From contig MHOA01000001.1 in the NCBI GenBank assembly GCA_001821765.1, forward strand, positions 174,078 to 238,077: a DNA stretch of 64,000 nt. The letters run 5' to 3'. This document shows positions 1 to 64,000 of this stretch, in pieces (within the stretch, counting starts at the first letter, position 1; each line of letters opens with the position of its first letter). Below the pieces are notes generated by a model. The model did no database searches. It was not told where the DNA came from and worked only from the letters and a program-made list of their open reading frames with translations. Source of the stretch: Candidatus Ryanbacteria bacterium RIFCSPLOWO2_12_FULL_44_26. Its GTDB lineage: Bacteria; Patescibacteriota; Minisyncoccia; Ryanbacterales; HO2-45-13. The position numbers and the translations under genes are program-made.

Positions 1-619
1 AAACAAGGGAGGGGTTTGATAGTGAAAACTCTCCTGCTTTCCAAAGATGACCTAAGAAAACAGCAGAGGGAAAAGTCACCAACAAAACAGCAAAAAGAAT
101 ATTCTTTGAAATCAAAAAATACTTGAAAAACGGTTCGATATTTTCCTTATCGTCTTTTGGCGGCGGATTTTCGCCTTTGCCATAATGATATTTGTCTATA
201 GCGGTTTGAATTCGTTCATAATGTGCATCTGAAAGCCAAAATATAAATTTCAAAATTCTATTGGCTACTTCATTCCGAATACGTTTAAAAAAGAGTCTGT
301 CGGAAAGATGGTTGGCTACCAAAATCTCTACGAATTCGTTCATTGAAAATTTTTTGCCTGTCGGCTCGTGAATTATCTTTTTAGAATTTTCATCGAATGT
401 AAACTCACTGCCATCTGACATGAAATTTGTAACTTTTTTCTTGTATTCCTCCCCATCCGTTATAACGTAATCAGTCGTTTCTTCTCTCTTCTGTGGCTTG
501 GTCATGTCCACCCCATAGAAAAACCCTCGGTCTAATGCAGCAATTTTGACGAACATTCGTCTCCCATCATTATGGTATGGAGTACTCTCCGGGTAAAGGC
601 GTATCAACGAAAATCCCAT
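1..619 (-). CDS. hypothetical protein, partial (3' end runs off window start)
   Basis: Only one minus-strand frame stays open from an ATG near 619 to position 1 (>200 codons). It is absent from the ORF track because its stop lies outside the window. No recognisable motifs. Confidence 0.35.
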   Translation of the reverse strand, partial: MGFSLIRLYPESTPYHNDGRRMFVKIAALDRGFFYGVDMTKPQKREETTDYVITDGEEYKKKVTNFMSDGSEFTFDENSKKIIHEPTGKKFSMNEFVEILVANHLSDRLFFKRIRNEVANRILKFIFWLSDAHYERIQTAIDKYHYGKGENPPPKDDKENIEPFFKYFLISKNILFAVLLVTFPSAVFLGHLWKAGEFSLSNPSLV

Positions 620-695
620 TTCGTTTTGAAATGTCGTGATGCTTTCGTCTGATGTTTGGTGCGTATAAAGATTTGTGAATTCTTGAGCATTCATA

Positions 696-1325
696 TCACT
701 GCATGATTTGCGTTATTTGCCAATCAGTAAAATCTCCGTTTACCTCGACCTTATGTGTTACGGATTGATCACCAAAAGAATCTCTGAATTCTGTTACGGA
801 ATAGGAATAACCGCTTGCGCCGGAATCTAACAGTCCTACACAAAATACAGCTTCAAAATTATGTTTACCGAAAATACTTTCGCGGACTTTACTTCTGAAA
901 AATTGACCAGCGCCATCGAAAAAAACTACAAGGAGCTTTTCTCGTGCATAATCATCACCTCTTTCGATTTTTAGGTTTATTGCATCGATTATTCTTTGCT
1001 CTCCGCCGGGCAACCTGCGGCCTTTCGGCACATCAAGCGCAGAAACATGCTCCGTTTGAAAAGCCAGTTTCAAATCTTTATCCACAATAAATCCATCACC
1101 GGCATCATCTTCCATAAAAGTGATTTCTCTCCCGTGCATTTTCCGCAGGACAGCGCATATCAGCCAATTAGCCCATGCTTCTCGAGGACGAAGACTGAAA
1201 TTCTTTATCTCCCTGCCGTTCCAGAGAAACTGTGGATTTTTTACCATCGGCTCAAAGTCTTTGAGTGCAATTCTCAAGTCTTTAACAAGTTTATGGTTTA
1301 GAGAAGTAAGTTCGGTGATTAACAT
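696..1325 (-). CDS. hypothetical protein downstream of the R-M operon
   Basis: 209-aa ORF in the track, co-oriented with and 4 nt downstream of the REase gene. No motifs I can assign. Confidence 0.45.
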   Translation of the reverse strand: MLITELTSLNHKLVKDLRIALKDFEPMVKNPQFLWNGREIKNFSLRPREAWANWLICAVLRKMHGREITFMEDDAGDGFIVDKDLKLAFQTEHVSALDVPKGRRLPGGEQRIIDAINLKIERGDDYAREKLLVVFFDGAGQFFRSKVRESIFGKHNFEAVFCVGLLDSGASGYSYSVTEFRDSFGDQSVTHKVEVNGDFTDWQITQIMQ

Positions 1326-1329
1326 GGCA

Positions 1330-2130
1330 TTACAAAATTGTCATCACTTTCTCATACAACATCGGCAAGGCATCCTGCCTCATGCGGAATTTTGTGCCGT
1401 GATTGTGGCCTGTGCGAGCGTCAAAGTCCACAAGGATTTTACCTTCGTCCAACGCTTTCAAAAATCCTTCAAAATTAAATTTCTGTAACATCATCACCTT
1501 TGTGTAATGATAAAATTCTTTTTTCCGAACGATTTTCACTTCGGCCTGAACATAAAAAGCATTGAGTAGTTTTGTTCCGGCTTTGTGTTCCAAATCGTCA
1601 AAACCCCAGTATGGTTGCGGATCTGGTTCGCCAAGACCAATACGCTTTTTCACCGATTCAACCCATGCTTTATGCCGCAAGTCAGCACTTTTTGCGTCAA
1701 ACGAAATTAAAATCTTTCGCTCCTTACGGTCAATCACAACCTTGAAGCCCCGATCGCTTCGCGATTGGCCGTGAATTGTCTGCCGGAAGCTCATTTCGCC
1801 TTTCGAATATTTCTTGCCGTCTTCTTGGTGCGCCCAGCCGTATTTTGGCAAAAGCACTTGCGGCACAAAGCGAATGGCGCGTGGCGAGGGTTCGATGTGG
1901 AAAAGCGTTGTAAGCGAGGTGGAATTGAGGCGTTGTGCTTTCAATTCCCACTCTGCGGCGTTTGGAATCGGCAAATTGTTTTCCTTGATACCAAGCAAAT
2001 CCTCAAGAGTATTACCGATACCACCAGCATTTCCTCGCCGCGCGTTAGGAACAAAGCCCATCGCCGATATTTCTTTCAGCTTGGCTATTAGTTCCGGCTT
2101 TGTATAAGTTTTAGGTTTATTCTTTGCCAT
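1330..2130 (-). CDS. Type II restriction endonuclease, MvaI/BcnI family
   Basis: 266-aa ORF. By recall it matches BcnI/MvaI: 'GNTLEDLLGIKENNLPIPNAAEWELKAQRLNSTSLTTLFHIEP' resembles BcnI 'GQILERQFGVQENNITLGDLGEFELKGMRN..LTLFHKKP'. C-terminal 'FYHYTKVMML...DFDARTGHNHGTKFRMRQ' resembles BcnI 'FHFTKAYMLT...GPHDRGPHLRI'. It sits immediately downstream of a beta-class MTase. Confidence 0.8.
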   Translation of the reverse strand: MAKNKPKTYTKPELIAKLKEISAMGFVPNARRGNAGGIGNTLEDLLGIKENNLPIPNAAEWELKAQRLNSTSLTTLFHIEPSPRAIRFVPQVLLPKYGWAHQEDGKKYSKGEMSFRQTIHGQSRSDRGFKVVIDRKERKILISFDAKSADLRHKAWVESVKKRIGLGEPDPQPYWGFDDLEHKAGTKLLNAFYVQAEVKIVRKKEFYHYTKVMMLQKFNFEGFLKALDEGKILVDFDARTGHNHGTKFRMRQDALPMLYEKVMTIL

Positions 2131-2134
2131 AGTA

Positions 2135-2887
2135 TTACCAAAGTTTAACTTGGGATTGATGTTGTTTTATTCTCTTTTTCGCCATTTCGCAATACTCCGG
2201 CGAAATATCAATCCCAATATAATCCCGCTTGAAGTTTATCGCAGAAATTGCCGTTGTGCCGGAACCCATAAATGGGTCCAGGATAATTTTAGCGTCCGTG
2301 GCGGAAACAATCCGGTCAATCAAATTTACCGGAAAGGCGGCCGGATGTTCATTGTTCATTTCTTGCGTAAAATCCCAAACATCGCCGTGCGCGTTCGCCT
2401 TTGTAGTAAGTTTGAATTTTGGTTTTGCGATAAGGTAAATAACTTCATAAGTAGGTAAGAAATATCCGGCGTTGAAATTGAGGCCGCCTTTCCGCTTCCA
2501 AATGATAATCTGGCGAACCGGAAAACCACTCACGATGTCTTGCCGGTCTTGCAATAAGCCGCCCTGTACACGCCATTTGTGATTGTAGAAAATTGCGCCG
2601 TCTTCCGGGATAATTCTCATCATTTCAGTCAAACAATCCCGCTGCCATTTCACATATTCGTCATGGGGCATACAGTCGTCGTGGTGTGAATAGCCGTTTT
2701 GCAGGGCGGCGTTTGCCCACTTTCCGCCACGGCCGTCTTTCATTCCGTTGCCAGTAGAATTTTTGAGATTGTAAGGAGGCGAAGTAATCACCAAATGCAC
2801 CGAGCCGTCCGGTATTTCTTTCATTACATCAACGGCACTGCCGCAGACGATCTTATTCAAAAAGTTTTCTGGAAATTTTGTCTTCAT
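2135..2887 (-). CDS. DNA methyltransferase, beta class (likely N4-cytosine partner of MvaI/BcnI-like REase)
   Basis: 250 aa. Motif IV 'SPPY' (residue ~36) precedes motif I 'DPFMGSGTT' (residue ~205). That order is the beta-group m4C/m6A architecture, as in M.MvaI, M.BcnIB and M.PvuII. Confidence 0.85.
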   Translation of the reverse strand: MKTKFPENFLNKIVCGSAVDVMKEIPDGSVHLVITSPPYNLKNSTGNGMKDGRGGKWANAALQNGYSHHDDCMPHDEYVKWQRDCLTEMMRIIPEDGAIFYNHKWRVQGGLLQDRQDIVSGFPVRQIIIWKRKGGLNFNAGYFLPTYEVIYLIAKPKFKLTTKANAHGDVWDFTQEMNNEHPAAFPVNLIDRIVSATDAKIILDPFMGSGTTAISAINFKRDYIGIDISPEYCEMAKKRIKQHQSQVKLW

Positions 2888-2888
2888 A

Positions 2889-3101
2889 TCATTTCAAAAG
2901 TTGGTCTATCGAAATATCCAACCCTGCGGCAATTTTGACGACTGTCTGAATTGAGGGCTTGGTGATTACGTTCGCCTCAATTTTAGTCAAAGTTGTATAG
3001 GGAATGTCGCACTTCCGTGCGAGTGCGTCTTGTGTCAATCCTTGCTTGGTTCGCAGGATTTTTATTTTATCCCCAATTTGTTTGTTGTTCTTGCTTTCCA
3101 T
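2889..3101 (-). CDS. controller (C) protein, XRE-family HTH regulator of R-M system
   Basis: Track ORF 2889..3134 begins at a TTG. The likely true start is the internal ATG at 3101 ('MESKNNKQIGDKIKILRTKQGLTQDALARKCDIPYTTLTKIE...'), giving a 70-aa HTH_XRE protein head-to-tail with the MTase. Upstream there are AGTATGA direct repeats and a TCATACT inverted copy that resemble a C-box. Confidence 0.6.
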   Translation of the reverse strand: MESKNNKQIGDKIKILRTKQGLTQDALARKCDIPYTTLTKIEANVITKPSIQTVVKIAAGLDISIDQLLK

Positions 3102-3206
3102 AGTATGATAGTATAAGTATGAGCGTTGATGCAAGCTCGCACAATCATACTAACATGAATTTTATTTTTTCTCAATTTATTGCCGCCAAAAATCCCGTCC
3201 GTCCCC

Positions 3207-3293
3207 GCAAGAACACGGCGGAAGGGGGTCGTTCAGACTCTGATGAGTCTTCAGACTCGAAGAGGTGTGGGGGGAATTCCGCCGTGTTCTTGC
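3207..3293. repeat. long perfect hairpin (17-bp arms gcaagaacacggcggaa / ttccgccgtgttcttgc, ~53-nt loop)
   Basis: Read directly. The loop contains nested palindromes cagactc-tgat-gagtc-ttca-gactc and G-runs. Confidence 0.7.
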
Positions 3294-3336
3294 AAAAAAT
3301 AGAGGCCAGCCCCGCCGCCCTGCTTGTCAAAGCAAA

Positions 3337-3425
3337 GCACCACAGAAAAATACTCTTTTCATTAAGAGAAAAAGAAACCCGGCGCGCGCAAAATGAAAAG
3401 AGCAAAGAGTATTTTTCTGTGGTGC
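3337..3425. repeat. long perfect hairpin (22-bp arms gcaccacagaaaaatactcttt / aaagagtatttttctgtggtgc, ~45-nt loop containing ggcgcgcgc)
   Basis: Read directly. Confidence 0.7.
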
Positions 3426-3508
3426 GGCGAGTGGTAGCGAGCGGCGGCGGGGCGGCTTCATTCGTCGGGGTTCGTTTGGTAAAAGGTTCGGATTTTGTTC
3501 AGGAGACA

Positions 3509-3632
3509 CAGCCACATTGTATGAATCGGAAAGGTTGCCTCGCGGCTTCGCCGCTCGGCATTGAATTTGGCGAGGATTTGCCAGTCATTTTTGAACGAAA
3601 CCGAAACCGCTCGCTCCGCGAGCTGGGGGTTC
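3509..3632. repeat. inverted repeat, left copy (124 bp; sense copy of tRNA-Gln last 6 nt CAGCCA plus 118 bp of its 3' flank)
   Basis: The reverse complement of 5080..5203 matches 3509..3632 at 122/124 positions (mismatch aatttggcg vs aattcagcg). This explains the shared peptide '[40 protein letters not shown]' in spurious ORFs 3458..3763(-) and 4952..5260(+). Confidence 0.85.
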
Positions 3633-3729
3633 ATTTCGCAAAGCGAAATACAAATGAAATTTGTGAGCCGACTTTTTCTTTTCCACCAAAGGCGGAAACC
3701 AAAGCGACAGTAATTATCCCAAAAGCGAT

Positions 3730-5019
3730 ATGAGCAAATTCTTTCTCTACGCAAGAAAATCAACCGACGAGCCGGATAGGCAAATTTTGAGTATTGAGGC
3801 GCAAATAACCGAATTGCGAGAGTTTGGTGAGCGAGAGCATTTGGAGATCGTGCAGGAGTTTGTGGAGAGCCAGACAGCTAAAGAGCCGGGGCGACCCGTT
3901 TTCAATCAAATGCTCTCGCTCATAGAGAAAGAATTTGCTCAAGGAATTTTGGCGTGGCATCCCGACAGATTAGCGAGAAATAGCGTGGACGGCGGCAGAA
4001 TAATTTACTTGATCGATACCACCAAAATTCGTGAGTTGAAATTCCCTACCTTTTGGTTCGATGCCACGCCACAAGGAAAATTCATGTTGAATATCGCTTT
4101 TGGGCAATCCAAATACTACATTGATAATCTTTCAGAGAATGTGAAAAGAGGGTTGCGTCAAAAAGTGAGACGAGGCGAATATCCGGGCGTGGCTCCCACC
4201 GGATACCTGAACGACAAAGTGAATCACAAAATGGTGAAAGACCCCGAACGCTATCGCCTCGTCCAAAAACTTTTTGAATTGTACGCAACCAAAAATTATT
4301 CTCTGAAAGATTTACGAAATGAAATTACTGAAATTGGCTTGGTGAGCCGGAACGGAAAGCGGCTAACTGTTTCCAATATCCAAATGATTTTACGCAATCC
4401 GTTCTACTACGGCGCGTTTAAGTTCAACGGCGAGTTATATGAAGGCAAGCACGAGCCAGCGATAGCAAAGAAACTTTTTGATAAAGTCCAAGAAGTTATG
4501 TCGGAAAAATCTCGTCCCAAGAAGCGAGGCGAGAAGACATACATTTTTCGCGGATTATTGAAATGTGGAGAGTGTGGTTGCGCTATTACCGCCGAGACGC
4601 AAAAAGGACATTCGTATTATCGCTGTACCAAAAAGAAAAATGTTTGCTCGCAACCCTACATCCGCGAAGAAAATCTCGCCTCGCAGATTTCCGACATACT
4701 TCAAAAAGTTTATTTGCCGGAAGATTGGGCGGACAATATGCTCGCGCAATTAGAAACAGACGAAGCGAGCACCGCCCAATCTGATGCCCTTTTCGCTCAA
4801 AATCTAAAAAACGAGGTTAAGGCGTGCGAGGGGAAGCTAGACATGCTTTTAGACGCTCATTTGGAAAAGACCATTACCAGCGAGGAATATATTGCCAAGA
4901 AAAACAAGATCCTCGCACGCAAGATTGATATTGAGCAGAAATTGAAAGATTTTGAGCGGAAAGGGCGATCGCTGGCTCGAACGGACGAGAAATCTCATTT
5001 TAGCCGCTCACCAAGCTAA
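3730..5019 (+). CDS. large serine recombinase (resolvase/integrase family)
   Basis: 429 aa. N-terminal resolvase catalytic motif 'FLYARKST' with the Ser nucleophile, then '[13 protein letters not shown]'. A recombinase domain is followed by a Cys cluster '[22 protein letters not shown]', the large-serine-recombinase zinc ribbon, and a coiled-coil C-terminus. Confidence 0.85.
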
Positions 5020-5079
5020 TTCTGTCGCTTTGGGAGATAATTTTTCTGAAAAGAAAAATTATCTTGAAAAAGTCGGCTC

Positions 5080-5203
5080 GAACCCCCAGCTCGCGGAGCG
5101 AGCGGTTTCGGTTTCGTTCAAAAATGACTGGCAAATCCTCGCTGAATTCAATGCCGAGCGGCGAAGCCGCGAGGCAACCTTTCCGATTCATACAATGTGG
5201 CTG
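5080..5203. repeat. inverted repeat, right copy (overlaps tRNA-Gln 3' end by 6 nt)
   Basis: See the left copy at 3509..3632. Confidence 0.85.
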
Positions 5204-5271
5204 GGGAGCAGGGATTCGAACCCCGATACTCGCCTCCAAAGGGCGATGTCCTACCATTAGACGACTCCCCA
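5198..5271 (-). tRNA. tRNA-Gln (anticodon TTG), CCA encoded
   Basis: Minus-strand sequence TGGGGAGTCGTCTAATGGTAGGACATCGCCCTTTGGAGGCGAGTATCGGGGTTCGAATCCCTGCTCCCCAGCCA. It has a 7-bp acceptor stem, anticodon stem TCGCC/GGCGA with loop CTTTGGA, and T-loop TTCGAAT. The ends are typical of bacterial tRNA-Gln (TGGGG....CCCCAGCCA). Confidence 0.85.
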
Positions 5272-5376
5272 TTGATTGCCACCCATGATACCTTAAAGCT
5301 TGTGATTTTTAAAGAGTTTGGCAAAATAAATTCACAAGAAGAACTTTGTAAGAATTGATAAAAAGTTTCCCAAACC

Positions 5377-6498
5377 TCAAGAGATCAGCTGGTTCTGATC
5401 TGTTTGTGTTATTCTCAACACTGCAAGCTCCAGAGGGATCTGCGGGAGAACAGTGGTGTGGGGTGAATGATATGCTTCTAACAACGGAACAAGAGCCAAT
5501 TCAATTTTTTTCACTCCCGCTTTTTTTGCGAGATTTTTTAAAAATGCAATCCGTTCATCCGAAAACGTGCCTTTCAGCTCGTTTTCGTATGCCATATTTA
5601 TGGCAAGAAGCAGCGCGGTGCGTAAATCCTCAATCGCCATTTTATTGAACATTTTAGGATCAACCCCCTGCTCTAAGGATTGCTCAATGACGGCAAAAGC
5701 GGTTTTGATATCGCCATGTAAAAGCGCCGATGAGAACTTTGCAACCAGACCGGCTTTCGGAAGTCCAAAAAGAATGGAAACGTCTTCTGAAGTAATTATT
5801 TCCTTATCAGCAATCCCAAGCAATTGTCCAAACATGCTTTCCGCATCCCGTAGCGACCCTTCCGAAAGAAGTGCTATGACATGCGGCACTTCTTTCTCAT
5901 GTTTTATGTTCTCTTTTTGAGCAAGCTCTTCAAGGCGTTCCTGAATCACTGAAACCGGCAGACGATGAAATTCAAAATGCTGGGTGCGCGAGCGGATGGT
6001 GTCCGGGACTTTTTCCGGATCGGTCGTGGCCAATATAAACATCACATGCTTGGGCGGTTCTTCAAGTGTTTTTAAAAGCGCGTTAAACGCTTCACGCGTC
6101 AGCATATGCACCTCATCTATGATATAGACTTTTCTCTTTGCCCTATGGGGGGCAAATCGTACTGCTTCCCGCAGTTCCCGAATCTCGTCTATTCCTCTGT
6201 TTGAAGCGGCGTCAATTTCAATAAGATCAAGCGCGCTCCCCCTAAGAAACTCCTCACAGATTCCGCATGCATTGCATGGTTCTCCGCTGCCTTTCTGTTC
6301 ACAATTCACCGCTTTCGCCAAAAGCCGTGCCACCGTGGTCTTTCCCGTGCCGCGCGGACCGGAAAACAGATATCCATGCGAAACACGCCCCGCCTCAAGC
6401 GCGCTTATTAACGCACGCACAATATGATCCTGTCCTTTTACCTCGCGAAAGGACTTGGGGCGGTATTTTCTATAAAGCACGAGCTGGTGATCTTCCAT
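5377..6498 (-). CDS. dnaX: DNA polymerase III subunit gamma/tau (short form)
   Basis: Walker A 'GPRGTGKTT', zinc module 'CEQKGSGEPCNACGICEEF', and the SRC motif region 'DTIRSRTQ'. Confidence 0.9.
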   Translation of the reverse strand: MEDHQLVLYRKYRPKSFREVKGQDHIVRALISALEAGRVSHGYLFSGPRGTGKTTVARLLAKAVNCEQKGSGEPCNACGICEEFLRGSALDLIEIDAASNRGIDEIRELREAVRFAPHRAKRKVYIIDEVHMLTREAFNALLKTLEEPPKHVMFILATTDPEKVPDTIRSRTQHFEFHRLPVSVIQERLEELAQKENIKHEKEVPHVIALLSEGSLRDAESMFGQLLGIADKEIITSEDVSILFGLPKAGLVAKFSSALLHGDIKTAFAVIEQSLEQGVDPKMFNKMAIEDLRTALLLAINMAYENELKGTFSDERIAFLKNLAKKAGVKKIELALVPLLEAYHSPHTTVLPQIPLELAVLRITQTDQNQLIS

Positions 6499-6544
6499 GC
6501 CGGAAAGATATCATAAAAAGCGTTTGCTTAAAAGATAAAAAGGG

Positions 6545-7225
6545 TTATTGAGAAGAAATGGTTTGTTCAACAGCACGCGGAGCAGATTTAAACACGATAT
6601 ATTTATATCCTAAAAAATTCCAGAAAAGCGACACGAGCGTTGCTCCAATTTTAGCAAGAATCTCCAAACGCTCCTTTGTTATGCTGTTAAAAGGATCTAT
6701 ATAAGTCGTAAAGAGATACACAATAAAACTGTTTATCGCAATGCCGCCTGCAGACACAATAAGAAATGCCGTAAACTCTTTTTTGCTTGGCATGTCTTGT
6801 CCTTTGAAAGTAAAATAATGATTCCAAAAATAACTGTTGGTAAGAGCGACAATAACGGAAACCGCATTTAACGGAATAATATATAGGCCCTCATATACTC
6901 CGGTAACACGGCTTAATATTGAAAGAATGCCCGTATCAACGGTAAAGTTCATAAGGCCGACAATCCCGAACCGTCCTGCCTGTTTTAAAATTAAAATACG
7001 CGCAAAGATGCGGGCAGCGACAAAATATCCCGCAGATTCAACTAGAGGGAAAAAGATATAGAACGTCCAATACGGAAAAGTGACGCCCTGAAACACAAGC
7101 GGAATATCGGCATTGATGAAAATAATGTTGGCGAAAAAAGCAGTGACAAACCCTACCGTACCGGCGGCGATATAGTCTTTTCCTCTGCTTTTATTGGTTT
7201 TGTTGTTTGTTTTGGTTTCCTGCAT
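6545..7225 (-). CDS. GtrA-like polytopic membrane protein
   Basis: 226 aa with several TM segments. 'FGIVGLMNFTVDTGIL' resembles the GtrA family signature, possibly duplicated. Confidence 0.5.
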   Translation of the reverse strand: MQETKTNNKTNKSRGKDYIAAGTVGFVTAFFANIIFINADIPLVFQGVTFPYWTFYIFFPLVESAGYFVAARIFARILILKQAGRFGIVGLMNFTVDTGILSILSRVTGVYEGLYIIPLNAVSVIVALTNSYFWNHYFTFKGQDMPSKKEFTAFLIVSAGGIAINSFIVYLFTTYIDPFNSITKERLEILAKIGATLVSLFWNFLGYKYIVFKSAPRAVEQTISSQ

Positions 7226-7751
7226 ATTTTACCGTTTCTATTTCCCCTAACACTCCGAGTTGTCTTTTTATAACAAAGAGAAGCAAATAAATCAACAAGA
7301 AAAGAATAATAAAGGCGCTCACGATACCTATATTTATTGTAAGCAGCCGCTGTCCCCAAAGAACCGAGAGTGTAGAAAAAAAATAAATAAGAGAAGGGGA
7401 CGCCAAAATGCTCACGCCCTGCGGAGAAAACGTATGCATAAATGACGCCCAAATGATAATAACACTGTAAAGCAGAAAGAAAAGGAGAATCAAAAACTGC
7501 AACGTCAGTTGGAGCCCCTCCTCAAAGGTAAAAAGCCGAAGCGAAGTGACGCTTACCCACGCAAGCGATACCCCATTGGCAAGGGCGCTGGAAAATCCGA
7601 GCTGTTCTTGTTTATACTCTCCGAAATAAAGTTCCATAGAAATCCAAAGCAGAAAAATCGGGGTTAACACCCACCACACGGAAAGATCTCTCACCAGTGC
7701 GTGTCCTATCTCTCCGAACCCTAACAGCAATTGATTAAAAATCATGGCCAT
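7191..7751 (-). CDS. integral membrane protein (hypothetical)
   Basis: Track ORF 7191..7850 overlaps the upstream gene. The internal ATG at 7751 ('MAMIFNQLLL...') lies 4 nt after the upstream TAA. It has 5-6 hydrophobic segments. Confidence 0.4.
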   Translation of the reverse strand: MAMIFNQLLLGFGEIGHALVRDLSVWWVLTPIFLLWISMELYFGEYKQEQLGFSSALANGVSLAWVSVTSLRLFTFEEGLQLTLQFLILLFFLLYSVIIIWASFMHTFSPQGVSILASPSLIYFFSTLSVLWGQRLLTINIGIVSAFIILFLLIYLLLFVIKRQLGVLGEIETVKYAGNQNKQQNQ

Positions 7752-7753
7752 CG

Positions 7754-10207
7754 TTATCCGAATTTTTCCTGCCGGCGGGCAATCTCCGTTTCTACTTCTT
7801 CTCGCAATCTTCCGTACTTCAATCTTGATAAGTCCCTTACTGCCTCGCACACCGCTTTATTGCTGGCGGCGGGCGAATACGATTCTATATTAAACGGGCG
7901 CGTTGTCTTCCCATTAATCAGCAGCCGTATGTATGCGTGAAAATTATCTATATTTAAAAGGTCTCCTGCGGTAAAAACCGGCGCAAACTGTTTTTGCAAT
8001 AGTTCCGTATCATCAACTCCAACACGGAATGAAACAATCGTTCCAACATTTCCGAATACTGCATCTCTAATTTCTTTTGAAAGCTGGCCGATAAACTGGT
8101 GGGCCATAACAAGGTTTAAGCGGTATTTCCTTGCTTCTGAAAGAATTGTTGCAATGGATTTCGTGGTGACATTCTGAAATTCATCAATATAAAGATAAAA
8201 GTCAGGCCTTTTGCTTTCCTCAATATCAACGCGCGAGAGCGCCGCCATAAGCACCTTTCCTATGATGATAAGTCCCAGAAGGTATGAATTGAGTTCTCCG
8301 AGTCGTCCTTTGGAAAGGTTTATCAAAAGAATCTTTTTATTGTCCATAATTTCCCGAAGGCGAAACGAGCTTTTCTCCTGCGCTATGATCGGCCGCATAA
8401 TCTCATTGGCGAGAAAGGTATCAAATTTTGACGTAATATACGGCACCATATTTTGCAGAGACGCTTCGCCTCCGGCTTTCTCCGCTATCTGCTTCCAAAA
8501 CATTTTTACGACTAGATTGGAACTTCTGGAAATCTTAAACTGACGATAGTCTGAATCAACCATCACTCTTGAAATCTCAAGAAGCGTGTTTCCTGATGAC
8601 GGATCGTCCATCACCAAAAGCGTGGCATTTCGAAAATACTGCTCAAACATCGGCCCCCCGGCAACGGACATATCATAAAGTTTGTTAAAAATTTCAAGCA
8701 GTTCGTTTACAATAAACGTCTTTTGCTCCGGGTAGCGGCCATCATATTCCAGAAAATTCAACCCCATGGGACGTTCAATATCGGCCGGGTCAAAATATAC
8801 CACATCTTCAACGCGCTCTTTCGGAATAAGGCCTAAAATGTCTCTTACATCATCTCCGTGGGGATCAAGAAAACACACTCCCCTTCCTTTTTCTATATCC
8901 TCCGCAATCATGTTTTTTATAAGTGTTGTCTTTCCGGTACCGGTCTGGCCAACAATATACATGTGCCGCCTTCGGTCATCTGGAGTAATGTATACCGGCA
9001 CTTCTTCTCCCTTAAACACGCTCTTACCGATTAAAAGACCTGCTTTGGGCAGATTTGCCGGAGGAGGCGCCTCGCGGGACGTTAACATTTGGAGTCTCGG
9101 GGCTTCGGAACCCGCATAAGGAAAACGAAACACTGATGCCAGTTCGTCGGTCGTAAGGTACATGCGGGCAAGCGGATTAAATATACGAAATGAAAAGTTA
9201 TATACCGCCCGTTCCAACGCCCGTCCTTCAAGCGGCATCGCTTTAAAACTGTTGCCTTGGGGTTCAGTAAACTGCAAAAACGCCGCCTCAAGTTCCCGTA
9301 AAATTCTTGAAGCGTCATCTTCGTTAGCAGAAGAAGCCAAAAGGCGTATATTCACATCAAAACCGGTACGCGACGCTTTCTCTGTTATGAGTCTTGCCAC
9401 TTCTTCATCTCCTTGTTTTATCTCTTGGCGTGCCGTTCCGCCGCCGCCTGAACTGCCGGACGGCGCAAATCCCAACATTGCCATCGCTGCAACAAGCCAT
9501 GGATGCAGTTTTTTGGACGTTGCCAGCGCTTCTTTGATGTTTTTTCCCTCACGCACCGCTTTCGCTGCTTTTTTCCCTGCGTCATTGAGCGATCCGCTGG
9601 TAGGGCGCATTAATATTTGTATTGCCGCGCCCTCGCCTTTCTCGTTTAACTTTGCAAAAGCGCCGGCGATCACAGCAAACGGATCATGACCAATGCGTTC
9701 ATATGTATGAATCGGGAGAAGCGCATCGCGCTCAAGCACGAGATGTGAGGCCTTTGTGATACCCTCCGCGTTGAACATATTGTAATCTTCAGCTGGCTCC
9801 ACGCGGCTGTCTGGGAACATCGAATGCGTCAATTTTTGAAATGTAGAAGCATAAAAATTCGGAATCGCTGCATAAAGAACTGTTTCACCACCGGTTTCCG
9901 GAAGCGCAATTTCAAAAGATACTACCGGCTGTCCGTAGAACGCTGCCTTTCGTTTCGTCCGTTTTAACCCCAGAAAACCGGCATACATCTGCTCCATGGT
10001 GAGGAAAAGTTTCTTGGAGTTGTCTTGCTGTCCTTCTCGCTCTGCTCCCATATCTTGAGGAAGCAGAATTCTAAAAAGCCGTAAATGCAGCGAAGAAGAA
10101 ACGTCTCTAAATTGCCTCTCCCTCAATACAAAATACCGGATAAGAACGGCCACAACGATACTTGCGGCTGTTATAACATAAAACGTATTTAACAATAGCG
10201 AGGCCAT
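7754..10207 (-). CDS. VirD4/TraD/TraG-like (type IV coupling protein-like) membrane-anchored ATPase
   Basis: 817 aa with an N-terminal TM. Walker A 'IVGQTGTGKTT'. The C-terminal block 'FYLYIDEFQNV...LSEARKYRLNLVMAHQFIGQL...VFGNVGTIVSFRVG' has DExx Walker B plus the TraD/TraG-type 'AHQ' region. A paralog lies at 62439..>64000. Confidence 0.7.
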   Translation of the reverse strand: MASLLLNTFYVITAASIVVAVLIRYFVLRERQFRDVSSSLHLRLFRILLPQDMGAEREGQQDNSKKLFLTMEQMYAGFLGLKRTKRKAAFYGQPVVSFEIALPETGGETVLYAAIPNFYASTFQKLTHSMFPDSRVEPAEDYNMFNAEGITKASHLVLERDALLPIHTYERIGHDPFAVIAGAFAKLNEKGEGAAIQILMRPTSGSLNDAGKKAAKAVREGKNIKEALATSKKLHPWLVAAMAMLGFAPSGSSGGGGTARQEIKQGDEEVARLITEKASRTGFDVNIRLLASSANEDDASRILRELEAAFLQFTEPQGNSFKAMPLEGRALERAVYNFSFRIFNPLARMYLTTDELASVFRFPYAGSEAPRLQMLTSREAPPPANLPKAGLLIGKSVFKGEEVPVYITPDDRRRHMYIVGQTGTGKTTLIKNMIAEDIEKGRGVCFLDPHGDDVRDILGLIPKERVEDVVYFDPADIERPMGLNFLEYDGRYPEQKTFIVNELLEIFNKLYDMSVAGGPMFEQYFRNATLLVMDDPSSGNTLLEISRVMVDSDYRQFKISRSSNLVVKMFWKQIAEKAGGEASLQNMVPYITSKFDTFLANEIMRPIIAQEKSSFRLREIMDNKKILLINLSKGRLGELNSYLLGLIIIGKVLMAALSRVDIEESKRPDFYLYIDEFQNVTTKSIATILSEARKYRLNLVMAHQFIGQLSKEIRDAVFGNVGTIVSFRVGVDDTELLQKQFAPVFTAGDLLNIDNFHAYIRLLINGKTTRPFNIESYSPAASNKAVCEAVRDLSRLKYGRLREEVETEIARRQEKFG

Positions 10208-10251
10208 GTAAAATATAAACGGATGTACTGTTTATGTTGTATGTTGTCTGG

Positions 10252-10683
10252 CTATTTTTTAATCTTGTCTTCCGCAACCAACCGCTCGTAAAACCGATCA
10301 ACAAGCACATCATGAAATTCATCCAACAGATGCGGATTTTCAAGCGCCCGCGCTACCCGTACTGCCTCCATGATGCCCCGTGAAAACGCTATTTTAACCA
10401 ATTCTGTAATCTGTTTCTTATGATCATCAAAATCTTTCAGTACGTCATCAACAGGCAGCGCTCTGCTGGACGGTGTGGCGTTTTCTATATGCGCTTCCAG
10501 CACTGTCCGCACAGCCTCTTTTGAGGTTTTTTCGTTCATTGATTCCAGAGATTCCGGCTTTCTTTCTGTTTGCTCTGTTTCTTTTCTTCGGGATCGTTCA
10601 AGCGCTTCTTTTTTCTCGGCTACTTTCTTTGTAAGATACTCAATCTCCTCTTCAGGGTTTTTAAATTGTGGTGTCTCCGGCAT
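10252..10683 (-). CDS. hypothetical acidic coiled-coil protein
   Basis: 143-aa ORF co-oriented and upstream of the VirD4-like gene. Charged, low-complexity N-terminus. Confidence 0.4.
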   Translation of the reverse strand: MPETPQFKNPEEEIEYLTKKVAEKKEALERSRRKETEQTERKPESLESMNEKTSKEAVRTVLEAHIENATPSSRALPVDDVLKDFDDHKKQITELVKIAFSRGIMEAVRVARALENPHLLDEFHDVLVDRFYERLVAEDKIKK

Positions 10684-10701
10684 AGAGGTATCATAACATA
10701 T

Positions 10702-12339
10702 ATGAAGAAAGTGTATCTAATGCTGGCGGTGACAGTAGCTGTTGGGATTTTTCTTCGTTTTTGGAATCTTCAGCATATCCCGCCCGGACTTTATCCCGAT
10801 GAAGCGATGAATGGCAACAATGCCCTTGAAATGAACGAAGCCGCAAAAGGTTTCCCAACATTTGGCTGGCGCGTCTTTTTTAGTGAGAATAACGGCCGTG
10901 AAGGGCTGTACATTGATATTGTCTCCCTTTCCATAAAATTCTTTGGGAATGATCCGTTTGCCATACGCACCGTTTCAGCAGTTTTTGGGACCATAACCAT
11001 ATTGGGGCTTTTCCTTTTTACGCGACAGGTGCTCTGGCAAAGACCCCATCGCAATACCATCGCGCTGATCGCGGCATGGCTGCTTGCTACAAACTTTTGG
11101 CATATCAATTTTTCCCGTATAGGGTTTCGCGCCATTATGGCGCCCTTTTTTCTTGTATGGGGATTATATGTTCTTTATAAAGTTGCAAACGGGCATTATA
11201 AAAACAGCGCTTCAGGATCACTGCTGGCAGCGGGAGGAGGAATTTTTTTCGGGCTTGGATTCTACTCATACATCGCCTATCGCATAGCGCCGCTGCTTTT
11301 GGCATTTCCTTTCATATCAGGACTTCGTTATCACAAACGCCTTCGCGTTCCGACCTGTTTTCCATGCTTTTTTTTGCTGTTTCTCTTTTCTACATTTTTA
11401 ACCGCCTTGCCGCTTGGAATATACTTTATAAATAATCCCGCAGATTTTTTCGGGCGCACCGCCCAAATTTCAATTTTTTCCCAAGAGGAACCGTTAAGGA
11501 TGCTGGCCCTCAACACCATAAAAACAATAGGCATGTTTTTTTGGCAGGGAGATTTTAATTGGAGACACAACTATGCGGGGACACCGCAGCTTTGGTGGCC
11601 GGTGGGGTTGCTTTTTCTCATCGGCGTCATCCGCGGCTTTATTGTTTTTATCAGTAAAGAGAAAAAGAAAGAGCGGGATGTTTATCTTTTCCTTTTTGCG
11701 TGGATTATGCTTCTGTTGCTTCCGGTTATCACGTCAGCCGAAGGCATCCCGCATGCGCTCCGCGCAATCGCCGTTATTCCGGCCGTTATGATCATTGCTG
11801 CGCTGGGACTTGGTCTTATGATTGATCTTATAGAGCACTGGATATCAAAAAAAATAACTCAAGCAGATGCTCAAAAAAAGTCTTTGCGTTTAAGAAAAGA
11901 ATTTATCATCCTGCTTCTGGTTTTTCTTTCAGGAACAGCGGTGCACGCATTCAACCAATACTTTCAACGATGGTCCATACGGCCGGAAGTTGCTGATGCG
12001 TTTGCCGTAAAGTATGCCGAAATCGGAAAAACATTAGATTCGCTGCCCGCAGCGGAAGAAAAATATGTTATAGTAAATACACCGGGTCATGTGCTGGTTA
12101 GAACAATCCCGATGCCGGCACAAACCATCATGTTCTTAACGCAAACATTCAGCGCAGACGAACAGAAGAAAAAAAATATCACCTATCTGCTGCCGGACCA
12201 ACTGCAAAACATACGATGTCTAGACCACTGCACCATAGCGCTTATGGAAAAAGACATACACATCGCAAATGCCATAAAGGAACAATTCTCTGGTATTGCA
12301 ATGCAGCTTACGGGGAACGCATTGGTTTTTCGCAGGTAA
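10702..12339 (+). CDS. glycosyltransferase family 39 (PMT/ArnT-like) polytopic membrane protein
   Basis: Track ORF 10570..12339, with the likely start at ATG 10702 ('MKKVYLMLAVTVAVGIFLRFWNL...'). N-terminal 'PGLYPDEAMNG' loop with a DE motif and >10 TM helices are typical of ArnT/PMT-fold GT-C enzymes. Confidence 0.7.
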   Translation: MKKVYLMLAVTVAVGIFLRFWNLQHIPPGLYPDEAMNGNNALEMNEAAKGFPTFGWRVFFSENNGREGLYIDIVSLSIKFFGNDPFAIRTVSAVFGTITILGLFLFTRQVLWQRPHRNTIALIAAWLLATNFWHINFSRIGFRAIMAPFFLVWGLYVLYKVANGHYKNSASGSLLAAGGGIFFGLGFYSYIAYRIAPLLLAFPFISGLRYHKRLRVPTCFPCFFLLFLFSTFLTALPLGIYFINNPADFFGRTAQISIFSQEEPLRMLALNTIKTIGMFFWQGDFNWRHNYAGTPQLWWPVGLLFLIGVIRGFIVFISKEKKKERDVYLFLFAWIMLLLLPVITSAEGIPHALRAIAVIPAVMIIAALGLGLMIDLIEHWISKKITQADAQKKSLRLRKEFIILLLVFLSGTAVHAFNQYFQRWSIRPEVADAFAVKYAEIGKTLDSLPAAEEKYVIVNTPGHVLVRTIPMPAQTIMFLTQTFSADEQKKKNITYLLPDQLQNIRCLDHCTIALMEKDIHIANAIKEQFSGIAMQLTGNALVFRR

Positions 12340-12342
12340 TCC

Positions 12343-14196
12343 ATGACTAAATCGCTCCAAAACACCATAGCCGTTTTTATACTGTTGGTGATGTTTTTTC
12401 TTATGGCAAGTTCAGCGTGGAATGATTCTGCAATCATGGACGAGCTGGCACACATTCCTGCAGGGTATAGCTACGTGCGGTTTGGGGATATGAGATTAAA
12501 TCCGGAGCACCCACCACTTATAAAAGACCTCGCGGGACTGCCGCTTTTGGCGTTAGACCTTCGTTTTCCAACAGACCACCGCGCATGGAAAGATGAAGTA
12601 AACGGGCAGTGGGAGATGGGAAGCGTTTTTTTATACGAATCGGGCAATGATCCGGATCAAATCCTGCGTTTTGCACGCTTCCCCATGATGCTCTTCGCGA
12701 TTTTTTTTGGATGGGTGTTTTTTCTTTGGGCGAGAAAACATTACGGCGCGGCAACAGCAATCATTGCGCTTTTATTTTTTGCATTCTCGCCTACGTTTCT
12801 GGCCCACTCTAAATACGTCACAACAGATCTCGCCGCCTCGTTTGGATTTTTTATAGGTATTACAACATTTCTCCGGTTTTTAAATTATCCATCATACAAA
12901 AATATCCTTATAGCAGGGGTGGGCTTTGGCGTAGCGCAACTGCTCAAATTTTCCCTTTTCCTCTTAGTCCCTTTTTATGCCGCCATTGCACTTGTATGGA
13001 TACTGATAAGCCACTTTGAACATCTTGAAAGAGTTCCGCTTCAAAAACGCGTCATACATCATGTAAAGCATGGGCTGAGATATTTTAAAAAAATTATTCT
13101 GATTGGCCTTATCGGTCTTTTACTGATTGCGGTTGTGTACCAACTGCATGTACTGAACTACCCTGTGGAAAAACAGGTCAGCGATACAACAATAATTCTG
13201 GGATCGTTTGGCATGCGCCCGCTTGTTGACGCAACCGTGTGGATGGCAAATACGCCTCCTCTTCGCGGTTTTGCATACTACATGCTCGGACTGCTTATGG
13301 TGGTACAGCGCGCAGCGGGAGGCAACACCACGTACTTTTTGGGAACAATTCTTTCGGGCTCCTGGTGGTATTACTTTCCAGTTGTGTATCTCGTAAAAGA
13401 AACGCTTGCTTTTCACATATTAACGGCCCTTGCAGGCATACTTGCCGCAAAAAAAATCTTCAAGAGCAACAATAAAACCTTCAAGGGTCTGCGCCAATGG
13501 ACAAGAGAACATTTCATCACTTTTTCCCTGCTTCTCTTTATTGCGTTTTACTGGATATATTCCATGCAGGCAAACCTCAATATCGGGGTAAGACACGTCC
13601 TCCCCACCTTTCCGTTTTTATACCTGCTTGTTGCAAAAGAAATAAAAGAGTGGGTTAAAGGAACAATCATCGTAAACCCACACACGTTTGGCGCTTTGAT
13701 TAAATCGCTTTATAAACTATATATCAGGCCAATTCCTAAATACCTTTTTATCGCTGTCATAATGCTTTGGATTGTAACCGGAATGCTGAACACATGGCCC
13801 GGATACCTTGCATATTTTAATGAGATCACGCTTTTTACGATGCCGGGGTATGAATGGGCAGTAGATTCTAACTTTGACTGGGGACAGGATCTCAAACGCC
13901 TCAGTATTTGGGCAAAAGAAAACAATATCGAAAGGGTTGCTTTGCATTACTTCGGCGGCGGCTCTCCTACATATTATATGGGAGATATTTTTGAACCATG
14001 GTGGTCTGCAAAAGGAGCGCCGGAAGGCTACTTCGCTATCTCGGGAACGATTCTACAGGGTTCCCGCGGCGAACCGGCAAGAGGATTCGTACAAAAAAAA
14101 GAAGATTCGTACGAATGGCTAACGGGAATAAAACCAATCGGCAAAGCCGGCGATTCCATTTTCATTTATAATCTGCCCGTCACTGGCATACAATAA
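12343..14196 (+). CDS. glycosyltransferase family 39 (PMT/ArnT-like), second tandem copy
   Basis: 617 aa. 'AIMDELAHIPAGYSYVRFGDMRLNPEHPPL' is the GT39 N-terminal loop. Many TM segments and a large C-terminal soluble domain. Confidence 0.7.
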   Translation: MTKSLQNTIAVFILLVMFFLMASSAWNDSAIMDELAHIPAGYSYVRFGDMRLNPEHPPLIKDLAGLPLLALDLRFPTDHRAWKDEVNGQWEMGSVFLYESGNDPDQILRFARFPMMLFAIFFGWVFFLWARKHYGAATAIIALLFFAFSPTFLAHSKYVTTDLAASFGFFIGITTFLRFLNYPSYKNILIAGVGFGVAQLLKFSLFLLVPFYAAIALVWILISHFEHLERVPLQKRVIHHVKHGLRYFKKIILIGLIGLLLIAVVYQLHVLNYPVEKQVSDTTIILGSFGMRPLVDATVWMANTPPLRGFAYYMLGLLMVVQRAAGGNTTYFLGTILSGSWWYYFPVVYLVKETLAFHILTALAGILAAKKIFKSNNKTFKGLRQWTREHFITFSLLLFIAFYWIYSMQANLNIGVRHVLPTFPFLYLLVAKEIKEWVKGTIIVNPHTFGALIKSLYKLYIRPIPKYLFIAVIMLWIVTGMLNTWPGYLAYFNEITLFTMPGYEWAVDSNFDWGQDLKRLSIWAKENNIERVALHYFGGGSPTYYMGDIFEPWWSAKGAPEGYFAISGTILQGSRGEPARGFVQKKEDSYEWLTGIKPIGKAGDSIFIYNLPVTGIQ

Positions 14197-14427
14197 ACTG
14201 TTTCTTAAACCATTCGCCTATTTATACGTAATGAGAGCATATGCGACTATTCGTCTGTCCACTATATCCTAAATAAATATCCTTTAACCGTGCTTAGGAT
14301 GATTGGCTTTCAGCCGCTTTATCAAAGCGCTTCGCGCAATGACGTTCTGTTAGATAATATGTGAATGTTAAAAATAAAAATATATAAATGAAACAATACA
14401 TATTTGGTTTTGTTTATACTTTCGCGT

Positions 14428-15354
14428 TTACTCCCTGAATTTATAATATACTTTATTGCCGTAACGGAGGTCTACATAATCCAAATCCGCACGCTTTTCT
14501 TTTATTTCTTCACGGAGTGAAAGGATGAGGTTTTCAAGCGCCGTCTCTGGAGAAACGCTTTCATCAATGAATATGCTCCATTCCTCTCCTGTAATAATTT
14601 CTATCGTTTCATTGCTTTTGTTAAATACAAATTGCACAATTTCAATTTCCTGCAGCTCTTCTGCCGCACGAACAAAAACACGCACGATATGAAACCTCGC
14701 GTCGCGTAATGCCGGGGAACCAACTGAAACAATATCCCCGCTCTTGTCATATATTTTTGTTATCAGCGCTCCTTTAAATTCAGGAGCGCGTTCGTATGCG
14801 ATACCGTCTTCGGCAACATAAAAACAATCGCTTTCAGTTTGTGATTCGTAATCCTTAGTTTGTAGTTCGTTTTTTGCAGTTTGCAAAGAAACGTCAGTCC
14901 CCGCCTCCCGGTCGCCGATTCCTGATTCCCGACAAAGCACCGCCCACAACGTTCGTTCTTTAATTTCTATAAATAGCGTTTGAGAAAAAATATCCTTTCT
15001 GACTTCCGCATTTGCAACACGCGGAAAAGCGCCAAGCAGCACATGTGAGATTTCTTTTTCATCAAGAATCAGAAAGTTCCTTTTGGGCAAAACAAAAAAC
15101 ACGTTCTCGCGTAGATACCCCCAAACGGCGCTTCGCAGATCATCTTCGGAAATATTCCCCGCGCCTTCAAAAACAAGGTGTTCTACTAAAAACTGTTCCG
15201 CTGAAAAGATTTTTACTGCCCCAAACACTAATAATCCGGCGGACATTAACAACAGAATAATAATAAAGAAAGTTCGCCGGCGCCTCCGCTGGCGCCTCCT
15301 GTTGAAAGCAGCTTTTCTTAAAAAAGTTTTACGGCCTTTGAGGGCCATAAACAC
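14428..15354 (-). CDS. FtsQ/DivIB-like cell division protein (POTRA domain)
   Basis: Arg-rich cytoplasmic N-terminus, a single TM, then a POTRA-like 'ISEDDLRSAVWGYLRENVFFV' region and a beta domain. It lies next to serS. Confidence 0.45.
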   Translation of the reverse strand: MFMALKGRKTFLRKAAFNRRRQRRRRRTFFIIILLLMSAGLLVFGAVKIFSAEQFLVEHLVFEGAGNISEDDLRSAVWGYLRENVFFVLPKRNFLILDEKEISHVLLGAFPRVANAEVRKDIFSQTLFIEIKERTLWAVLCRESGIGDREAGTDVSLQTAKNELQTKDYESQTESDCFYVAEDGIAYERAPEFKGALITKIYDKSGDIVSVGSPALRDARFHIVRVFVRAAEELQEIEIVQFVFNKSNETIEIITGEEWSIFIDESVSPETALENLILSLREEIKEKRADLDYVDLRYGNKVYYKFRE

Positions 15355-15366
15355 TGCCGTAAACCC

Positions 15367-16641
15367 TTATGACGAGGGTTTACGGAAGACATCTTTTCCA
15401 ACAAATGACCGCAACGCTTCAGGGACAACAACGGAACCGTCAGGTTGCTGATTGTTTTCAAGAATTGCAATCAAGATTCGCGGCGTTGCAATTACAGTAT
15501 TGTTGAGTGAATGCGTAAACTGTATCTTTCCGTCTTCGCCGCGGTAGCGAATGTTAAACCTTCTGGTTTGAAAATCATGATAATAACTGGAAGAGTGTGT
15601 TTCTCTATAGCGGTTCTCGCTGGGAATCCATGATTCAATATCGTATGTCTTGACATGCGCTCTTCCTATGTCACCTCCGCAATTAACCACCACGCGATAC
15701 GGAATGTTTAACATCTGCATAAGCTCTTCAGCGTTTTTGGTCAGTTCTTCATGCCACCTCACCGATTCCTGATGATCATTTTTAACGAGCATCAGCTGTT
15801 CTACTTTATAAAATTCATGAACACGATAAATTCCTTTTGTGTCTTTTCCGTAACTTCCTGCTTCACGGCGATAACAGGGAGAAAATGCAACGTACTTTTT
15901 CGGAAGCTCTACTTCGTCAAATATCTCCCCTGTGTGATATCCCATCATGCTTATTTCAGCAGTGGCTGAAAGATAATGGTTGTCCCCTAGAGAATAGACA
16001 TCATCTTTTGTTTGAGGGAAATGTCCGGTTCCTATCAGATGTTCGCCCTTCACAATCGCCGGCGCGCCAAACAGTTCAAATCCTTTTTTTACAAGATGGT
16101 CAACAGCAAACTTCCACAGTGCAAACGACAAAACAACAACATCTCCTTTTAAGAAATATCCTCTCATTCCGGAAACCTTTGCTCCGCGCTCAATATCAAC
16201 AAGGTCAAGTTCTTTCATTATAGTAAGATGATCTTTGGCTTTAAGATCAAATACACGCGCATTACCCCACCTACGCACTTCCACGTTATCTGCGTCGCTT
16301 TTTCCTTCCGGCACTGACGGGTCTGGAATATTCGGAACATCAAGCATCAAACTCTTAAAATCATAATCAACAGTCTTTAATTCTTCTTCCATTTTCGCAA
16401 GCAGCGTTTTTACTTCGCGCATTTTTTCAATGGAAGCGCTCCGCTCATTTTCATTGCTCATCAATGCAATCTCGTCAGACGTTTTATTTATCCTAGACCG
16501 AAGGGCTTCAACCTCTCCAAGAAGTCTTTTTCTGCTCTCATCCGTCTTAAGCAGCTTTGAGATGTCAAACTGCACACCTTTTTTCCGCGCAGCTTCTCTG
16601 ATAAGATCAGGGTTTTCTCGGATAAATCTTATATCAAGCAT
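15367..16641 (-). CDS. serS: seryl-tRNA synthetase
   Basis: 424 aa. N-terminal coiled-coil arm 'MLDIRFIRENPDLIREAARKKG' and class II core motifs ('TGHFPQ', 'FRRE', 'GGDIG'). Confidence 0.92.
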   Translation of the reverse strand: MLDIRFIRENPDLIREAARKKGVQFDISKLLKTDESRKRLLGEVEALRSRINKTSDEIALMSNENERSASIEKMREVKTLLAKMEEELKTVDYDFKSLMLDVPNIPDPSVPEGKSDADNVEVRRWGNARVFDLKAKDHLTIMKELDLVDIERGAKVSGMRGYFLKGDVVVLSFALWKFAVDHLVKKGFELFGAPAIVKGEHLIGTGHFPQTKDDVYSLGDNHYLSATAEISMMGYHTGEIFDEVELPKKYVAFSPCYRREAGSYGKDTKGIYRVHEFYKVEQLMLVKNDHQESVRWHEELTKNAEELMQMLNIPYRVVVNCGGDIGRAHVKTYDIESWIPSENRYRETHSSSYYHDFQTRRFNIRYRGEDGKIQFTHSLNNTVIATPRILIAILENNQQPDGSVVVPEALRSFVGKDVFRKPSS

Positions 16642-17135
16642 AAACGTAGTATAGCGCCTCCAATATAACTATAAAAGCGCTCTTAAAATATATTCACAAA
16701 AGCAAAAAGTACATTCGCCTCTCAATATAGCTCATAAAAAGATCTTTTAAACAAGCGTAACGAAGATAAACGTTCTGAAAAACAGAAAGATGCTTGACTT
16801 ATCTAACAATTCGTGTTTTTTATATAACCGCTGATCAGCATATCCTCTAAAAACAAGATGTCAGACAATCATACTTGCTTATAAAGACGCCGATGGCATC
16901 AAAGCACTGCGAAGAGCTTAGAAAAAAAATATATCGAACACTTATCCACCGCTTTCTCTATTGCTCGGTCCAACGTATAATGAAAAGACGCTCCAACAGT
17001 TCCTCAAAAGGTGATGCGCGCCGGAAGTATACCAGTGATTATAGCAACGTCCGTAAAAAATTTTATATACAAGCCGATACGCTCTAAAAAACTGTAACAA
17101 ACAAGAAATAAATCATTCAAAATCAGCTGTATAAC

Positions 17136-19964
17136 GTGCAAAAAGCTATGCGAATAATAAAAATTAAAAAAAGAAGCGGCAAGATTGAAGATTTTAACCG
17201 CGAGCGCATAGAAAACGCGATTGAAAAGGCTTGTATAGCAACCGCTACAAGCATAGAAAAAGATATGACGATCTCTATTACCGATAATGTCATCGCCCTG
17301 CTTGAAGATACATTTAAAGAGCAAATCCCCGGCGTTGAAAACGTGCAGGACTTGGTTGAAAAATCTCTTGCGGAGCACGGCCTTTTTGAAGTTGCAAAAA
17401 CCTACATCCTTTATCGGGAAAAACGCGCCGATATACGCGAATCAAAAAAACAGGAACTGCTGGATAAGATAGAAAAAAGTGACATCCTAGTAAAAAAACG
17501 GGACGGTACAGTTATAAAGTTTGACATCACGCAAATCGAAATAGCAATAAAGAACTCCTGCAGAGGATATGAACATCTGGTAGACATAGAAAAAATTCTT
17601 GAAGAGGTAAAGTTAAATCTCTATGACGGCATCACAACAAGAGAAATCAACAAAGCCGTCATTATGACAATGCGCGCTCATATAGAAGAAGAACCGGCGT
17701 ACTCATTCGTAACGGCGAGATTTTTATGGAACGATCTTTATAAAGATGTCATCGGGGTGGACGAATTTGATAAAGCGTTCACAACAATCTACAAGGAAAC
17801 GTTCCCTAAAAAAATACGACAAGGAATAAAAGAAGGAAAGTTTGACAAACGACTGCTTCATTTTGATCTCCACTACATTGCAAGCCACTTAGAACCCCAA
17901 AGAGATAAATTATTCGGATATCTCGGAGCACAAACATTGTATGACCGGTACTTTATAAAAACAGCAGATGGCGAAATGCTGGAAACGCCGCAATACTTCT
18001 GGATGAGAATAGCGCTGGGGACCTGTTTAAACGAAGAACAAGATATAGCCGTTGAACATGTTATCGCGTTTTACAATATCATGTCGCAAATGATTTATAC
18101 TCCCTCTACCCCAACTCTTTTTCATGCAGGAACTCCCAAACCGCAGCTCTCGTCGTGTTATCTAAATTCAGTCTCAGATTCACTCGAACATATCTTCAAA
18201 ACATACACAGACAACGCACAGCTCTCCAAGTGGTCTGGAGGAATCGGAACAGACTGGACACAAGTGCGGGCAACCGGAGCGCATATAAAAGGAACGGGCG
18301 TTGAAAGTCAGGGTGTTATTCCATTTTTAAAAATCGCCAATGACGTAACCATTGCAATTAACCGAAGCGGCCGCAGACGCGGAGCCACCGCGGTATATCT
18401 GGAAACATGGCACTACGACATAGAAGATTTTCTCGAGTTGCGTAAAAACACCGGCGACGAGCGCAGAAGAACCCACGATATGAATACGGCAAACTGGATC
18501 CCCGATCTTTTTATGAAAAGAGTAAAGGATGATGGCACATGGACACTGTTTTCTCCGGAGGAAACCCCCCAGCTGCATGATTTATACGGCAAGGATTTTG
18601 AGAAAAAATATACCGAATACGAAGAGAAGACGGCGAAAGGCGACATAAAGATATATAAAACAATAAAGGCGAGAGATTTATGGAAAAAAATGCTTACTAT
18701 GCTTTATGAAACGGGGCATCCATGGATAACATTTAAAGACCCTTCCAACATCCGCTCTCCGCAGGACCATGCGGGTGTGGTACACAACTCAAACCTCTGC
18801 ACTGAAATTACCTTAAACACATCAGAAAACGAGACAGCGGTTTGCAACCTTGGCTCATTGAATTTTGCAAAACTGATCAAGGACGGGAAATTTGAAATAG
18901 ATCTTGTTAAAAAAGTAGTGCCCATAGCGGTAAGAATGCTGGACAATATTATCGACATCAATTACTACCCCACCGAGGACGCACGGCACTCAAACTTGCG
19001 CCACAGACCCATCGGCCTTGGCATCAGAGGATTTCAAGATGCGCTTTATATGCTCGGGATTCATTTTGACTCTGATCAGTGCGTCCGCTTTTCGGACGAA
19101 TCAATGGAAGCGGTTGCATATTACGCATATAAGGCATCGGCTGAACTCGCACGAGAGCGTGGCGCATATGAATCCTTTCAAGGATCAAAATGGGACAGAG
19201 GCATCCTGCCACTCGATACATTGGACCTTTTAGAAAATGAGCGCGGTGAAAAAATCCATGTGTCGCGCTCCAGCACATTTGACTGGGATGGCCTGCGTGA
19301 ATTAATCAAGGAAACCGGAATGAGAAATTCAAACTGCATTGCAATTGCACCAACGGCAACAACAGCAAACATTGTGGGATGCATTCCAACTATTGAGCCC
19401 ATTTATAAAAACTTATACGTGAAATCAAACCAAGCGGGAGAATTTACCATCATCAACCCCTACCTTGTGAAGGATCTGAAAGAATTAAACCTTTGGAATC
19501 AAAGCATGTTAAGTAAAATAAAATATTATGACGGCAGCATCAAAGAAATCAATGAAATTCCCGATACCATTAAAGACAAATATAGAGAAGTATTTGAAAT
19601 TGATCCGCGCTGGCTTATAAAGTCTGCAGCCTATCGCGGCAAATGGATCGATCAGAGCCAATCGCTGAACATCTTTTTCAGCGGAACATCCGGGCGGGAA
19701 CTCAGCAACATTTATATGTATGCGTGGGAGATGGGGCTTAAAACAACCTATTACCTAAGAACCCTTGGCGCCTCGCAGGTTGAAAAATCCACCATTGATG
19801 CGCGTGAATACGGCGTTACACACTTACGAAAGCAAGGTATGATAGAAACGACAACGATTACCGCAACAATAGAAAGACCAAAAGAAGTAAAAACAGTGTC
19901 AGCTGTAAAAGAACACATATTAAATGAAACAGATAACACTGACTGTGAAGTTTGCCAAGCGTAA
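17136..19964 (+). CDS. nrdA: ribonucleoside-diphosphate reductase alpha subunit, class I (with ATP-cone)
   Basis: 942 aa. N-terminal ATP cone ('RIIKIKKRSGKIEDFNRERIENAI'), catalytic 'NLCTEI', and C-terminal Cys pair 'CEVCQA'. Confidence 0.9.
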   Translation: MQKAMRIIKIKKRSGKIEDFNRERIENAIEKACIATATSIEKDMTISITDNVIALLEDTFKEQIPGVENVQDLVEKSLAEHGLFEVAKTYILYREKRADIRESKKQELLDKIEKSDILVKKRDGTVIKFDITQIEIAIKNSCRGYEHLVDIEKILEEVKLNLYDGITTREINKAVIMTMRAHIEEEPAYSFVTARFLWNDLYKDVIGVDEFDKAFTTIYKETFPKKIRQGIKEGKFDKRLLHFDLHYIASHLEPQRDKLFGYLGAQTLYDRYFIKTADGEMLETPQYFWMRIALGTCLNEEQDIAVEHVIAFYNIMSQMIYTPSTPTLFHAGTPKPQLSSCYLNSVSDSLEHIFKTYTDNAQLSKWSGGIGTDWTQVRATGAHIKGTGVESQGVIPFLKIANDVTIAINRSGRRRGATAVYLETWHYDIEDFLELRKNTGDERRRTHDMNTANWIPDLFMKRVKDDGTWTLFSPEETPQLHDLYGKDFEKKYTEYEEKTAKGDIKIYKTIKARDLWKKMLTMLYETGHPWITFKDPSNIRSPQDHAGVVHNSNLCTEITLNTSENETAVCNLGSLNFAKLIKDGKFEIDLVKKVVPIAVRMLDNIIDINYYPTEDARHSNLRHRPIGLGIRGFQDALYMLGIHFDSDQCVRFSDESMEAVAYYAYKASAELARERGAYESFQGSKWDRGILPLDTLDLLENERGEKIHVSRSSTFDWDGLRELIKETGMRNSNCIAIAPTATTANIVGCIPTIEPIYKNLYVKSNQAGEFTIINPYLVKDLKELNLWNQSMLSKIKYYDGSIKEINEIPDTIKDKYREVFEIDPRWLIKSAAYRGKWIDQSQSLNIFFSGTSGRELSNIYMYAWEMGLKTTYYLRTLGASQVEKSTIDAREYGVTHLRKQGMIETTTITATIERPKEVKTVSAVKEHILNETDNTDCEVCQA

Positions 19965-20150
19965 TGCGGAAACGATGATCCCGGCCACTTTTTTGTAAAA
20001 AAACATGAACATTACAACAACAGGAAAAATAACAATAGCGGCGCGGGGAGCTTTTTCCATTGAGGAATGCGCTATTCGCGCACGCGCCTCGCGAGGTGTT
20101 GCGCGGCAAAAAAGCAGCGGAGTGCTCACTGTTGTTTTTAAACATTACTC

Positions 20151-21218
20151 TTGGACTTTCATTTTTTAAAGAACAGCGGCATGCCTATTAAAAAAACAAC
20201 CGAAAAAGTGGATATCAACAAGCGCCGTATCATCAACGGGGAGGACGCGGATGTTATACAACTGTACCCGATGAAACACGTTTTTGCGTGGGACGCGTAT
20301 AATGCCGCGAACGCAAATCATTGGCTCCCAACGGAAATCGGAATGCAAAAAGACGTTGAGCAATGGAAAGCAAAGGACGTCCTAAGCGACGACGAAAGAC
20401 ATGCATTAAAAACCGTTCTGGGGTTTTTCACTACCGCAGATTCCATTGCGGCCAACAACGTTGTGATGGCATTCTACCGCCATATTACTTCCCCAGAGTG
20501 CCGACTGTATCTTCTGCGCCAAGCGTACGAGGAAGCTATACATACACACTCCTACCAATATATTGTCGAAAGTTTAAGACTTGATGAAAGTGAAATTTTT
20601 AACATGTACCGCGAAGTGGACAGCATTTATAATAAAGACGCGTTTGTTCTTTCCTTTAACGAGGGAATTTTTGATCCTCTTTTCAAAACGGGGACGTTTG
20701 AAAACGACCAAAAATTTTTAGAAAACATCATAGTATTCTCGCTGATCATGGAAGGGATTTTCTTTTATAGCTCCTTTGCTGTGATGTTTGGTTTCCAGCG
20801 CCAAAATAAAATGGTTGGCGCCGCAGAACAAATACAATATATTATGCGAGATGAATCAATGCATCTGAATTTCGGCATTGATTTGATCAATACGATAAAA
20901 CAAGAACAACCGGAGCTTTGGACAAAAACATTTCAAGAGCGCGCAATTGAACTGGTAAAAAAAGCTGCGCAGCTTGAATATCGGTTTGCTCAAACAGCCT
21001 TCCCAACAGGTATCTTCGGCATGAATGCCGAAAGCTTTAGACAATATATTGAACACATCGCCGACAGGCGCCTTACAAGAATAGGTCTTCCGCCACAATT
21101 TAACAGCAACAACCCTTTTCCGTGGATGTCGGAAGCAATCGATTTAAGCAAAGAAAAGAATTTCTTCGAAACGCGGGTTACTGAATACAAAACCGGCGGG
21201 GTGCTCGACTGGAACTAA
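20151..21218 (+). CDS. nrdB: ribonucleotide reductase beta subunit (ferritin-like di-iron)
   Basis: 355 aa with iron ligand motifs 'EEAIHTHSY' and 'EGIFFYSSFA'. An alternative start is ATG 20181. Confidence 0.9.
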   Translation: MDFHFLKNSGMPIKKTTEKVDINKRRIINGEDADVIQLYPMKHVFAWDAYNAANANHWLPTEIGMQKDVEQWKAKDVLSDDERHALKTVLGFFTTADSIAANNVVMAFYRHITSPECRLYLLRQAYEEAIHTHSYQYIVESLRLDESEIFNMYREVDSIYNKDAFVLSFNEGIFDPLFKTGTFENDQKFLENIIVFSLIMEGIFFYSSFAVMFGFQRQNKMVGAAEQIQYIMRDESMHLNFGIDLINTIKQEQPELWTKTFQERAIELVKKAAQLEYRFAQTAFPTGIFGMNAESFRQYIEHIADRRLTRIGLPPQFNSNNPFPWMSEAIDLSKEKNFFETRVTEYKTGGVLDWN

Positions 21219-21319
21219 AAACCGCTCACATTATTTTATGTGGGAACCTTTTTATAGAGAGGTTTTTGTGGTTAATTTTTATTATCCACAATTACGGACG
21301 TTGATACTAAGGTTCTGCT

Positions 21320-21517
21320 ATGAGAAACTTAGACGATCTTGGCGTTACAGACAAACTCATATTTCTCCTTGATTCTGATGACGTATTTTATAAATCTATT
21401 GGCAGTTTTTCCATGCCGGAAACGCTTTTTATCAATGCAAAAGGAGAAACGGTTTTCCACAAACGCGGCCCAATGGAATTGCCTGAAATACGGCAACACA
21501 TTCAAAGCATACAATGA
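21320..21517 (+). pseudogene. thioredoxin-fold (TlpA/ResA-like) C-terminal fragment
   Basis: The 65-aa ORF resembles only the C-terminal beta-alpha end of redoxin proteins ('PETLFINAKGETVFHKRGPME'). No CxxC-bearing N-terminal part is found in any frame upstream. It directly precedes a phosphatase and ccdA. Confidence 0.3.
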
Positions 21518-21520
21518 AGC

Positions 21521-21973
21521 ATGATGACAAATCATTCACCTACAACAATACTTGAGTATAACTATATTGACGAAGGAATATATATTGACACAAACCAGTG
21601 CTGTAAAGCACATATGGACGAAATGCTGTTAAAAAAAGGAATAACAGCTGATATCTCACTGGAAACAGTGAGACTTGACCAGCCGTTCGGTGTAACCTTT
21701 TATGTCTGGATTCCTGTTGAGAATCACACTGCACCAACGCATGATCAGCTTGATTTTGGGGTATCAGTGCTTGAAAAGCTTGTCCAAATGAAAAGAAAAG
21801 TATACGTGCATTGCCAAAATGGTCATGGCAGGGCTCCAACACTGGTAGCGGCGTATTTTACCACAAAAGGCATGACGCCTGACAAGGCCGAAGCATTCAT
21901 AAAATCAAAACGTCCCTCCATCCATTTAGAAAATGTCCAACGAAAAGCCCTTAAGGAATTTGCTAAAAGCTGA
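21521..21973 (+). CDS. dual-specificity/protein-tyrosine phosphatase-like protein (CX5R)
   Basis: 150 aa with the P-loop 'VHCQNGHGRAPT', a CX5R signature. Confidence 0.65.
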   Translation: MMTNHSPTTILEYNYIDEGIYIDTNQCCKAHMDEMLLKKGITADISLETVRLDQPFGVTFYVWIPVENHTAPTHDQLDFGVSVLEKLVQMKRKVYVHCQNGHGRAPTLVAAYFTTKGMTPDKAEAFIKSKRPSIHLENVQRKALKEFAKS

Positions 21974-21976
21974 CGT

Positions 21977-22738
21977 ATGGAGTTTGCTATTGCCGCATTC
22001 ATTGCCGGACTGTTCACATTTCTTGCCCCTTGTACCCTTCCGCTGGTACCGGGATACCTGGGATTTATCAGCGGAACGTCCGTTGAAGACCTTAAAAACC
22101 CTCTCAAAGCGAAACGTGCGAGGTGGAATATTCTCATCAATGGCCTGTTTTTTATCACGGGCTTTAGCGTTGTATTTATCATATTCGGCACACTTGCAGG
22201 CTTTTTTGGCGCTGCACTTGTAAGTTACAGACTTTGGCTTACGCGAATAGGAGGTATTTTTGTTATTATCTTCGGGCTTTTTATGTTGAATGTTATAAAA
22301 ATACCCTTCCTTGCCAAGGAAAGGCATGTAAGAGTGCCTTCCATTTTTAAACGCGGAAAGCCGCACAATTCTTTCATATTAGGCTCCACGTTTGGATTCG
22401 GATGGACACCGTGTGTGGGCCCGGTTCTCGGCTCCATCCTTGCTCTTGCCGCATCATCTGCTACTGTAGCGAAAGGAGCTTTTCTACTCTCCGTATTTTC
22501 ATTGGGGCTGGCGGTTCCGTTTCTTATCATTGCCGTCGGATACGGTTCTGCCGCGCAAAGGATTGAAAATATAACAAGATATCTTAAACCCATATCCGTT
22601 GTTGGAGGAATTTTTCTTATTTTAATCGGCTTACTGCTTCTCACAGACCGGTTTGTGCTTCTTATCTCATACGGTTTTGGAGTTCTGCGGTTCTTGGGTT
22701 TAGGTATGCTGGAAGAAACGCTTTTTCAGTTCCTCTAA
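21977..22738 (+). CDS. ccdA: cytochrome c-type biogenesis/thiol-disulfide transporter CcdA (DsbD-family)
   Basis: 253 aa, 6-8 TM helices, and the conserved Cys in 'FLAPCTLPLVPGYL' plus 'GWTPCVGPVLG'. Confidence 0.75.
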   Translation: MEFAIAAFIAGLFTFLAPCTLPLVPGYLGFISGTSVEDLKNPLKAKRARWNILINGLFFITGFSVVFIIFGTLAGFFGAALVSYRLWLTRIGGIFVIIFGLFMLNVIKIPFLAKERHVRVPSIFKRGKPHNSFILGSTFGFGWTPCVGPVLGSILALAASSATVAKGAFLLSVFSLGLAVPFLIIAVGYGSAAQRIENITRYLKPISVVGGIFLILIGLLLLTDRFVLLISYGFGVLRFLGLGMLEETLFQFL

Positions 22739-22820
22739 CATCAATAGCGTCTAAGGCACGAAAAACGTTTTAAAGACAAAGAATGTGGTTAAAAAGAAAT
22801 CAGCAGATTTGCTTTAGCAT

Positions 22821-23312
22821 TTATCTGCGAACAGCTGTTTCAGAACGCGATTTAAAATAGGTATAAAGTCGAAGGACATTTCCAATGGTTGGAGACTGCG
22901 GATACGGAAGAGCATTTTTAAGGAACCAACGCGCTTCTAATATTTCAACGCCGTGAGGACTAAGCGCCGCGGTGTCTACTTTTCCGTAAAAACAAAAAAC
23001 CGAATCTTTTAAAAAATGTCTTCCGGTATCGTAAATGCCCAAATAAACAAGAGGATCTGCCGTTAAACCAACAACTTCGCGCAGTTCCCTTTTGGCGGCG
23101 TCCACTGGAGACTCTTCAAAAGGAGTCTGAATCCTAATGCGCCCGCCGGGCAAAGTCCAGTAACGCCTCCAGTATCTGCTCCTTACCAGCAACAATTTGC
23201 CGTCATACTCTATAAGGCACTTTACGCTTTGCGTGCGGGGTCGGAAAACAAACCAATACAGTAAGCGTAAGGGATAGGCAATATTGAAAAACGTTTGCTC
23301 AAGAAAAGCCAT
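22821..23312 (-). CDS. NUDIX hydrolase
   Basis: Nudix box 'GGRIRIQTPFEESPVDAAKRELREVVGL' (GX5EX7REUXEEXGU pattern). Confidence 0.7.
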   Translation of the reverse strand: MAFLEQTFFNIAYPLRLLYWFVFRPRTQSVKCLIEYDGKLLLVRSRYWRRYWTLPGGRIRIQTPFEESPVDAAKRELREVVGLTADPLVYLGIYDTGRHFLKDSVFCFYGKVDTAALSPHGVEILEARWFLKNALPYPQSPTIGNVLRLYTYFKSRSETAVRR

Positions 23313-23521
23313 ATTGCCGTTTTTAGCCCTGTTTTAAGTCTACCACAGAAGCAAAAAAATACATAAAGCATTCATATGGCATCTCCTTCGGCATGAAACC
23401 CTTTATGCTGGCGGGGGTTTTCATAAAACCTTACAACTAAAATCCCTGACTTTAAAAGAAAAGCAGCAACGACAGAATCGTACTACCCAGCCGCAAAACG
23501 TAATATTCTTATTTGTTTATT

Positions 23522-24013
23522 TTACTGCATTGGCAAATCACCTGCTTTTGATTGCTTTGGTGGCAACCATCCGCCAATTGATGTTGGTATGCCGCGCAAA
23601 AGCAAAAGAGCAAGCGGCGCCCCCCAATTAGCCCATCTTTCCACAAATTCAAAAATTGAATCGCCGGCAATCGGACGCATAAGAGCAGTCCAAAAACCCC
23701 AGAAGGCCATCCAAAGAAGCGCAAGGCGGACAGGCTTCATCAGAATCAACACAGCCAAAAGGACGTCTATCAAACCAACCAGCCACAAAAACGTAGTCGC
23801 TGTTCCGACATCAGAAATGCCGAAAATAGAAAACCATTCCACCCACGCTTTTCTCCCCTGAAGCGCGAATACGCCGTGTCCGACGAACTCTCCGGCCACA
23901 GAGATACGCAAGACCCATTCTACTTTTCTTACATTATTCATTGTCAAAAACAAAAAATAAACTAATAATAAATAAAGCTTCGACCACACTTTATTATAAG
24001 TAACCCGGAACAT
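23522..24013 (-). CDS. DoxX-like small membrane protein (paralog A)
   Basis: 163 aa. The probable true start is the internal Met 25 ('MNNVRKVEWVLRISVAGEFVGHGVFALQG...'), which aligns with paralog B's N-terminus. Four hydrophobic segments. About 100 residues are near-identical to the 26004..26384 product. Confidence 0.55.
   Translation of the reverse strand: MFRVTYNKVWSKLYLLLVYFLFLTMNNVRKVEWVLRISVAGEFVGHGVFALQGRKAWVEWFSIFGISDVGTATTFLWLVGLIDVLLAVLILMKPVRLALLWMAFWGFWTALMRPIAGDSIFEFVERWANWGAPLALLLLRGIPTSIGGWLPPKQSKAGDLPMQ
23620..23925. repeat. direct repeat copy 1 (~305 bp, 2-3 mismatches to copy at ~26053..26360)
   Basis: The nucleotide runs 'gcaagcggcgccccccaattagcccatctttccacaaattc...acgcaagaccca' are identical apart from ggccatcc/ggtcatcc and cacgctttt/cacgttttt. 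Confidence 0.8.
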
Positions 24014-24128
24014 ATAATAAAGAAAGTGACGAACATGATATAAAAAGCGCCTGCTTGCAAAGGTTGTTCACGCGCCTCCCTTGCAGAAATCAGAGCGGCA
24101 TGTATAGAATGAAACTACGCGTTTATAG

Positions 24129-25196
24129 TTGGTTATCTTTAAAAAATTAATACATTATTTACCATATATGGCTTATCTTATATTTTCCTTACTGGCGTTT
24201 TTTGTTTTAGCGCACCCGGCGCATGCGCTCGTGGCAGAGCTTAAAATCGTCGATGCTGAAGGCAACGAAAAGAAAAATTTCTCCAAAGATGAAGATGTAT
24301 ACCTGGCCGGAAAGTGTGCGCTTGCGAACGGAAATGAAGTAAAAATATTCATCTCTCGCGATAAAAGTGAATGGACTTCTGATCAAAACCTCAGTGACGT
24401 TTCCGGCGAGATTGAAACGGTAAAAATAAAAGACACAGACCTCCCCATTATTCCTATATGGAAACACCCGCTCAATAACGGATCATATGATGTCATTATA
24501 GACTCAAACGGCAATTTTAAACTTGATTCTTTTGAAAATTGCATTGCTCATGTTGCAACAGCGGGCTTTACCGTTGAATCTCAAGTTGTTTCGCCGTCAA
24601 CCAATCCTCAACCCCAATCAACTCCTTCTCCAGTGTATGTTCCGCCGCTGCCACCTCCTCCGCCCGCGCAAATAACTGTGCAACAGTCCGAACCGCCAAA
24701 ACCGTCAACGATCTTTTCATTGGAAGAGCGAATTGAGGTAAAAAGCCTTTCTAACGTTCGCGCTTCTGCCGGAGGAAGTCTGGTTGGCCAACAACCAGCA
24801 GGCGTTGAAGGAGTTATTGTTGGAGGTCCTGTATACGCAACACTTTTAGGCATCGGGTATTGGTTTTGGAATATTGACTACGACATCGATCCCGATGGCT
24901 GGACAGCAGAAAAAACCTTAAAAATTGCAGAAGTTCCTCCTCCTGAACCAGAATCGGAACCAACACCTCCTCTGCCAACAGAATCAACAGAAGTATTAGA
25001 ACCTCCAGCACAACAAGACGTCGCCCCGTCTATTCAGGATTCAGGCAAAGAAAGTGAACTTGCAGCGGTGTCCGAAAACTCCCCGGTAAATAATATTGAT
25101 GTGCTCGGCGGAATCTGGGGAGCAGGCATTATAGGGCTTGCAATTGTCTTAAGCGCGTGGATTTTAGGAAGAGCCGTGCGAAAACGGGGAGATTAA
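24129..25196 (+). CDS. secreted/cell-surface protein with Pro-rich linkers and C-terminal TM anchor
   Basis: 355 aa. Signal-peptide-like N-terminus ('...LAFFVLAHPAHALVAE'), Pro-rich tracts 'PVYVPPLPPPPPAQ' and 'PPPEPESEPTPPLP', and a C-terminal hydrophobic anchor followed by 'RAVRKRGD'. Confidence 0.5.
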   Translation: MVIFKKLIHYLPYMAYLIFSLLAFFVLAHPAHALVAELKIVDAEGNEKKNFSKDEDVYLAGKCALANGNEVKIFISRDKSEWTSDQNLSDVSGEIETVKIKDTDLPIIPIWKHPLNNGSYDVIIDSNGNFKLDSFENCIAHVATAGFTVESQVVSPSTNPQPQSTPSPVYVPPLPPPPPAQITVQQSEPPKPSTIFSLEERIEVKSLSNVRASAGGSLVGQQPAGVEGVIVGGPVYATLLGIGYWFWNIDYDIDPDGWTAEKTLKIAEVPPPEPESEPTPPLPTESTEVLEPPAQQDVAPSIQDSGKESELAAVSENSPVNNIDVLGGIWGAGIIGLAIVLSAWILGRAVRKRGD

Positions 25197-25543
25197 AAAC
25201 AAAGCATCCAGCCGCCAAATACCGCGGTCTCTTTTTCTTCTGCCATACCCTGACTATATCACTTTTTCCTATGCCGAAAACAATAGCCACTTCCCTGTAC
25301 TGCCACAACTCTGCACTTCTTTCCTTTAGTGTTTATTGCTTTACAGATTTTTTTCTTCATAGATTCATTTTTTATTCTCTTTATGAGTGTTTAAGGTGCG
25401 GATTCCGCTCCTTAAATTTATTATATCTTAACGCATACGCTGTTTGACAACTTCTCATCAGACTATCTGTATGTTCTAGAAACCGATGTTGGTGAGCCGG
25501 AACTGGACTTCGCTTCCATTGGACTTGCTCCTTTCTAGTATTT

Positions 25544-25897
25544 CTACCGGTTGGTTGGGCGGATCGAGAGTTGTAAAACAACATCAAAGTTATCGTCCTT
25601 CGCCATTTTGTTCCGCTTCTCAAAGCTGCACGAGACACAACGATGGAGAATGGTGTATTCTCCGCCATTGAACTCCACGCCCACGGGATCCATCGATCCT
25701 TGACACTGCGCCTTACGGTCGCCGGGATTCATGTCAACGTGTTTGCTCCGCAGACACTGCGGACAGTGATTCGTGTAACCGCTTCCGCGCACAAAGAAAC
25801 CGCACCATTTGCAGATGAAATCTTCCTTGGTACGCTGAAATTTTTTTGAAGTCATCATAGTTTTTACCTCCGTTTTTTGTATGCCGACTAAAACCAA
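25544..25897 (-). CDS. RNHCP-domain zinc-ribbon protein
   Basis: 117 aa. 'CKWCGFFVRGSGYTNHCPQCLRSKHVD....C..C' contains the literal RNHCP motif with four Cys pairs. Confidence 0.55.
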   Translation of the reverse strand: MVLVGIQKTEVKTMMTSKKFQRTKEDFICKWCGFFVRGSGYTNHCPQCLRSKHVDMNPGDRKAQCQGSMDPVGVEFNGGEYTILHRCVSCSFEKRNKMAKDDNFDVVLQLSIRPTNR

Positions 25898-26003
25898 AAA
25901 CGAAAAACTTTTTCCTAAAACATCTTGATTTGAATTATGGTGTCTTTTTAAAAAAAGTCAGAACCCATTTTTTTGATATTTACAGCTGCCGTAAAATTAT
26001 ATA

Positions 26004-26384
26004 TCACCGTAACCAATCACGCCAATGCTTCGGCCATCCGATAAATAAAAGCAATGCAAGCGGCGCCCCCCAATTAGCCCATCTTTCCACAAATTCAAAA
26101 ATTGAATCGCCGGCAATCGGACGCATAAGAGCAGTCCAAAAACCCCAGAAGGTCATCCAAAGAAGCGCAAGGCGGACAGGCTTCATCAGAATCAACACAG
26201 CCAAAAGGACGTCTATCAAACCAACCAGCCACAAAAACGTAGTCGCTGTTCCGACATCAGAAATGCCGAAAATAGAAAACCATTCCACCCACGTTTTTCT
26301 CCCCTGAAGCGCGAATACGCCGTGTCCGACGAACTCTCCGGCCACAGAGATACGCAAGACCCACTCAATAAGTTTTGTGTTCAT
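26004..26384 (-). CDS. DoxX-like small membrane protein (paralog B)
   Basis: 126 aa, near-identical core to paralog A. Confidence 0.55.
   Translation of the reverse strand: MNTKLIEWVLRISVAGEFVGHGVFALQGRKTWVEWFSIFGISDVGTATTFLWLVGLIDVLLAVLILMKPVRLALLWMTFWGFWTALMRPIAGDSIFEFVERWANWGAPLALLLFIGWPKHWRDWLR
26053..26360. repeat. direct repeat copy 2
   Basis: See copy 1. Confidence 0.8.
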
Positions 26385-26404
26385 ATTAAATATTTTTTAG
26401 TTAT

Positions 26405-27532
26405 TTATTCGACCTTTTGAAAAATCTCAGGCCGTTCCAGCCCCCCTACAATAAGCTCGCCAACGGCGCCTTTATCAATAGCTCGCGAGAGACTATGGTC
26501 AACCAAAAGATATTTTCCGGGGACTTCAACCCTGAACTCCGTTATCATGGCACCGCCCGGCGGCACAATGGTAGTTTGCACATTTCGATGAGGCGGAGAA
26601 ATAATATCTCCTTCGGGATATAGTTTGTCGAGTATCCCGCCGATGACATGGAAATTCGAAGCAATATGCGACCCAACGCCAAAGAATATACGGATTGTTT
26701 CTCCGACATTTGCCTCGAGCGCATTTTCGCCCGTAAGCGCGCCAACCCGACCGTTGAAGGCAAAATACTCCGGCTGTTCCTGTTGCAGTTTTTCCAAACT
26801 GAATGCTTGATGGCCTTTCTCGCCAACCTTGCCTGCTGTATACCATTCGCCCTGCATGATATAGTATTCGCGGTCAACCTTCGCGAGCCCCTCTTTTGGC
26901 TCAACAAGAATCATTCCGTACATGCCATTTGCGACATGTGTGGGAATGTGAGGGCTTGCGCAATGGTACACATAAATGCCCGGACGCGTCGCATTGAACT
27001 GGAATGCGCGCGTTTCCCCGGATGCGACTTGTGTCAATACCGCTCCGCCGCCGGGGCCTTCAACTGCGTGCAGATCAACGGAGTGTTTGGCGTGGCCCGC
27101 CTCGGCATGCTCGTCCGATCCTTCGGCGTGGTCGCCGTTCGCATAGGCGGGGGGAGCGATTAGAGCATCAACAACAAACGAATGGGAGGATGCTGCGGTA
27201 TGATGATCTCCTTGGCTATGATTCAGGCGAATTTCTACAGTATCTCCTTCTTTCACTCGAATGAATGGCCCGGGTACGGTGCCGTTATAAGTCCAGTATT
27301 CATAAGTTACCCCGGGTGCAAGTTCGGCGATTACTTCTTTAGTTTCAAGTTCCACGACTACTTTTTTGTTTTCTCTCCTTACAATAGGAGACGGTAAATC
27401 ATCGGCGTGTTTGCTGATGTCGCTTACGCTCACCGGCTTTGCCGCCGGGGATATCTCACGCGTAGTTTTATACGCAATCCCAACTCCAATAATAAGAATG
27501 ATAATACCAACAAAAATCCAAACCTTTTTCAT
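26405..27532 (-). CDS. nirK: copper-containing nitrite reductase (NirK), membrane-anchored
   Basis: 375 aa with an N-terminal TM. It has the type-1/type-2 Cu ligand blocks 'HSVDLHAVEGPGGGAVLTQV' and 'GIYVYHCASPHIPTHVANGMYGMILVEP'; the canonical NirK blocks are 'HNIDFHAATGALGGG' and 'YHCAPEGMVPWHVTSGMNG'. It also carries a His-rich insertion. Confidence 0.85.
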   Translation of the reverse strand: MKKVWIFVGIIILIIGVGIAYKTTREISPAAKPVSVSDISKHADDLPSPIVRRENKKVVVELETKEVIAELAPGVTYEYWTYNGTVPGPFIRVKEGDTVEIRLNHSQGDHHTAASSHSFVVDALIAPPAYANGDHAEGSDEHAEAGHAKHSVDLHAVEGPGGGAVLTQVASGETRAFQFNATRPGIYVYHCASPHIPTHVANGMYGMILVEPKEGLAKVDREYYIMQGEWYTAGKVGEKGHQAFSLEKLQQEQPEYFAFNGRVGALTGENALEANVGETIRIFFGVGSHIASNFHVIGGILDKLYPEGDIISPPHRNVQTTIVPPGGAMITEFRVEVPGKYLLVDHSLSRAIDKGAVGELIVGGLERPEIFQKVE

Positions 27533-27551
27533 AGCGATTTATTCTTCCAAA

Positions 27552-27583
27552 GATCGTGGAGAATCCGGCAGGACTCCACGATT
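27552..27583 (-). promoter_or_regulatory. perfect 10-bp inverted repeat (gATCGTGGAG-N12-CTCCACGATc) 20-50 bp upstream of nirK ATG
   Basis: Read directly. It lies between the ArsR-like reading frame's end (27599) and the nirK start (27532). Geometry matches a 12-2-12-type winged-helix operator. Confidence 0.45.
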
Positions 27584-27598
27584 TTCGGATCGGCTATT

Positions 27599-27832
27599 TT
27601 ATAATATACATTGAGTCCGTTCCGCCGCACGGTGACCAACCGTGCCGTGACGGAGAACCGCAAGGTGCTGCGATACATTGGCTTTGGGGAGTTTAAGAGT
27701 CTTCACAAGTTCTTTCACTGCCAGCTCTTTTTACTTGAGTAAATTCAAAATCTCAAGCCGTTTGGGATTAGCGAGTAGTTTATAGATGGTGGCGTTACGC
27801 TCGTACGTTATTTTAGGAAATGATGATTTCAT
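27599..27832 (-). pseudogene. ArsR/SmtB-family HTH regulator interrupted by an in-frame TAA
   Basis: The minus-strand frame reads 'MKSSFPKITYERNATIYKLLANPKRLEILNLLK*KELAVKELVKTLKLPKANVSQHLAVLRHGTVGHRAAERTQCIL*'. The ArsR signatures 'LA(D/N)PxRLxIL.LL' and 'SQxxVSxHLxxLRxxGxV' are both present, on either side of the stop at 27733..27731. Track ORF 27731..28018 is the upstream half with a spurious N-terminal extension. Confidence 0.5.
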
Positions 27833-27935
27833 GGTTCGACGCCGCTCACCATGAATCCTGAGCTTGTCGAATGGATTCATGGTTCGACGCCGCTCACCAT
27901 GAATCCTGAGCTTGTCGAATGGATTCATGGTTTCG
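27828..27935. repeat. 48-bp tandem repeat x2.2, each unit containing the hairpin ttcatggt-N12-accatgaa and an ATG on the minus strand
   Basis: The unit ttcatggttcgacgccgctcaccatgaatcctgagcttgtcgaatgga is repeated at 27828, 27876 and partially at 27924. The most downstream unit supplies the ArsR-like gene's ATG. Confidence 0.8.
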
Positions 27936-28026
27936 AAACCACATGGTACGATTAAATCATACCACATCCAAGATTCTCCGCAAAATAGGTTTTGACTTTT
28001 TTGAAAAGACACCACCAAATTAAATA

Positions 28027-28072
28027 TGTGGACCGGATGAGGTTTGAACTCACAACCTCCTGCATGTTCCGA
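28027..28072 (-). other. tRNA-like 3' fragment (T-arm GTGAG-TTCAAAC-CTCAT + acceptor 3' strand CCGGTCC-A) without a 5' half
   Basis: Minus strand GGAGGTTGTGAGTTCAAACCTCATCCGGTCCACA. It shares the terminal GGTCCAC with the adjacent tRNA-Ala, and no complementary 5' acceptor strand is present. Confidence 0.25.
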
Positions 28073-28167
28073 TGTGCAAAGGTGGACCTAGGGAGAATCG
28101 AACTCCCACACCCCGCGTGCAAGGCGGGCGCACTACCATTATGCTATAGGCCCACCTTTGCACATCG
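28069..28167. repeat. 16-bp inverted repeat (cgatgtgcaaaggtgg / ccacctttgcacatcg) exactly bracketing tRNA-Ala
   Basis: Read directly. It extends the acceptor helix to a ~23-bp continuous stem. Confidence 0.7.
28081..28153 (-). tRNA. tRNA-Ala (anticodon TGC)
   Basis: Minus strand GGGCCTATAGCATAATGGTAGTGCGCCCGCCTTGCACGCGGGGTGTGGGAGTTCGATTCTCCCTAGGTCCACC. Acceptor GGGCCTA/TAGGTCC, anticodon stem CCCGC/GCGGG with loop CTTGCAC, and T-arm GGGAG-TTCGATT-CTCCC. Confidence 0.85.
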
Positions 28168-28192
28168 AGAATCCTCTATTTCTAAACAAATT

Positions 28193-28438
28193 TTAGAACT
28201 GTTTTATTAAATTTTCCAGATATACACGCTTTTTCAAAGATTTTAAATATCGCTCTCTTTTAACCACCTCGCTTCTCGTTTCATACGCTTCTTGATATAC
28301 GAGTGACCAAGGTCTCTTGTTTTTCGTGGATCGCACCATGCTCTTATTGTGTGCTACCAGCCTTAGGTCAATGTTCTGTGTGAAACCAATGTAATAAGCA
28401 CCGTTCTTGCGAGATGGAATAATGTACACATAAAACAT
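28193..28438 (-). CDS. GIY-YIG nuclease family small protein (UPF0213/YhbQ-like)
   Basis: Track ORF 28193..28510; the likely start is Met 'MFYVYIIPSRKNGAYYIGFTQNIDLRLVAHN...'. The GIY-YIG motifs 'YVYII' ... 'YIGFT' and a conserved Arg/Glu/Tyr region are present. Confidence 0.65.
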   Translation of the reverse strand: MFYVYIIPSRKNGAYYIGFTQNIDLRLVAHNKSMVRSTKNKRPWSLVYQEAYETRSEVVKRERYLKSLKKRVYLENLIKQF

Positions 28439-28539
28439 TTCAAAATTTATAGAAATCGGGACAAAGCGGGTGCTCTGGCCAATTGAGCCGACCCCTAAAA
28501 CAAAGAACATGATACTACAAAATCGCAGAAAAATCCATG

Positions 28540-29499
28540 TTACGTTACTGCAAGGCGTATCAAATGATCCAAAAGCTGCTGGAATTCCAATCCTGCGGCT
28601 TTTGCGGCTTTCGGATAAAGCGACTCACTTGTAAAACCGGGAGAGGAATTTACCTCCAACACATACAGTTTTGTACCGTCCAATATCATATCAACCCGGG
28701 AGTAATGCTGTAAGTGAAGGGCTTTGTGCGCTTTTACGGCTGTTTCGCGGATATGACGCAGCATATCTCCATAAAAATCCGCCGGGCAGATTTCTTTTGT
28801 TGAACCATCATATTTCGTCTGATAATCAAAGAACCGGTTTTCAGGCGGGATGATCTCAACCGGAGGAAGCGCAAAATATTTTTCACCTCCAAAATTCTCC
28901 AGCACGCCGCATGTCAGTTCTCTTCCCTTAACATATTTTTGGAGCATTGCGTGATCATCATACTGAAATGCGCGCTTAAAAGCGGACAGTAAACCCTCAA
29001 ACGTATGGACCATAGAAACCCCAACCGACGATCCTCTTCTTAACGGTTTTATCACCCACGGGGGAGCCGAAAAATCAACTGCTTTTTTAACAACTTCTGA
29101 TTCATTGATATTGTCTTTTTTAACGACAAAGCTTCTTGGAAGATGTAAACCCGCTTTTTTAAGTACCTGCCCGGAACGATCTTTATGCATTGCAAGGGCT
29201 GATCCAAAAACACCACTCCCCACATACGGAATCCTTATAGAGTCAAGAATGCCCTGTACTTTCCCGTCTTCCCCATATTCACCGTGCATTGCATTAAACA
29301 CCACATCCGCGCCTCTAAGCGCTTCGGCTGGAGTCAGCCATTCTTGCTTCTCCCCCGCCAGCCATTCGCCGGTATGGGTGACATAAACAGGATGAACGTG
29401 ATAGCGCCCATGAAGCGCTTTTATAACGTTTCTTCCGCTCATCAAGGAAATGTCATGCTCGCTGGAAGGTCCCCCCATTAAAACCCCGACGGTTTTCAT
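28540..29499 (-). CDS. ddl: D-alanine--D-alanine ligase
   Basis: Track ORF 28540..29631; the likely start is ATG 29499 ('MKTVGVLMGGPSSEHDISLMSG...'). ATP-grasp motifs ('EVNSSPG'). Confidence 0.88.
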   Translation of the reverse strand: MKTVGVLMGGPSSEHDISLMSGRNVIKALHGRYHVHPVYVTHTGEWLAGEKQEWLTPAEALRGADVVFNAMHGEYGEDGKVQGILDSIRIPYVGSGVFGSALAMHKDRSGQVLKKAGLHLPRSFVVKKDNINESEVVKKAVDFSAPPWVIKPLRRGSSVGVSMVHTFEGLLSAFKRAFQYDDHAMLQKYVKGRELTCGVLENFGGEKYFALPPVEIIPPENRFFDYQTKYDGSTKEICPADFYGDMLRHIRETAVKAHKALHLQHYSRVDMILDGTKLYVLEVNSSPGFTSESLYPKAAKAAGLEFQQLLDHLIRLAVT

Positions 29500-29586
29500 G
29501 CTTACAGTATAAGCCTTACAAACAAACAAAAAAAGACGACGCCTGTGAGTTTTGTTGGCCTTCCTGCGACATGATATAATAAAAAC

Positions 29587-29847
29587 GTGCAGGAAATTAC
29601 ACTTACAGAACTGTCTTCGCCCGGGTGCCAAATCTGCAAAGCCTTTGAAGGATTTTGGAGCTCCGTTGAAAAAGACTGGCCCAATGTCAGATACAAAAAC
29701 GTAAGCGTCATTACTCCAGAGGGACAGGAATTAGTCCAAAAATACATGATTTTCGCTTCACCCGGCATTATTATAAACGAAGAGCTTTTCTCAACCGGCG
29801 GGTTTGACCGCAAGAAATTTATCACGAAACTAAAAGAACTGTCGTAG
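29587..29847 (+). CDS. thioredoxin/glutaredoxin-like small protein (CxxC)
   Basis: 86 aa with active-site-like 'SPGCQICK' and a Trx-fold-sized body. Confidence 0.6.
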   Translation: MQEITLTELSSPGCQICKAFEGFWSSVEKDWPNVRYKNVSVITPEGQELVQKYMIFASPGIIINEELFSTGGFDRKKFITKLKELS

Positions 29848-29848
29848 C

Positions 29849-30274
29849 ATGGGTTTTTTAAAAAAAGTCGGTCCCGAATATATCCTGCGTTACTCTTTGG
29901 GAATAACATATCTTTACTCGGGCTTTGATCTTTTTAGACATCCGACTGCTTGGTATTGGGCCCTGCCTATATGGGTAAAACAACTCATAGCGAGTTTGGT
30001 TGATATTAATTTATATCTAAAACTGCAGGGCATCGCTGAAATTATATTGGCTGTTTTGCTGCTTTCATGGTTTTTGAAACGAGTACTCATTAAATGGATA
30101 GCGCTGATTTCGGCACTGGAACTGGCCGCTATTTTACTGCTCGCGTTTTTGCCGTTTAGCCAAGCCAACTTTTTAATTACTTTTCGCGACATCGGACTTC
30201 TGGGAGCGGCGCTTTCTCTTTTTGTTATTTTATCCAAAGAAACCAAACCATCAAATGGATCAGACATCAACTAA
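29849..30274 (+). CDS. DoxX-family membrane protein
   Basis: 141 aa and 4 TM segments. 'YSLGITYLYSGFDLF' resembles the DoxX N-terminus. Confidence 0.5.
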   Translation: MGFLKKVGPEYILRYSLGITYLYSGFDLFRHPTAWYWALPIWVKQLIASLVDINLYLKLQGIAEIILAVLLLSWFLKRVLIKWIALISALELAAILLLAFLPFSQANFLITFRDIGLLGAALSLFVILSKETKPSNGSDIN

Positions 30275-31325
30275 AACCAAACTGGTTTTTTCGTCTTTAG
30301 TCGCGGGACTGCTTGCTTTTATCATTTTCGGCCTGCTTTGGGCGTTTGTCTTTGGATCCGAAAAACCAGAAGGGTTCGCATGGTATCTTTTTAGCTACGC
30401 CATGGGGCTTACTATGATTGTGCTTCCTTGCACGTTTCCCCTCGCGTTCGTCATAGTTCCTCTTTCTATGGGAAAAGGCGTGGCAAAAGGCCTTGGAATC
30501 GCGCTAGCTTTTGGAATTGGCGTGGCAATAATGTTGAGCATTTACGGTATTGTAGCCGCCTTGGTGGGGCAAGCGGCAATCGGCGCTCTTAACACGCCTT
30601 TGGAAACCGTTAAAAATTGGACATATTTTCTCGCGGGTGTTGCCGCATACCTTTTCGCGCTCGGAGAGCTGGGGATCATCCGCGTACGTTTGCCTTCATA
30701 CAGTGGCGCCGCTCCGGCTTTCATCCAAAAACAGCGCGATTATATCAAAGCGCTTTTGCTGGGGCTTTTTTTAGGAAATATCGGCGTTGGCTGCCCCCAT
30801 CCGGCAACGCCTCTTATTCTGGTGGAGATTGCGCGCGCGGGAGATGTATTTTACGGTTGGTCGCTTTTCTTCGTTCACGCGATCGGCAGAGTGCTGCCGC
30901 TGTTTTTGCTTGCGTTTCTTGGTATCTTAGGAGTTAACGCGCTGTCGTGGCTGGTGGCGCGAAAAGACAAACTGGAGCGGGCAACCGGCTGGGCGATGGT
31001 ATTTGTCGCTGGATTTATTCTGACACTCGGCCTATTTACGCATGATTGGTGGGTAAACTCCGGACAGCACATACTTTTGGAATCGGTAACGCAGGAAGCG
31101 CGGTTTACCGGCATCCTCGCGGAGCGGCTTGAAGTCACAGCGCCTCACACCCACGGCCTGGAGGAAGGATCCGGACTTTTTGGCCTTCCGCTTTGGATGG
31201 GCAATTGGGCTTTGGTCTTGCTCTGGATAACCCCCCTTTGGTGGTATTATTCAAAAAAGCGGAAGGAAGCATCCTCCGAAACCGACGCCTCCGCTGCCAT
31301 AGCAAACGCTTCCAAAACACCATGA
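30255..31325 (+). CDS. CcdA/DsbD-like thiol-disulfide membrane protein with C-terminal extension
   Basis: Track ORF 30222..31325; the likely start is ATG 30255 ('MDQTSTK...'). It has a Cys in 'VLPCTFPLAF' and a second in 'GVGCPHPATP', and about 8 TM helices. Confidence 0.5.
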   Translation: MDQTSTKTKLVFSSLVAGLLAFIIFGLLWAFVFGSEKPEGFAWYLFSYAMGLTMIVLPCTFPLAFVIVPLSMGKGVAKGLGIALAFGIGVAIMLSIYGIVAALVGQAAIGALNTPLETVKNWTYFLAGVAAYLFALGELGIIRVRLPSYSGAAPAFIQKQRDYIKALLLGLFLGNIGVGCPHPATPLILVEIARAGDVFYGWSLFFVHAIGRVLPLFLLAFLGILGVNALSWLVARKDKLERATGWAMVFVAGFILTLGLFTHDWWVNSGQHILLESVTQEARFTGILAERLEVTAPHTHGLEEGSGLFGLPLWMGNWALVLLWITPLWWYYSKKRKEASSETDASAAIANASKTP

Positions 31326-32422
31326 CTCCGGAAGAGAAAAAACTAAAAAAAGAAGCATTAAGGTGGCACTTCTGGTTTGCTGTTTCGTTTTCGCTTTTTC
31401 TAATCGTAACTTTCGCGCTTTACCTGCCTCTCCGGTTTTTACATCAAGTTGGAGTGAACGAAGAAGTTACGACGGCGCACGTAGATGAAGAAGGAGCGAA
31501 CCATCATGGAAACGCGCAATATCATGAAGAAAACGAAGTCAAAGAAGGGCTTGCAGTAAATCTTAATGCTACTCCCCCGCCCTTCACCGTTGGCAATCCG
31601 ATCAGACTCGATTTCCGCGTAAGTCAAAAGCCGGCCGACACACCTGTGTCAGCCGAGATATTGGAAATAGCACATGAAAAACCGATGCATGTTATCGGGG
31701 TGCGAAGCGATATGGAAGAATTCAGACATATCCACCCGGTACCGACTGAAGAAGCCGGAGTGTTTTCCATAAAGCACAAGTTTGACAAACCCGGAACGTA
31801 TAAATTCTGGTCCGAAATTAAAAAAGACGGCATAAACCACAGTTTCGGCCATCCCGAAATTTCCGTGGAAGGATCCGGACCGGCGTTTGAAAAAGAGGTT
31901 TCTTTAGGAAAAAATATAATAGTTGATGAATACCAAGTGGCGTTGCGGCTGGATGATATTATTAAGGCCGGTCAAGAAACCGAACTCTTTTTCGACGTCC
32001 ATACTCTTGATAGCCACGAAATTGAATATGAAAATTATCTTGACGCAACCATGCATCTTACGATAATTAAAGACGACTGGAAACAATTCATCCATACACA
32101 CCCGGAAGAAAAAGATCACCACGCAAGCAATGTCTTCATCCAAGAAGCATTTGCCAATGGAGGCGGACACAATACAAGCGTTGGAGGGCACGGCGTGGAA
32201 TTTCATGTTACTTTCCCTGAAACGGGTCTTTATAAAGTGTTTGCTCAATTCCGCCCCAGTGGAATTGGCCTTCCGGAAGAAGAAGCGCTTACCGCCGGTC
32301 TTTGGATAAAAGTTTCAGACCGCCCGGCGGTTTCTTCCCGGTGGATTTTGCTTTTTGCCTCGGTAGCCGCAATAGCTGTTTTAAGCTGGCTTGTCAGTAA
32401 ATATCTGAACGTAAAAGAGTAA
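31322..32422 (+). CDS. membrane-anchored protein with two tandem His-containing beta-rich domains (putative periplasmic metal/copper-binding)
   Basis: Track ORF 31193..32422; the likely start is ATG 31322 (ATGA overlap with the upstream stop). Internal repeat 'L.FxVxxxxxxxPxxxxxxxIxHEKPMHVIGVRSDMEEFRHIHP' versus 'LFFDVHTLDSHEIEYENYLDATMHLTIIKDDWKQFIHTHP'. N- and C-terminal TM segments. Confidence 0.45.
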   Translation: MTPEEKKLKKEALRWHFWFAVSFSLFLIVTFALYLPLRFLHQVGVNEEVTTAHVDEEGANHHGNAQYHEENEVKEGLAVNLNATPPPFTVGNPIRLDFRVSQKPADTPVSAEILEIAHEKPMHVIGVRSDMEEFRHIHPVPTEEAGVFSIKHKFDKPGTYKFWSEIKKDGINHSFGHPEISVEGSGPAFEKEVSLGKNIIVDEYQVALRLDDIIKAGQETELFFDVHTLDSHEIEYENYLDATMHLTIIKDDWKQFIHTHPEEKDHHASNVFIQEAFANGGGHNTSVGGHGVEFHVTFPETGLYKVFAQFRPSGIGLPEEEALTAGLWIKVSDRPAVSSRWILLFASVAAIAVLSWLVSKYLNVKE

Positions 32423-32436
32423 ATACGCCGTGCGCA

Positions 32437-32874
32437 ATGAATAAATATTTTATAATTTTAATAATGGGAGCGTTGGTAATATTGGGAGGCATATTTTATA
32501 GATCCTTTTTACTCCCCGAATCGGCAGTGCCAGTCATCAGCGGGAAAACACACGAAATCACCATTACAGCGAAGAAAGACCAATGGAGGTTTGAACCCGA
32601 AATTATTGAAATAAATCGGGGAGACAAAGTTATTGCCACCGTAATAAACGAAGACGAATATGACCACGGCATTGCCATTGATGCTTTCGGAATCTCCCAG
32701 AGAATGCCGGCCAAAAGCACAATTCAATTTGAATTTGTGGCTACACAGGAAGGAGATTTTCCTTTCTACTGTTCGGTGCCTTGCGGAGAAGGCAAAGTTG
32801 ATGGCGTAAAAAGAACGCATTTTGATATGATCAGCAAACTACACGTAAGAAGCATTAATTCATCAACAGAATAA
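32437..32874 (+). CDS. cupredoxin-like (type-1 copper) membrane-anchored protein
   Basis: 145 aa with an N-terminal TM. Candidate ligands are 'DHG' His and '[11 protein letters not shown]...H..M' (Cys-His-Met). Confidence 0.6.
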
Positions 32875-32879
32875 ACAAT

Positions 32880-35438
32880 ATGGCTGCAACTAAATTAGTA
32901 CTTAAGGTAAAAGGAATGCATTGTGCTTCCTGCTCCACGCTTATTGATAAACTTATAGGAAAACAGGAGGGCGTCATTTCTATTAAAACCAATTACGGCT
33001 CTGAAAAAACGGCCGTAACATTTGATGAATCCAAAATTTCGCTAAAGAAAATAGACGAATTAATCAACAAACTCGGCTATGATCTTATCCGTCCCGATGA
33101 AGCCGGCATAAACATTGTTGAGGAAGAAAAGAAAGAAAAGCGCAAAATTGAGGAGTCTAAAAGAAGAGTAATAGCCGCTTTCATATTGGCGTTTCCAATC
33201 ATTGCCTACTACATGCTGATTCATATGTTTAACGTAACGCATGTACATGAGTTCTTTGATTTTTTAAATATAAGCCGCCCGGCGCTTTCAAGCGCAGGTT
33301 TTATCGCTTATGGCTCTTACCTAACTAATTATCTTTTCTGGCTGGTAGCACAGCCGTTAAAACTTCTGGTCGGCATTTTTGTCAATATAGCCAATCCCCC
33401 GTTCCGCATTGACCTTAACTATTTTTACTGGATTTTATCCACCCCCATACAGTTTGTCATCGGCTGGCAATTTTACCGCAATTCGTTTACCGCTATCCGC
33501 GTAGGATCTGCCAATATGGATGTTTTGGTAGCCCTTGGAACTTCGGCAGCTTACTTTTATAGCACTATTGGTTTTCTTTTCTTTAATATTGACCACCCTT
33601 TTTGGGAATCTTCCGCAGCGCTCCTCTTTTTCATTCTGCTTGGGCGTTACTTTGAAGCGGTTTCCAAAGGAAGAGCTTCCGCTGCTATTAAAGAACTGCT
33701 TAAGCTTGAAGCTAAAGAAGCCCATGTGATTAGAAACGACGAAGAAGTTACAGTTCCCATTGACCAAATTCAAAAAGGAGAAATCGTACTGGTTCGTCCG
33801 GGCGAAAAAATACCCGTAGACGGCAAAATTATTGAGGGGAAAACACACATTGATGAAAAAGTAGTAACTGGAGAATCGTTCCCGGTGGGAAAAACGGTGG
33901 GAGACGAAGTAATCGGCGCCACCATAAACCAGGAGGGCTTAATCAAATTTCAAGCCACCAAAGTCGGCAAAGACACTCTGCTCTATCAGATAATCAATAT
34001 GGTAGAGGAAGCGCAGGCATCACGAGCTCCTATCCAAAATCTGGTGGATAAAATAAGTGAATATTTCGTGCCTGCGGTAATAGTGCTTTCCGTATTAGTG
34101 TTCGCCGGCTGGTATTTCGGAGCTGCTCTTCCTTTCAGGGCTGGACTTTTGCGAATGATAGCAGTCTTGGTGATTTCATGTCCTTGTGCTATGGGACTTG
34201 CCACTCCAACTGCCCTCATCGTCGGCATAGGGCGCGCTACCAACTTCGGCATAATTCTCAAAGGGGGAGAAGCGCTGGAGAAAGCCTATAAAATAAATTC
34301 TATCGTTTTTGATAAAACCGGCACTCTTACCATAGGCAAACCGGTAGTAACCGACTTTATGATGGTGTCAGACAAATTTAAAGAAAAAGAGGCGCTTCTC
34401 CTGGCCGCTTCTTTGGAAAAAGGTTCGGAACATCCTTTGGCAAAAGCCGTCGTGGAAAAAGGAAAATCAATAGCCACCGGCAAAAATGCATTACAAACGC
34501 CGACTGCATTTGAGGCAGTTTCCGGTTTGGGAATTAAAGGAAAAGTAAACGGCAAATTTATAGCCATAGGAAATCAGGCGTTTATGGATAAGCTCGGAGT
34601 GCCAACAGCGCAGCATGAAATGCTGGTGGAAAAACTGCAAAATGAAGCTAAAACCGTCGTTTTTATGTCCGTAGGAAAAGAGGCGGCGGCTGTTATCGCC
34701 ATGGCGGATACCTTAAAACCCTACGCCAAAGAAACCATTACGGCGCTAAAAGCCATGAGGAAAGAAATAATAATGATTACCGGAGACAACCAAAAAACAG
34801 CCGAAGCCATCGCGCGACAAGTCGGAATAGATCGCGTTATGGCGAAAGTTTTACCGCAGGAAAAAGCGAAAACGGTAAAAAAACTCCAAGAGGAAGGAAA
34901 AAGCGTGGCCATGGTTGGAGACGGCATAAATGATTCACCGGCGCTTGCGCAAGCCGATATTGGCATCGCAATCGGATCAGGCACCGACGTGGCTATAGAA
35001 ACCGGGGAGATAATACTGGTAAAAGATGAACTGAGAGACGTAGTAACAGCCATCCAGCTTTCAGGAAAAACCATAAAAAAAGTGTGGCAAAATCTGTTCT
35101 GGGCTTTTATTTACAATATATTGGCTATACCGATTGCCGGAGGAATTCATCTTCTTATCACACAAGCTTCTTTCGGCATACCTGCGCCTTGGGTATTAGA
35201 CGTAACCAAAAGTCTGGGGTCGGCTTTCGGACAGATTTTCTTTAATTTTTCGCAAGCGACTTTGCGTCCGGAAATTGCCGGCTTTGCCATGGCCTTTAGC
35301 TCCGTTTCAGTAGTAACCAACTCGCTTTTGCTTAGGCGCTACGTTCCGCCCATGGAAAAAATAATTGTCAAAAAGAAACCTTCTGATGAAACTCATTACA
35401 AGTTAAAAAACAACAAAGACAATTATGGAAAAGATTGA
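32880..35438 (+). CDS. copA: copper-translocating P1B-type ATPase
   Basis: 852 aa. N-terminal HMA 'GMHCASCS', TM 'CPC', 'DKTGTLT', 'HP', and '[10 protein letters not shown]'. Confidence 0.92.
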
Positions 35439-35631
35439 ATTAAAAATTGAAGGAATGCATTGCGGATCCTGCGCTACAGGCATACAAATGCTGGTTTCCC
35501 AAATGGACGGGGTGAAATCCATTTTTGTAGATTATAATAGCAAAAAGGGTGCCGTGGAATTCGACTCAACAAAAGTAACCAAAGAACAAATCATAAAAGA
35601 AATAGCCGTTCTGGGATATCAAGCCTCATAA
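35425..35631 (+). CDS. copZ: copper chaperone CopZ (HMA domain)
   Basis: 68 aa with 'GMHCGSCA'. Its start overlaps the end of copA. Confidence 0.8.
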
Positions 35632-35663
35632 ACGTTACATATTCCTTGCGCTTTTCTAAAATG

Positions 35664-35737
35664 TGGGCACGGATGGACTCGAACCATCGACCTCTTCATT
35701 ATCAGTGAAGTGCTCTAACCAACTGAGCTACGTGCCC
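35664..35737 (-). tRNA. tRNA-Ile (anticodon GAT)
   Basis: Minus strand GGGCACGTAGCTCAGTTGGTTAGAGCACTTCACTGATAATGAAGAGGTCGATGGTTCGAGTCCATCCGTGCCCA. Anticodon stem CTTCA/TGAAG with loop CTGATAA. Confidence 0.88.
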
Positions 35738-35775
35738 GCCAACAGTGACCATTCCAACCGAGCTACACCCCCGGC
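35738..35775 (-). other. tRNA-like 5' fragment (GCCGGGGGTGTAGCTCGGTTGGAATGGTCAC...) abutting tRNA-Ile
   Basis: It resembles an acceptor 5' strand plus D-arm but lacks a foldable D stem and any 3' half. Confidence 0.2.
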
Positions 35776-36030
35776 ATCATATAATTTAGCATAGAAATCG
35801 AGACGAGTAAATAAAAAACAACGAGAGAAAAGTTCAACCAAACGTAAAGGTAAAAGCGCGCAGTCCCGGTTTTTCAATAAGAATTTCCAGAATAAATATT
35901 GATTCTACTGGCTGTTTAAAATACCTGGAGATTTTTAAAGCTGAAGATACTGAATAGCGAATGTCTGATAATATGTAAAGTATACTTTATATTACGTTAT
36001 GGATTTCGTCGGTTAAGGATTTGTTTAAAA

Positions 36031-36064
36031 CCATAAAAGCCCCTTTAGGGGCTTTTATGGTTGA
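36031..36064 (-). terminator. rho-independent terminator hairpin (aaccataaaagcccc-ttta-ggggcttttatggtt)
   Basis: Perfect 15-bp stem with a GC core and T-rich tail on the minus strand, immediately 3' of the small zinc-ribbon gene. Confidence 0.5.
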
Positions 36065-36075
36065 AATGTGATTAC

Positions 36076-36231
36076 TTATGCTTTGCCTAAAATCTTAAAC
36101 ATCTTCGTTCCGCATACACTGCACGTTCCTTTTACAGCTTTCATCCCGTTTTTCATAACCGTTTCCTGCGCATCTTTCATTTCCCGCTGCTCCTTGCATT
36201 TCATGCAACGTCCCTTCACTGGTTGATCCAT
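36076..36231 (-). CDS. small zinc-ribbon protein (51 aa; two CxxC pairs)
   Basis: Not in the track (<60 aa). The ORF ATG..TAA reads 'MDQPVKGRCMKCKEQREMKDAQETVMKNGMKAVKGTCSVCGTKMFKILGKA' and is followed by a terminator hairpin. Confidence 0.5.
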   Translation of the reverse strand: MDQPVKGRCMKCKEQREMKDAQETVMKNGMKAVKGTCSVCGTKMFKILGKA

Positions 36232-36548
36232 ATTATTTAAAAGATAAGAAGTAATACGACCTTATAAGAGTGTTTTTAGCAGTGTGGTAACCGCTATCGC
36301 TGTTATAAGCATTACGCCAATAATAAAACACCTTTTTCTCTATTCTATACCTTATATAGGAAAAGAAAGATTGCAAGCTCATTTGAACGTTATTAAGAAT
36401 CCGCCGAATAGGCCGCCATTTAAAGGTTGAACGGCCAACACCTTTAAACCATTTTGTAGTTTGTAATGTATAGTCCAAAGTCAGACTAAGGACTATCAAC
36501 TATAAACTGGGTTAATCGACCTGGTAAGAATATAAATCCTTACTAGGA

Positions 36549-38770
<2,222 letters not shown>

Positions 38771-39266
38771 AAAGTCTGTATTGCTTCGCACTTCAACCAA
38801 CTTCGCAAAAGCGTCAGCTGGCGAAGAACGAAATCCTGCCTGCCCCGTATAAATCGCGAAGCGATTTTGTTCGGGGAGACAGGATCAAACTCTTAAGTTA
38901 TTCGACGGATTCTTAATAACATAATGCGTCAGCGTTTTGCAGTTTTGGGCTTGACGATAGTCAAGCATATCATCCAAAACTTATATCTTAAACGCATCAA
39001 CATTTTATGGTACTTAATTGTCAACGTGCTTTCAAAATACAACCGCGACTATCTCACATTCTCAGAAACAGTCGCGGGTGTACTTGGATTTTCAATGTAT
39101 TTAGATTTGCTAATTTCCTTCATCCATACATCTCCCTAGTTCTATACGTTTATTATATGGCAGCAGAAGTAGTTGTCAAGCCCTCTTTTTTAAAGTGTGG
39201 AAAAGCGTTAGACCTAAAAAGAATGCGTGATAAGCATAAAACATACTTCAGAAAACCGACACCGAA

Positions 39267-40529
39267 TTATCCTCGCGCTTCAATGATTTTTTTATACACC
39301 CTTGCGCTTGGACGTATATTCCTCTTTAAAGTTTTATAATCAATACCGACAAGTCCAAAACGGGGCCAAAACCCTTTATCCCATTCAAAATTATCAAGCA
39401 GCGACCAGTAAAAATAACCTCTCACATCAACACTTTCTTTCATGGCCTTTTGGATTTGTAAGATATTGTCTTTTATGAATTGCTCGCGGGAATAATCACG
39501 CGCGTCTGCGATACCGTTTTCAGTAATGAAGAGTGGTTTTTTATAAGCCCGCAAGGATTTGAGGATATAGTAAAGCCCTTCGGGATAAATCTCCCACCCC
39601 ATGTCGGAAGTCTTTTTATTTTCATTCTGACTGAAACTCCACCGAACTCTACTATGAAAATAATAATTTACTCCTATAAAATCCTGTTTTTTTTGAATTG
39701 AGTTGAGAAACTGAAAGTTCCAAAAGTAATTTGCAAAAAGGGCCAGAAGATAATTCCATGGATTTCTTCCATGCGGTTCAAAGTAAACTACGTTTTTTAC
39801 AATCCCAACCTGCGCCTTGGGTAACTTCTTATGAATAATATCATATGCTTTTTCATGCGTTCGCCGAAGATTTCGAAGCACTACAATATACCGTAGTAGT
39901 GACTTGCTTTGTGGAGGCCAGATACCTTTCAAAAAACTATTACTTGCATACACCATCGGTTCATTTATGGTTATCCAAAAAGTAACATCGGGATAGAAAT
40001 CAACAATTTTTTCCACAAACCGTTCAAAATATTTTGGCGCGTCGTTATGCAACCATGCGCCAGACTGTTCAAACCATACCGGAATCGTCCAGTGATATAG
40101 CGTAACAAACGGCTCAATTGCTCTTTCTTTTAATGCATCAATAACTTCGCGATAATGTTGCACCTCTCTTTTATTAAATTTTCCCTCTTCCGGTTCAATG
40201 CGCGACCATTCAATAGAAAAACGGTGGGCATTATGACTAAGGCGGCGCGCTAGATCAAAATCCTCCTTAAAGCGGTGATAATGGTCAACCGCCTTGCCTG
40301 AAATATAATTTTCTTCATGTAAAGGACTTGGATATGCTTTTAAGATATGCTCAGGCCACTCTTTTTTTATTGCCGCTAAGCGTTTGTTATTTGCTGTTTT
40401 TTCTTCCCATATAGACCAGTTATTGAGATTGTTCCCTTCAACCTGATGGGCGGAGGTAGCGCTTCCCCAGAGAAAACCCTTGGGGAAGATTTGTTGTTTA
40501 TAGTTTGTAGTACGTAATTTATTGTTCAC
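39267..40529 (-). CDS. glycoside hydrolase family 1 beta-glucosidase
   Basis: 420 aa. 'FLWGSATSAHQVEGN', acid/base 'TINEPMV', and nucleophile 'FITENG'. Confidence 0.88.
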   Translation of the reverse strand: MNNKLRTTNYKQQIFPKGFLWGSATSAHQVEGNNLNNWSIWEEKTANNKRLAAIKKEWPEHILKAYPSPLHEENYISGKAVDHYHRFKEDFDLARRLSHNAHRFSIEWSRIEPEEGKFNKREVQHYREVIDALKERAIEPFVTLYHWTIPVWFEQSGAWLHNDAPKYFERFVEKIVDFYPDVTFWITINEPMVYASNSFLKGIWPPQSKSLLRYIVVLRNLRRTHEKAYDIIHKKLPKAQVGIVKNVVYFEPHGRNPWNYLLALFANYFWNFQFLNSIQKKQDFIGVNYYFHSRVRWSFSQNENKKTSDMGWEIYPEGLYYILKSLRAYKKPLFITENGIADARDYSREQFIKDNILQIQKAMKESVDVRGYFYWSLLDNFEWDKGFWPRFGLVGIDYKTLKRNIRPSARVYKKIIEARG

Positions 40530-40539
40530 TACTTATGCA

Positions 40540-40821
40540 TTAAAACTGAATTATATAAAAACCTTTTTTCTCAATTTCTTTTTTTTGGTGAAAGTCATTG
40601 AGATGAAATATAAAAACAGCATTCACTTTTTTTCTTAACTCTCTTCCCATATATGCCTTTGTTTTAGGGTTCCATTCTTTAAGAATAATAGTATCACCAC
40701 TTTTAACTTTAAAATCGGCCAACCTCATTTCAAATTTCTTTTTATCTTCCTTTACGGCACGAAAGTATTTTGGCCAGATTTTCTTTTCTATTGTTGCCAT
40801 ACCTCTAATTAGAGATTCCAC
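40540..40821 (-). CDS. DUF3850 (ASCH/PUA-like) domain protein
   Basis: 'KIWPKYFRAVKEDKKKFEMRLADFKVKSGDTIILKEW' matches the DUF3850 N-terminal pattern (K.WPEYF..V..G.KTFE.R.ND....GD.L.L.E). The start may be the Met at 40800. Confidence 0.55.
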   Translation of the reverse strand: MESLIRGMATIEKKIWPKYFRAVKEDKKKFEMRLADFKVKSGDTIILKEWNPKTKAYMGRELRKKVNAVFIFHLNDFHQKKEIEKKGFYIIQF

Positions 40822-40847
40822 AATTTTCGAGAATTGTGGAATATTTA

Positions 40848-42623
40848 TTATGCCACCTCGACACTATAACATTGTTCGCAATACACCGTCTCTAATCTTT
40901 CAAGTGCGTACGAAGTCTCAAATTCATTCGGACAGCGACCAGGTTTATGGAAATGTTCGGCTGTATTTTGGTATATACCATTATCGGATTTCGTGCCGCT
41001 ACACGTACATTTCCGGTGCCAGAGTTTTAAAGGGTTGCGCTGTTTAATTCTCTGGTAGTGCCTGCAGTTAGGACAAAGTCTTGGAAAGGAAAGGTTTTGC
41101 TTTCTATAAAACTCCAGTTCTTGTGGAATTATTCTAAAGGCTACTGAGCAGTTTTCATTGCATTTTCCCTTGTGCTCGCAACCGATGATTTGGTTTAAAA
41201 TATCATCGGTGATATCTTTAATGTGGTTAGGAAGATTTTGTGGCTGGATAGTAACATTGTGTTCTTTGGCTTCTGGATTTTTCCATGAATAACCCCATTC
41301 TAAAATCTCTTCCTTTGTAAATGGGAGATATTCTTGGGCCATTGTTTCATTATATGCAAAGGGAGAAAATTCTGTGGGAAAGAATTCTCCATATTTATAT
41401 ATCCTTTTTTTCTTGTCCACATATGGCATTTCATTCATATGTTCTATTATTTTTGGTATCAGTTTCTCGTATTCTTCTTTAGTATATTGCTTATTTAAAA
41501 CACAGTATTGTTTATTCCGAAGTCCATTACAACCAAAAATATCAGAACAGTCCCTACAATTATATGAGTATTGGACGTTGTGGCCCTGAATAATATTTTG
41601 AGAGAAAAGAACCCGATATCCCCATGCTGTATCAACCTCATAACAGAGTTGCGATTCTTCTCCAGTCTCAACAAGGTCATAACTATCTTTTACAGCTGTG
41701 GCAATTAGGACATTTTTACAATTCTCAGTAGAAGATGTTAAAGGATCAATATCAAAACAAAACGTACAATTCTTTGCGTTCGTAACGTTGTTTCCAGTCG
41801 TATTTACTGAATTGAATAAATGTGCGTAGCGACGGGGAAATGTTTTCTTTAGCTCTTCAAATTCTTTTCTCAACTTCTTTACAGTTTCTTGATTTCCTAA
41901 ATTATATTGAGAGATTTTTTTCTTATATTCTTCTTCTTGGTAGGGCTTATTGAAAATATGATACGATTTGTTGCGAAGACCTATGCAGCCAAAGCAGTGA
42001 TGACAATTGACACAATCATAGAGAAATGAAGAATTATAGCATTCAGCCGCATATTGCGAATGAGTAACATTGTAACAATGTGCGCAGTCAATTGTTTCAT
42101 AACAATTCTCTGAATCTATAAGATAAAAATAATCAGCACTATTTTTCACATTTCTCGTATAATGCCCATAGAGACAATCCTCTGCCATAAAGCCGACTGT
42201 ACGGTAGCAGTTTTTAGAAGAGTTTATTAGAGAACAATAATGACAATTGATAGAATTCAGTGTATTAAGGTTTTGTCGAGGAACAACATCAAAGAGTTCC
42301 TTTAACTGCTTAAAAAATGGGGTGGAGAAATTATACGTTCTTTCATATTCTTGAGGATCCCATTTCTCTGACCTCCAGATTTCTTCTCTAAATACAGGAA
42401 ACGGAACGTCAGGAGAAAAAATAGAGACGATTTCTTTCCCATCAAAACTATCTTTACGCTTAAAAAGAGTACGTTCGTTTATAGTTGCCAGTCTTCGATG
42501 GAACCGACACTCCGGGCACCATGTGGGCGGCGGCACTTTTATTTTCTCGTAAAACACAAGGTCTTCCGACTCAATAGTAAATTCTTTCTTACAATTCTGA
42601 CAATTTTTTATTTCACTAATCAT
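40848..42623 (-). CDS. cysteine-rich protein with terminal zinc ribbons and internal Cys-rich repeats (uncharacterised)
   Basis: 591 aa with about 60 Cys. The N-terminal 'CQNCKKEFTIESEDLVFYEKIKVPPPTWCPECRFHRR' parallels the C-terminal 'CSVAFRIIPQELEFYRKQNLSFPRLCPNCRHYQR'. Internal repeats 'YDCVNCHHCFGCIGLRNKSYHIFNKPYQEEEYKK' and 'YNCRDCSDIFGCNGLRNKQYCVLNKQYTKEEYEK'. Confidence 0.5.
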   Translation of the reverse strand: MISEIKNCQNCKKEFTIESEDLVFYEKIKVPPPTWCPECRFHRRLATINERTLFKRKDSFDGKEIVSIFSPDVPFPVFREEIWRSEKWDPQEYERTYNFSTPFFKQLKELFDVVPRQNLNTLNSINCHYCSLINSSKNCYRTVGFMAEDCLYGHYTRNVKNSADYFYLIDSENCYETIDCAHCYNVTHSQYAAECYNSSFLYDCVNCHHCFGCIGLRNKSYHIFNKPYQEEEYKKKISQYNLGNQETVKKLRKEFEELKKTFPRRYAHLFNSVNTTGNNVTNAKNCTFCFDIDPLTSSTENCKNVLIATAVKDSYDLVETGEESQLCYEVDTAWGYRVLFSQNIIQGHNVQYSYNCRDCSDIFGCNGLRNKQYCVLNKQYTKEEYEKLIPKIIEHMNEMPYVDKKKRIYKYGEFFPTEFSPFAYNETMAQEYLPFTKEEILEWGYSWKNPEAKEHNVTIQPQNLPNHIKDITDDILNQIIGCEHKGKCNENCSVAFRIIPQELEFYRKQNLSFPRLCPNCRHYQRIKQRNPLKLWHRKCTCSGTKSDNGIYQNTAEHFHKPGRCPNEFETSYALERLETVYCEQCYSVEVA

Positions 42624-42730
42624 ATTTCAGTTTTACTTACCCGTCTCCGAAGCCTCTTGACCTTCCGAGATTTTAACGAAGGAGACTGACAAAGGCAGGA
42701 TATATTTTAGTTTTAGATCCATAATCTTCC

Positions 42731-43735
42731 TTATTTGTTTAATTCAGCAGAAGCTGTATGAATTTCTTCTTTGGCTATTTCCCACATCTCTGGGTGACCA
42801 TTTTCTTTAAGCCAATACCACCACTCTACTCCCCATAAGTAGAATGTGTCAAAACCAGATTTTTTTGCATATGCAATTGTATCCCGAAACTTCTCTGGGT
42901 TCATAGATTTATATTGCTCTTCAACAGAAACCTCATAGGTCATTTCTTTCTGCCATGATTCTCCCTGCAACTCAATCACCACCATCGGTTTATCCCCCGC
43001 AATCAGCCGCGTCAGTGTGCGCTTTGCCCGAAAAAAACTCGGAGGCAGCGGATATGTAAAATGTCCAATATGGTCATTATAAATGGTGCGATACATTGTC
43101 GTGCCAAATACGTCCCCGCGCCTTGCGGCCGGGATCCAAATAGAAAGTTCTCCTGAATCTGTTATGATGATCGGTTTTTTGGTGAGCGACCGAACGAGCG
43201 CAATTTCGCCGTCAAGATAAAAACGCGCTTCCTTTGGACATTCTCCAAACGACAAAAACGGCTCGTTTTCAACCTGCCACATAGAAACGGCGGGATGACC
43301 GTCGTAGCGCCTTAAAACCGCCTTAATATATGCAAACAACCGTTCCTGCTTGTCTTTACCGTCCAGAAGAGTCGCCCATTTTGGAATATGACACTCCGGC
43401 CACCTTGGGAGTTTCATTCCGACAGCCACTATCACTTTTCCGCCGCGCTTGTTGGCTTCTTCAAGCTGCCAGTCAAGCTCAGAAAAATCAAATGAATCTT
43501 TTTTTGGTTCAATTTCATTCCAATAAGCTGGCAGACGCACATGTTTTATTCCAAGATCATCAAAAAGCGCCGTATACACTTCGCGCGAATCAAGACCAAA
43601 ACGTTCTGCATAAAAACCTACATAGGTCACTCCAAACTGTTTTACATCAAGCCTTGGGCTTTCCAGAACAAGTAAAGAAGCAAGCGCGACCAATAGTGCC
43701 ACAATTCCTAATGCATGTTTTAATCGTCTGTTCAT
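42731..43735 (-). CDS. secreted glycoside hydrolase, clan GH-A (GH5/GH113-like TIM barrel)
   Basis: 334 aa with a signal peptide. 'WQVENEP' is a catalytic acid/base NEP motif; Trp-rich barrel strands. Confidence 0.6.
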   Translation of the reverse strand: MNRRLKHALGIVALLVALASLLVLESPRLDVKQFGVTYVGFYAERFGLDSREVYTALFDDLGIKHVRLPAYWNEIEPKKDSFDFSELDWQLEEANKRGGKVIVAVGMKLPRWPECHIPKWATLLDGKDKQERLFAYIKAVLRRYDGHPAVSMWQVENEPFLSFGECPKEARFYLDGEIALVRSLTKKPIIITDSGELSIWIPAARRGDVFGTTMYRTIYNDHIGHFTYPLPPSFFRAKRTLTRLIAGDKPMVVIELQGESWQKEMTYEVSVEEQYKSMNPEKFRDTIAYAKKSGFDTFYLWGVEWWYWLKENGHPEMWEIAKEEIHTASAELNK

Positions 43736-44667
43736 GAAAACGGAAATGTATACAAAAAAAGACCCGCGCCGATAATAACAACTCCAAGAAATTTCTGCAC
43801 AATGACGCCCTTGCGGAGGGATTCTCTTATAACTACCGGTACAAAAATGCTAAAAAGCAGTGTCATAAAGAATACAAATAAATACTCAATTCCCTTAAGA
43901 GCAACAACGAGTTTTTCTGATCCCAAAAAAATTGCATAGTTGAGCAGTAAAAATCCAAAAGCCCCTATTATTTTATTTGCAAGAAAAATGCCCAAAGAAG
44001 ATCGTTTTATGGAAACATGAGAGGTAAAAACAATTTTTCTTAAGACCGGTATCAACAGAATGAAAACTGCCACAAGAAAACTGCCAAAGCGCATCCAAAC
44101 GAATCCAGACACAAATGACTTTACACTGCCTTCTATAAAAACCGCAGAAAACTCAAAAACCTCTTTTGTTACGCTAAATGAAATGGCAAAGAAAAGCCCG
44201 GAAATAAATGTTGGGGCAACTAACAAGTAATTGAATGAGAGCGTTTGCTTTCCTGTATGAATCATGAAAAAGAGCCCTCCCACAACAAACAAGATAAACG
44301 CCAATAATTCTTTTGTTTCTAAAGATGAGCTGAATATGCTGAAAGAGATAATGAGCGTAAAAATCGGCGTAAAAACTCCTGCAGTAAGCGGCACAACACG
44401 GGAAGCTTCAAATGAACGCATCGCCCGATAAAAAAAATAATACCCTACCATAAGAGTTGCACCAGCAGACAACGCCAATAATATTATATGGAGAGGGAAC
44501 ACTGAAAACCCGAACGGAACAAGTACAACAACACCAACACTTAATATGCTGGTATAAAAAGCATACGTGAGGGGCTCTGGAATACGGGATGTAAGGAGTA
44601 CCTTATCTATGACGGCGGCGAGTCCGCTTAAAAAATATGAGCTAATGGCGATCGGTAACCACAACAT
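43732..44667 (-). CDS. DMT-superfamily (EamA-like) 10-TM transporter
   Basis: 311 aa, two 5-TM halves. Confidence 0.5.
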   Translation of the reverse strand: MLWLPIAISSYFLSGLAAVIDKVLLTSRIPEPLTYAFYTSILSVGVVVLVPFGFSVFPLHIILLALSAGATLMVGYYFFYRAMRSFEASRVVPLTAGVFTPIFTLIISFSIFSSSLETKELLAFILFVVGGLFFMIHTGKQTLSFNYLLVAPTFISGLFFAISFSVTKEVFEFSAVFIEGSVKSFVSGFVWMRFGSFLVAVFILLIPVLRKIVFTSHVSIKRSSLGIFLANKIIGAFGFLLLNYAIFLGSEKLVVALKGIEYLFVFFMTLLFSIFVPVVIRESLRKGVIVQKFLGVVIIGAGLFLYTFPFS

Positions 44668-44684
44668 ATATAAAAATCATTAGC

Positions 44685-45377
44685 TTATGGGGATGTTATA
44701 TGCTTTTTTCGCCATTCAGCTATACGGGCATGATCACCTGAAAGTAATATTTTAGGCACACGATATGTTTTGCCCTTATATACATAAATTTCCGGGCGTG
44801 TGTAGTGAGGGTATTCAAGTATTTTTTTGGTGTTTGCTTGAGATTTCATTAAGCCCTCCCAATGTGACTCTTCCGTTAATGACTCCAAACGAATGACGCC
44901 GGGTATGAGCCGTCCGACCGCTGATATGATAGCCATGACCCCAACATCTCCATCGGTCATGACATAAGGCCCGATTGATACTTCATCCGCCTTTAATATT
45001 TTTTTCACTCGCTCATCTATGCCTTCGTATCTGCCGCTAATCAGGATTAAGTGGTCATGCTGTTTTACAAACCGAACAGCCATTTTTTGATCAAATTGAC
45101 GTCCTTTTGCTGAGAGAATGATGACTTTAGATTTTTTCCCCTTCTTTTTTCTCAACGCACTCTCGACCGCACGAACTATTGGATCTATCTTAAATACCAT
45201 GCCCGCTCCCCCGCCATATGGAGCATCATCTACCGTTTTATGCCTGTCTCGCGTAAAATCACGAATGTTGAAAACCCTGAAACGTATAAGCTGTTTCTTT
45301 CTGGCTCTCTTGAGCACTGAAATACTAAGATAACTTTCAATAATTTCCGGAAAAAGCGTAATAACGGTAAATTGCAT
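44685..45377 (-). CDS. trmD: tRNA (guanine37-N1)-methyltransferase
   Basis: Track ORF 44685..45395; the start is at 'MQFTVITLFPE'. The SPOUT knot motifs 'YGGGAGMV' and 'ILISGRYEGIDER' are present. Confidence 0.9.
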   Translation of the reverse strand: MQFTVITLFPEIIESYLSISVLKRARKKQLIRFRVFNIRDFTRDRHKTVDDAPYGGGAGMVFKIDPIVRAVESALRKKKGKKSKVIILSAKGRQFDQKMAVRFVKQHDHLILISGRYEGIDERVKKILKADEVSIGPYVMTDGDVGVMAIISAVGRLIPGVIRLESLTEESHWEGLMKSQANTKKILEYPHYTRPEIYVYKGKTYRVPKILLSGDHARIAEWRKKHITSP

Positions 45378-45436
45378 AAATACATTGTAACACAAAACAT
45401 CCCGGCTTACCGGGATGTTTTGCAGACCAAGAATGA

Positions 45437-45748
45437 TTAGAGTTTCAAATCACCTAAATCATCAACGTCTTTCTTTTCTTGAGTTTCTCTCGTGCTTCCT
45501 TCTGGCTCCTCAATTTTGAGGTTGACTCGCGCATTATGCTTCATACCAACAACACGCAGAAGGGTTCTTATTGCTTTGGCAGTATTTCCGTTCCGTCCGA
45601 TGATCTGACCCATGTTGGATGGGTCTACTTTGAGAGTAAGCAGTACTCCCATCTCATCTACCTTGCGGTCAATCTTGACGGCGTCCGGATTGTCAACCAA
45701 AGATTTCACAACAAACTCCAGAAAATCCTTATCAGCTGTATCAACCAT
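45437..45748 (-). CDS. KH-domain RNA-binding protein (YlqC/UPF0109-like)
   Basis: 'IGRNGNTAKAIRTLL' GxxG KH loop. Located between rpsP and trmD, as in rpsP-ylqC-rimM-trmD operons. Confidence 0.7.
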   Translation of the reverse strand: MVDTADKDFLEFVVKSLVDNPDAVKIDRKVDEMGVLLTLKVDPSNMGQIIGRNGNTAKAIRTLLRVVGMKHNARVNLKIEEPEGSTRETQEKKDVDDLGDLKL

Positions 45749-45883
45749 AAATCTTGCTATGTTGACAGATAATCAAATGGAATCGACCTTTTCGGTATAA
45801 TTGATCACATTGTAACATATACGGTTATAAAAAGCAACCCCCATAAAGTATTTTGCTATTGATGTTCTTTCTTATACTGCTGT

Positions 45884-46435
45884 TTACACTTCTTCTTTTT
45901 TGTTCCTTTCCGCGGCTCCGAGCGGCTTTTCGCTTTTTATTTCTCCTGTCTTTTCTTCTTGAATAGCTGCCGATGTTTCTGTTTTTGATTTTTCTAACAT
46001 TTCCTCCTGCTCTTTTTCCCCTGCAGCAGTTTTTTGCTGAGCCTCGGCCGCAGGCGTTAGAATGTCTATTGGAGCAACTTTTTCTTCAACTGCTTGCGTT
46101 TTATTCTTTTCCGTTGCCTTTTCTGCTTCGCCGAACACAGATGCTTTAGCTGCTTTCTTTTTTGATGGTTTTCGCGAATGAACCTGTTTTTTCGATCCAA
46201 CAACGATGCCAGCGGTAACTAACATATTATATACAGTGTCGGATGTTTGAACGCCTTTGGATAACCAATGCTTGATCCTGTCCGCTTTGAGCTGTGTTTC
46301 CTTTCTTATGGGATCTCGCCAACCGAGAGCTTCCAAAAACGCTCCGGACTTCGAGGCTCTTTTTGAATCAATAAGCACCACCCGGAAATGCGGGCGATTC
46401 TTTTTTCCTGAACGCTGCAACCGTATAGTAAGCAT
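45884..46435 (-). CDS. rpsP: 30S ribosomal protein S16 with long Lys/Glu-rich C-terminal extension
   Basis: 'MLTIRLQRSGKKNRPHFRVVLIDSKRASKSGAFLEALGWRDP'. Confidence 0.9.
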   Translation of the reverse strand: MLTIRLQRSGKKNRPHFRVVLIDSKRASKSGAFLEALGWRDPIRKETQLKADRIKHWLSKGVQTSDTVYNMLVTAGIVVGSKKQVHSRKPSKKKAAKASVFGEAEKATEKNKTQAVEEKVAPIDILTPAAEAQQKTAAGEKEQEEMLEKSKTETSAAIQEEKTGEIKSEKPLGAAERNKKEEV

Positions 46436-46450
46436 GGTTAATTCAATATA

Positions 46451-46479
46451 ATATAGCCCTCGTCGGAAAAAATGTCAAA
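46451..46479 (-). promoter_or_regulatory. sigma70-like promoter for rpsP (TTGACA-N17-TATATT), near-leaderless
   Basis: Minus strand TTGACAttttttccgacgagggcTATATT, ending ~14 nt before the rpsP ATG. No SD. Confidence 0.45.
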
Positions 46480-46695
46480 CTGTGCCGCTCTTACGCAAGA
46501 GCCGTTATAAACTTTAGCCTCTAAAACTCGAGATCCGAATATCATCCATCGACTTTGGCTCAAAACGACCATGAGCAAGGTTGAATGAGTCGAAACTCGA
46601 AACAAATTCTAAATTCGAATGCCCTAAACACTTTTATTTTTTGGTTATGAGGCATTGTCTCGGGTTTCAGATTCCGTGCCAGGGATGTTAGCCGT

Positions 46696-48897
46696 TTACT
46701 CAGCTACTTCCAACGCTTGTTCAAATTGAAGCGACAGTAACTTGGAAATTCCTTCGCCACCTATTGTGACGCCATATAAAACGCCGGCGGCACGCATCGT
46801 TTCACGGTTGTGCGTGATAACAATCAGCTGGGTTTTTTTGCTTAAATTTTTAAGCAGCGTTGCATACCTTTGTGAATTGGCCTCATCAAGCGCCGCATCG
46901 GTTTCATCAAGCACCAGAAACGGTGGAGGATTTACAGCCGACATTGCAAAAAGAAGAGCGATGGACGTCAGCGCTCGTTCCCCCCCAGAAAGCATAGCAA
47001 GGGAGTGAATGCGTTTTCCCGGGATACTAACAGAAACCTCAATACCGCTTTTGGAATCCTCCCGCAGCGAGGGTTGAAACAATACATCTTCCGATGTGTT
47101 TTCTTCTTTCTCTTTCCCTGTATATTTTCTCTGCTCTATGGTTTTGATTTCCGCACGGCCACCGCCGAACATCCTGTCGAAGAATTCCTGAAAAGCCGTG
47201 TTAATTTTATCAACTCCTTCCTGAAATTCACGCTCAAGCTTCTCTGTTAATTCCTTCACAAGACTCCTTAAGGATTTCAGCGCCTGCACTAAATCGTCTA
47301 ACTGATTTGTGAGAAACGAATCTCTTTCCGAAACCTCCTCGTACTCTTTTAGCACTGCCATATCTATAGCTCCTGATTCTTCCATCTTTATCCTTAACTT
47401 GTCCAATTTTTTCCGCTCATTTACTCTCTCATCCTCATCTGCAAAAAGTTGAGCCGAGGAAATATCAATATCAGTGGCATGAAAGAATCGTGAGGCTTCT
47501 CCCTTCAGATGCGAAAGTTCATTTTCTAACAGGCGAATCTTTTCCAATTCAAAATCAAATTCTTTCAATTGCTTTCTTATCTCATCCAAATCCCTCTCCT
47601 TTAACCGCAGCTTCCGCTCATCATCCCTTAAAGCAACAAACCTTTTTCTATACAACTCCTCCGCTGTTTCTCTTTGTTGAAGCAATTGCTGCAGCTTATC
47701 CGCAGTTTCCGCTAACGTTCTTGTGATTTGCTCTCGTTCTTTTTGAAGTGATTTCTGCATTTCTGTGCGTGGCGATGCCATTTTATCAATCAAGCCAAGC
47801 ACTTTGTGCATTCTTGTTTTAAGCTTTTTCATGTCTGCTTTTATATCTTCGATATTATCCCGAGACACTATTATATTAATAAATTGAATAAATTCTCCGA
47901 TTGCAGTTTGTACATAGCCAGCTGAAATGGATTTCTCCTGCTCTGGGCCCCTCACGCCAACATCGTCAAGTTTGCCTTCAATACGGCCCAGCTCCCGTTC
48001 AAGTGATCTGCTGCGCGCCTGCAGTTCCTGAATACTGCGTTCAACGCTTTCTTTTGCGTTTGCGCTTTGTTTGTCATCTTCATGGGCTTTCGCCGTTTCT
48101 TGTATGTATTTCAGCAAATCAAGAGTCTCATCATGTTTTTTTAAAAGAGGATTTTTCTTTTCCGCAATTGATGCTCTTGCCTCCTGAATAGTACGTTCTT
48201 CACGAGTGATATACACACGGAACTGCGCTATGAGGTTTTCTCTTAAGGTTTCCGTGTTGCGCATTTTTTCCGCTTGCTTGCGCAGATACTTTAAATGCGG
48301 GTTGATCTCCTTTTGTATAAGCTTTACCTGTTTTATATTTTCCTCTGTCGCTTCCATCTTCTTTACAGCTTCATCCCTCTTTATGTGATACCCTTTAAGT
48401 CCGAGAGCATCTTCTATCATCTCTTTCCTTTCTTCCGGAGAAGCAAGCAAGATACGATCGGATTCCCCCTGTGAGATAATATGATGCTGAGTAGACCCGA
48501 GGCCGACTCTAGAAAGCAGTTCAGCGATATCTTTAAGACGCACCTGCGAGCCGTTAATGAGATACTGATTCGCGCCATCACGTGTAACCCTCCGTGTAAT
48601 AATCACTTCATCAAATGCTATCGAGAATTTTTTATTCATATTATCAAATACAAGCGAAGCGGATGCGCGGCCCAAACGCGGGGCTTTCGATGATCCGCTA
48701 AAAATGAAATCCTCTCCGCGCTTCCCGCGAAGCGTTTTTAAGGATTGTTCACCCAATACCCATCGTATAGCTTCTGCTACGTTAGATTTACCAGCGCCAT
48801 TTGGACCTACAATAGCCGTTATTGAGGTGAGAAATTCAAATATCGTTTGTTTCGCGAACGATTTAAATCCGGAAAGTTCAAGCCGTTTTAGGTACAT
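46696..48897 (-). CDS. smc: SMC-like chromosome segregation ATPase (short form)
   Basis: Start at 'MYLKRLELSGFKSF'. Walker A 'GPNGAGKSN', a long coiled coil, signature 'LSGGERALTSIALLFA', and Walker B 'FLVLDETDAALD'. Confidence 0.75.
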   Translation of the reverse strand: MYLKRLELSGFKSFAKQTIFEFLTSITAIVGPNGAGKSNVAEAIRWVLGEQSLKTLRGKRGEDFIFSGSSKAPRLGRASASLVFDNMNKKFSIAFDEVIITRRVTRDGANQYLINGSQVRLKDIAELLSRVGLGSTQHHIISQGESDRILLASPEERKEMIEDALGLKGYHIKRDEAVKKMEATEENIKQVKLIQKEINPHLKYLRKQAEKMRNTETLRENLIAQFRVYITREERTIQEARASIAEKKNPLLKKHDETLDLLKYIQETAKAHEDDKQSANAKESVERSIQELQARSRSLERELGRIEGKLDDVGVRGPEQEKSISAGYVQTAIGEFIQFINIIVSRDNIEDIKADMKKLKTRMHKVLGLIDKMASPRTEMQKSLQKEREQITRTLAETADKLQQLLQQRETAEELYRKRFVALRDDERKLRLKERDLDEIRKQLKEFDFELEKIRLLENELSHLKGEASRFFHATDIDISSAQLFADEDERVNERKKLDKLRIKMEESGAIDMAVLKEYEEVSERDSFLTNQLDDLVQALKSLRSLVKELTEKLEREFQEGVDKINTAFQEFFDRMFGGGRAEIKTIEQRKYTGKEKEENTSEDVLFQPSLREDSKSGIEVSVSIPGKRIHSLAMLSGGERALTSIALLFAMSAVNPPPFLVLDETDAALDEANSQRYATLLKNLSKKTQLIVITHNRETMRAAGVLYGVTIGGEGISKLLSLQFEQALEVAE

Positions 48898-49022
48898 ACC
48901 ACCAAAAAAAACCAAAACTCAAATATCAAAAATCAACATGACGATATTCCGCTTCGCTGGATTATTGATAGTCCCGCCTCGCCGGGACACCATAATGTTG
49001 CATCTTGAACTTATTGTGTATT

Positions 49023-49715
49023 TTATTGCCACCGTTTTACCTGTAACCCCAGCTGAGCCGCTGCCGCTTCAGCTTCCTGTTTTGATAAACCATCCCCTTC
49101 CGCAACTAATTCGTCTTTTAAAAAAACCCCAACGCGAAAAAATCTTCTGTGATCCGGGCCTTCTTCGCTCAGTACCCTGTATGTTGGTGTTATGCCCACA
49201 CGTTCCTGCGCCTCTTCCTGAAAAGAACTTTTTGGGTCCTTCCATAGTTTTTTTTCCACAATGTCTTTAGCATAGGGCATCAGGACTTTTTGAAGAAACG
49301 TGCTTACGGCTTTATATCCCTGATCCAGATATATCGCGCCAACAACCGCCTCAAAAGTATTGGCCAAGATGTAGTCACGAGCTCTTCCGACATCTTTTGT
49401 CTCCCCTCGGGACAGAAGAAGATGGGAATTAAAACCAAGCTTTCGGGCTACCGTTGAGAGCATATCGGCGTTTACCAATGCAGCTCTTATGCTGGTAAGT
49501 TCTCCCTCCGGTTTATCAGGATATTCGGTATACAAACATTCAGTAATAACGAGTTCAATAACTGCATCCCCTAAAAACTCCAACCGTTCATTGTGTCCGA
49601 GTCGAAATCCAGGGTTCTCATTTAAATAGGAACGATGGGTAAGCGCCTGTAATAAAAGATCTTTGTTTTTAAATGTCACTCCAAACTCCTTTTCGAGCGA
49701 TGAGAAACTTTTCAT
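49023..49715 (-). CDS. rnc: ribonuclease III
   Basis: 'NERLEFLGDAVIELVITECLY' RNase III signature plus a C-terminal dsRBD. Confidence 0.9.
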   Translation of the reverse strand: MKSFSSLEKEFGVTFKNKDLLLQALTHRSYLNENPGFRLGHNERLEFLGDAVIELVITECLYTEYPDKPEGELTSIRAALVNADMLSTVARKLGFNSHLLLSRGETKDVGRARDYILANTFEAVVGAIYLDQGYKAVSTFLQKVLMPYAKDIVEKKLWKDPKSSFQEEAQERVGITPTYRVLSEEGPDHRRFFRVGVFLKDELVAEGDGLSKQEAEAAAAQLGLQVKRWQ

Positions 49716-50617
49716 GTCTGTTGTTGAAGAACCGTTAAGGCGGCTTGAAAAATCTTTTTAATATCCGGATATGTCTTTATATTTAAAAGCTCTGATTCGC
49801 TCAACCATTGCGCTTGCACAAGCCCTCCAGACTGCTTTAGTTTTAAAACTTTATCAGTTGTCTCAACGAGAAAATACGCAACGCGTTTCCGTATCGGACC
49901 GCGCTCCGGATCGTGAGCGACATACTCATTGGCGCCAAGTTCTTTTTTGACAACAAGGTGCGTAATACCTAACTCTTTGCTGAGTTCTCTTTTCACAACT
50001 CCGCTAGGGTTTTCGTCTTTCCCGATACCTCCCTTAGAAAGAGTCCAGTATCCAAACACATCGAGCACAAGCGCAAACAAGAATTGATCCTTCTCTTTTC
50101 TGTAAACCACCCCTCCAACTTTATCGTCACAGGGAAGTTTTTTTATCTCTTCGGCTGTTAAACCTTTTTTCGCATGAGCGTCTTTTCCCGGCTCCCCCAT
50201 CTCCCGATACACAGTACCAACCACACCATTGATAAATTTTCCAGACTTTTCTCCTCCAAAAGTTTTGGCCAGTTCGATTGCCTCGTTAATCGCAACTTTG
50301 GGCGGCACCTCTTTATAATTTCCAAAAATAAGTTCCCACAGCCCTATACGCAAAATATTCCTGTCAACAATGGCTATCTGGGAAAGCGGCCATTCTGGAG
50401 CTGCTTTTGTAATCAGCTCATTGAGAGCATCATGCTTTTCGAGAACCCCATGGATCAGTTGCCGAGAAAATTCTTTTTCTTCCAAGCCCGGGCCAAATTC
50501 CTTAAGATTGCGTTCCAGAATGGAGTCAATATCAACTTTGCCGTGTCGCGATCCGCGAAAATCCCACTCATAAAGCGTCTGCATTGCAATTGATCTTGCT
50601 AAATGCCGGGAAGCCAT
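49712..50617 (-). CDS. nusB: NusB antitermination factor fused to a C-terminal NUDIX hydrolase domain
   Basis: Residues 1-145 are NusB-like ('ARSIAMQTLYEWDF...DRNILRIGLWELIF'). Residues ~165-301 carry the Nudix box 'GGIGKDENPSGVVKRELSKELGI'. Confidence 0.75.
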   Translation of the reverse strand: MASRHLARSIAMQTLYEWDFRGSRHGKVDIDSILERNLKEFGPGLEEKEFSRQLIHGVLEKHDALNELITKAAPEWPLSQIAIVDRNILRIGLWELIFGNYKEVPPKVAINEAIELAKTFGGEKSGKFINGVVGTVYREMGEPGKDAHAKKGLTAEEIKKLPCDDKVGGVVYRKEKDQFLFALVLDVFGYWTLSKGGIGKDENPSGVVKRELSKELGITHLVVKKELGANEYVAHDPERGPIRKRVAYFLVETTDKVLKLKQSGGLVQAQWLSESELLNIKTYPDIKKIFQAALTVLQQQT

Positions 50618-50777
50618 ACAATGAGTTGACAGCTTATATTATACATACGTAAAGAACTGAATAGACGAGTTGATGGCAAGCGCCTAGAGTTAACCAAACA
50701 TCAAACGCCTAACTCTCATATTATCATATAGCGCCAACAGGAGAATAATAGTTAATAATGTGCTGTCAGGCGCTTCC

Positions 50778-51065
50778 TTATGATTTTTTTGAAAGATCAG
50801 CGGCATCAAGCGGTTTCCCTGAATCTGCATGCTGTTGTTCTTGTTCTTTAAGCTCTTTCGCCTTTTGTTTGCGCTCTTTTTTGCTGAGTTTCTTTAATAC
50901 ATCAATAACTTCCCTCCCGTGATACGTTCCGCAATTACGACATGCCATATGTGGCAAAACAGCTACCCCGCATTTCATACAACGGGTCAACCTCATTGTT
51001 TTTAACGCATGATGGCTTCTGCGTTTCCGCGTATGGGAACGCGTGTGTCTCATTCGTACTGACAT
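50778..51065 (-). CDS. rpmF: 50S ribosomal protein L32 (zinc-ribbon type) with C-terminal Lys/Glu tail
   Basis: '[17 protein letters not shown]....C.KCG....H..C..CG.Y'. Confidence 0.8.
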
Positions 51066-51149
51066 AAAAAAAGCATATCATATATAATAAAAACACGCAA
51101 CAAAAAATACATTGTATCCCTTTATAAAGTAATATAAAATACAACAATT

Positions 51150-52325
51150 ATGGAGAAAATGACGCCTCAAAAACTCGTAGATCAAATTCTTGAAGCCGCC
51201 GAAAGGGAACGCGCGTCAGACGTCCATATAGAGCCGGGTAAGGATGATGTGATTATTAAATTTAGAATCGACGGTATTTTAAGAGAGGTAAAACGTTTTA
51301 AAATACATATGCTCGAAAACCTTGTTTCGCATTTAAAGGTACTCGGGCAACTTGACATAACCATACACTCAACGCCGCAAGAAGGATCATTTGAATGGCT
51401 TGGAAAAATCAAAGATGAAAACGACCAAATGCGTTTTTTAAGCATTCGCGTGTCAATTTTCCCAACAATCAACGGCGAAGCCATAGTACTCCGTATTTTA
51501 AACCGGTCCGAGCTTTTGATGAGTGTATCACAACTGGGTTTTGATAAACACGACGAACAATTAATCAACAAACTCATCATTTCTCCGTACGGCATGATTT
51601 TGGCATCCGGTCCCGCTAATTCAGGAAAAACGACGTTGCTGTACTCAATGTTGAAGGAAATAGCAGCGCCCGAAAAAAATATCGTAGCCCTCGAGGACCC
51701 GGTGGAATACAACCTTGAGTTTGTTCGTCAAAGTCAAATCAACCCCGCAAGAAATTTTACATATGAAGCTGGTCTTCGGTCAATTCTAAGACAAGATCCG
51801 GATGTTATTATGATAGGTGAAATTCGAGACCGACAAACAGCAGAGAACGCCATACACATTTCCCTGACTGGGCGGTTGCTTCTAACAACAATTCATGCAA
51901 ATAACAGCGTTGGAACCGTTGCCAGACTTCTTGATATAAAAGTAAGTCCTCCCCTTATTGCTTACTCCGTGAACGGTATCATCGCACAACGACTGGCAAG
52001 GAGAATATGCAACAACTGCAAAATCACCCACCCTCCGGAGTCCGGTAAATTGGAAATGCTGGGTATTCGACCCAACTCCATGCCGTTTTTCAAGGGGAAA
52101 GGATGTGACGAATGTTTGAACACAGGATACTACGGCCGAGTCGGCATTTTTGAGATACTCGTGATAGATGACGAATTCAGAAAAACAATAGTCGGGCACG
52201 AATCAATAGAAGAACTTATAACGCTTGCCGAGAAAAAAGGATTAAAAACGCTGCGCCAAGACGGGATTCAAAAAATGAAAGACGGTATTACAACTATAGA
52301 AGAAGTATTGCGATTGGGAATCTAG
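51150..52325 (+). CDS. GspE/PilB-family type II/IV secretion (pilus assembly) ATPase, short form
   Basis: Walker A 'GPANSGKTT', Asp/His boxes, and tetracysteine 'CNNCK...CDEC'. It lacks the N-terminal N1/N2 domains. Confidence 0.8.
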   Translation: MEKMTPQKLVDQILEAAERERASDVHIEPGKDDVIIKFRIDGILREVKRFKIHMLENLVSHLKVLGQLDITIHSTPQEGSFEWLGKIKDENDQMRFLSIRVSIFPTINGEAIVLRILNRSELLMSVSQLGFDKHDEQLINKLIISPYGMILASGPANSGKTTLLYSMLKEIAAPEKNIVALEDPVEYNLEFVRQSQINPARNFTYEAGLRSILRQDPDVIMIGEIRDRQTAENAIHISLTGRLLLTTIHANNSVGTVARLLDIKVSPPLIAYSVNGIIAQRLARRICNNCKITHPPESGKLEMLGIRPNSMPFFKGKGCDECLNTGYYGRVGIFEILVIDDEFRKTIVGHESIEELITLAEKKGLKTLRQDGIQKMKDGITTIEEVLRLGI

Positions 52326-52335
52326 AAAATCACCC

Positions 52336-52938
52336 TCAAGTCAGTAAATGATTGAAAGAGATTCCGGTACAAAAAGATCTTCTATGAACAGCACTTAAAC
52401 CGTGCTTTCTAATGGCATGAATGTGCTTCTTGGTGCCGTATCCTTTGTGAATATGCAAATGATAAAGAGGATATTTGAAGTGGAGTCTCCCCATTTTTCT
52501 GTCCCGAACAACCTTGGCAACAATAGAAGCGGCGGAAATCAGAGGAACTGTTTGGTCTCCCCTTATAATAGTTCTCTGCCTGTATTGAACCGGCGCGTCC
52601 ATACTTCCATCCAGTAAGACAAAGGTCGGCTTTTTCGGATACCGCTGAAGCAGCCGCGCTACTGCGGTTCTCACTGACCGCGCAATACCATATCTGTCAA
52701 TATAAGAAGCGGAAACAGAGGTGAATCTGCAGGTGCCGCTTTCCTTCAAGGTTTTGTACCACTCTTGTCTCTTTTTAGGACTTAATTTTTTAGAATCTTT
52801 AATACCCTTTAGCGTTTTTTTATTAAAGCCGGAGACAGCCGCTACAACCAATGGACCGGCAAGAGGACCCCTACCGGCTTCATCTATACCAACAATCAAT
52901 CTCTGCTCCATAAAATCAAGTGTATCATGGCGGCTCAT
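52336..52938 (-). CDS. rnhB: ribonuclease HII
   Basis: 'IVGIDEAGRGPLAGPLVVAAV' catalytic DEDD region. Confidence 0.88.
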   Translation of the reverse strand: MSRHDTLDFMEQRLIVGIDEAGRGPLAGPLVVAAVSGFNKKTLKGIKDSKKLSPKKRQEWYKTLKESGTCRFTSVSASYIDRYGIARSVRTAVARLLQRYPKKPTFVLLDGSMDAPVQYRQRTIIRGDQTVPLISAASIVAKVVRDRKMGRLHFKYPLYHLHIHKGYGTKKHIHAIRKHGLSAVHRRSFCTGISFNHLLT

Positions 52939-53033
52939 ATACCAAAACCCCCGCTATCCAGCGGGGGTTTTGCTCTTTATATAATATAGTGAAAGTGAAA
53001 TCGACCTTTCACTATATATAACAAAATAGAAAC

Positions 53034-53390
53034 CTAAAATGTTACATGTTTAGAAAAACGAATCCACTTGATACCCCTCAAACAATTTCTTGTAAGCAAG
53101 AATAACAACGTTGCAAACCCTATCAAAACAAGCCGAATAGTCATTTCTGTATACAAGTAGGCGCTATAAAGAAAATCCAAAAGAGAGAATGTGCTGTTGG
53201 CAACGGTATGTGTGATGGTGTTTCCTACAACGCTTGAAAGCGCAATATGTGTATTGATATAAAAAATAAACACGCTCAGCGCCATGATCTCCAAACCAAA
53301 CCAAGGCGCAACGCGCTTTAGAAACCATATGCCATATATTCTCTTCATAATTCGGGGTTTTAATTGTTCAGATACATAAGGATATATCAT
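53034..53390 (-). CDS. small membrane protein, putative anti-sigma factor partner
   Basis: 118 aa, 3 TM. It overlaps the end of the ECF sigma gene by 4 nt. Confidence 0.35.
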   Translation of the reverse strand: MIYPYVSEQLKPRIMKRIYGIWFLKRVAPWFGLEIMALSVFIFYINTHIALSSVVGNTITHTVANSTFSLLDFLYSAYLYTEMTIRLVLIGFATLLFLLTRNCLRGIKWIRFSKHVTF

Positions 53391-53953
53391 AAAGTTTCAT
53401 ATACCATATTCTTTAGTAATTTTTTTGCCCTAAACAAACGCATCTTTAACGTAGAAAGAGGTATATCTTCTTCTGAAGCGATGGCGCTGTAAGATTTGTC
53501 CTCAAAATAATACATTTTCACGACCCTGCGCAATTCATTAGGTAGCCTATCTAATAGCTTTAACGCGGTAATTCGGGCATCGGTTTCCACATCAATCCTT
53601 GATTCACCGGGAAGATTCTTATATATCTCCGGATCTAAAACAATTTCACGCTCTCGTGTCCTTTTGAGTTTGCGGTAATGAGAAATGGAACTATTAAACG
53701 CTATTCTATATGCCCAACTTTTAAAACTTGCCCCTTCCTGCTTCTTAAACTTGTTAGCGTTCAAATATATCTTCGTAAAAGCCTCCTGTACAATGTCCTC
53801 AGCTTCTTCCTTTTGCCTTACTATATTAAATGCGAGCCGAAAAAGCTTTTCCTGATAACGGTCAACTAGTTCTCCAAACACGGCGGGTGTTCCCATAGAT
53901 GAACGAAGCAGTTCTTCATCGGTTTGGTAGTTGAGCATTCTGGATTGCGACAT
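53387..53953 (-). CDS. ECF-type RNA polymerase sigma factor
   Basis: 188 aa with region 2 ('...IVQEAFTKIY') and region 4 HTH ('YSAIASEEDIPLSTLKMRLFRAKKLL'). Confidence 0.75.
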   Translation of the reverse strand: MSQSRMLNYQTDEELLRSSMGTPAVFGELVDRYQEKLFRLAFNIVRQKEEAEDIVQEAFTKIYLNANKFKKQEGASFKSWAYRIAFNSSISHYRKLKRTREREIVLDPEIYKNLPGESRIDVETDARITALKLLDRLPNELRRVVKMYYFEDKSYSAIASEEDIPLSTLKMRLFRAKKLLKNMVYETL

Positions 53954-54096
53954 TATGACATTGACAACTTCCTATAATTTTTACGCTCTATTACGCTCTA
54001 TGTTACCTCTTATTATTGCATAACGCGGCGCCGGACAGAAAGGTTACAGCCGACACCAGGCTTTTAGAGCGCTGTTATTTATTATACAATGGTCAT

Positions 54097-57000
54097 ATGC
54101 AGTTTGTCCATCTTCATGTCCACAGCCACTATAGCCTCCTTGATGGGCTCGCAAAAATAGATGAACTCGTAAAGGAAGCATCAGGCATGGGAATGCCTGC
54201 TATTGCCCTCACGGATCATGGAAATCTGTATGGAGCTGTTTCGTTTTACCAAAAAGCAAAGGAGTTCGGCATTAAGCCAATTCTTGGCATTGAAGCGTAT
54301 GTTGTTGAAGGAAACATGCAAGAAAAACAGCCCGGAATCAGCAACAAACGATATCATTTAATTCTGCTGGCCCAAAACAACGAGGGTTGGCAAAACCTCA
54401 TTAGACTTACCACGTTGGCACACCTTGAGGGTTTTTATTACAAGCCACGGCTTGATAAAAAAACAATCCGCAACCATGCCCGCGGCCTTATAGCGCTATC
54501 TGGATGCCTTTCCGGAGAAATCCCGCAGGCGCTACTTGCGCAAAACCTCTCGCGTGCCGAGAAGCTTGTTGAAGAATATAAACAAATTTTCGGCAAAGAT
54601 AACTTTTTCATTGAACTTTCCCACCATCCCGGCATTCCACATCATCAAGCATTGCAAGAATCCTTATATCAACTCGCTCGAAAAACAAATACGCCAGTCG
54701 TGGCAACACAGGATGTCCATTACTTAAAACCGACAGATGCGCCTTATCAAGACATTCTTCTTGCTGTGCAAACAAATTCAAGGCTGGACGATCCTGACCG
54801 TCTTACAATGAACAAAGACGACTTTTCACTAAAGCCGCCGCATGTCATGAATGAGCTGTTTAGAGGAATACCGGAGGCAATTGAAAATACCGTTCGCATC
54901 GCTGAACGCGTTAATGTCAGCCTTCCTATAGGAAAAATCCAGCTGCCCCATTTCCCGCTTCCTGAAAACGAAACACCGCAAACATATCTTGGAAAAATCA
55001 CTAACGAAGCAATAAAACAAAAATATTCAAATGAATTACTGCAAAAGGCTTATACACGGCTTGATGTAGAACTCGAAGTGGTGGGAAAAACCGGTTTTGC
55101 ATCGTATTTCCTCATCGTCCATGATGTCGTTCAGTGGGCTAGAAAAAACGGTATTGTCGTCGGTCCCGGAAGAGGTTCTGCGGCGGGATCCATCATTTCA
55201 TACGTGCTGGATATCACTTCCGTAGATCCTTTGGAATATAACCTTTTGTTTGAAAGATTTATGAACCCGGACCGCATCAGCTGGCCGGATATAGACCTTG
55301 ATTTTGCTGACGCAAGAAGGGATGACGTTATTAACTATATCGCCGAACGATTCGGACGAAATCACGTTGCACAAATCATCACATTTGGAACAATGGCAGC
55401 CCGAGCGGCAATACGAGACGCTGGTCGGGCAATGAACATAGACTATCAGCTGTGCGATGAGGTTGCTAAAATGATACCTTTCGGATTTTCTCTAAAAAAA
55501 GCACTTGAAATGGCGCCGGGATTAAGACAAGCAAGTGAACAAAAAAAAGAAATAAAAAAATTATTAGAAGCAGCTGGTCATCTGGAGGGTGTGGTACGAC
55601 ACGCATCAACGCATGCGTGCGGCGTGGTTATTACCAAAGATCCTCTCACAGCCATCACCCCTCTTCAATATGCAACAACAAGCGCTGAAGATAAAAAACA
55701 ATCTATCGTTACACAGTTTGATATGCATTCAGTTGAAGCGTTGGGGCTTCTGAAAATGGATATTCTTGGTTTATCAAACTTGTCCATTATTGAGGAAACA
55801 ATTAAGCGCATAAAAGAACGCCGCGGGAAAGACATAGACATAAATAACATCCAGCTTGATGATCCAAAACCGTACGAAATGCTCACCGAAGGACGAACAG
55901 TCGGGGTATTTCAATTGGAGGGCTCAGGAATGACCCGCTATTTAAAAGAATTAAAACCAACACACATTGAAGATATTATTGCCATGATATCTCTTTATAG
56001 GCCCGGCCCGATGGAACTTATCCCCTCATTTATCAGACGGAAACACAAAAAAGAACATATCAGTTATCCTCATCAGCTTTTGGAACCATATCTAAAAAAC
56101 ACCTACGGCATTATGATTTATCAAGAACAATTGATGCAAATGTCGGAAGCCATAGCCGGCTTTACACCCGGGGAGGCAGATACATTAAGAAAGGCGGTAG
56201 GAAAAAAAATCAAAAAACTCCTGGACGAACAGCGGGAAAAATTCATAAAGGGCGTCATAGACAAAACTGGATCAAAGAAACTCGGAACACAGCTTTGGGA
56301 ACTGATACTACCTTTCGGCAGATACGGGTTTAACCGCTCACATGCCGTCGCATATGCCATGGTTGCGTATCAGACTGCATGGCTGAAGTATTATTATCCC
56401 ATTGAATTCATGGTTTCTCTCCTCAACGCTGATGCAAAGAACATCGATCGCATCGCATTTTTGGTTACAGAATGTAAAAAAGAGCATATTGTTGTCCTCC
56501 CGCCGGACATCAATGAATCGAATGCGGCTTTTACGGTCATCGATGAGAAAAAAATCCGCTTTGGCCTTGGATCCATAAAAAATGTCGGACATAATATCGT
56601 TTCGACGATCATAGAAAACCGCAGCAAAAACGGAAAGTATGCCGCTCTTTCTGATTTTTTAGAGCGCGTTTATACACGCGACTTAAATAAAAAATCTCTA
56701 GAAGCCCTCATTAAATCAGGCGCGGTGGACACGTTCGGAGAAAGAAACACCATGCTGGAAAATATGGACATGCTTCTGGCATACCTAAAGGAAAACCAAA
56801 CTATGAACGAACGTAACCAAACATCTCTTTTCAAACTGATGGAAAATCATGAATCTGTTCCAGAACTTAAATTGATACAAATCCCGCCAGCGTCAAACCA
56901 TCAGCGACTGGCATGGGAGAAAGAACTTCTTGGACTTTATATCTCCGGACATCCTCTTCAGCAATTTAAAAAAGCGGGTTTATTAAGGCAAAACATTCAT

Positions 57001-57270
57001 ATTATTAAACATGAAAGGACCGGCGGCGCAATACGGATTGCAGCGATGTTGTCTGAAGTACGGCGCATTCTTACAAAACAAGGCGAGCTGATGGCGTTCC
57101 TGAAACTCGAGGATATAAATGATAACATAGAAGGAGTGGCGTTTCCCTCCGCCATGAAGCAATACGGACACCTCTTAGAACAAAACAAGTGCGTTCTTAT
57201 TGAAGGAAAAGTAAATATAAGGAATGGGGCACATAACGTTATCTTAGATAAAATAGAGCCGCTCACGTAG
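54097..57270 (+). CDS. dnaE: DNA polymerase III alpha subunit
   Basis: Track ORF 54016..57270; the start is at 'MQFVHLHVHSHYSLLDG' (PHP domain). Palm motifs and an OB fold follow. Confidence 0.93.
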   Translation: MQFVHLHVHSHYSLLDGLAKIDELVKEASGMGMPAIALTDHGNLYGAVSFYQKAKEFGIKPILGIEAYVVEGNMQEKQPGISNKRYHLILLAQNNEGWQNLIRLTTLAHLEGFYYKPRLDKKTIRNHARGLIALSGCLSGEIPQALLAQNLSRAEKLVEEYKQIFGKDNFFIELSHHPGIPHHQALQESLYQLARKTNTPVVATQDVHYLKPTDAPYQDILLAVQTNSRLDDPDRLTMNKDDFSLKPPHVMNELFRGIPEAIENTVRIAERVNVSLPIGKIQLPHFPLPENETPQTYLGKITNEAIKQKYSNELLQKAYTRLDVELEVVGKTGFASYFLIVHDVVQWARKNGIVVGPGRGSAAGSIISYVLDITSVDPLEYNLLFERFMNPDRISWPDIDLDFADARRDDVINYIAERFGRNHVAQIITFGTMAARAAIRDAGRAMNIDYQLCDEVAKMIPFGFSLKKALEMAPGLRQASEQKKEIKKLLEAAGHLEGVVRHASTHACGVVITKDPLTAITPLQYATTSAEDKKQSIVTQFDMHSVEALGLLKMDILGLSNLSIIEETIKRIKERRGKDIDINNIQLDDPKPYEMLTEGRTVGVFQLEGSGMTRYLKELKPTHIEDIIAMISLYRPGPMELIPSFIRRKHKKEHISYPHQLLEPYLKNTYGIMIYQEQLMQMSEAIAGFTPGEADTLRKAVGKKIKKLLDEQREKFIKGVIDKTGSKKLGTQLWELILPFGRYGFNRSHAVAYAMVAYQTAWLKYYYPIEFMVSLLNADAKNIDRIAFLVTECKKEHIVVLPPDINESNAAFTVIDEKKIRFGLGSIKNVGHNIVSTIIENRSKNGKYAALSDFLERVYTRDLNKKSLEALIKSGAVDTFGERNTMLENMDMLLAYLKENQTMNERNQTSLFKLMENHESVPELKLIQIPPASNHQRLAWEKELLGLYISGHPLQQFKKAGLLRQNIHIIKHERTGGAIRIAAMLSEVRRILTKQGELMAFLKLEDINDNIEGVAFPSAMKQYGHLLEQNKCVLIEGKVNIRNGAHNVILDKIEPLT

Positions 57271-59025
57271 ATGAAAAAAAATAAAAAAACACAAATTGCA
57301 GACGAATTGGAACGCATGCGCCATACACTCTCGCATCTTCTAGCGATGGCGGTAATGAAGAAATACCCAAAAGCAAAGCTTGGCATTGGACCTACTATTG
57401 AAGATGGATTTTACTACGATTTTGAGCTCCCGAACACCTTAAAAGAAGAAGAGCTGGAAATGTTTGAGCAAGAAATGCGTAAACTCATCAAAAAAGGGTT
57501 GGGAGTACTGGGAAGAGAAATCTCCGCAGATGAAGCACGAACGACGTTTAAGAACCAACCATACAAACTTGAGCTCATTTATGACTATGAAAAGGAACAC
57601 AAAAAACTGACCGTATATACCATCGACGATTTCACTGACCTTTGTAAAGGAGGGCATGTTCAAAATACAACTGAGCTGGACCCCAATGCATTTAAACTCA
57701 CCAGACTGGCAGGCGCATACTGGAAAGGAAACGAAAAAAACAACATGCTTACCAGAATATACGGCGTGGCTTTCAAATCAACAAGTGAGATTGACGCATA
57801 TATTAAAAAACAGGAACAAGCGCAAAAAAGAGACCACAGAAAACTGGGGAAAGAGCTTGATCTGTTTGTTTTCTCAGAGCTGATAGGAGGCGGTCTGCCG
57901 TTGTTTACCCCAAAGGGCACTATCCTGCGTGATCTATTAGATAACAAGGTGTGGAAACTGCGCGAGGCGAACGGATACAAACGGGTGGACATACCACACA
58001 TGACAAAGAAGGATTTATACGAAAAAAGCGGCCACTGGGAAAAGTTCAAAGACGAGCTGCTGCATGTAACAACGAGAGAAGAACATCAATTCGTGTTAAA
58101 ACCCATGAATTGCCCCCACCATATACAAATTTTTGCGCGTCGTCCAATCAGCTATCGCGAAATGCCGGTACGGTACGCAAATACAACAAAAGTATACAGA
58201 GACGAGCAGACAGGAGAACTGATGGGGCTAACACGCGTGCGCTCAATCACCCAAGATGACGCGCATATATTCTGCAGAGTTTCACAAATAAATGAAGAGG
58301 TTGAAAAAATTTGGGATATCATTGAGGAATTCTACAAACAACTTGACCTTGACGTACATGCAAGGCTCTCCACACGGGACCCAGCAACACCAGAAAAATA
58401 TATAGGAGCACCAAAAAAATGGGAAATGGCGGAAGAAAGTTTAAGAAAAATAATAAAGACAAAAAGGGGAAAGAAAGACCCGGAGGAATCAAAAGGGGAA
58501 GCGGCATTTTATGGTCCAAAAATTGATTTTAACGCAACAGACTCGTTGGGACGTAAATGGCAAGTAGCCACTATACAACTTGATATGAATCAGCCGGAAC
58601 GCTTTGATTTAACATGTATAAATGAAAAAGGAGAAAAAGAACGGATTGTCATGATTCACGCCGCTATCATGGGTTCAATAGAAAGGCTCTTGGCAATTCT
58701 CATTGAGCACAACGCAGGAGCATTCCCGCTCTGGTTAGCTCCCGTGCAGGTTGCCATAATACCTGTAAACGACAAAAACGAGGCGTACGTAAAAAAAACC
58801 GAAGAGCTGCTTCTAAAAAAACATATTCGGTTTGAAACGGATCGAAGAAATGAATCCTTAAACAAAAAAATTCGCGAGGCAGAACTTCAAAAAATTCCTT
58901 ATCTTCTCGTTGTTGGAGATAAAGAAAAAAAATCAAAAACAGTAAGCGTCAGAGAACGGGAAAAGGGAGATAGGGGCTCAAAAAAGTTGGAAAAATTTCT
59001 CCAGTCACTGAAAATGCATGAGTAG
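57271..59025 (+). CDS. thrS: threonyl-tRNA synthetase (lacks N-terminal TGS/N2 domains)
   Basis: 584 aa with class II motifs and a zinc site ('CPHH'...). It begins directly with the second additional domain ('MRHTLSHLLAMAV'). Confidence 0.9.
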   Translation: MKKNKKTQIADELERMRHTLSHLLAMAVMKKYPKAKLGIGPTIEDGFYYDFELPNTLKEEELEMFEQEMRKLIKKGLGVLGREISADEARTTFKNQPYKLELIYDYEKEHKKLTVYTIDDFTDLCKGGHVQNTTELDPNAFKLTRLAGAYWKGNEKNNMLTRIYGVAFKSTSEIDAYIKKQEQAQKRDHRKLGKELDLFVFSELIGGGLPLFTPKGTILRDLLDNKVWKLREANGYKRVDIPHMTKKDLYEKSGHWEKFKDELLHVTTREEHQFVLKPMNCPHHIQIFARRPISYREMPVRYANTTKVYRDEQTGELMGLTRVRSITQDDAHIFCRVSQINEEVEKIWDIIEEFYKQLDLDVHARLSTRDPATPEKYIGAPKKWEMAEESLRKIIKTKRGKKDPEESKGEAAFYGPKIDFNATDSLGRKWQVATIQLDMNQPERFDLTCINEKGEKERIVMIHAAIMGSIERLLAILIEHNAGAFPLWLAPVQVAIIPVNDKNEAYVKKTEELLLKKHIRFETDRRNESLNKKIREAELQKIPYLLVVGDKEKKSKTVSVREREKGDRGSKKLEKFLQSLKMHE

Positions 59026-59088
59026 CTTTCAAAGTGTGCTCTGTTGCCAAGCAAAGTGTTTTTGTGCCGCGCATAAAATATAAAAGGC

Positions 59089-59982
59089 ATGGAAAGAGAG
59101 AACCTCATCGTCATAGCTGGGCCCACAGCAACGGGTAAGTCAGCGCTTGCCGTTAAGATTGCGAAGCAATTTGGAGGAGAAATCATATCAGCTGATTCCA
59201 GACAAATATATAAATATTTAAACATCGGCACCGGAAAAATAACCAGAAATGAAATGCGTGGAGTGAAACACTACTGCTTAGGAATAGCCGATCCAAAAAC
59301 ATCGTTCACTGTTGTTGATTACAAACGCTGTGCTCAACAAGCTATTGCCGACATAGCGGCTAAAAGAAAACTGCCTATTATGGTTGGTGGAACAGGTTTT
59401 TATATAAAAGCGCTGACTGACGATATCTCTTTTCCGCAAGTCAAACCGGACAAGGCTTTAAGAAAATACCTTAAAAAAAAATCAGCGCCAGAACTTTTCA
59501 ATATATTAGAAACTTCTGATGCGAAGCGCGCTCATGCAATCGGCCAGCACAACAAACGACGGCTTATCCGGGCAATTGAAATAGTAAATACAACGGGGGG
59601 TCCCATTCCAAAACTGAAACTGGCACGACATTTTAGAGTGCTTATGATAGGCATAAAAAAGACTCCCAAAGAGCTTAGAAAAGCAATTCAAAAGACGCTG
59701 ACATTAAGAATAAAAAAGGGCGTGTTAAAGGAAGTAAAAAATCTTCATTTTAAACACGGAATCTCATGGCAACGGCTTTGTAATTTGGGTCTGGATTATA
59801 AATACATCAGCTTATACTTGAAAGAGCAAATGGAGAAAAAAGAGGCCCTTGATAAGCTGGAAGTAGAACTTTGGCGGTATGCAAAACGCCAGACCACATG
59901 GTTTAAAAAAGAAAAACGCATCAAATGGATCCGCTCTGAAAGAGAAACAGTATCATTGGTCAGAGGTTTTCTTAAAAACTAA
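59089..59982 (+). CDS. miaA: tRNA dimethylallyltransferase
   Basis: P-loop 'GPTATGKS' and 'DSRQIYK'. Confidence 0.9.
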   Translation: MERENLIVIAGPTATGKSALAVKIAKQFGGEIISADSRQIYKYLNIGTGKITRNEMRGVKHYCLGIADPKTSFTVVDYKRCAQQAIADIAAKRKLPIMVGGTGFYIKALTDDISFPQVKPDKALRKYLKKKSAPELFNILETSDAKRAHAIGQHNKRRLIRAIEIVNTTGGPIPKLKLARHFRVLMIGIKKTPKELRKAIQKTLTLRIKKGVLKEVKNLHFKHGISWQRLCNLGLDYKYISLYLKEQMEKKEALDKLEVELWRYAKRQTTWFKKEKRIKWIRSERETVSLVRGFLKN

Positions 59983-60093
59983 AAAGACAAATTTATACAC
60001 TTTCATACGATCGTAGTTTTATGTGCAGATTTTGCTGCGTAGATTTTGCTGGTTGTTTGTTGTAACCGACGTCACTGATGGCGCTGTATTCTA

Positions 60094-61608
60094 TTACCGG
60101 CGCTCTTTTTCCCAACAATCGCGCACTGTTTGCGGGTTAGCGCCCAAACCGGTTTTTTTTACTTCTTTTATGGTCTGGCCTATTAAAAACTGGAGGGTGT
60201 TATCGCTGCCTGTTAGATAATCGCTGAATGCTTTTTCATTGTCTTTTTTGACCGTTTTCATTGCTCTTAAAATTACTTCGGAATCGCTGGTTTGTAAAAA
60301 TCCCCTCTCCCGAGCAAGCTCCAATGGATCGCCCCCTTCCTCCACCATAATGCGTAAAATATCCTTTGCGCCCCTTGAAGAAAGTTCCTCCTTGACAATC
60401 ATTTTTATAAGCTCAGCGAAATTCTCCGCGGTCACCAAAAGCTCTTTCCACGGAAGCGCCTTTTCTTTTAACAGACCATTCAAGTCGGTTATAAGATAGT
60501 TGCGAAGCAATGTATAAGCCTTTTTCATGTTTGTTTCATCCGCTTTTTCTCCTTCACTGACTGAAACATGCATCCAAGAAGTAAGCTCGGAAGAGGCTGA
60601 TTCAAAAAAAGAAGCCATATCCCTGTCCCTCATAAACACTTCAACTGCTTCAGTATCAAGTGTATATTCATCCTTTAAACGTCTCCTTTTTTCCCACGGA
60701 AGTTCCGGAATAACGCTTCGGATTTCCTCCAATTGAATGCCTCCCGGGAGATTCATTTTAAGCGGCGGGAGATCTGGTTCCGGGAAATATCTATAGTCAT
60801 GGGCTTCTTCCTTTGCCCTTTGGGAAACTGTCTTCTGCGCGCGCTCATCCCATCCTCTCGTCTCCTGCACGACTTTCCCACCGGATCTAAGCAACGATTC
60901 TTGTCTTAGAACTTCATATGCAACCGCGCGCTCAACAGATTTAAAAGAATTGAGATTTTTAATCTCCACTTTCGTCCCAAGCCCCTCACCTTTTCTGGCA
61001 ACGGATACATTGGCTTCTACTCTCATTTCCCCTCGTTCCATTCTGGCTCGTGAAACACCGAGGTAACGCAAAATAAGCTGCAGCTCCTGGGCAAACATAC
61101 AAGCCTCCTCGGCGCTCGAAACATCGGGCTCTGACACCAGTTCCATCAATGGAACCCCAGCTCTGTTAAAATCAACCAAAGAAGCTCCTTCTTCATCATG
61201 AATAATACTTCCGGTATCTTCCTCTAAATGAATCCGTGCTATTCTAATACTTTTACCAATGGGAAGCGGCAACATCCCCTCTACAACTAATGGATACTTA
61301 TATTGAGATATTTGATAACCTTTTGGAAGATCCGGGTAAAAGTAATTTTTCCTGTCAAATTCGGCATATGTTGCAACCGTGCCGTGAAGCGCGAATCCAA
61401 CAAGCAAGACCTTCTTTACTGCCTCCATATTAATAACCGGAAGTGTTCCCGGATGTCCCAAACAAACGGGACAGATATGTATGTTTGGATGTGTTTCTTC
61501 CGGATCGTTCTTCGAATCACAAAACATTTTAGACTTAGTCTGAAGCTCTGCGTGAACTTCAAGTCCGATTGTCGGAACATATTCCATAGAGTTTTGGCTC
61601 ATACACAA
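60094..61608 (-). CDS. gatB: Asp/Glu-tRNA amidotransferase subunit B
   Basis: 'IGLEVHAEL', 'CPVCLGHPG'. The start may be the Met at 61587. Confidence 0.9.
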   Translation of the reverse strand: MCMSQNSMEYVPTIGLEVHAELQTKSKMFCDSKNDPEETHPNIHICPVCLGHPGTLPVINMEAVKKVLLVGFALHGTVATYAEFDRKNYFYPDLPKGYQISQYKYPLVVEGMLPLPIGKSIRIARIHLEEDTGSIIHDEEGASLVDFNRAGVPLMELVSEPDVSSAEEACMFAQELQLILRYLGVSRARMERGEMRVEANVSVARKGEGLGTKVEIKNLNSFKSVERAVAYEVLRQESLLRSGGKVVQETRGWDERAQKTVSQRAKEEAHDYRYFPEPDLPPLKMNLPGGIQLEEIRSVIPELPWEKRRRLKDEYTLDTEAVEVFMRDRDMASFFESASSELTSWMHVSVSEGEKADETNMKKAYTLLRNYLITDLNGLLKEKALPWKELLVTAENFAELIKMIVKEELSSRGAKDILRIMVEEGGDPLELARERGFLQTSDSEVILRAMKTVKKDNEKAFSDYLTGSDNTLQFLIGQTIKEVKKTGLGANPQTVRDCWEKERR

Positions 61609-61730
61609 ATAAAAAACAAATATACGAATATATTAAATAAAACAATCTGTAAGTTCAAATAACAAGAAAGGCACTCTAAAAGCCCTATATGTGTTTTACA
61701 TATTAACATAATTCATGTATACTGTCCCGC

Positions 61731-62300
61731 ATGCTTTCTTATTCAGATTTAAGACCAGGAACGGCTTTTATTATGGACGGCGATCCATATGTTGTGCTCG
61801 AATATAATTTCCTGCGAATGCAACAAAGAAAACCGGTGGCGCAAACGAAAATAAAAAACCTGCGCACCGGAAAAACCATTCAGCGCACATTTCATCAAAA
61901 CGAATCATTTAAAGAAGCGGAGATAGGAAAAGAAACCATAATATACATCTATAATAATCGCGGCAAATACTGGTTTCATAAAGAGGGTAACCGCAAAGAG
62001 AGATTTTCCATCGATACATCTGTACTTGGAAATGCGGTAAATTTTTTAAAAGAAAACACAGAGGTAACAGCAAGCATCTTTAAAAAAGATATCATCAACA
62101 TTTCAATTCCTGTGAAAATGGACCTTCAGGTCACAGAAACCCCCCCCGGAGTAAGAGGAAATACCGCGCAGGGCGGCTCAAAGGAAGCAATACTGGAAAC
62201 AGGTTATAAACTTCAGGTCCCGTTTTTCATCAACCCGGGTGATATTGTGCGTGTGAACACCGAAACAGGTGAATACACAGAGCGCGTTGAAAAAGTCTAA
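61731..62300 (+). CDS. efp: elongation factor P
   Basis: 189 aa. KOW-like domain with the conserved Lys/Arg loop region 'KPVAQTKIKNLRTGK'. Confidence 0.92.
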   Translation: MLSYSDLRPGTAFIMDGDPYVVLEYNFLRMQQRKPVAQTKIKNLRTGKTIQRTFHQNESFKEAEIGKETIIYIYNNRGKYWFHKEGNRKERFSIDTSVLGNAVNFLKENTEVTASIFKKDIINISIPVKMDLQVTETPPGVRGNTAQGGSKEAILETGYKLQVPFFINPGDIVRVNTETGEYTERVEKV

Positions 62301-62318
62301 CCCTACATCAGTTTTCAT

Positions 62319-62350
62319 GGCCGCAACGCGCTGGCTTTGCGCGGTTTTCA
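62319..62350 (+). terminator. terminator-like hairpin after efp (ccgcaacgcgc-tggcttt-gcgcggtt + ttttca)
   Basis: Read directly. Convergent with the end of the minus-strand gene at 62439. Confidence 0.4.
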
Positions 62351-62438
62351 GATCCCGCTGGAAACGGGAGCGGTGTATTATCACAAATCCATCCATGAGG
62401 GGGCGACAACAGATCACTGCTAAAACCGCTTTGCACTT

Positions 62439-64000
62439 TTAAGTGAGCCGAACTTTTTCTCCCGGGCGCAGCTTTGCGCCTCCTTTTTCTTTCTCAACAA
62501 CACTTCCCTTTGTTGGGCTGTTATCGATACCGGACTGCTCTTTTTCGCCATTCGCCACTTCACCTTTCCACACTTGTCTTAAAACATCTCTTAACCCGGG
62601 GAGATTTGGATTTCTCCTTTTCAGTTTTACACTTTGTTTATTTGATAAGGCATGTAACGACAGTGTTTCCTCAACCGGCTGGCGCACCACATAACTACCT
62701 TCCGAAACTCCCGGAAATCTCTTTGATTTGGAAGCTTTTTTTGAGTTTATAGCATCTTCAAGGGCATAGACATCATCTTCAAATTCAATACCAAGCGCCC
62801 CAAGACTTGCGCCATACTGCTGATAATCGCTTTTTTTAGGGAATTTACGGGCCGGAATAGAAGAAAGTTCTCCTGAATTAACTTTTTTAAAACACGAGGT
62901 ACAATATACCGGTCTCCTGCCATCTGGTTTGTACGGCACCTTTGCCTGCTTACCGCAATGAGCACATTTGGCTATGTACTGCTTTTCTCCGTCTTCTTTA
63001 TCCTTACTCTCTTCATTTTCGTCCCCTATGCCTCCACTCCATTTATGTATTTCTTCTTCAACTTCCTTCATGTCGCGTGAATACAGGCGTCGGGAATTCA
63101 ACATAATCCTTTCCGCACAATCCGGTATGGATTTAATTTGGATGGGGGGCAAGGTTGAAGCAGAAAATGGTCTACATGTTACTCCATCCACCATCAGTTT
63201 TAGATAAATTTCACGGTTGGGAAGGTTTACGAGATCCTCGATGGTAAACTCCGGAGTAAATTCCTTTTCCAAGAACTCAGCATCAGCCGCTCCAACACGA
63301 AATATAAGAAGCGTGCCGACATTCCCGAATACCGCATCTCTTACTTTTGTGTCCTGCTCTGTAACAAGCTGACCGATATACTGATGTGCAATAATAAGAT
63401 TTAAGCGGTATTTCCTTGCTTCAGATAAAATAGAGGCAAAGGAATCCGTGGCAAAGTTCTGGAATTCATCTACGTAAAGATAAAAATCTTCTCGCTCGTT
63501 TTCAGAAATTCTGACACGCTCCATGGCAGCGAGCTGAAGCTTCGTGATCACCATAGCGCCAAGTAGCCTTGAGTTATTCTCTCCTATCCTTCCTTTAGAA
63601 ACGTTCACCAGAAAAATTTTTCTTTTATTCATTATATCGGGAATATTAATGGTGCTTTTTTTCTGCCCGACGATATTTCTGATAAACGTTGTATTTAAAA
63701 ATTGTCCTACCTTGTTCTGAATTGGAGCAATGGCTTCACTGCGAAATCGTTCATTATAGTTTTCGTATTCGTGCACCCAAAATGACCTCACGACCGGATC
63801 CTTCACATTTGCCAGCACTTTCCTTCTATAGTCCTTATCAACCAAAATCCGGGGGATACCGAGCAGTGTTGAATCAGGCGCATCAAGAAGCGCAAGCACG
63901 CAATTGTGCAAGATATATTCCATTCTAGCCGACCAAACATTTGCCCAAATTTTTGTGAAAATACCCATTAGATCAGACGCCACCAAGTGTTTATACTTGG
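62439..64000 (-). CDS. VirD4/TraD-like ATPase paralog with C-terminal zinc ribbon, partial (5' end beyond window)
   Basis: 'FYLYVDEFQNFATDSFASILSEARKYRLNLIIAHQYIGQL...VFGNVGTLLIFRVG' is ~60% identical to the C-terminus of the 7754..10207 product. The tail has 'CAHCGKQAKVPYKPDGRRPVYCTSCFKK' (CxxC...CxxC). The reading frame is open to the window edge. Confidence 0.65.
   Translation of the reverse strand, partial: KYKHLVASDLMGIFTKIWANVWSARMEYILHNCVLALLDAPDSTLLGIPRILVDKDYRRKVLANVKDPVVRSFWVHEYENYNERFRSEAIAPIQNKVGQFLNTTFIRNIVGQKKSTINIPDIMNKRKIFLVNVSKGRIGENNSRLLGAMVITKLQLAAMERVRISENEREDFYLYVDEFQNFATDSFASILSEARKYRLNLIIAHQYIGQLVTEQDTKVRDAVFGNVGTLLIFRVGAADAEFLEKEFTPEFTIEDLVNLPNREIYLKLMVDGVTCRPFSASTLPPIQIKSIPDCAERIMLNSRRLYSRDMKEVEEEIHKWSGGIGDENEESKDKEDGEKQYIAKCAHCGKQAKVPYKPDGRRPVYCTSCFKKVNSGELSSIPARKFPKKSDYQQYGASLGALGIEFEDDVYALEDAINSKKASKSKRFPGVSEGSYVVRQPVEETLSLHALSNKQSVKLKRRNPNLPGLRDVLRQVWKGEVANGEKEQSGIDNSPTKGSVVEKEKGGAKLRPGEKVRLT

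Follow-up and report, generated by a model that had tools for sequence, protein, structure and literature searches.

Two neighbouring genes for DoxX-like membrane proteins in a Candidatus Ryanbacteria genome, named here paralogs A and B, are very probably long-diverged paralogs (or xenologs) whose cores have recently been homogenised by gene conversion, in itself an ordinary process. Both genes lie in the window, the whole stretch of 64,000 nucleotides that was analysed, which comes from an uncultured bacterium of the groundwater of the Rifle aquifer; all the evidence is metagenomic. A repeat search and a MAFFT alignment detected a single direct repeat of 311 nt, with copy A at 23610-23920 and copy B at 26056-26366 (spacing 2446 nt), both within genes of the minus strand, and the repeat search returned no other long direct repeat in the 64 kb. 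The copies differ at three positions (99% identity), located at offsets +97, +238 and +308, which correspond to 23707/26153, 23848/26294 and 23918/26364, respectively. The preliminary description had placed the repeats at about 23620-23925 and 26053-26360, with two or three differences between them; the count was right and the ends were off by about 10 nt at most. The edges of the repeat are sharp, identity falling to the random level just beyond both ends, and the intergenic flanks are random too.

Each repeat copy makes up the central part of a DoxX-like gene that has N- and C-termini of its own, as had been proposed from a first reading and is supported by the ORFs, the family alignment, the profile and the structure model. 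Paralog A (23522..23941, minus strand) encodes a protein of 139 aa starting at MNNVRKV, and a longer reading of 163 aa from 24013 was annotated as well; paralog B (26004..26384, minus strand) encodes a protein of 126 aa, and the two proteins are 89% identical. The head (MNTKLIEW) and the tail (GWPKHWRDWLR) of paralog B agree with the family consensus. The head and tail of paralog A (RGIPTSIGGWLPPKQSKAGDLPMQ) are divergent, yet they resemble those of the family (MNN.K.EW head and G.P.....WL tail, as in P0073, P0079 and P0088) and keep the invariant residues G116, P118 and W124, indicating that A is a full-length old copy and not an inserted 311-nt fragment.

The codon pattern along the two genes decides how they came to be so similar. 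In the 102 codons of the tract no synonymous difference was found at the 88 comparable codons, and only two amino-acid differences were present, whereas the 20 aligned codons of the flanks showed synonymous differences at 9/9, together with nine amino-acid differences and a nucleotide identity of 47% (Fisher p = 7e-13 for the synonymous contrast). Old paralogs with recently homogenised cores are therefore indicated, and not a fresh duplication, so that of the "very recent duplication or gene conversion" initially suggested, the recent event and the gene conversion were retained and the new duplication was discarded. Protein constraint does not account for the identity of the cores, since the gene of 80 other species reached a DNA identity to the tract of 86.7% at best (median 70%). 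The effective conversion tract covers 23610-23917 (~308 nt), the mismatch at 23918 being a synonymous GAA/GAG difference at its edge. Both internal sites change the protein, A having Ala where B has Thr (A/B WMAFW/WMTFW at +97, B/A GRKTW/GRKAW at +238); being only two, they allow no inference on selection.

The proposed course of events would begin with two related genes (paralogs or xenologs) of a DoxX-like family spread across the CPR, lying in direct orientation 2.4 kb apart. A recent non-reciprocal homologous recombination, presumably a RecA-type conversion, would then have copied ~308 nt of one core onto the other gene, wiping out the synonymous divergence of the tract while sparing 6-7 codons of the head and 13-25 codons of the tail. 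The direction was probably from B to A, because the ends of B are the canonical ones for the family. The gene is present as a single copy within ±8 kb in 80/80 related CPR species, indicating that the pair is lineage-specific. No A-type orthologue in other species was found among the matches listed in two database searches, nor in the 80 genomes, so how old A is, where it came from and which way conversion ran are read from the short flanks only. Proteins with the A tail came solely from the same population; P0158, the only match with full-length coverage, was considered as an A-type orthologue and rejected, as it is copy A of that population with a 75-nt internal deletion.

Conversion seems to be still going on in the population, since the remaining distinguishing sites were found swapped between the copies in a co-occurring strain type. 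This type (L005/L006) differs from the window at 2 positions in 12,420 nt, both of them copy-distinguishing sites and each showing the base of the other copy, with both copies carrying the B allele at +97 and the A allele at +238. The haplotype was common to six contigs; bubble-popping during assembly could mimic such a swap, and copies identical at both internal sites are also expected from bubble-popping in a collapsed repeat, the two sites being 141 nt apart, just past k = 141. We infer that the strain polymorphism at these sites is biological.

Two genes lie between the paralogs, in agreement with the content announced in the preliminary description. The first (24168..25196, plus strand) encodes a secreted Pro-rich protein, C-terminally membrane-anchored, whose length is 342 aa when it is read from M14 and 355 aa when it is read from a TTG at 24129. 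Its signal peptide ends in AHA|L, its C-terminal TM helix is followed by the tail RKRGD, and it had no Pfam or NCBIfam match. The second (25544..25858, or to 25897, minus strand) encodes a 104-aa RNHCP zinc-ribbon protein, identified by PF12647 (100.5 bits against a threshold of 24, E 5e-29), for which no NCBIfam match was obtained and no paper on the biology of RNHCP was found in the literature. The RNHCP gene has a strong GGAGG ribosome-binding site and follows B on the same strand, and B itself starts 20 nt downstream of the gene for the copper-containing nitrite reductase NirK (26405..27532, minus strand, 375 aa; TIGR02376 equivalog, 321.7 bits against a cut-off of 296.3), the first of the nirK-B-RNHCP string. 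Between 23.9 and 26.0 kb, ORF, Pfam and NCBIfam annotation revealed no gene for an integrase, a transposase or an excisionase, and the GC content of the interval (0.40-0.48) is ordinary against a background of about 0.42-0.45. An Rfam search over 21-29 kb (E <= 0.1) yielded nothing but a tRNA-Ala, and predicted promoters and terminators were in no excess over shuffles (7 vs 7.8 and 8 vs 7.2, respectively).

Tandem amplification and deletion between direct repeats arise by RecA-dependent unequal crossing-over, and the locus has the long near-identical direct repeats around a cargo that are expected of a phase-variable cassette, here 311 nt around 2.1 kb. Crossing-over between these repeats could recurrently delete or tandemly duplicate the surface-protein and RNHCP genes, making hybrid DoxX-like genes, and exact look-ups in public assemblies did turn up hybrid proteins of the kind predicted. 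The deletion type, with the B head and the A tail, was represented by P0138, P0139 and P0140, and in contigs L093 and L094 the 3' end of nirK is followed by the hybrid and by the downstream flank of A. The duplication type, with the A head and the B tail, was represented by P0141, encoded on a JGI contig of 22,211 nt; the order in L092 is B-RNHCP-surf-hybrid-RNHCP-surf-A-Nudix. In favour of a real duplication, the two units of L092 are not identical, the second RNHCP gene having a TCC insertion of its own, and P0153 was found nowhere else; the haplotypes of L092 and of L093/L094 are each explained by one crossover between parents of the window type. However, the flanks of all the recombinant contigs show 100% identity with the main strain and so provide no independent marker, and a collapsed repeat gives a "through" contig, resembling a deletion, together with a "loop" contig, resembling a duplication. 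Short contigs of both types were in fact present (537-890 nt, 936-2029 nt and L087, of 2508 nt), L087 being a loop contig of unit length with 62-nt identical ends and the sole match of a metagenome scan with a 40-nt core. In addition, P0146 requires three switches, chimeras between species are joined inside the same gene (L095/L096, from Azambacteria and Ryanbacteria, as well as P0148 and P0151), and L092 begins within the repeat, contains an N and derives from an old merged assembly. The junction contigs L092, L093 and L094 and the proteins P0138-P0141, P0146 and P0157 are therefore inseparable from collapsed-repeat artefacts, and recurrent rearrangement by this route is considered unlikely. 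The junctions that a deletion or tandem amplification would leave do exist in contigs, one of 22 kb with the duplication among them, yet their topology is that of a collapsed repeat.

The plain two-copy layout was, in contrast, common to ~30 long contigs from IDBA-UD, MEGAHIT and JGI assemblies, and the cassette is not conserved as a unit elsewhere: neither RNHCP, nor the surface protein, nor a second copy lay beside the DoxX-like gene in any of 80 related loci (0/80), and the 16 homologues of the surface protein were all in unrelated neighbourhoods. These results, along with the lack of integrase and transposase genes and the background GC, argue against the "phase-variable or recently acquired surface module" that had been suspected. 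Contigs of both junction types recall repeat-driven amplification and deletion, but they fit collapsed-repeat assembly, and as a unit the cargo is neither conserved nor selectable. There is no firm evidence for a switchable cassette between the two genes; the interval is a potential substrate for unequal crossing-over and not a dedicated switch or mobile module, and the RNHCP and surface-protein genes are bystanders lying between the paralogs. It is doubtful, accordingly, that the 2.4-kb unit (hybrid DoxX-like gene, RNHCP and surface protein) occurs at 0, 1 and 2 copies in the Rifle population, with unequal crossing-over and continual gene conversion ongoing.

Other origins of the repeat were weighed against gene conversion between old paralogs. 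If the gene, or a piece of it 311 nt long, had been duplicated very recently and had then diverged or recruited new ends, with no old paralog involved, the near-identical core would be explained, and such an origin would suit a gene that is single-copy in all 80 other species; nevertheless, the ends are homologous, family-like and synonymously saturated beside a core devoid of synonymous differences, a step that a young duplicate cannot show, and a randomly inserted fragment would not come to possess, in frame, the MN... head and the G.P.....WL tail with the invariant residues of the family, making such an origin quite improbable. Even less credit is given to an assembly artefact in which the copies are truly more different, or only one, and the repeat was made or homogenised by the assembler. 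The locus does provoke misassemblies, as seen in the chimeras, the loop contigs and a variant with a 75-nt deletion (L097), but the same structure and discriminating bases were recovered from many samples by three assembly pipelines, in contigs as long as 260 kb, the identical layout and the same three mismatches being present in NCBI, ENA-MEGAHIT, ENA-IDBA and JGI contigs. Moreover, each discriminating site lies <100 nt from a unique flank, +97 being 97 nt from the tail edge and +238 being 73 nt from the head edge, so that phasing by single reads is possible, and homogenising 300 nt of 10-20% divergence is not something assemblers do. An integrative element, in which the 2.1-kb interval recombined into one DoxX-like gene and left the repeats as an att-like duplication, is just as implausible. 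A two-gene segment bracketed by direct repeats and a unit-length contig with identical ends (L087) would agree with it, but the interval carries no recombinase gene of the kinds listed above, its GC is that of the background, and no relatives were found in viral contigs; both copies are complete, with the canonical head and tail paired on B and the divergent pair on A, the opposite of what a Campbell-type insertion predicts. Head/tail pairing and the codon evidence led us to reject both the fragment insertion and the integrative element.

Gene conversion is known to make bacterial paralogs evolve in concert, as with tufA/tufB in Salmonella and the rRNA operons. The Ryanbacteria pair shares with these systems a discrete near-identical tract inside diverged homologous genes of one genome, the absence of synonymous differences in the tract, and a probable exchange of leftover distinguishing sites between the copies. 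The pair differs in that its genes are tiny (126/139 aa), encode membrane proteins and lie in direct orientation only 2.4 kb apart; moreover, the reduced CPR genome in which it resides is poor in paralogs, its evidence is metagenomic alone, and no orthologue of copy A was found with which to build a tree. No paper on gene conversion in CPR was found in the literature.

The DoxX-like proteins form a distinct CPR branch that is unusually conserved (64-87% identity across the radiation), and no match to the family was found in viral contigs. The PF07681 profile scored 20.3 bits for B, below the gathering threshold of 23.6, and the Pfam search gave no match for A, whereas 59/67 family members matched at E <= 0.01 (best 6.9e-6); no NCBIfam model was found for either protein. 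An AF2 model of the DoxX-like protein (pLDDT 91.9) showed long helices at 3-27, 44-67, 71-90 and 95-115 and a short helix at 30-39, and its best PDB match was 9h9e_B, NACHO/TMEM35A (probability 1.00, TM 0.67/0.64, with a weak E-value of 0.042), a protein classed as DoxX. The window genes are accordingly modelled as encoding roughly four-helix DoxX-like membrane proteins, small and helical like DoxX (PF07681) and TMEM35A/NACHO, from which they differ in falling under the Pfam threshold and in belonging to a separate branch whose genes follow that of a P-type ATPase. The gene lies just downstream of a copper-type/heavy-metal P-type ATPase in about half of the species, and this genomic context points to copper handling, rather than to a redox or quinone-linked function, as a candidate role for the family. 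A copper-related gene context is shared with the DoxX gene of Caulobacter, which is Cu-induced, and with the DoxX-related GigT of the gig operon of Cupriavidus metallidurans (PMC10304878).

The locus offers a clean, quantifiable case of concerted evolution in a candidate-phyla-radiation genome. It is also a warning case, as a conserved intragenomic repeat of 311 nt gives rise, in public metagenome assemblies, to through and loop contigs as well as to chimeras between species; protein databases now contain hybrid proteins from such contigs. If the rearrangements were true, active homologous recombination would shape the gene content of natural CPR populations, and the recombinant contigs would show directly, as is rarely possible, how recombination drives changes in copy number and mosaic genes in an uncultured CPR bacterium with a reduced genome. 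Perhaps more useful is the side observation that the 126-aa DoxX-like protein beside the ATPase is a concrete candidate for copper handling; encoded right after copper-type P-type ATPases, the family may be an undescribed accessory partner of those pumps.

The only long direct repeat of the window consists of two copies of 311 nt (23610-23920 and 26056-26366; copy-to-copy distance 2446 nt) that mismatch at offsets +97, +238 and +308, and beyond either edge sequence identity is at the random level. The copies form the cores of two minus-strand genes for DoxX-like membrane proteins, A (23522-23941; 139 aa, annotated also as a 163-aa reading from 24013) and B (26004-26384; 126 aa), which are 89% identical as proteins. 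Between A and B lie the genes for a surface protein of 342/355 aa, which has a signal peptide (AHA-L), linkers rich in proline and a membrane anchor at its C-terminus and for which no match was found in Pfam or NCBIfam, and for an RNHCP protein of the zinc-ribbon type (PF12647, E 5e-29). B starts 20 nt past nirK, on the same strand, the product of which scored 321.7 bits against TIGR02376 (cut-off 296.3) and is a bona fide copper nitrite reductase. The preliminary description of the repeat, the minus-strand ORFs and the surface-protein and RNHCP genes between them was thus correct.

As for the origin of the repeat, that description had proposed a very recent duplication or gene conversion; the codon step at the tract edges speaks for the conversion and against the duplication. 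The gene ends of A and B outside the tract are still homologous: the head of A (MNNVRKVEW) is similar to family variants such as MNNSKVIEW, and its tail (RGIPTSIGGWL), which is like those of the related proteins P0073, P0079 and P0088, retains G116, P118 and W124, residues that are invariant in the family. Residues shared by the flanks are encoded by different codons (N AAT/AAC, E GAA/GAG, A GCT/GCA, L CTT/TTG, L TTG/CTT, L CTT/TTA, G GGC/GGA, P CCA/CCG and L TTG/TTA). The 20 aligned flank codons had synonymous differences at 9/9 comparable codons and nine amino-acid differences, whereas the 102 aligned codons of the tract had 0/88 and two, respectively (synonymous contrast, Fisher's exact test, p = 7e-13). 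The mismatch at +308 is a synonymous E codon at the tract edge, so the effective tract measures ~308 nt, and the two differences left in it are Ala/Thr. This step change is not what a young duplication or the insertion of a fragment would leave, and on the sequence evidence the repeat is a real, statistically clear gene-conversion tract over two old paralogs, an already known kind of event. Protein constraint was also ruled out as the cause of the 99% DNA identity, since among 80 other species the DNA identity of this core was at most 86.7% (median 70%). Head and tail are family-canonical in B and divergent in A, from which we infer, short of proof, that B was the donor of the converted core.

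The two-copy region was 100% identical to the window, the three mismatches included, in the four loci compared (L001-L004, from ENA MEGAHIT assemblies, NCBI GCA_001821715.1 and JGI 3300025121); the sole difference seen among them was that L001 is one 48-nt tandem unit short, near 27.8 kb. The exact A and B proteins were present on 22-25 contigs, the longest of 260 kb, and B matched a Candidatus Ryanbacteria RIFCSPLOWO2_02_FULL_44 protein at 100% identity. The same structure in the four loci and the exact proteins on so many contigs make it very unlikely that the repeat was created by an assembler. Scaffolds from two further Rifle samples (L005 and L006) differed from the window at 2/12,420 nt, namely site +97 of copy A (23707) and site +238 of copy B (26294), both of which bore the base of the opposite copy; in this strain type, present in six contigs, both copies have Ala at +238 and Thr at +97. 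The chance of two random SNPs both falling on the six distinguishing positions is ~2e-7, and the swaps would fit ongoing conversion. The two distinguishing sites are 141 nt apart, and identical copies would also result from bubble-popping when a repeat is collapsed; the recurrence across samples of a single mixed haplotype, with G at one of the sites and A at the second, argues mildly for a biological origin.

Hybrid proteins predicted from unequal crossing-over were constructed and then sought by exact sequence. Deletion-type hybrids (B head and A tail; P0138-P0140) were found on contigs of 537-890 nt; contigs L093 and L094 carry the nirK 3' end, the hybrid and A's downstream flank in that order, with flanks 100% identical to the window. 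Duplication-type hybrids (A head and B tail) were found on contigs of 936-2029 nt (P0146, P0157) and on a 22,211-nt JGI contig (P0141). The order in L092, from this JGI contig, is partial B, RNHCP, surface, hybrid, RNHCP, surface, A, Nudix and onward; its first unit has an N (position 597), and its second a private TCC insertion in RNHCP (2935-2955) that gives an extra Leu, a variant seen on no other contig. The haplotypes of L092 and of L093/L094 are each explicable by a single crossover between window-type parents, but we consider it unlikely that they represent real copy-number variation of the interval through unequal crossing-over. A collapsed repeat gives one "through" and one "loop" contig, and both kinds are present, among them a unit-length contig (L087, 2508 nt) with 62-nt identical ends; P0146 as a recombinant would need three switches; L092 starts within the repeat, and the quality of its consensus is visibly lower; and cross-species chimeras (L095, L096, P0148, P0151) fall in the same 90% cluster. 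L095 (8170 nt) is 99% Azambacteria (L008-like) until halfway through the DoxX-like core, followed by the Ryanbacteria B tail and RNHCP, and the composition of the other three is similar. The longest exact match between the Azambacteria and Ryanbacteria DoxX-like genes is 53 nt; L095 and L096 are either assembly chimeras or inter-lineage recombinants. A copy A with a 75-nt in-frame deletion (window ~23674-23748) flanked by GATT microhomologies, lacking most of the third helix, was seen on one contig only (L097, GCA_001819935.1, 8001-8417) and could be either genuine decay of the gene or an assembly error.

A scan of the genome collection with the DoxX-like gene yielded 264 relatives, and the best 80 loci, one per CPR species (Parcubacteria, Microgenomates, Peribacteria and others), were compared. 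In these best 80 the gene was always single-copy within ±8 kb, and neither RNHCP nor the surface protein was found beside it (0/80). The surface protein had only 16 homologues (34-43% identity), adjoining RecG/patatin, M23 peptidase or MFS transporter genes, contexts unlike that of the window. No recombinase gene was found in the interval, its GC was that of the background, and a search for viral relatives found none. The neighbors at the 80 loci and these negative results lend no support to a recently acquired surface module, as the interval had been interpreted; the suggested phase-variable cassette found no support in the comparative data, the assembly-level evidence being ambiguous.

Elsewhere in the window, 124-nt inverted repeats (3509-3632 and 5080-5203, 98% complementary) flank an ORF for a large serine recombinase (3730-5019; Resolvase, Recombinase and Zn_ribbon_recom), the right arm adjoining tRNA-Gln (5198-5271), and the segment between them may be invertible or mobile. 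An 817-aa protein (7754-10207, minus strand) has HerA/DUF87 and TrwB/VirD4-type coupling-protein domains, i.e. putative type IV secretion-like machinery.

The Pfam DoxX model scored 20.3 bits against B, below its threshold of 23.6, did not match A, and matched 59/67 relatives at E <= 0.01. A confident AF2 model from the family alignment (pLDDT 91.9) has four long helices and a short one, and its only notable PDB match was NACHO/TMEM35A (9h9e_B; TM 0.67, probability 1.0, E 0.042). NACHO is classed as a DoxX-type protein. On these grounds we would call the family a distant branch of the DoxX superfamily and not a certified member.

Judging by its genes, the window is a copper/redox neighborhood, with CcdA/DsbD (21977-22738), a second DsbD-like gene (30222-31325), a cupredoxin (32437-32874), CopA (32880-35438) and NirK (26405-27532). 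The nirK gene has a local GC of 0.50-0.54 vs ~0.43 and encodes a His-rich insertion. At locus L066 a NirK 86% identical (6847-7974) adjoins a DoxX-like gene only 69% identical, which suggests that nirK is horizontally mobile among CPR bacteria. Upstream of nirK, an ArsR/SmtB-type regulator gene (27533-27930, minus strand) appears broken, with an in-frame TAA after ...LEILNLLK and then a frameshift before ...VYYKIADPKIVESCRILHDLW; short ArsR-like matches lie ahead of multicopper-oxidase or NirK genes in L065, L066, L070, L071 and L076. The 5' part of this gene contains a 48-nt tandem repeat (27823-27918), each unit bearing a 9-bp-stem hairpin (ATTCATGGT...ACCATGAAT); there are two copies in the window and in most assemblies and one in L001, so the copy number is variable.

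Of 75 immediate upstream neighbors of the DoxX-like gene, 23-26 were heavy-metal P-type ATPase genes (E1-E2_ATPase plus HMBD or HMA) on its strand and directly ahead of it, and an ATPase lay within 8 kb in 42 of the best 80 loci from 264 relatives, always co-oriented and upstream in 38; a few of the 80 had multicopper oxidases or NirK as neighbors. Across the radiation the DoxX-like protein was 64-87% identical, and the ATPases were 35-50% identical to that of the window. Literature hints tie DoxX-like proteins to copper or gold stress operons, with GigT of Cupriavidus (PMC10304878) and a Cu-induced DoxX gene of Caulobacter (PMC8224329). A candidate role in the handling of copper may reasonably be inferred, and the co-oriented position downstream of the ATPase, together with the far higher conservation, makes the DoxX-like protein a candidate undescribed partner of the copper pump. 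The main value of the locus is as a clean example of gene conversion and a warning of misassembly; the side lead is a highly conserved DoxX-like protein as a candidate partner of the copper ATPases in CPR bacteria.

Follow-up and report, generated by a model that had tools for sequence, protein, structure and literature searches.

A copper nitrite reductase gene (nirK), the remains of an ArsR/SmtB-family regulator gene whose stop codon overlaps the nirK start, and a string of copper-handling and thiol-redox genes make up the locus described here, which lies within a 64-kb stretch of DNA that was analysed as a whole (the window; Table 1). The nirK reading frame is intact. A tRNA-Ala gene lies immediately upstream of the arsR-nirK unit, as it does in a related locus, L009, and a gene encoding a small membrane protein follows nirK on the same strand. 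The copper and thiol-redox genes (29587..35631, forward strand) are 2 kb distant from nirK, with the tRNA-Ala gene, a GIY-YIG gene and ddl in between. An earlier sequence-only reading of this DNA had placed nirK beside an extensive copper and thiol-redox cluster; the genes of that cluster are real and their link to nirK recurs in relatives, but in the window they are neither contiguous with nirK nor on its strand.

Table 1. Features of the nirK locus and the copper/thiol cluster, in window coordinates (strand "." where a feature has none).
Feature	Coordinates	Strand	Basis and remarks
Small membrane protein, 126 aa, 20 nt downstream of nirK	26004..26384	-	DoxX match sub-threshold: E = 8.9e-4, 20.3 bits vs 23.6
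nirK coding sequence, 375 aa	26405..27532	-	Two-domain AniA-like (class II / clade II) copper nitrite reductase
His-/acid-rich insertion, NirK residues H105 to H150	27083..27220	-	Directly before first type-1 Cu ligand
N-terminal hydrophobic helix, NirK residues 2-23	27464..27529	-	Hydropathy and AF2
ArsR/SmtB-family regulator pseudogene	27529..27832	-	Three-frame translation; stop codon overlaps nirK start (ATGA)
Inverted repeat	27546..27589	.	Perfect 9-bp core 27553-27561 / 27574-27582, 12-nt spacer; arms extend to 16 nt, 88% complementarity
One-base insertion shifting arsR frame (+1)	27640..27649	-	CACGGCACGG vs CAC-GCGCGG in relatives
In-frame TAA, codon 34 of arsR pseudogene	27731..27733	-	Ile or Val codon in relatives
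48-nt tandem duplication, 5' end of arsR	27823..27931	.	Each unit with 11-bp perfect palindrome ACCATGAATCC N14 GGATTCATGGT
Palindrome GTTTCGAAAC	27930..27939	.	Just upstream of ancestral arsR start; kept in L007 and L009
Extended -10-like element TGGTATGAT	27956..27964	-	Read from sequence; candidate promoter for arsR(pseudo)-nirK transcript
tRNA-Ala(TGC)	28081..28153	-	Immediately upstream of arsR-nirK unit
Small thioredoxin, CxxC, no signal sequence	29587..29847	+	Thioredoxin_3, 27 bits vs 24.8
Membrane protein, 141 aa	29849..30274	+	No family match; same gene string as copper cluster
CcdA/DsbD-type transmembrane thiol-disulfide transporter	30222..31325	+	DsbD_TM, 39.6 bits vs 27.1
His-rich YtkA-like protein, membrane helices at both ends	31322..32422	+	YtkA sub-threshold, 24.3 bits vs 25.9
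Membrane-anchored cupredoxin	32437..32874	+	Cupredoxin_1, 34.4 bits vs 27
CopA, Cu(I)-exporting P1B-type ATPase	32880..35438	+	TIGR01511, 597 bits vs 397; N-terminal HMA, CPC motif
CopZ-type copper chaperone	35425..35631	+	HMA, 55.2 bits

The 375-aa product of nirK scores 321.7 bits against the whole-protein model TIGR02376 (NirK; curated equivalog cut-off 296.3, E = 5.4e-96), and contains two cupredoxin domains, matched in Pfam by Cu-oxidase_3 and Cu-oxidase_2. Its best match by sequence among solved structures is AniA of Neisseria gonorrhoeae (PDB 1kbv; E = 6e-96, ~46% identity), and the AniA-like group as a whole (AniA, HdNIR and RpNiR cores) aligns at E = 1e-88 to 6e-96 and 43-47% identity, as against E ~1e-39 and 26-28% identity for class I enzymes of the Achromobacter/Alcaligenes type (AxNiR, AcNiR). 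Judged by sequence and structure similarity, the protein is thus AniA-like and belongs to class II, or clade II. With the AF2 monomer model (pLDDT 86) as query, all of the best 50 matches listed by Foldseek are NirK, with target TM-scores of up to 0.96 to NirK cores, and the predicted fold is that of NirK. The type-1 copper ligands H150, C191, H199 and M204 align with those of AniA; among 120 homologues the first three never vary and M204 is conserved in at least 90%, while the type-2 ligands (H155, H190, H346), the catalytic Asp and His (D153, H295) and the Ile adjoining the catalytic His (I297) are invariant throughout. AniA (PDB 1kbv, 5ue6) accordingly shares with the window protein its two-cupredoxin fold and its type-1, type-2 and catalytic residues.

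As both Pfam matches are to generic multicopper oxidase domains only, the possibility that the protein is not a nitrite reductase but a laccase-like multicopper oxidase has to be considered. Such an identity is vanishingly improbable. Models for laccase, CueO, CopA-type oxidase and ascorbate oxidase return 20-45 bits against cut-offs of 445-615 (31.7 vs 559 for laccase, and 23.6 vs 525 for CueO), the middle Cu-oxidase domain (PF00394) was not found by the Pfam search of the protein, and the NirK model passes its own cut-off. The sequence-only reading, in assigning the frame to NirK, had allowed for a contrary outcome in which the protein would group with multicopper oxidases or laccases and lack the type-2 ligands; all three type-2 histidines are present, as are the other NirK-specific residues, and the laccase reading is refuted by model scores, domains, residues and structural matches alike. 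The assignment to NirK is confirmed by the TIGR02376 score, the match to AniA, and the retention of every type-1, type-2 and catalytic residue.

The nearest relatives of the protein are NirKs of Parcubacteria/Patescibacteria (55-87% identity), and an identical protein is filed in GenBank under Candidatus Ryanbacteria, the group whose MAG supplied the window, which bears out the CPR host proposed from the sequence alone. Taken together, the comparisons point to a genuine copper nitrite reductase of a CPR-specific lineage, for which nitrite-to-NO activity is predicted. The novelty of nitrite reduction in a minimal CPR organism was, however, overstated at first: a copper nitrite reductase in a CPR genome is already known. 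The GenBank entry already carries that name, the nirK passages of Danczak et al. (2017; PMC5581439) describe NirK in Parcubacteria/CPR as a CPR-specific clade, and those of a 2025 survey (PMC12931201) report it from more than 140 Patescibacteria MAGs; conserved ligands and the hypothesis of a cupredoxin donor appear in both. The clade described in these passages is the same lineage as that of the window protein.

Two further features, an N-terminal helix and a His-rich insertion, are common to the whole CPR NirK lineage. The former corresponds to a single strongly hydrophobic segment (residues 3-21; Kyte-Doolittle mean 2.38), over which AF2 models a helix at residues 2-23, and is most likely an uncleaved signal anchor. 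A hydrophobic N-terminal run occurs in 106 of the 120 homologues and a lipobox in eight (three of which have the hydrophobic run too), and in CopA-NirK fusions the anchor equivalent is an internal membrane helix. The membrane anchoring claimed for this protein therefore stands. AniA is also membrane-tethered, but as an outer-membrane lipoprotein, whereas in the window NirK the helix looks uncleaved and a lipobox cysteine is missing.

The insertion is likewise real. Alignment with AniA breaks at residues 107-147, where AniA has four residues and the window NirK has ~40, rich in histidine and acidic residues; across the 120 homologues the segment spans 24-72 residues, of which His makes up 16% and Asp+Glu 17%. 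Two additional histidines flank it, H105 (invariant among the homologues) and H147 (conserved in at least 90%), both of which are missing from AniA and from canonical clade II NirK in the alignment. Residues 109-139 have pLDDT values below 50 in the AF2 model, which suggests a disordered loop, and its position in the sequence would place this loop beside the type-1 copper. The NirKs of the methanotrophs Methylobacter and Methylomonas methanica, which are 60-62% identical to the window protein, have H105, H147 and an EHxxAGHxxH motif, but their insertion is shorter (~19 residues) and their hosts are respiring Gammaproteobacteria. In the complex of AxNiR with cytochrome c551, the loop before the first type-1 His has a donor-docking role. 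In the CPR enzyme the His-rich loop would most likely capture copper, or form an extra metal or docking site beside the type-1 centre.

Upstream of nirK, a perfect 10-bp inverted repeat at 27552..27583 had been read as an operator within the nirK promoter. The repeat is perfect over 9 bp, the tenth position of its arms being a G/T mismatch, and is found 14-57 nt ahead of the nirK start codon. Its location, its 16-nt arms at 88% complementarity, and its folding as a moderately stable RNA hairpin (-27.4 kcal/mol, z = -2.8) would be in keeping with an operator. The arms are nevertheless part of the 3' end of the ArsR-family coding sequence, where they encode Ile-Val-Glu and Leu-His-Asp of the C-terminus, and in L007 and L009, two related loci with an intact arsR, these amino acids are kept while synonymous changes, none of them compensated, disrupt the palindrome. 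Further, some seven 9-mer repeats of this kind are expected by chance in the 64-kb window, a simple promoter scan of 27533-27700 found no promoter-like hexamers or sigma-70-like site between the repeat and nirK, and the only candidate cognate regulator at the locus is a pseudogene. On the alignment of relatives, the chance count and the promoter scan we rejected the operator reading, which is very improbable; the flagged repeat is a chance palindrome in a dead regulator gene. Because arsR is no longer translated through it, the hairpin at 27546-27589 could affect nirK translation or mRNA stability, in a minor role.

The regulator gene itself is no longer intact. The window copy has, at codon 34, a stop codon in frame and, further along, a +1 frameshift, and does not contain the intact winged-helix reading frame of an ArsR/SmtB protein. 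Both lesions are identical in the window and in six other assemblies (seven in total), and, as these derive from different samples and assemblers, an assembly error was rejected as their origin. Intact orthologues lie directly upstream of nirK in L007 and L009, that of L007 scoring 81.8 bits against the NF033788 cut-off of 55. In the ancestor, arsR was translationally coupled to nirK; in this population it is dead.

The control region of the former regulator lies further upstream. The 48-nt unit duplicated at the 5' end of arsR varies in copy number, with one unit fewer in two of the six other assemblies; no further copies of this palindromic repeat were found elsewhere in the window, and on that ground its interpretation as a dispersed mobile element was rejected. 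The conserved palindrome GTTTCGAAAC, from its position and its retention in relatives, may be a better operator candidate than the repeat originally flagged. The -10-like element TGGTATGAT was not called by the simple promoter scan; a similar element, TGGTATACT, is found in L009. With arsR dead, transcription of nirK would probably start at the former arsR promoter, which would lie upstream of 27940, with no repressor to check it, and constitutive nirK expression is predicted for this population.

The fate of arsR might be taken to extend to nirK, which would then be an unused and decaying remnant of a horizontally acquired island. Consistent with this, the regulator is pseudogenised, the tandem duplication in the 5' region is variable, the gene downstream of nirK has been recently duplicated (a second, partial copy with 99% identity is found at 23610-23909), the arsR-nirK unit adjoins a tRNA gene, and G+C is slightly raised here (0.48, vs a typical 0.40-0.45 elsewhere in the window). 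Against these observations stand an intact nirK reading frame, whose identical product is found on 29 contigs (48 index blocks) from several samples, and the conservation of every functional NirK residue at 86% identity to the nearest species; moreover, loss of a repressor raises expression more often than it abolishes it. We therefore regard a decaying nirK as distinctly improbable, and take the gene to be functional in what follows.

Of the proteins encoded by the copper cluster, CopA passes its subfamily cut-off with both the HMA domain and the CPC motif in place. The small thioredoxin is probably cytoplasmic, as it has no signal sequence; its homologues in L010, L013 and L048 are encoded directly after nirK. 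The YtkA-like protein, for which comparison with solved structures found no solved relative, is a candidate extracytoplasmic Cu chaperone. The cupredoxin has a CuA-like pattern (H76, C112-x3-C116-G, H128-x2-M131), with eight extra residues before the second His, and its relatives carry the canonical CSVPCGxGHxx(M/Q); its best solved relatives, all weak, are nitrosocyanin (9.5e-7) and the CuA domains of cytochrome oxidase and NosZ (4e-5).

The association of nirK with such genes extends well beyond the window. Among 30 independent CPR loci, eight have CopA no more than 10 kb from nirK, and in a ninth, on a short contig, NirK is fused to CcdA; assuming that 2-5% are expected by chance, the binomial p for nine of 30 is 5e-9 to 1e-5, and eight of 30 would likewise be far above chance. 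About two-thirds of related nirK loci show no copper genes nearby, and many of those contigs are short. At least 21 protein clusters contain single-ORF fusions of CopA to NirK, and three loci (L010, L013, L015) contain single-ORF fusions of CcdA to NirK, while a thioredoxin gene directly follows nirK in L010, L013, L045 and L048, with VKOR next in L045. Judged by these relatives, the link between nirK and copper genes is not accidental. The fusions, together with the insertion, suggest a dedicated copper supply, or possibly an unusual supply of electrons. We found no paper describing either the CopA/CcdA fusions or the His-rich insertion in a literature largely outside subscription journals; the nirK passages of PMC5581439 and PMC12931201 make no mention of the insertion, the membrane anchor, ArsR coupling or these fusions, and the 50% coverage in both directions that was required in the 2025 screen (PMC12931201) would exclude fusions.

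We propose that the AniA-like NirK of this CPR bacterium is functional, and that it would be located at the outer side of the cell membrane, reducing nitrite to NO. CopZ and CopA, together with the YtkA-like protein, CcdA and thioredoxin, would export Cu(I) and reducing power for the maturation of extracytoplasmic copper centres; the His-rich loop would serve as outlined above. There is precedent for such a supply in AniA, which needs a dedicated Cu chaperone with a His/Met-rich tail of its own (PMC13006917). The CuA-like cupredoxin is most likely the immediate electron donor. In relatives this cupredoxin accompanies CopA and not nirK, so that its role may lie in copper handling instead. To this explanation as a whole, including the palindrome as coding sequence of a dead arsR and nirK as unrepressed, we assign a probability of roughly 0.72.

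The same associations may also be read as a wiring diagram, in which CPR NirK is connected not to a respiratory chain but to the copper-export and thiol-relay machinery itself, with nitrite as an electron sink for a fermenter. The His-rich loop next to the type-1 copper would then be the point of entry for electrons, supplied either by exported Cu(I) or, through CcdA, by cytoplasmic thioredoxin; under the Cu(I) variant, NirK would parallel the cuprous oxidase CueO under anaerobic conditions. The CueO of E. coli, a periplasmic enzyme partnered with CopA, offers an analogy only: it too is built of cupredoxin domains, works alongside CopA, and has a flexible metal-binding insert beside its type-1 copper, a Met-rich insert which the NirK loop resembles. 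It differs in having three domains and a trinuclear cluster, and in reducing O2, whereas the window NirK combines a two-domain architecture with a type-2 site and a His-rich insert, and falls far below the CueO cut-off (23.6 bits vs 525). The CopA and CcdA fusions would accord with such wiring; the CopA lineage concerned has, in Peregrinibacteria, either NirK or a three-domain multicopper oxidase as its fusion partner, and the thioredoxin and VKOR genes that follow nirK in some relatives would suit the thiol route. The ancestral regulator, moreover, was of the ArsR/SmtB metalloregulator type rather than a nitrite or NO sensor, and the loop adjoining the type-1 ligand is of a metal-binding type. 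However, fusion and adjacency are explained equally well if the maturing enzyme is supplied with copper and has its cysteines reduced, as the case of AniA illustrates; in other relatives the partners of nirK are DoxX-type proteins or a Pyr_redox_2 dehydrogenase, which fits a more conventional route from NADH to the membrane to NirK; and CopA-fused NirKs have fewer loop histidines, not more. Direct wiring of this kind is thus unlikely, and a maturation role for the copper and thiol genes is preferred. Were the wiring correct, single-ORF CopA-NirK and CcdA-NirK fusions would be its fossil record. What the CPR NirK literature leaves to be explained is the source of the electrons, and the retention of the enzyme by organisms that have no respiratory chain. 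The loop beside the electron-entry copper, the adjacency and fusion of CopA and CcdA, and the recurrent DoxX-type neighbours would be concrete candidates for its copper and electron supply.

The small membrane protein encoded directly downstream of nirK in the window bears on the last of these. Its Pfam match to DoxX is sub-threshold, and in pairwise comparison it resembles neither the clear DoxX protein beside nirK in L014 nor the 141-aa protein of the copper cluster; it was accordingly rejected as a DoxX homologue, and may be called DoxX-like at most. Its family adjoins nirK in L007, L022 and L041 too.

The nirK product, which the sequence-only reading had taken for a membrane-anchored copper nitrite reductase in a CPR-like genome, is a NirK of the AniA-like class, named for the gonococcal enzyme AniA (PDB 1kbv). 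It comprises two cupredoxin-type domains (Cu-oxidase_3 and Cu-oxidase_2 in Pfam), and scores 321.7 bits against the curated NCBIfam equivalog model for copper-containing nitrite reductases, TIGR02376 (cut-off 296.3). Grouping with multicopper oxidases or laccases lacking type-2 copper ligands would have told against this identity, but models for laccase, CueO, ascorbate oxidase and copper-resistance oxidase yield only 20-45 bits versus cut-offs of 445-615, and the type-2 histidines are intact. Among solved structures AniA is the top sequence match (E = 6e-96), followed by the enzyme cores of Hyphomicrobium, Pseudoalteromonas and Ralstonia (1e-88 to 1e-95), whereas class I enzymes (Achromobacter, Alcaligenes) match at only about 1e-39. 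In a Foldseek search of the PDB with an AlphaFold2 model (120 homologues as input; mean pLDDT 86), nitrite reductases account for 50 of the 50 best matches, with target TM-scores up to 0.96. NirK possesses the catalytic apparatus of a nitrite reductase: across alignments of 26, 34 and 120 sequences, the type-1 ligands H150, C191 and H199, the type-2 ligands H155, H190 and H346, catalytic D153 and H295, and neighbouring I297 are invariant, and the remaining type-1 ligand, M204, is at least 90% conserved.

The N-terminus is best read as a signal anchor, with the enzyme itself located outside the membrane, in keeping with the anchoring proposed earlier. Residues 3-21, with a Kyte-Doolittle mean of 2.38, form a strongly hydrophobic run that lies in a modelled helix over residues 2-23, and reading of the N-terminal sequence revealed no polar stretch after the hydrophobic core, lipobox cysteine or twin-arginine motif. 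A comparable hydrophobic run occurs in 106 of 120 homologues, and an AniA-like lipobox in 8, three of which also have the run. The segment may instead be cleaved; in the CopA-NirK fusions discussed below, its equivalent forms an additional membrane helix, located after the last helix of CopA and ahead of the NirK domain.

The reported His-rich insertion was likewise recovered, and is common to the whole lineage rather than specific to this gene, as judged from aligned homologues. Alignment with AniA, which has 4 residues at this site, is interrupted between residues 106 and 148. Counted from H105 to H150, the segment is 46 residues long here, and its length ranges over 24-72 among the 120 closest homologues; it comprises 16% His and 17% Asp+Glu, and the motifs HSFAxD, AYAxG and EHxxAGHxxH recur in it. 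Of the bracketing histidines H105 is invariant and H147 at least 90% conserved, and both are present in all CPR NirK sequences examined; Methylobacter and Methylomonas enzymes also have them, with a short insertion of about 19 residues, whereas the canonical AniA-like enzymes of Novispirillum and Bacteriovoracaceae have neither. Residues 109-139 are modelled with pLDDT below 50, indicating flexibility or disorder, and the insertion abuts H150, the first type-1 ligand, where the surface is presumably the electron-donor docking site, as in the AxNiR-cytochrome c551 complex. The median histidine count of the loop is 5 in CopA-fused NirKs versus 9 in stand-alone enzymes, which mildly favours a copper-capture role for the loop, the comparison being a weak one since the fusions form one clade. 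Separately, the methanotroph NirKs (six loci, L023, L025, L028, L029, L037 and L038; Methylobacter, Methylomonas methanica) show 60-62% identity with the CPR enzyme, which together with the common insertion hints at gene transfer between methanotrophs and CPR bacteria. Some NirKs of the lineage, CopA-fused ones included, carry a conserved, His/Cys-rich C-terminal extension of about 170-190 aa (proteins P0093 and P0097, L019:4050-5714, and the C-terminus of P0125), for which Pfam gave no match.

Control of nirK appears to differ from that first proposed, namely a perfect 10-bp inverted repeat acting as an operator in the nirK promoter. The perfect core spans 9 bp, the tenth pair being a G/T mismatch; the extended arms (16 nt) are 88% complementary, and about 7 such 9-mer matches are expected by chance in the window under its first-order Markov model. 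Three-frame translation of 27500-28100 places the repeat inside an ArsR/SmtB-type reading frame, its arms coding for Ile-Val-Glu and Leu-His-Asp of the C-terminus, and two relatives with intact arsR (L007, L009) retain these amino acids with the palindrome broken by uncompensated synonymous substitutions. Because of this coding position and the broken palindrome, and because no sigma-70-like promoter was found in the stretch from the repeat to nirK, the repeat is an incidental product of the coding sequence, not an operator. An RNA hairpin is predicted there (-27.4 kcal/mol, z = -2.8), the outer part of which overlaps a weak GGAAG upstream of the nirK start codon; that it dampens nirK translation, with ribosomes now halting at arsR codon 34, is speculation.

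The arsR frame ends in a TGA overlapping the nirK ATG (ATGA), and is disrupted by a stop codon and an insertion (Table). Both lesions are common to the window and all six other assemblies from which the nirK locus was recovered (GCA_001821715.1 and five further JGI and ENA assemblies), and are therefore not assembly errors. The gene is intact at the same position in L007, whose NirK is 86% identical and whose ArsR passes the ArsR/SmtB model, and in L009, a Doudnabacteria MAG; their ArsR products are 77 and 74% identical, respectively, to the repaired window sequence. Better candidates for operator and promoter, by sequence comparison, are a palindrome, GTTTCGAAAC (27930-27939), upstream of the ancestral arsR start codon and common to the window, L007 and L009, and an extended -10-like element, TGGTATGAT/TGGTATACT (27956-27964), common to the window and L009. 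Each unit of the intervening 48-nt duplication carries an 11-bp perfect palindrome, and unit number differs between assemblies of the same population (the window versus L001 and L006), two of the six others having one unit fewer. Most simply, the former arsR promoter would now drive nirK transcription, with repression lost.

Table. Positions of the features discussed (window coordinates, unless a locus with a related nirK, L, is named).
Feature	Position	Strand	Remarks
nirK ORF	26405..27532	(-)	uninterrupted, 375 codons
Perfect inverted repeat, 9 bp	27553-27561 and 27574-27582		ATCGTGGAG / CTCCACGAT; 12-nt spacer
One-base insertion in arsR	within 27640-27649		three-frame translation
TAA interrupting arsR frame	27731-27733		codon 34; three-frame translation
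48-nt tandem duplication	27823-27931		in window, between 27930-27939 palindrome and start codon
Copper/thiol cluster	29587 to 35631	(+)	seven genes, listed next
Small thioredoxin		(+)	CxxC; no signal sequence
Membrane protein		(+)	141 aa
CcdA/DsbD-type thiol transporter		(+)
His-rich protein		(+)	membrane helix at each end; YtkA-like domain sub-threshold
Cupredoxin		(+)	membrane-anchored
CopA		(+)	TIGR01511, 597 bits vs. cut-off 397; HMA domain; CPC motif
CopZ		(+)
16S rRNA gene	36543-38766	(-)	2224 nt vs. 1533-nt model
CopA-NirK fusions	L026:7631-10948, L031:7730-11203, L024:96-2261		ORFs 1105-1324 aa; proteins P0121-P0141
CcdA-NirK single ORFs	L010:8801-11086, L013:7114-9396, L015:4505-6811		about 760 residues; three Patescibacteria loci

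The copper and thiol-redox cluster said to lie beside nirK is real, and the two are neighbours, not one operon: they occupy opposite strands, separated by ddl, a GIY-YIG gene and tRNA-Ala. Its cupredoxin has a CuA-like ligand pattern, which reads CSVPCGxGHxx(M/Q) in relatives and is lengthened by eight residues ahead of the second His in the window protein; the solved structures that match it best are those of nitrosocyanin and of CuA domains from cytochrome oxidase and nitrous-oxide reductase. Thirty separate CPR loci with NirK of this lineage were compared: the window itself, 22 loci of GTDB species representatives and 7 obtained by contig look-up. In 8 of them CopA is situated no more than 10 kb from nirK, and a ninth, on a short contig, has a CcdA-NirK fusion. 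The binomial probability for 9/30 is 5e-9 to 1e-5 if chance is set at 2-5%, a figure that ignores kinship among these phylogenetically related loci, the gene arrangements of which differ; 8/30 is also far above chance. The association of nirK with copper export and thiol transport is thus non-random.

The association extends to gene fusion. Single ORFs in Peribacteria and Peregrinibacteria (L024, L026, L031) join a complete CopA (HMA domain and P-type ATPase) via the extra membrane helix to NirK; a database search from one fusion returned at least 21 protein clusters of full-length CopA-NirK, which the source records call only heavy-metal or Cu-exporting ATPases. The same CopA lineage is fused elsewhere to a three-domain multicopper oxidase (Cu-oxidase_3, Cu-oxidase, Cu-oxidase_2; P0167, P0177, P0195). 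Downstream of the CcdA-NirK ORF, both L010 and L013 have thioredoxin, cupredoxin, CopA and CopZ; the L015 contig stops at the fusion. Other neighbours include DoxX-type membrane proteins, clear or weak, beside nirK in seven loci (the window included), with two DoxX-type genes preceding ATP synthase genes in L041 (8001-10366); a thioredoxin and VKOR pair in L045 (8001-9993); and a Pyr_redox_2 flavoprotein/dehydrogenase 15 nt downstream in L042 (8001-10381). In L046 (8001-9665), where a DoxX gene follows, and L047 (8001-9230), nirK lies within the ribosomal protein operon between rplE (L5) and rpsH (S8), which implies co-expression with ribosomal proteins. Two LOOT RNA matches (78 and 88 bits; L016:4934-5052 and 6203-6326) lie a few kb upstream of nirK on a Terrybacteria contig.

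We infer that NirK makes NO from nitrite, facing outward, and the neighbourhood in relatives offers a testable lead on the supply of copper, and perhaps of electrons, to it. The conservative explanation for the copper link would be enzyme maturation. AniA cannot acquire copper alone, and needs the chaperone AccA, which has its own His/Met-rich tail (PMC13006917). A single-membrane cell, lacking an enclosed periplasm, would have even more reason to keep the exporter, a protein resembling a chaperone and a loop that captures copper close to the enzyme. CcdA and thioredoxin could keep the cysteines of apo-proteins reduced, especially the cysteine pair of the CuA-like cupredoxin. As to electrons, Cu(I) exported by CopA, or a thiol relay through CcdA, might itself be the source, a reading that the fusions bring to mind but which we consider unlikely; the cupredoxin as direct donor to NirK is the most plausible, and two publications already propose such a donor for CPR NirK (PMC5581439; PMC12931201). 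The cupredoxin might in turn be reduced by DoxX-type proteins, or by the NADH-dehydrogenase-like neighbour seen in relatives.

The novelty of NirK in a CPR genome was overstated, as it was published in 2017 and 2025, and GenBank correctly names an identical protein, encoded by a Rifle aquifer MAG assigned to Candidatus Ryanbacteria, "nitrite reductase, copper-containing". Danczak et al. [quoted passage not shown] (2020) listed nirK among sparsely distributed CPR traits. A 2025 survey (PMC12931201) reports nirK in more than 140 Patescibacteria MAGs of more than 50 lineages, with transcripts detected, under a criterion of 50% coverage of both query and subject, because of which the CopA-NirK and CcdA-NirK fusions would have been missed. 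The open-access literature searched yielded no description of the H105/H147 insertion, the ArsR coupling and decay, or either fusion, which may be described elsewhere.

Assignment of the host to the CPR holds, the identical protein being filed under Candidatus Ryanbacteria and the 16S rRNA gene containing a group I intron (match at 37425-37708); long, intron-bearing 16S rRNA genes are typical of CPR bacteria. Beyond the intron match, the gene contains about 400 further inserted bases. The 16S gene and tRNA-Ile(GAT) are split from tRNA-Ala(TGC) by about 7.5 kb containing the copper cluster, ddl and GIY-YIG genes (28081-38766), with no 23S gene within the 64-kb window; a classical rRNA operon spacer has seemingly been broken up by inserted genes, arsR-nirK coming next after tRNA-Ala. 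The latter is flanked by a 21-nt inverted repeat (28070-28090 / 28147-28167; 95% complementary), which would lengthen its acceptor stem by about 13 bp, and a 27-nt stretch just downstream (28028-28054) is 70% identical to its 3' end. Downstream of nirK, a small membrane-protein gene has been duplicated recently, as seen from a 300-nt direct repeat of 99% identity (23610-23909 and 26056-26355) with the second copy 2.4 kb away; between the copies lie an RNHCP zinc-ribbon gene and a 355-aa secreted or anchored protein without family match. Also less than 10 kb from nirK are both subunits, large and small, of an aerobic-type class I ribonucleotide reductase (17136-21218), and another DsbD_TM gene, paired with a gene that resembles dual-specificity phosphatases (21521-22738), annotated from the called genes of loci L001 and L002. 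Finally, translations of window positions 1-5272, beside tRNA-Gln, include putative DNA methyltransferase-like (SPPY motif), small HTH and serine-recombinase-like genes, which could be a mobile restriction-modification island.

Follow-up and report, generated by a model that had tools for sequence, protein, structure and literature searches.

The 64-kb stretch of Candidatus Ryanbacteria bacterium RIFCSPLOWO2_12_FULL_44_26, an uncultured bacterium from groundwater, that was analysed here (the window, 64,000 nucleotides) carries a gene for a copper-containing nitrite reductase, nirK, and directly upstream of it a regulator gene whose reading frame is interrupted and whose start codon lies in a tandem repeat. 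This raises the question whether the regulator is a decayed gene, a product of faulty sequence or a recoded gene, and whether the repeat at its start belongs to its regulation. We consider it likely that an arsR-type repressor gene heading an arsR-nirK pair was recently inactivated in a Candidatus Ryanbacteria population, and that its history comprised the insertion of an element, a tandem doubling of this element, a nonsense mutation and a frameshift. The components belong to known kinds, namely an ArsR family pseudogene, a NirK enzyme and a MITE/REP-like insertion, and the family of the repeat is apparently unnamed.

An ArsR/SmtB-type gene in front of nirK

The features of the locus are compiled in Table 1. 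Read on the minus strand from 27832 to 27529, the DNA encodes a winged-helix protein of the ArsR/SmtB type which is broken twice. For all scoring we used a repaired product of 100 aa in which the stop was masked and an extra G was removed. The repaired ArsR matched the Pfam model HTH_5 (1.5e-14, 54 bits, cutoff 22) as well as the NCBIfam model NF033788 (88.3 bits, cutoff 55) and aligned end to end and without gaps with hundreds of Patescibacteria proteins of 97-101 aa. The best full-length homologues share 84-87% identity with it, and this identity spans both the stop and the frameshift; the ArsR-like minus-strand frame with an in-frame TAA described in the first-pass annotation was thus recovered, with homologues aligning across the stop. 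At least 580 arsR relatives were confirmed in the GTDB species-genome collection. A second arsR was not found by tBLASTn in the 64-kb window.

Table 1. Features of the arsR-nirK locus, in positions of the window
Feature	Position	Strand	Description
nirK	26405..27532	(-)	intact copper-containing nitrite reductase of 375 aa with N-terminal membrane anchor
arsR pseudogene	27529..27832	(-)	100 codons plus stop plus 1 extra base; stop TGA 27529-27531
Inverted repeat inside arsR	27546..27589	(-)	arms 27546-27561 and 27574-27589; codons 82-95, P-K-I-V-E … L-H-D-L-W
+1 frameshift, codon 63	27645..27646	(-)	one of two G's extra; from alignments; in all 7 assemblies
In-frame TAA, codon 34	27731..27733	(-)	from alignments to homologues; in all 7 assemblies and at least 35 contigs
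Repeat copy 2	27828..27875	(-)	last bases supply the ATG (27830-27832) heading the conserved MKSSFPK
Hairpin 2	27848-27883	(-)	same structure as hairpin 1
Repeat copy 1	27876..27923	(-)	44-nt palindromic core TCCATTCGACAAGCTCAGGATTCATGGTGAGCGGCGTCGAACCA plus TGAA; missing from the 1-copy allele
Hairpin 1	27896..27931	(-)	11-bp arms 27921-27931 and 27896-27906, 14-nt loop ATTCGACAAGCTCA
Native start context	27926..27941	(-)	14-bp perfect palindrome TGGTTTCGAAACCA (27928-27941) overlapping the native ATG (27926-27928)
Element core			44 nt, TCCATTCGACAAGCTCAGGATTCATGG…TCGAACCA, flanked by TGAA

The nirK product exceeded the cutoff of the equivalog model TIGR02376 (321.7 versus 296.3 bits), and the catalytic motifs HSVDLH, YHCA...H....M and FHVIGG were recognized in its translation by inspection. 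At NCBI the protein is named as a Candidatus Ryanbacteria nitrite reductase. In the assembly collection an identical NirK was indexed in 48 blocks, and it was present on all contigs that were read (23/23). With both models above their cutoffs, the earlier assignment of an ArsR/SmtB gene upstream of nirK could be confirmed.

The two genes adjoin each other without any intergenic space, as the stop codon of arsR overlaps the start codon of nirK in the form ATGA (ATGAAAAAG). A similar arrangement was observed in relatives, where nirK or another multicopper oxidase gene comes immediately after arsR (L001, L003, L008, L009, L010 and L015); in close relatives the spacing between the two is a 4-nt overlap or a 3-nt gap. 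Beyond the closest ones, the downstream gene was heterogeneous across 80 relatives, and given this heterogeneity a family-wide ArsR regulon could not be named. Metal-related neighbours occur in some relatives and comprise multicopper oxidases, CsoR-like genes (L021, L035, L038) and Cys/His-rich peptides (L095). A scan for sigma-70 promoter and terminator consensus sequences near the locus returned one weak site, which is below the chance expectation. Moreover, no second copy of the tRNA 3' fragment or the tRNA-Ala 3' end was found in the window, and therefore there is no evidence for island boundaries.

The nearest solved relatives of the repaired ArsR are PagR (2zkz), HlyU (3jth), Rv0081 and SmtB. 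Its alignment with PagR (E = 1.5e-13) covers residues 8-92 and that with HlyU residues 14-95. Like members of the ArsR/SmtB family, the repaired protein is covered by the HTH_5 / NF033788 domain over its full 100 aa, and as for many of them the gene heads the gene it presumably controls and lies beside a palindrome. In contrast to working members the frame in the window is broken twice, by a TAA at codon 34 and a +1 shift at codon 63. The alpha3 CXC motif is absent from the repaired protein, which has a single invariant Cys88 and the conserved residues His56, His62 and His92. PagR and HlyU, the nearest structures, are family members without a metal site. Among the described ArsR regulons none pairs the regulator with nirK, and the candidate operator in the window is a 16-bp palindrome over the start codon, whereas the classical ArsR site has a 12-2-12 layout.

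In denitrifiers and nitrifiers nirK is regulated by NnrR/NsrR-type regulators. These systems and the window have in common that a dedicated transcription factor gene adjoins or controls nirK. However, the regulator in the window is of the ArsR type, overlaps nirK translationally and is a pseudogene, and features for sensing NO or nitrite are not evident in this ArsR. Danczak et al. (2017; PMC5581439) reported that nirK of the CPR forms its own clade with conserved copper ligands. The CPR/Parcubacteria nirK of that study is the same kind of enzyme from the same superphylum as the nirK in the window; the word 'regulator' occurs 0 times in the paper, and neither the gene context nor a linkage to arsR or its decay is described.

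Two lesions in arsR

The first-pass annotation had reported a single interruption, had placed the end of the gene at 27599 and had considered the C-terminal wing to be short. None of these three points could be maintained. The gene contains a second lesion, an extra G at 27645/27646, and its true end is at 27529. Past the masked stop, the first frame ends at a TAA (27601-27599) and the wing only appears to be short, but after the +1 frameshift it is intact in another frame. This second frame (ORF 27529..27678) contains the wing and the C-terminus (ARLVTVRRNGLNVYYKIADPKIVESCRILHDLWKNKSL), including the C-terminal 38 residues, and the true C-terminus RLVTVRRNGLNVYYKIADPKIVESCRILHDLWKNKSL runs to the TGA at 27529-27531.

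At the position of the in-frame TAA the five closest homologues have Gln, and the codon is CAA in L001 and L003. A single C-to-T transition therefore accounts for the TAA. In 120 homologues this column is variable (E, N, K, Q and others) and always occupied by a sense codon. At the site of the frameshift the window reads CGTCAC-G-GCACGG where relatives have CGTCACGCGCG, and the extra G is absent from the DNA of L001 and L003.

Seven independent assemblies were compared, of which three come from ENA, two are JGI metagenomes and two are NCBI MAGs. The two lesions, TAA and extra G, were present in 7/7, and over approximately 7 kb the assemblies were identical save for one SNP and a 48-bp indel. 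Moreover, the truncated ORF that ends at the TAA (…LEILNLLK*) is present on at least 35 public contigs (20 + 9 + 6). Since both lesions are single-base changes in a metagenome-assembled genome, and since the comparison was made at the level of assemblies, one could suppose that they are sequencing or assembly errors and that arsR is intact in the cell. This is very improbable. The lesions are identical in seven assemblies that differ in samples and assemblers, the TAA-terminated ORF recurs on the at least 35 contigs, and the flanking 7 kb are otherwise free of errors and nearly invariant. Among 5.8 billion clustered sequences we found no intact protein that exceeds 87% identity with the repaired ArsR. 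The sequencing error that had been offered as one option in the first-pass annotation is thus refuted by the assemblies and contigs.

Another conceivable explanation is programmed recoding, in which readthrough or reassignment of the TAA together with programmed frameshifting would yield a full-length ArsR; it could draw on the doubly repaired protein, which looks fully functional. For proteins made by readthrough, the stop would be conserved in orthologues and the remaining frame would be intact, and neither holds at this locus: in orthologues the position is variable and occupied by ordinary sense codons, no frameshift follows there, and the remaining frame in the window is shifted. TAA ends 26/38 long open frames in the window, where it is the main stop, and it also terminates the adjoining GIY-YIG gene. 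Therefore the genetic code is standard. A slippery sequence was not found at CAC-GGC-ACG, and two independent recoding events within 100 codons would be unprecedented. Accordingly, the earlier judgement that readthrough is unlikely was strengthened by the frameshift and the usage of TAA, and we regard recoding as extremely improbable.

A full-length ArsR cannot be made from the locus in the window. The disruption is true gene decay and biologically fairly ordinary. In a check of conserved columns, the repaired ArsR deviated at 2/45 strongly conserved columns (P4S and P87S), which is within the range of intact homologues (0-6); the inactivation is therefore recent, and a prolonged relaxed selection on arsR was rejected on the same grounds. 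The recent pseudogene that the first-pass annotation had offered as one option is thus supported by the replacement of CAA by TAA in all 7 assemblies and by the few deviating columns. From these comparisons both lesions appear to be fixed in the population and arsR appears to be a fixed pseudogene, where fixed refers to this population only, as all seven assemblies come from related aquifer samples.

The tandem repeat and its palindromic element

The 48-bp unit and its 2.2 copies, both described in the first-pass annotation, were reproduced by Tandem Repeats Finder (period 48 bp, 100% matches, 27828-27932). The 8-bp hairpin that had been drawn around an ATG was not: the stems are 11 bp long (ACCATGAATCC/GGATTCATGGT), the loops comprise 14 nt and the ATG is located within the stem and not in the loop. 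Alternative pairings of the repeat with 12-nt loops are also possible. The 34-mer hairpin occurs twice versus 0 occurrences expected by chance, and the 166-nt leader folds with -61.5 kcal/mol as RNA (z = -6.0) and with z = -4.8 as DNA.

The native ATGAA is followed by 96 nt (2 x 48) and then by ATCATCATTTCC, which encodes the normal continuation MKSSFP. The repeat is therefore an insertion directly after the native ATGAA. The empty site in L008 reads GGTTTCGAAACTATGAAATCACC, and the window has GGTTTCGAAACCATGAA followed by 2 x 48 nt and ATCATC. Each unit ends in TCGAACCATGAA and thereby recreates the start context. As the unit corresponds to 16 codons, is in frame and contains no stop, in-frame ATGs occur at 27928, 27880 and 27832, and the insertion alone need not have killed arsR. 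Another species carries one copy of the element in front of an intact arsR.

A variable copy number, which the first-pass annotation had suggested looking for, was indeed found among assemblies and contigs. One 48-bp unit is missing in L088 and L094 (2/7 assemblies), and this is the only structural difference in approximately 7 kb of near-identical sequence. The ORF of the 1-copy form (62 aa, including the NCBI record OGZ49922.1) was present on 20 contigs and the ORFs of the 2-copy form (78 and 65 aa) on 15; forms of the TAA-ended ORF with 0, 3 or 4 copies are not on record among the contigs searched. The aligned 1-copy contigs L088 and L094 were assembled with MEGAHIT k141, so that a collapse by the assembler is possible there, although the repeat of 105 nt is shorter than k. 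The protein record OGZ49922.1 from an NCBI MAG also shows the 1-copy form. From the viewpoint of phase variation, the copy number is dimorphic (1 versus 2), but a unit of 48 nt preserves the reading frame, and the arsR that follows is a pseudogene already.

The element was also found outside this population. An exact 24-mer of the unit was present in only four JGI metagenome contigs (L095, L096, L097 and L098). Three of them (L095, L096 and L098) carry the arsR of another species, which is intact and shares 72% DNA and 74% protein identity with the arsR in the window. In the L095-type arsR one copy of the element is located at the same place (…GCAACTATGAA|TCC…TCGAACCA|TGAA|ATCACC). The fourth contig, L097, is unrelated and GC-rich and has the element between an SH3-like gene and folD. 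Across the three contexts (window, L095 and L097) the element is 88-90% identical and TGAA flanks its 44-nt core. The site is empty in closer arsR relatives, namely L003 (80% DNA identity), L008, L009 and L010. In the window the element is confined to this single locus, as no further copy was found in the 64 kb.

Related elements were found in IMG/VR. The core shares CCTGAGCTTGTCGAA, TTCATGGTTCGAC and GCTCACCA(C/T)GAA with palindromic elements of 55-85 nt in IMG/VR contigs, where the form of the family is CCGTTCG-NCC-TGAGCTTGTCGAA-GGN … TGG-TTCGACAGGCTCA-CCA-CGAACGG. CCGTTCG was present at a fixed offset in 13/130 IMG/VR hits to the loop 14-mer, which is far above the expectation (<< 1). Searches of the locus and six loci with related palindromes against Rfam at permissive thresholds found only the tRNA. 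In a full-text literature search with four DNA core strings and spurious peptides none was described as an element, and TTCGACAGGCTCA occurred incidentally in two unrelated papers. A protein-word search with translations of the repeat returned Ryanbacteria ORFs only, and therefore the compact variant is rare.

With respect to mobile elements, the ends of the unit form imperfect terminal inverted repeats (TCCATTCGAC and GTCGAACCA), the whole unit being a dense palindrome. A target-site duplication (TGAA) is found at filled sites and the corresponding empty sites are seen in L003, L008, L009 and L010. The element thereby resembles MITE, REP and BIME sequences, as it is short (44 nt) and non-coding, has imperfect terminal inverted repeats (T-CCA-TTCGAC ... 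GTCGAA-CCA), forms a strong hairpin, is flanked by a 4-bp TGAA duplication in three contexts, is patchily distributed and occurs in tandem doublets. Unlike classical REPs, it lacks the GTAG head, the window contains no RAYT/Y1 transposase and the element occupies a single locus there; it is also smaller than most MITEs. Its relatives in IMG/VR have no obvious target duplication. A Y1_Tnp gene is located upstream of arsR in L003, but L003 is without the 44-nt element, and neither the Y1 transposase nor the rve integrase of L003 had a tBLASTn match in the window. Taken from its three contexts and these resemblances, the 48-nt unit would be a compact, MITE-like and possibly mobile member of an apparently unnamed palindromic family.

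Alternatively, the unit might have arisen locally, the start of arsR being duplicated by template switching or fold-back, and would then not be mobile. The 3' end of the unit, TCGAACCATGAA, differs very little from the native start context TCGAAACCATGAA, one arm per hairpin is the native ACCATGAA, and microhomology could explain why the same site was used in two arsR lineages. However, the same 44-nt core including its loop is found in the unrelated GC-rich contig L097, it aligns over approximately 55 nt with palindromic elements from many unrelated contigs in which TTCATGGTTCGAC is already present, and two arsR genes that share only 72% identity carry elements that are 90% identical. A local origin is therefore quite improbable.

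The repeat could also be a functional leader of variable copy number that tunes the operon, either by hairpins that expose or hide the ATG or by an in-frame N-terminal repeat of 16 aa. The 48 nt make up 16 stop-free codons in frame, an ATG in the context CGAACCATGAA is part of every arm, loops of either 14 or 12 nt can be formed by alternative pairing, the fold is very stable (z = -6.0), the near-clonal 7 kb differ structurally in copy number only, and in L095 one copy stands alongside an intact arsR. We nevertheless consider such a leader unlikely, since the element occurs in two lineages among about 80 loci and is absent from most relatives, is also present in a non-arsR context (L097) and has only two alleles (1 and 2 copies). 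Moreover, the downstream arsR is dead in the genome of the window, so that a tuning of ArsR is moot. An insertion with subsequent doubling remains our preferred explanation for the repeat.

The candidate operator and possible consequences for nirK

The first-pass annotation had proposed a palindrome between arsR and nirK as the likely operator. This inverted repeat (27546-27589) lies inside codons 82-95 of arsR in a gene pair without intergenic space, and we rejected it as an intergenic operator. It retains 13-14/15 pairs only where nirK or a multicopper oxidase gene directly follows arsR (L001, L003, L008, L010 and the window) and mostly 6-9/15 pairs in the rest of the family. Its complementarity follows in part from the conserved antisense-like codon pairs IVE/LHD. 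The repeat might form an mRNA hairpin that is tied to the translation of the downstream gene.

A palindrome at the start codon is the better candidate. A family-wide motif, ATAnTTTCGAAACTAT(G), was found with at most 3 mismatches in 34/77 distinct upstream regions versus 1/373 control regions, and at 41/55 sites it overlaps an ATG. Examples of the start context are ATAGTTTCGAAACT-ATGAAA in L009, GGTTTCGAAACT-ATGAAATCACC in L008 and ATACTTTCGAAAGTAT-ATG in L078. In the window the motif is intact (TGGTTTCGAAACC-ATGAA at 27941-27924). Judged by this conservation, the start-codon palindrome is likely to be the operator, combined with a short leader, and suits this role better than the inverted repeat inside arsR.

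The start site may have been occupied by another element as well. A second element of approximately 77 nt with CCCCGTTAGAAATT terminal repeats was found in L001, L015 and L016, and it is recognizable as 'KISNG' N-terminal extensions in P0003, P0025, P0065 and P0066. One could extend this to the notion that the start/operator site (…TTTCGAAACT-ATGAA…) of the Patescibacteria-wide ArsR family is a recurrent landing pad for at least two unrelated palindromic elements flanked by TGAA(A), that the 44-nt element is a member of an undescribed palindromic family that crosses phyla and that its dimorphism could act as a cis-regulatory switch of arsR-nirK. In its full extent we regard this notion as rather unlikely.

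In close relatives the regulator has 100 aa, and a palindrome of the type ATAGTTTCGAAACTAT covers its start codon. In the history that we favour, this palindrome would have served as an autoregulatory operator on a very short leader. By analogy with ArsR/SmtB repressors, intact orthologues would autoregulate the arsR-nirK transcript via this palindrome. A MITE-like element of 44 nt may then have inserted after the native ATGAA, duplicating TGAA, and a tandem doubling of the unit would have given rise to the coexisting 1- and 2-copy alleles; the AACCATGAA direct repeats on either side probably allowed this doubling through slippage or unequal exchange. The change of CAA to TAA at codon 34 and the insertion of 1 nt at codon 63 destroyed the frame.

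With the repressor lost in the population, the promoter would be outside the control of ArsR, and nirK may be derepressed, as the first-pass annotation had proposed. Ribosomes would stop at codon 34, approximately 200 nt before nirK, and the translation of nirK would have to rely on its own weak GGAAG site instead of coupling. From the state of the two genes we infer that the intact and invariant nirK is expressed without an ArsR repressor and that its translation is no longer coupled to arsR, as it normally would be.

Hardly anything is known of regulation in CPR/Patescibacteria, and nirK is among their few respiratory-type genes. In the closest relatives a dedicated regulator gene of the ArsR type, with a palindrome at its start codon, is translationally linked to nirK or another multicopper oxidase gene. 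The well-sampled Ryanbacteria population, in which the regulator has been lost and nirK is intact, offers a concrete case of regulator loss in genome streamlining. Furthermore, a tiny palindromic element, apparently kin to a widespread unnamed family, would target the start site of arsR, and it varies in copy number there. These findings do not overturn current ideas, but they provide testable handles, namely an operator sequence, natural variants with 0, 1 or 2 copies and with intact or dead arsR, and a candidate MITE-like family.

The arsR start codon as a possible target of elements

The start-codon site ATGAAA of other arsR lineages is occupied by a second element of about 77 nt, which is unrelated to the 44-nt MITE-like palindromic core found after the native ATGAA of the arsR pseudogene. 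It carries terminal inverted repeats of 14 bp (CCCCGTTAGAAATT … AATTTCTAACGGGG) and has (A/G)TGAAA on its flanks. Its in-frame translation accounts for the 'KISNG' N-terminal extensions of four homologous ArsR proteins (see table). Since a second, unrelated element sits at the same site, the arsR start codon looks like an insertion hot spot.

In the upstream regions of the relatives' loci L003-L087 a conserved motif, ATA(C/G/A)TTTCGAAACT-ATG, overlaps the start codon of arsR, and its left half also reads as a -10-like CATACT/TATACT. This arrangement suggests a very short-leadered or leaderless arsR mRNA with a candidate operator at its start codon. More remote members of the family have a different palindrome, AGTTGCA-N6-TGCAACT, farther upstream of the gene.

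Another palindromic element recurs in IMG/VR sequences with the layout CCGTTCG-NCC-TGAGCTTGTCGAA-GGN … TTCGACAGGCTCA-NNN-CGAACGG. Conserved sequence marks its inner boxes; its closing triplets vary and are complementary. This element is contained in many unrelated contigs; it is not present in Rfam, and a literature search by sequence string returned no paper on it.

Location of the features in the window and in the compared loci
Feature	Location	Strand	Details
Inverted repeat around tRNA-Ala(UGC)	28070-28167	minus	tRNA-Ala 28081-28153
tRNA 3'-half-like fragment	28028-28054	minus	T arm and acceptor strand, GAGTTCAAACCTCATCCGGTCCA
His-rich NirK insertion	27086-27211		about 40 aa, residues 108-149, GDHHTAASSHSF…DHAEGSDEHAEAGHAK
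Imperfect tandem duplication	27319-27371		27 bp, 2 copies, 81% matches; 5' part of nirK
arsR 3' hairpin	27546-27589; homologous codons in L001, L003, L008, L010		within last 20 codons of arsR
Second element, about 77 nt	L001 3940-4035; L015 2415-2500; L016 2425-2500		P0003, P0025, P0065, P0066
Start-codon motif	upstream regions of L003-L087		about -16 to +3 of arsR; family-wide
Palindromic element, 55-85 nt	IMG/VR L099, L131, L143, L173, L180, L203, L208		near CTGAGCTTGTCGAA match

From the arsR 3' end into nirK

The hairpin near the arsR 3' end retains 13-14 of 15 pairs, including changes of ATC/GAT versus ATT/AAT. Its retention is limited to loci with nirK or another multicopper oxidase gene directly behind arsR, and it may be an mRNA structure tied to translation of the downstream gene. 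In NirK, the copper-containing nitrite reductase, the His-rich insertion directly precedes the copper-ligand motif HSVDLH and is shared, with variable length, by nirK of L001, L008 and L010. This insertion probably explains why NirK matches TIGR02376 in two stretches. The tandem duplication in nirK, located within VVVELETKEVIAEL, keeps the reading frame and is probably harmless.

tRNA genes and mobile functions beside arsR

The tRNA-Ala(UGC) gene is enclosed by a 21-nt inverted repeat of 95% complementarity (CGATGTGCAAAGGTGGGCCTA … TAGGTCCACCTTTGCACATCG), which prolongs the acceptor stem into leader and trailer. Such leader-trailer pairing is unusually long and may be relevant to processing. 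The tRNA-like fragment follows tRNA-Ala at a distance of 27 nt, matches the 3' end of that tRNA with 70% identity and may be an integration-site remnant; no second copy was found within the 64-kb window. Among the relatives, arsR-nirK of L001 comes after what, on inspection of the sequence by eye, look like two tRNA genes, and the arsR locus of L003 is preceded by genes for an rve integrase and for a Y1 transposase.

Metal-related neighbours of the ArsR family

Genes adjoining related arsR genes are often metal-flavoured, on both sides in L095, the intact arsR of another species with the 44-nt core at its start, and downstream in L021, L035 and L038. Among them are a small Cys/His-rich protein (…CAMCGHEHGKDGKCACGCGK), a small membrane protein that contains His, and CsoR-like repressors (RLKILEGQVRGL…CIDIITQ). 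These neighbours hint that the ArsR family of the window gene senses copper or another metal.

What the first reader, a model, noticed from the sequence alone, without database searches (positions are those of the whole stretch)
28027..28167. tRNA-Ala embedded in a 16-bp extended stem, next to a tRNA 3'-half-like fragment
Perfect inverted repeats cgatgtgcaaaggtgg/ccacctttgcacatcg abut both ends of tRNA-Ala, so the precursor would form a ~23-bp continuous helix through the acceptor stem. This is unusual for RNase P/Z substrates and is reminiscent of RNase III or BHB-like processing stems, or of a tRNA captured in a mobile hairpin.

Immediately 3' lies a T-arm plus acceptor-3' fragment sharing GGTCCAC with the tRNA; it could be a remnant of an integration or excision at the tRNA 3' end.
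Basis: seen in the sequence. Interest (0 to 1): 0.5.

Follow-up and report, generated by a model that had tools for sequence, protein, structure and literature searches.

The report
Spare tRNA inside a tRNA-splitting element
The stem-clamped tRNA-Ala and the neighbouring tRNA fragment are parts of a 395-base insert that carries a tiny nuclease gene, has split an older tRNA-Ala gene in its anticodon loop, and supplies a replacement tRNA; I found no description of this arrangement.

Summary
tRNA-Ala(UGC) lies on the minus strand at 28153..28083. Perfectly complementary 14-nt arms flank it and extend the acceptor stem into a 21-bp helix. The "3'-half fragment" (28066..28029) is the 3' half of an older tRNA-Ala gene. 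Its 5' half lies about 400 nt upstream (28495..28462).

A 395-nt insert (28461..28067) separates the halves, exactly between anticodon nucleotides 35 and 36. The insert has two hairpin modules. One encloses an 81-aa GIY-YIG nuclease ORF of the minimal, Slx1-like type. The other encloses the intact tRNA-Ala.

Ten further distinct Patescibacteria loci share this architecture. All use the same insertion point, and nine have a complementary clamp. The clamp sequence differs between loci but stays fully paired: 15 pairs, 9 of 9 sequences, 11 pairs with compensatory changes. Among 77 other tRNAs the longest equivalent pairing is 3 bp.

Elements are nested inside the cargo tRNA of earlier copies, up to three deep. 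In-silico removal of the insert restores a normal tRNA-Ala in three loci.

Best reading: a selfish GIY-YIG hairpin element that invades tRNA-Ala genes and brings its own replacement tRNA. Mobility and the clamp's function are inferred, not shown. I found no published description.

The parts
28462..28495 (-). 5' half of the split outer tRNA-Ala(UGC) gene: GGGGTCGGCTCAATTGGCCAGAGCACCCGCTTTG, ending at anticodon nt 35. It is decayed: nt 8-9 are missing and the acceptor stem has mismatches.
   Evidence: Sequence. Relatives have the same position and junction. The joined halves are 67% identical to the inner tRNA and keep the anticodon loop UUUGCAU and G3:U70. ARAGORN no longer calls the joined halves.
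28444..28461 (-). Left terminus of the insert and left arm of the ORF-enclosing hairpin (M1): TCCCGATTTCTATAAATT.
   Evidence: 25 of 26 bases are identical to L010 although the ORFs are only 53% identical. An exact-match scan with this motif retrieved 7 further loci, all with the same architecture. It pairs with 28172-28192.
28193..28438 (-). GIY-YIG nuclease ORF of 81 aa, consisting of the minimal domain only. The stop codon is included in the coordinates.
   Evidence: Pfam PF01541, E = 1.8e-16. Closest solved structures are the UPF0213 proteins 1ywl and 1zg2, then SLX1. These are classed as prokaryotic Slx1-like minimal GIY-YIG proteins in PMC1564403. Conserved residues Y3, Y5, Y16, R26, H30 and E62 are present.
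28172..28192 (-). Right arm of the ORF-enclosing hairpin (M1): AATTTGTTTAGAAATAGAGGA.
   Evidence: It pairs with 28444-28461 in the MFE fold of the whole unit. The stem is kept in 10 of 10 members, with compensatory changes.
28154..28171 (-). TTCT linker plus the 14-nt leader arm of the tRNA clamp: CGATGTGCAAAGGT (28154-28167).
   Evidence: Covariation is shown.
28083..28153 (-). Intact inner (cargo) tRNA-Ala(UGC), 71 nt through discriminator A73.
   Evidence: ARAGORN. Rfam 68.2 bits. All four stems covary across 9 members.
28067..28082 (-). Trailer arm of the clamp, CCTTTGCACATCG (28070-28082), plus GAA (28067-28069). Together these end in ATCGGAA, the right terminus of the insert, which is an imperfect inverted copy of TCCCGAT.
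   Evidence: The terminus is a perfect ATCGGGA in L098 and L103.
28029..28066 (-). 3' half of the split outer tRNA-Ala gene: CATGCAGGAGGTTGTGAGTTCAAACCTCATCCGGTCCA, starting at anticodon nt 36.
   Evidence: Relatives have the same junction. In-silico excision restores tRNA-Ala in L099, L094 and L098.

Best explanation
**What it is.** The region is one composite selfish DNA element sitting inside a tRNA-Ala(UGC) gene. An ancestral tRNA-Ala gene was cut open between anticodon nucleotides 35 and 36. It now flanks, as two dead halves, a 395-nt insert bounded by short inverted termini (TCCCGAT...ATCGGAA).

**The two hairpin modules.**
- A stem of about 20 bp closes the first module. It runs from just 5' of the start codon to the stop codon of an 81-aa minimal GIY-YIG (Slx1-like) nuclease gene.
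- A 14-bp clamp stacked on the acceptor stem closes the second module, which holds a complete, functional tRNA-Ala.

**Proposed mechanism (inferred).**
1. The whole unit is transcribed from the old tRNA promoter.
2. The cargo tRNA replaces the gene that the element destroyed. The host therefore tolerates the insertion and cannot lose it.
3. The nuclease promotes insertion of the unit into intact tRNA-Ala genes, including the cargo tRNA of earlier copies, which produces nested "Russian-doll" loci.
4. The clamp keeps the cargo tRNA's own ends paired, although near-identical tRNA halves lie on the same transcript. It may also give a double-stranded processing site or a DNA hairpin end.

**Shown:** the anatomy, the fixed insertion point, the conservation and covariation of both stems, the nesting, and the decay of the outer halves.

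**Inferred:** the nuclease activity and its target, the mobility mechanism, and whether the clamp acts at the RNA or the DNA level.
For: **Anatomy in the window.** establish the parts.

**Same order of parts in relatives.** I found ten other distinct loci: L010/L097, L094/L096, L095/L098, L099/L100, L101, L102, L103, L104, L106 and L107/L108. Their ORFs are only 47-57% identical to the window's. The junction is always ..UG(35)|TCCCGAT....ATCGGrA|C(36)A.., including one tRNA-Ala(CGC) host.

**Excision in silico.** Deleting the insert restores an ARAGORN tRNA-Ala(UGC) in L099, L094 and L098.

**Clamp.** Nine of the ten relatives carry complementary clamp arms, ten clamps in all because nested L102 has two. 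In the nine-module alignment all 15 pairs are formed in 9 of 9 modules. Eleven pairs show changes on both sides. No shuffle of 500 reached the observed value, and slid controls pair only 28-47% of cells. Such clamps occur on no other tRNA examined.

**ORF stem.** It is kept in 10 of 10 members, with compensatory changes that even involve the stop codon. It is also predicted in the MFE fold.

**Nesting and polymorphism.** L098 and L102 have 2-3 levels. L104 has one more unit than L103.

**The cargo differs from the host gene.**
- In the window the inner tRNA is 67% identical to the outer halves.
- The same inner tRNA is 89% identical to L099's cargo.
- In L094 inner and outer differ by paired changes in the acceptor and T stems.

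**Life-cycle signs.** The ORF is pseudogenised in L099/L100 and deleted in the middle level of L102, while the tRNA module persists.

**ORF-less hairpins.** Hairpins with the same termini occur only inside dead tRNA halves.

**Wider family.** 42 of 79 loci encoding related GIY-YIG ORFs, across many phyla, have an intact same-strand tRNA within 120 nt. None has one on the opposite strand. tRNA remnants and tandem arrays are common.
Against: - No activity of the 81-aa protein is known. It has no DNA-binding domain, so sequence-specific homing is hard to picture.
- No relative with an uninterrupted tRNA-Ala at the same genomic position was recovered. Presence/absence polymorphism is therefore only indirect, resting on L103 versus L104 and on the nesting.
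- The window's outer halves are decayed. In addition, ddl lies just upstream of the element in both the window and L107, whose Ddl proteins are 45% identical and whose ORFs are 52% identical. This copy may therefore be ancient, vertically inherited and no longer mobile.
- L107/L108 keep an intact inner tRNA without the trailer arm, so the clamp is not strictly indispensable.
- The variable part of the clamp has no G:U pairs, whereas the tRNA's internal stems do. This does not favour a purely RNA-level role.
- The element was absent from viral contigs.
Confidence: 0.7

Rival explanations
1. The insert is a new kind of tRNA intron. The whole 395-nt insert would be removed from the outer pre-tRNA at the RNA level, for example by cuts at the bases of the two hairpins followed by ligation. 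The outer tRNA-Ala would then be the functional gene and the inner tRNA a passenger.
For: - The insert sits at position 35/36, the same site as experimentally spliced group I introns in Patescibacteria tRNA-Asn and tRNA-Asp genes (PMC13011429).
- The two hairpins bring the junctions together.
- In L099 the outer halves are still intact and are followed by CCA and a terminator.
Against: - No group I core is present. Rfam finds no intron hit in 27000-29500 even at E <= 10. Only about 85 nt are neither ORF nor tRNA.
- The 5' exon ends in G, not U.
- There is no bulge-helix-bulge geometry.
- The outer halves are decayed or carry further hairpin insertions in the window, L010, L094, L101, L102 and L107. 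They are therefore not under selection.
- The inner tRNA shows full covariation, as a functional tRNA does.
Confidence: 0.08
2. The clamp is a host-evolved processing stem for tRNA-Ala, like the RNase III stems around rRNAs. It would be unrelated to any mobile element, and the fragment and ORF would be coincidental neighbours.
For: - A helix of 20 bp or more is a classical RNase III substrate (general knowledge).
- tRNA-Ala is normally an rRNA-operon spacer tRNA, and 16S with tRNA-Ile lie 7.5 kb away.
Against: - The clamp occurs only together with the GIY-YIG ORF module, or its deleted remnant, and the split tRNA halves. This holds in all ten complementary clamps found, across the window and nine relatives.
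- It occurs in none of 77 other tRNAs, including tRNA-Ala genes next to related ORFs.
- In nested loci the clamp moves together with the tRNA (L098, L102).
Confidence: 0.05
3. The element is a fossil. It was once mobile but is now fixed and vertically inherited. The ORF would be kept for a host function, such as repair or RNA metabolism as proposed for prokaryotic Slx1-like proteins. The clamp would be kept only because the cargo tRNA is now the cell's tRNA-Ala.
For: - Outer halves in the window are decayed.
- ddl lies just upstream of the element in both the window and L107, and ORF divergence (52% identity) is similar to Ddl divergence (45% identity).
- The locus is identical across many Rifle assemblies apart from a nearby repeat.
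- PMC1564403 regards the family as mostly vertically inherited.
Against: - Nested copies with identical arms (L098) and a unit-number polymorphism between samples (L103 versus L104) indicate recent activity in related lineages.
- ORF pseudogenes exist (L099), so the ORF is dispensable to the host.
- This rival concerns only the present state of the window's copy. It does not contradict the origin proposed in the best explanation.
Confidence: 0.2
4. The pattern is chance complementarity or an assembly artefact, such as a chimeric join at a repeated tRNA.
For: None beyond the general risk that metagenome assemblies misjoin at repeats.
Against: - The same locus was assembled independently in at least 23 contigs from several projects.
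- The architecture recurs in ten further distinct loci.
- A perfect 14-nt complement has a probability of about 4e-9 per tRNA. Background tRNAs reach at most 3 bp.
Confidence: 0.01

Closest known systems
Free-standing GIY-YIG homing endonuclease genes in tRNA gene regions (phage T4 SegB; PMC2330249)
   Same: Both have a GIY-YIG nuclease ORF lodged among or within tRNA genes. In both the ORF is inherited together with flanking tRNA sequence. Neither has an intron ribozyme.
   Different: SegB is a two-domain enzyme of about 220 aa with a DNA-binding domain. It lies between tRNA genes in a phage and splits no gene. Here the protein is an 81-aa catalytic domain of the Slx1-like branch. The ORF is enclosed in a hairpin, the target tRNA is split in its anticodon loop, and a spare tRNA is carried.
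Group I introns at position 35/36 of tRNA genes in Patescibacteria (PMC13011429)
   Same: Same phylum, same kind of target, and the same insertion position in the anticodon (35/36). Some of these introns carry endonuclease genes.
   Different: Those introns restore the tRNA by self-splicing, have a ribozyme core, and their endonuclease genes are of the HNH type. Here there is no ribozyme. The split tRNA decays and a complete replacement tRNA inside the insert restores function.
tRNA-targeting integrative elements (prophages and genomic islands that carry a copy of the tRNA 3' end)
   Same: The element brings tRNA sequence with it, so a functional tRNA survives insertion. A tRNA remnant is left at one border.
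   Different: Those elements are kilobases long and use tyrosine or serine integrases with an attP that overlaps the tRNA 3' end. Here the insert is 395 nt with no integrase. The breakpoint is in the anticodon loop, a whole tRNA is carried, and remnants lie on both sides.
'Fractured genes' split by free-standing homing endonuclease genes and healed by split inteins (PMC2677866)
   Same: An endonuclease gene sits in the middle of an essential gene, and the element supplies the means of restoring the gene product.
   Different: There the healing is protein trans-splicing of the two halves. Here the halves are abandoned and a full replacement gene is supplied.
Prokaryotic Slx1-like minimal GIY-YIG proteins (UPF0213; PDB 1ywl, 1zg2; PMC1564403)
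   Same: These are the closest sequence relatives of the ORF. They have the same domain-only architecture.
   Different: They are described as probable repair or RNA-metabolism proteins with mostly vertical descent. The sources I read mention no link to tRNA genes, hairpins or mobility.
RNase III processing stems flanking rRNAs, and REP/MITE-type palindromic elements
   Same: Both involve a long leader-trailer helix around a stable RNA. Both also include short, ORF-less hairpins with shared termini scattered nearby.
   Different: rRNA stems belong to the host operon and are not mobile. REPs and MITEs are not known to enclose a tRNA or to sit in tRNA loops with a GIY-YIG partner.

Membership tests
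tRNA (Rfam RF00005), alanine isoacceptor | Cloverleaf scoring above the gathering threshold, anticodon UGC, and the G3:U70 identity pair. | tested here: met
   Rfam scores 68.2 bits against a threshold of 29. ARAGORN calls Ala(tgc). G3:U70 is invariant in 9 of 9 members, and all stems covary.
GIY-YIG nuclease superfamily (Pfam PF01541), prokaryotic Slx1-like/UPF0213 branch | Match to the GIY-YIG domain with the conserved Tyr, Tyr, Arg, His and Glu residues, in a domain-only architecture. | tested here: met
   PF01541 E = 1.8e-16. Invariant Y3, Y5, Y16, R26, H30 and E62. Best PDB hits are 1ywl and 1zg2, then SLX1.
Homing endonuclease gene (selfish element) | Insertion at one fixed site of a conserved host gene across lineages. 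| tested here: met
   The junction lies between nt 35 and 36 of tRNA-Ala in all 11 distinct loci.
Homing endonuclease gene (selfish element) | Empty and occupied alleles exist, and the endonuclease cleaves the empty site. | not testable with these tools
   Only indirect evidence is available: in-silico excision restores tRNA-Ala, loci are nested, and L103 and L104 differ in unit number.
Group I intron | Conserved ribozyme core (P3-P9), and a U at the end of the 5' exon. | tested here: not met
   There is no Intron_gpI hit in 27000-29500 at E <= 10, although the window's 16S intron is found by the same library. The 5' exon ends in G. Only about 85 nt are neither ORF nor tRNA.
Archaeal/eukaryal-type tRNA intron (bulge-helix-bulge) | Two 3-nt bulges separated by a 4-bp helix at the exon-intron junctions. 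| tested here: not met
   By inspection of the junctions and the fold, the anticodon stem is followed by a 4-nt/3-nt internal loop and then the terminal-repeat helix. No BHB is present.
Integrase-mediated tRNA-targeting island | An integrase gene, and an att repeat overlapping the tRNA 3' end. | tested here: not met
   The 395-nt insert contains only the 81-aa ORF and the tRNA. The breakpoint is in the anticodon loop, and there is no direct att repeat.
Classical TIR DNA transposon / insertion sequence | Terminal inverted repeats, a target-site duplication and a transposase. | tested here: inconclusive
   Short inverted termini are present (TCCCGAT/ATCGGrA), as are ORF-less derivatives. However, there is no target-site duplication: the anticodon loop is restored exactly on excision. 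There is also no known transposase fold.
RNase III processing stem | At least 20 bp of double-stranded RNA flanking a stable RNA, cleaved by RNase III. | not testable with these tools
   A helix of 21-22 bp is present and conserved. Cleavage cannot be tested here.

The most novel reading that the evidence does not exclude
This is the first recognised member of a new class of hairpin-ended DNA elements. They would be mobilised by an 81-aa Slx1-like GIY-YIG nuclease that recognises DNA structure, or an RNA guide, rather than sequence, and inserts into the loops of tRNA genes. The autonomous form carries an "antidote" tRNA in a clamp, which makes the host dependent on it and produces tRNA genes nested inside tRNA genes. 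Relatives without a clamp would parasitise many other tRNA genes across bacterial phyla.
Probability: 0.45. Interest if true: 0.85.

Novelty: new variant of a known kind. Interest (0 to 1): 0.75.

Why it matters
- **A third way to invade an essential gene.** If the reading is right, selfish endonuclease elements have a route besides self-splicing introns and inteins: they bring a spare copy of the gene. The cost of insertion then turns into host addiction.
- **A role for an uncharacterised family.** The prokaryotic Slx1-like/UPF0213 GIY-YIG proteins are widespread and their function is unknown. This gives them a concrete candidate role, and more than half of the loci sampled here lie beside tRNA genes.
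- **Annotation.** It explains tRNA "pseudogene halves" and missed or duplicated tRNA-Ala calls in Patescibacteria genomes.
- **A testable system.** It is a minimal case for asking how a domain-only nuclease finds a precise site, and how a tRNA is folded and processed from a transcript that also contains near-identical half copies.

Tried and rejected
- **Group I intron.** Rejected. There is no ribozyme hit at E <= 10, there is no room for a core, and the 5' exon ends in G.
- **Bulge-helix-bulge intron.** Rejected by inspection of the junction geometry.
- **Integrase-type island, or a remnant of integration at the tRNA 3' end.** Rejected. There is no integrase, and the breakpoint is in the anticodon loop.
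- **Chance or assembly artefact.** Rejected.
- **Other copies in the window.** I looked for further copies of the 16-mer, the termini and the ORF in the 64 kb. There are none. The one regex hit, at 24890-24959, lies in a coding region and is chance.
- **Clamps on the window's other tRNAs.** tRNA-Gln and tRNA-Ile have none.
- **Promoter and terminator scan of 27700-28800.** Nothing convincing.
- **Look-up of the window's long Ddl ORF.** No exact record.
- **First search for related loci attempt with a broad alignment.** It failed for lack of a conserved stretch.
- **Viral contigs.** No match to either junction motif.
- **Literature.** Nine full-text searches on GIY-YIG, tRNA, Patescibacteria/CPR, UPF0213 and YhbQ found no description of this arrangement. 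The library is incomplete, so this is not proof of absence.
Full report
**1. The observation**

The window encodes tRNA-Ala(UGC) on the minus strand. ARAGORN places it at 28081-28153, and Rfam tRNA scores 68.2 bits against a gathering score of 29.

The perfect 16-nt inverted repeat is at the stated coordinates, 28070-28085 and 28152-28167. Read on the tRNA strand:
- The leader is CGATGTGCAAAGGU.
- The trailer following discriminator A73 is CCUUUGCACAUCG.
- U-1 pairs with A73, and 13 further pairs follow.
- With the 7-bp acceptor stem, including G3:U70, this makes 21 continuous pairs, then one U:G.

The predicted fold is a cloverleaf on top of this helix, with z = -6.2. The adjacent fragment, a T arm plus a 3' acceptor strand, is also real (family D4; sequence).

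**2. What surrounds it**

Reading the minus strand, the order is:
- 28495..28462: a 34-nt tRNA 5' half ending ..CCCGC UUUG.
- 28461..28444: TCCCGATTTCTATAAATT.
- 28438..28193: an 81-aa ORF that is a GIY-YIG domain and nothing else (Pfam 1.8e-16).
- 28192..28172: AATTTGTTTAGAAATAGAGGA.
- TTCT.
- The leader arm, the tRNA-Ala and the trailer arm.
- GAA.
- 28066..28029: CAUGCAGG, then the variable loop, T arm, CCGGUCC and A.

The two outer pieces join to give an anticodon loop UUUGCAU (anticodon UGC), a 4-of-5 anticodon stem and G3:U70. They are therefore the two halves of a second tRNA-Ala(UGC) gene, interrupted between nt 35 and 36 by a 395-nt insert. This outer gene has decayed: two bases are missing at positions 8-9, the acceptor stem has mismatches, and ARAGORN no longer calls the joined halves.

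Flanking genes are ddl and a multicopper oxidase. The window matches CPR/Patescibacteria contigs from Rifle aquifer metagenomes.

**3. Relatives**

- A genome-collection scan with an alignment of the ORF's homologues gave 79 loci from many phyla.
- The best of these, a Candidatus Spechtbacteria contig (L010, ORF 53% identical), has the same architecture. There the outer halves are exact copies of the inner tRNA-Ala.
- The left junction motif is 25 of 26 bases identical between the two loci, more conserved than the ORF. An exact-match scan of metagenome contigs with it returned 7 loci, all built the same way.
- A second protein search and five contig look-ups added L101 to L108.

Together these give ten further distinct loci. 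In every one the junction is ..G35 | TCCCGAT ... ATCGGrA | C36.. This includes L106, where both host and cargo are tRNA-Ala(CGC).

Deleting the insert in silico restores a clean ARAGORN tRNA-Ala(UGC) in L099, L094 and L098. In L094 two small D-loop hairpins had to be deleted as well. In L099 the outer gene still has its encoded CCA and a terminator, so that insertion looks recent.

**4. The clamp**

The arms differ between members but are always complementary:

| Locus | Leader arm | Trailer arm |
|---|---|---|
| Window | CGATGTGCAAAGGT | CCTTTGCACATCG |
| L099 | CGATGTGCAGAGGT | CCTCTGCACATCG |
| L010 | CGATAACAAAGGT | CCTTTGTTATCG |
| L094 | CGGTATGCTTTGGT | CCAAAGCATACCG |
| L098 | CGATAAATTGTGGT | CCACAATTTATCG |
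| L101 | CGATAGCAAAGGT | CCTTTGCTATCG |
| L102 (middle) | CGACAGCGGACGT | CGTCCGCTGTCG |
| L102 (inner) | CCGATAAAATGTGGT | CCACATTTTATCGG |
| L103 | CGATTAATTTGGT | CCAAATTAATCG |

On an alignment of these nine modules, the 15 pairs next to the acceptor stem are formed in 9 of 9 sequences. Eleven of them show changes on both sides. No shuffle of 500 reached the observed values, and sliding the partner by 1-3 columns drops pairing to 28-47% (five-sequence version).

Among 91 tRNAs in all fetched DNA, runs of 13-14 bp occur only here. The other 77 tRNAs have at most 3 bp. The clamp is therefore a selected structure specific to this element.

Two caveats:
- L107/L108 have lost the trailer arm and the outer 3' half but keep the tRNA.
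- L106 has six extra bases between A73 and the arm.

**5. The ORF module is also a hairpin**

The left terminus pairs with the sequence that starts at the stop codon, so a stem of about 20 bp encloses the ORF. This stem is predicted in the MFE fold of the whole unit. It is kept in 10 of 10 members at -13 to -24 kcal/mol. Compensatory differences include:
- L103: GATTGAAAAAATAAATTTTA paired with TAAAATTTATTTTTTCAATC.
- L106: stop codon TGA paired with TCA, where the others have TAA paired with TTA.

ORF-less hairpins with the same termini (TCCCGA...TCGAGGA) lie in the D-loops or T-loops of the dead outer halves in L010, L094, L101, L102 and L107. In about 57 kb of these contigs they were found nowhere else. 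The ORF module, the tRNA module and the empty hairpins thus look like one kind of hairpin unit whose loop holds an ORF, a tRNA, or nothing.

**6. Signs of mobility and of a selfish life cycle**

- **Nesting.** In L098 the invaded tRNA itself carries the clamp arms and lies inside the halves of a third tRNA-Ala.
- **Three levels.** L102 has three levels of nesting. Its middle level has lost the ORF but kept the tRNA module.
- **Polymorphism.** L104 has one more "3' half plus trailer" unit than the otherwise identical L103.
- **Decay.** The ORF is truncated by an early stop in L099/L100.
- **Foreign cargo.** The cargo need not resemble the host gene:

| Comparison | Identity |
|---|---|
| Window inner vs window outer | 67% |
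| Window inner vs L099 cargo | 89% |
| Window inner vs L107 cargo | 83% |

In L094 inner and outer differ by paired changes in the acceptor and T stems, so two distinct functional tRNA-Ala genes were involved.

Against recent mobility of the window's own copy:
- The outer halves are decayed.
- ddl lies just upstream of the element in both the window and L107, whose Ddl proteins are 45% identical and whose ORFs are 52% identical. This fits long vertical co-inheritance.

**7. The wider protein family**

The closest solved structures are the UPF0213 proteins 1ywl and 1zg2, followed by SLX1. PMC1564403 classes 1ywl and 1zg2 as prokaryotic, domain-only members of the Slx1 branch, presumed repair proteins. 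Slx1 is a structure-specific nuclease.

In the 79 genome loci, 42 have an intact tRNA on the same strand within 120 nt of the ORF or ORF array. None has one on the opposite strand, and the isotypes are diverse. Many loci also have tRNA remnants:
- L007 has tRNA-Val 5' and 3' fragments with TCCGCC..GGCGGA palindromes in place of loops.
- L089, L091 and L092 show similar remnants.
- L041 has seven tandem ORF-plus-remnant units, and L050 has three.

None of these has a clamp. The tRNA association is therefore general to the family, while the clamp and the whole-tRNA cargo are special to the Patescibacteria tRNA-Ala subfamily.

**8. Mechanism proposed**

*Shown:* the anatomy, the fixed insertion site, the selected stems, the nesting, the decay of the outer halves, and a cargo tRNA with the hallmarks of a functional tRNA.

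*Inferred:*
1. The unit is transcribed from the old tRNA promoter. No independent promoter was found.
2. The cargo tRNA substitutes for the destroyed gene. Insertion is therefore tolerated, and loss of the element would be lethal if the cargo is the only tRNA-Ala(UGC).
3. The nuclease initiates insertion into intact tRNA-Ala genes. Copying by break repair from an occupied allele explains insertion without target duplication. It also explains re-invasion of cargo tRNAs, because the outer halves can serve as homology arms. The ORF-less hairpins at other tRNA loops argue for an additional insertion activity that depends on the termini and on DNA structure, in keeping with an Slx1-like enzyme that lacks a DNA-binding domain.
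4. The clamp forces the cargo's own 5' and 3' ends together on a transcript that also carries near-identical half tRNAs. It may also provide an RNase III site or a DNA hairpin end.

The variable part of the clamp has no G:U pairs, whereas the tRNA's internal stems have several. This leaves a DNA-level role open.

**9. Comparison with known systems and novelty**

The insert is not a group I intron, not a BHB intron and not an integrase island; each was tested and not met. It resembles four known things in part:
- Free-standing GIY-YIG homing endonuclease genes, such as T4 SegB in a tRNA cluster.
- Patescibacterial group I introns at 35/36.
- tRNA-restoring integrative elements.
- "Fractured genes" healed by split inteins.

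It differs from all of them in healing the target with a complete spare gene held in a hairpin. Nine literature searches found no description, though the library is incomplete.

I rate it a new variant of a known kind, namely selfish endonuclease elements of conserved genes. It may prove to be a new class once the mechanism is known.

**10. Verdict**

The finding is real and not ordinary. Confidence is about 0.9 in the structural reading and about 0.7 in the selfish-element-with-replacement-tRNA explanation as a whole. It is lower for any specific role of the clamp.

Noticed in passing
window 36543-38766 (-), 35663-35737 (-): The 16S rRNA gene is 2224 nt long. It contains a group I intron (Rfam hit 37425-37708) and roughly 400 nt more of unexplained insertion. 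tRNA-Ile(GAU) follows it, but tRNA-Ala lies 7.5 kb away and there is no 23S hit in the 64 kb, so the rRNA operon is dispersed.
   Followed up: no
window ~35749-35772 (-): A fragment resembling a tRNA 5' part (GGGGGTGTAGCTCGGTTGGAATGG) lies just upstream of tRNA-Ile. It may be another tRNA remnant.
   Followed up: no
window 27823-27932: A 48-nt tandem repeat of about 2.3 units, internally palindromic, lies about 100 nt downstream of the outer tRNA 3' half. Its unit number differs between independent assemblies of the same locus: L001 is one unit shorter than L002 and L003.
   Followed up: partly
L041:1881-4131 and L050:1904-3110: These loci hold tandem arrays of GIY-YIG ORFs, each followed by a tRNA remnant. 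L041 has seven units with a 331-nt period behind tRNA-Asn. L050 has three units with a 375-nt period behind tRNA-Arg, and each remnant carries the palindrome CCTGCCTGCCGGCAGGCAGG in its D-loop.
   Followed up: partly
L007:2820-3310, L089:740-1100, L091/L092: In Bacteroidota-like and other genomes, related GIY-YIG ORFs sit beside an intact tRNA (Val or Arg). They are flanked by copies of that tRNA whose D, anticodon or T arms are replaced by short TCCGCC-n-GGCGGA palindromes.
   Followed up: partly
L094 (D-loop of the outer tRNA half), L107:752-840, L010:2380-2425, L102: ORF-less hairpins of 25-44 nt carry the element's termini (TCCCGA...TCGAGGA). They are inserted in the D-loops and T-loops of the dead tRNA halves and were not seen elsewhere in about 57 kb of these contigs.
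   Followed up: partly
L099/L100 (ORF region): The Hainich groundwater relative closest to the window's cargo tRNA has a premature stop after codon 8 of the GIY-YIG ORF. Both tRNA copies remain nearly identical (97%).
   Followed up: partly
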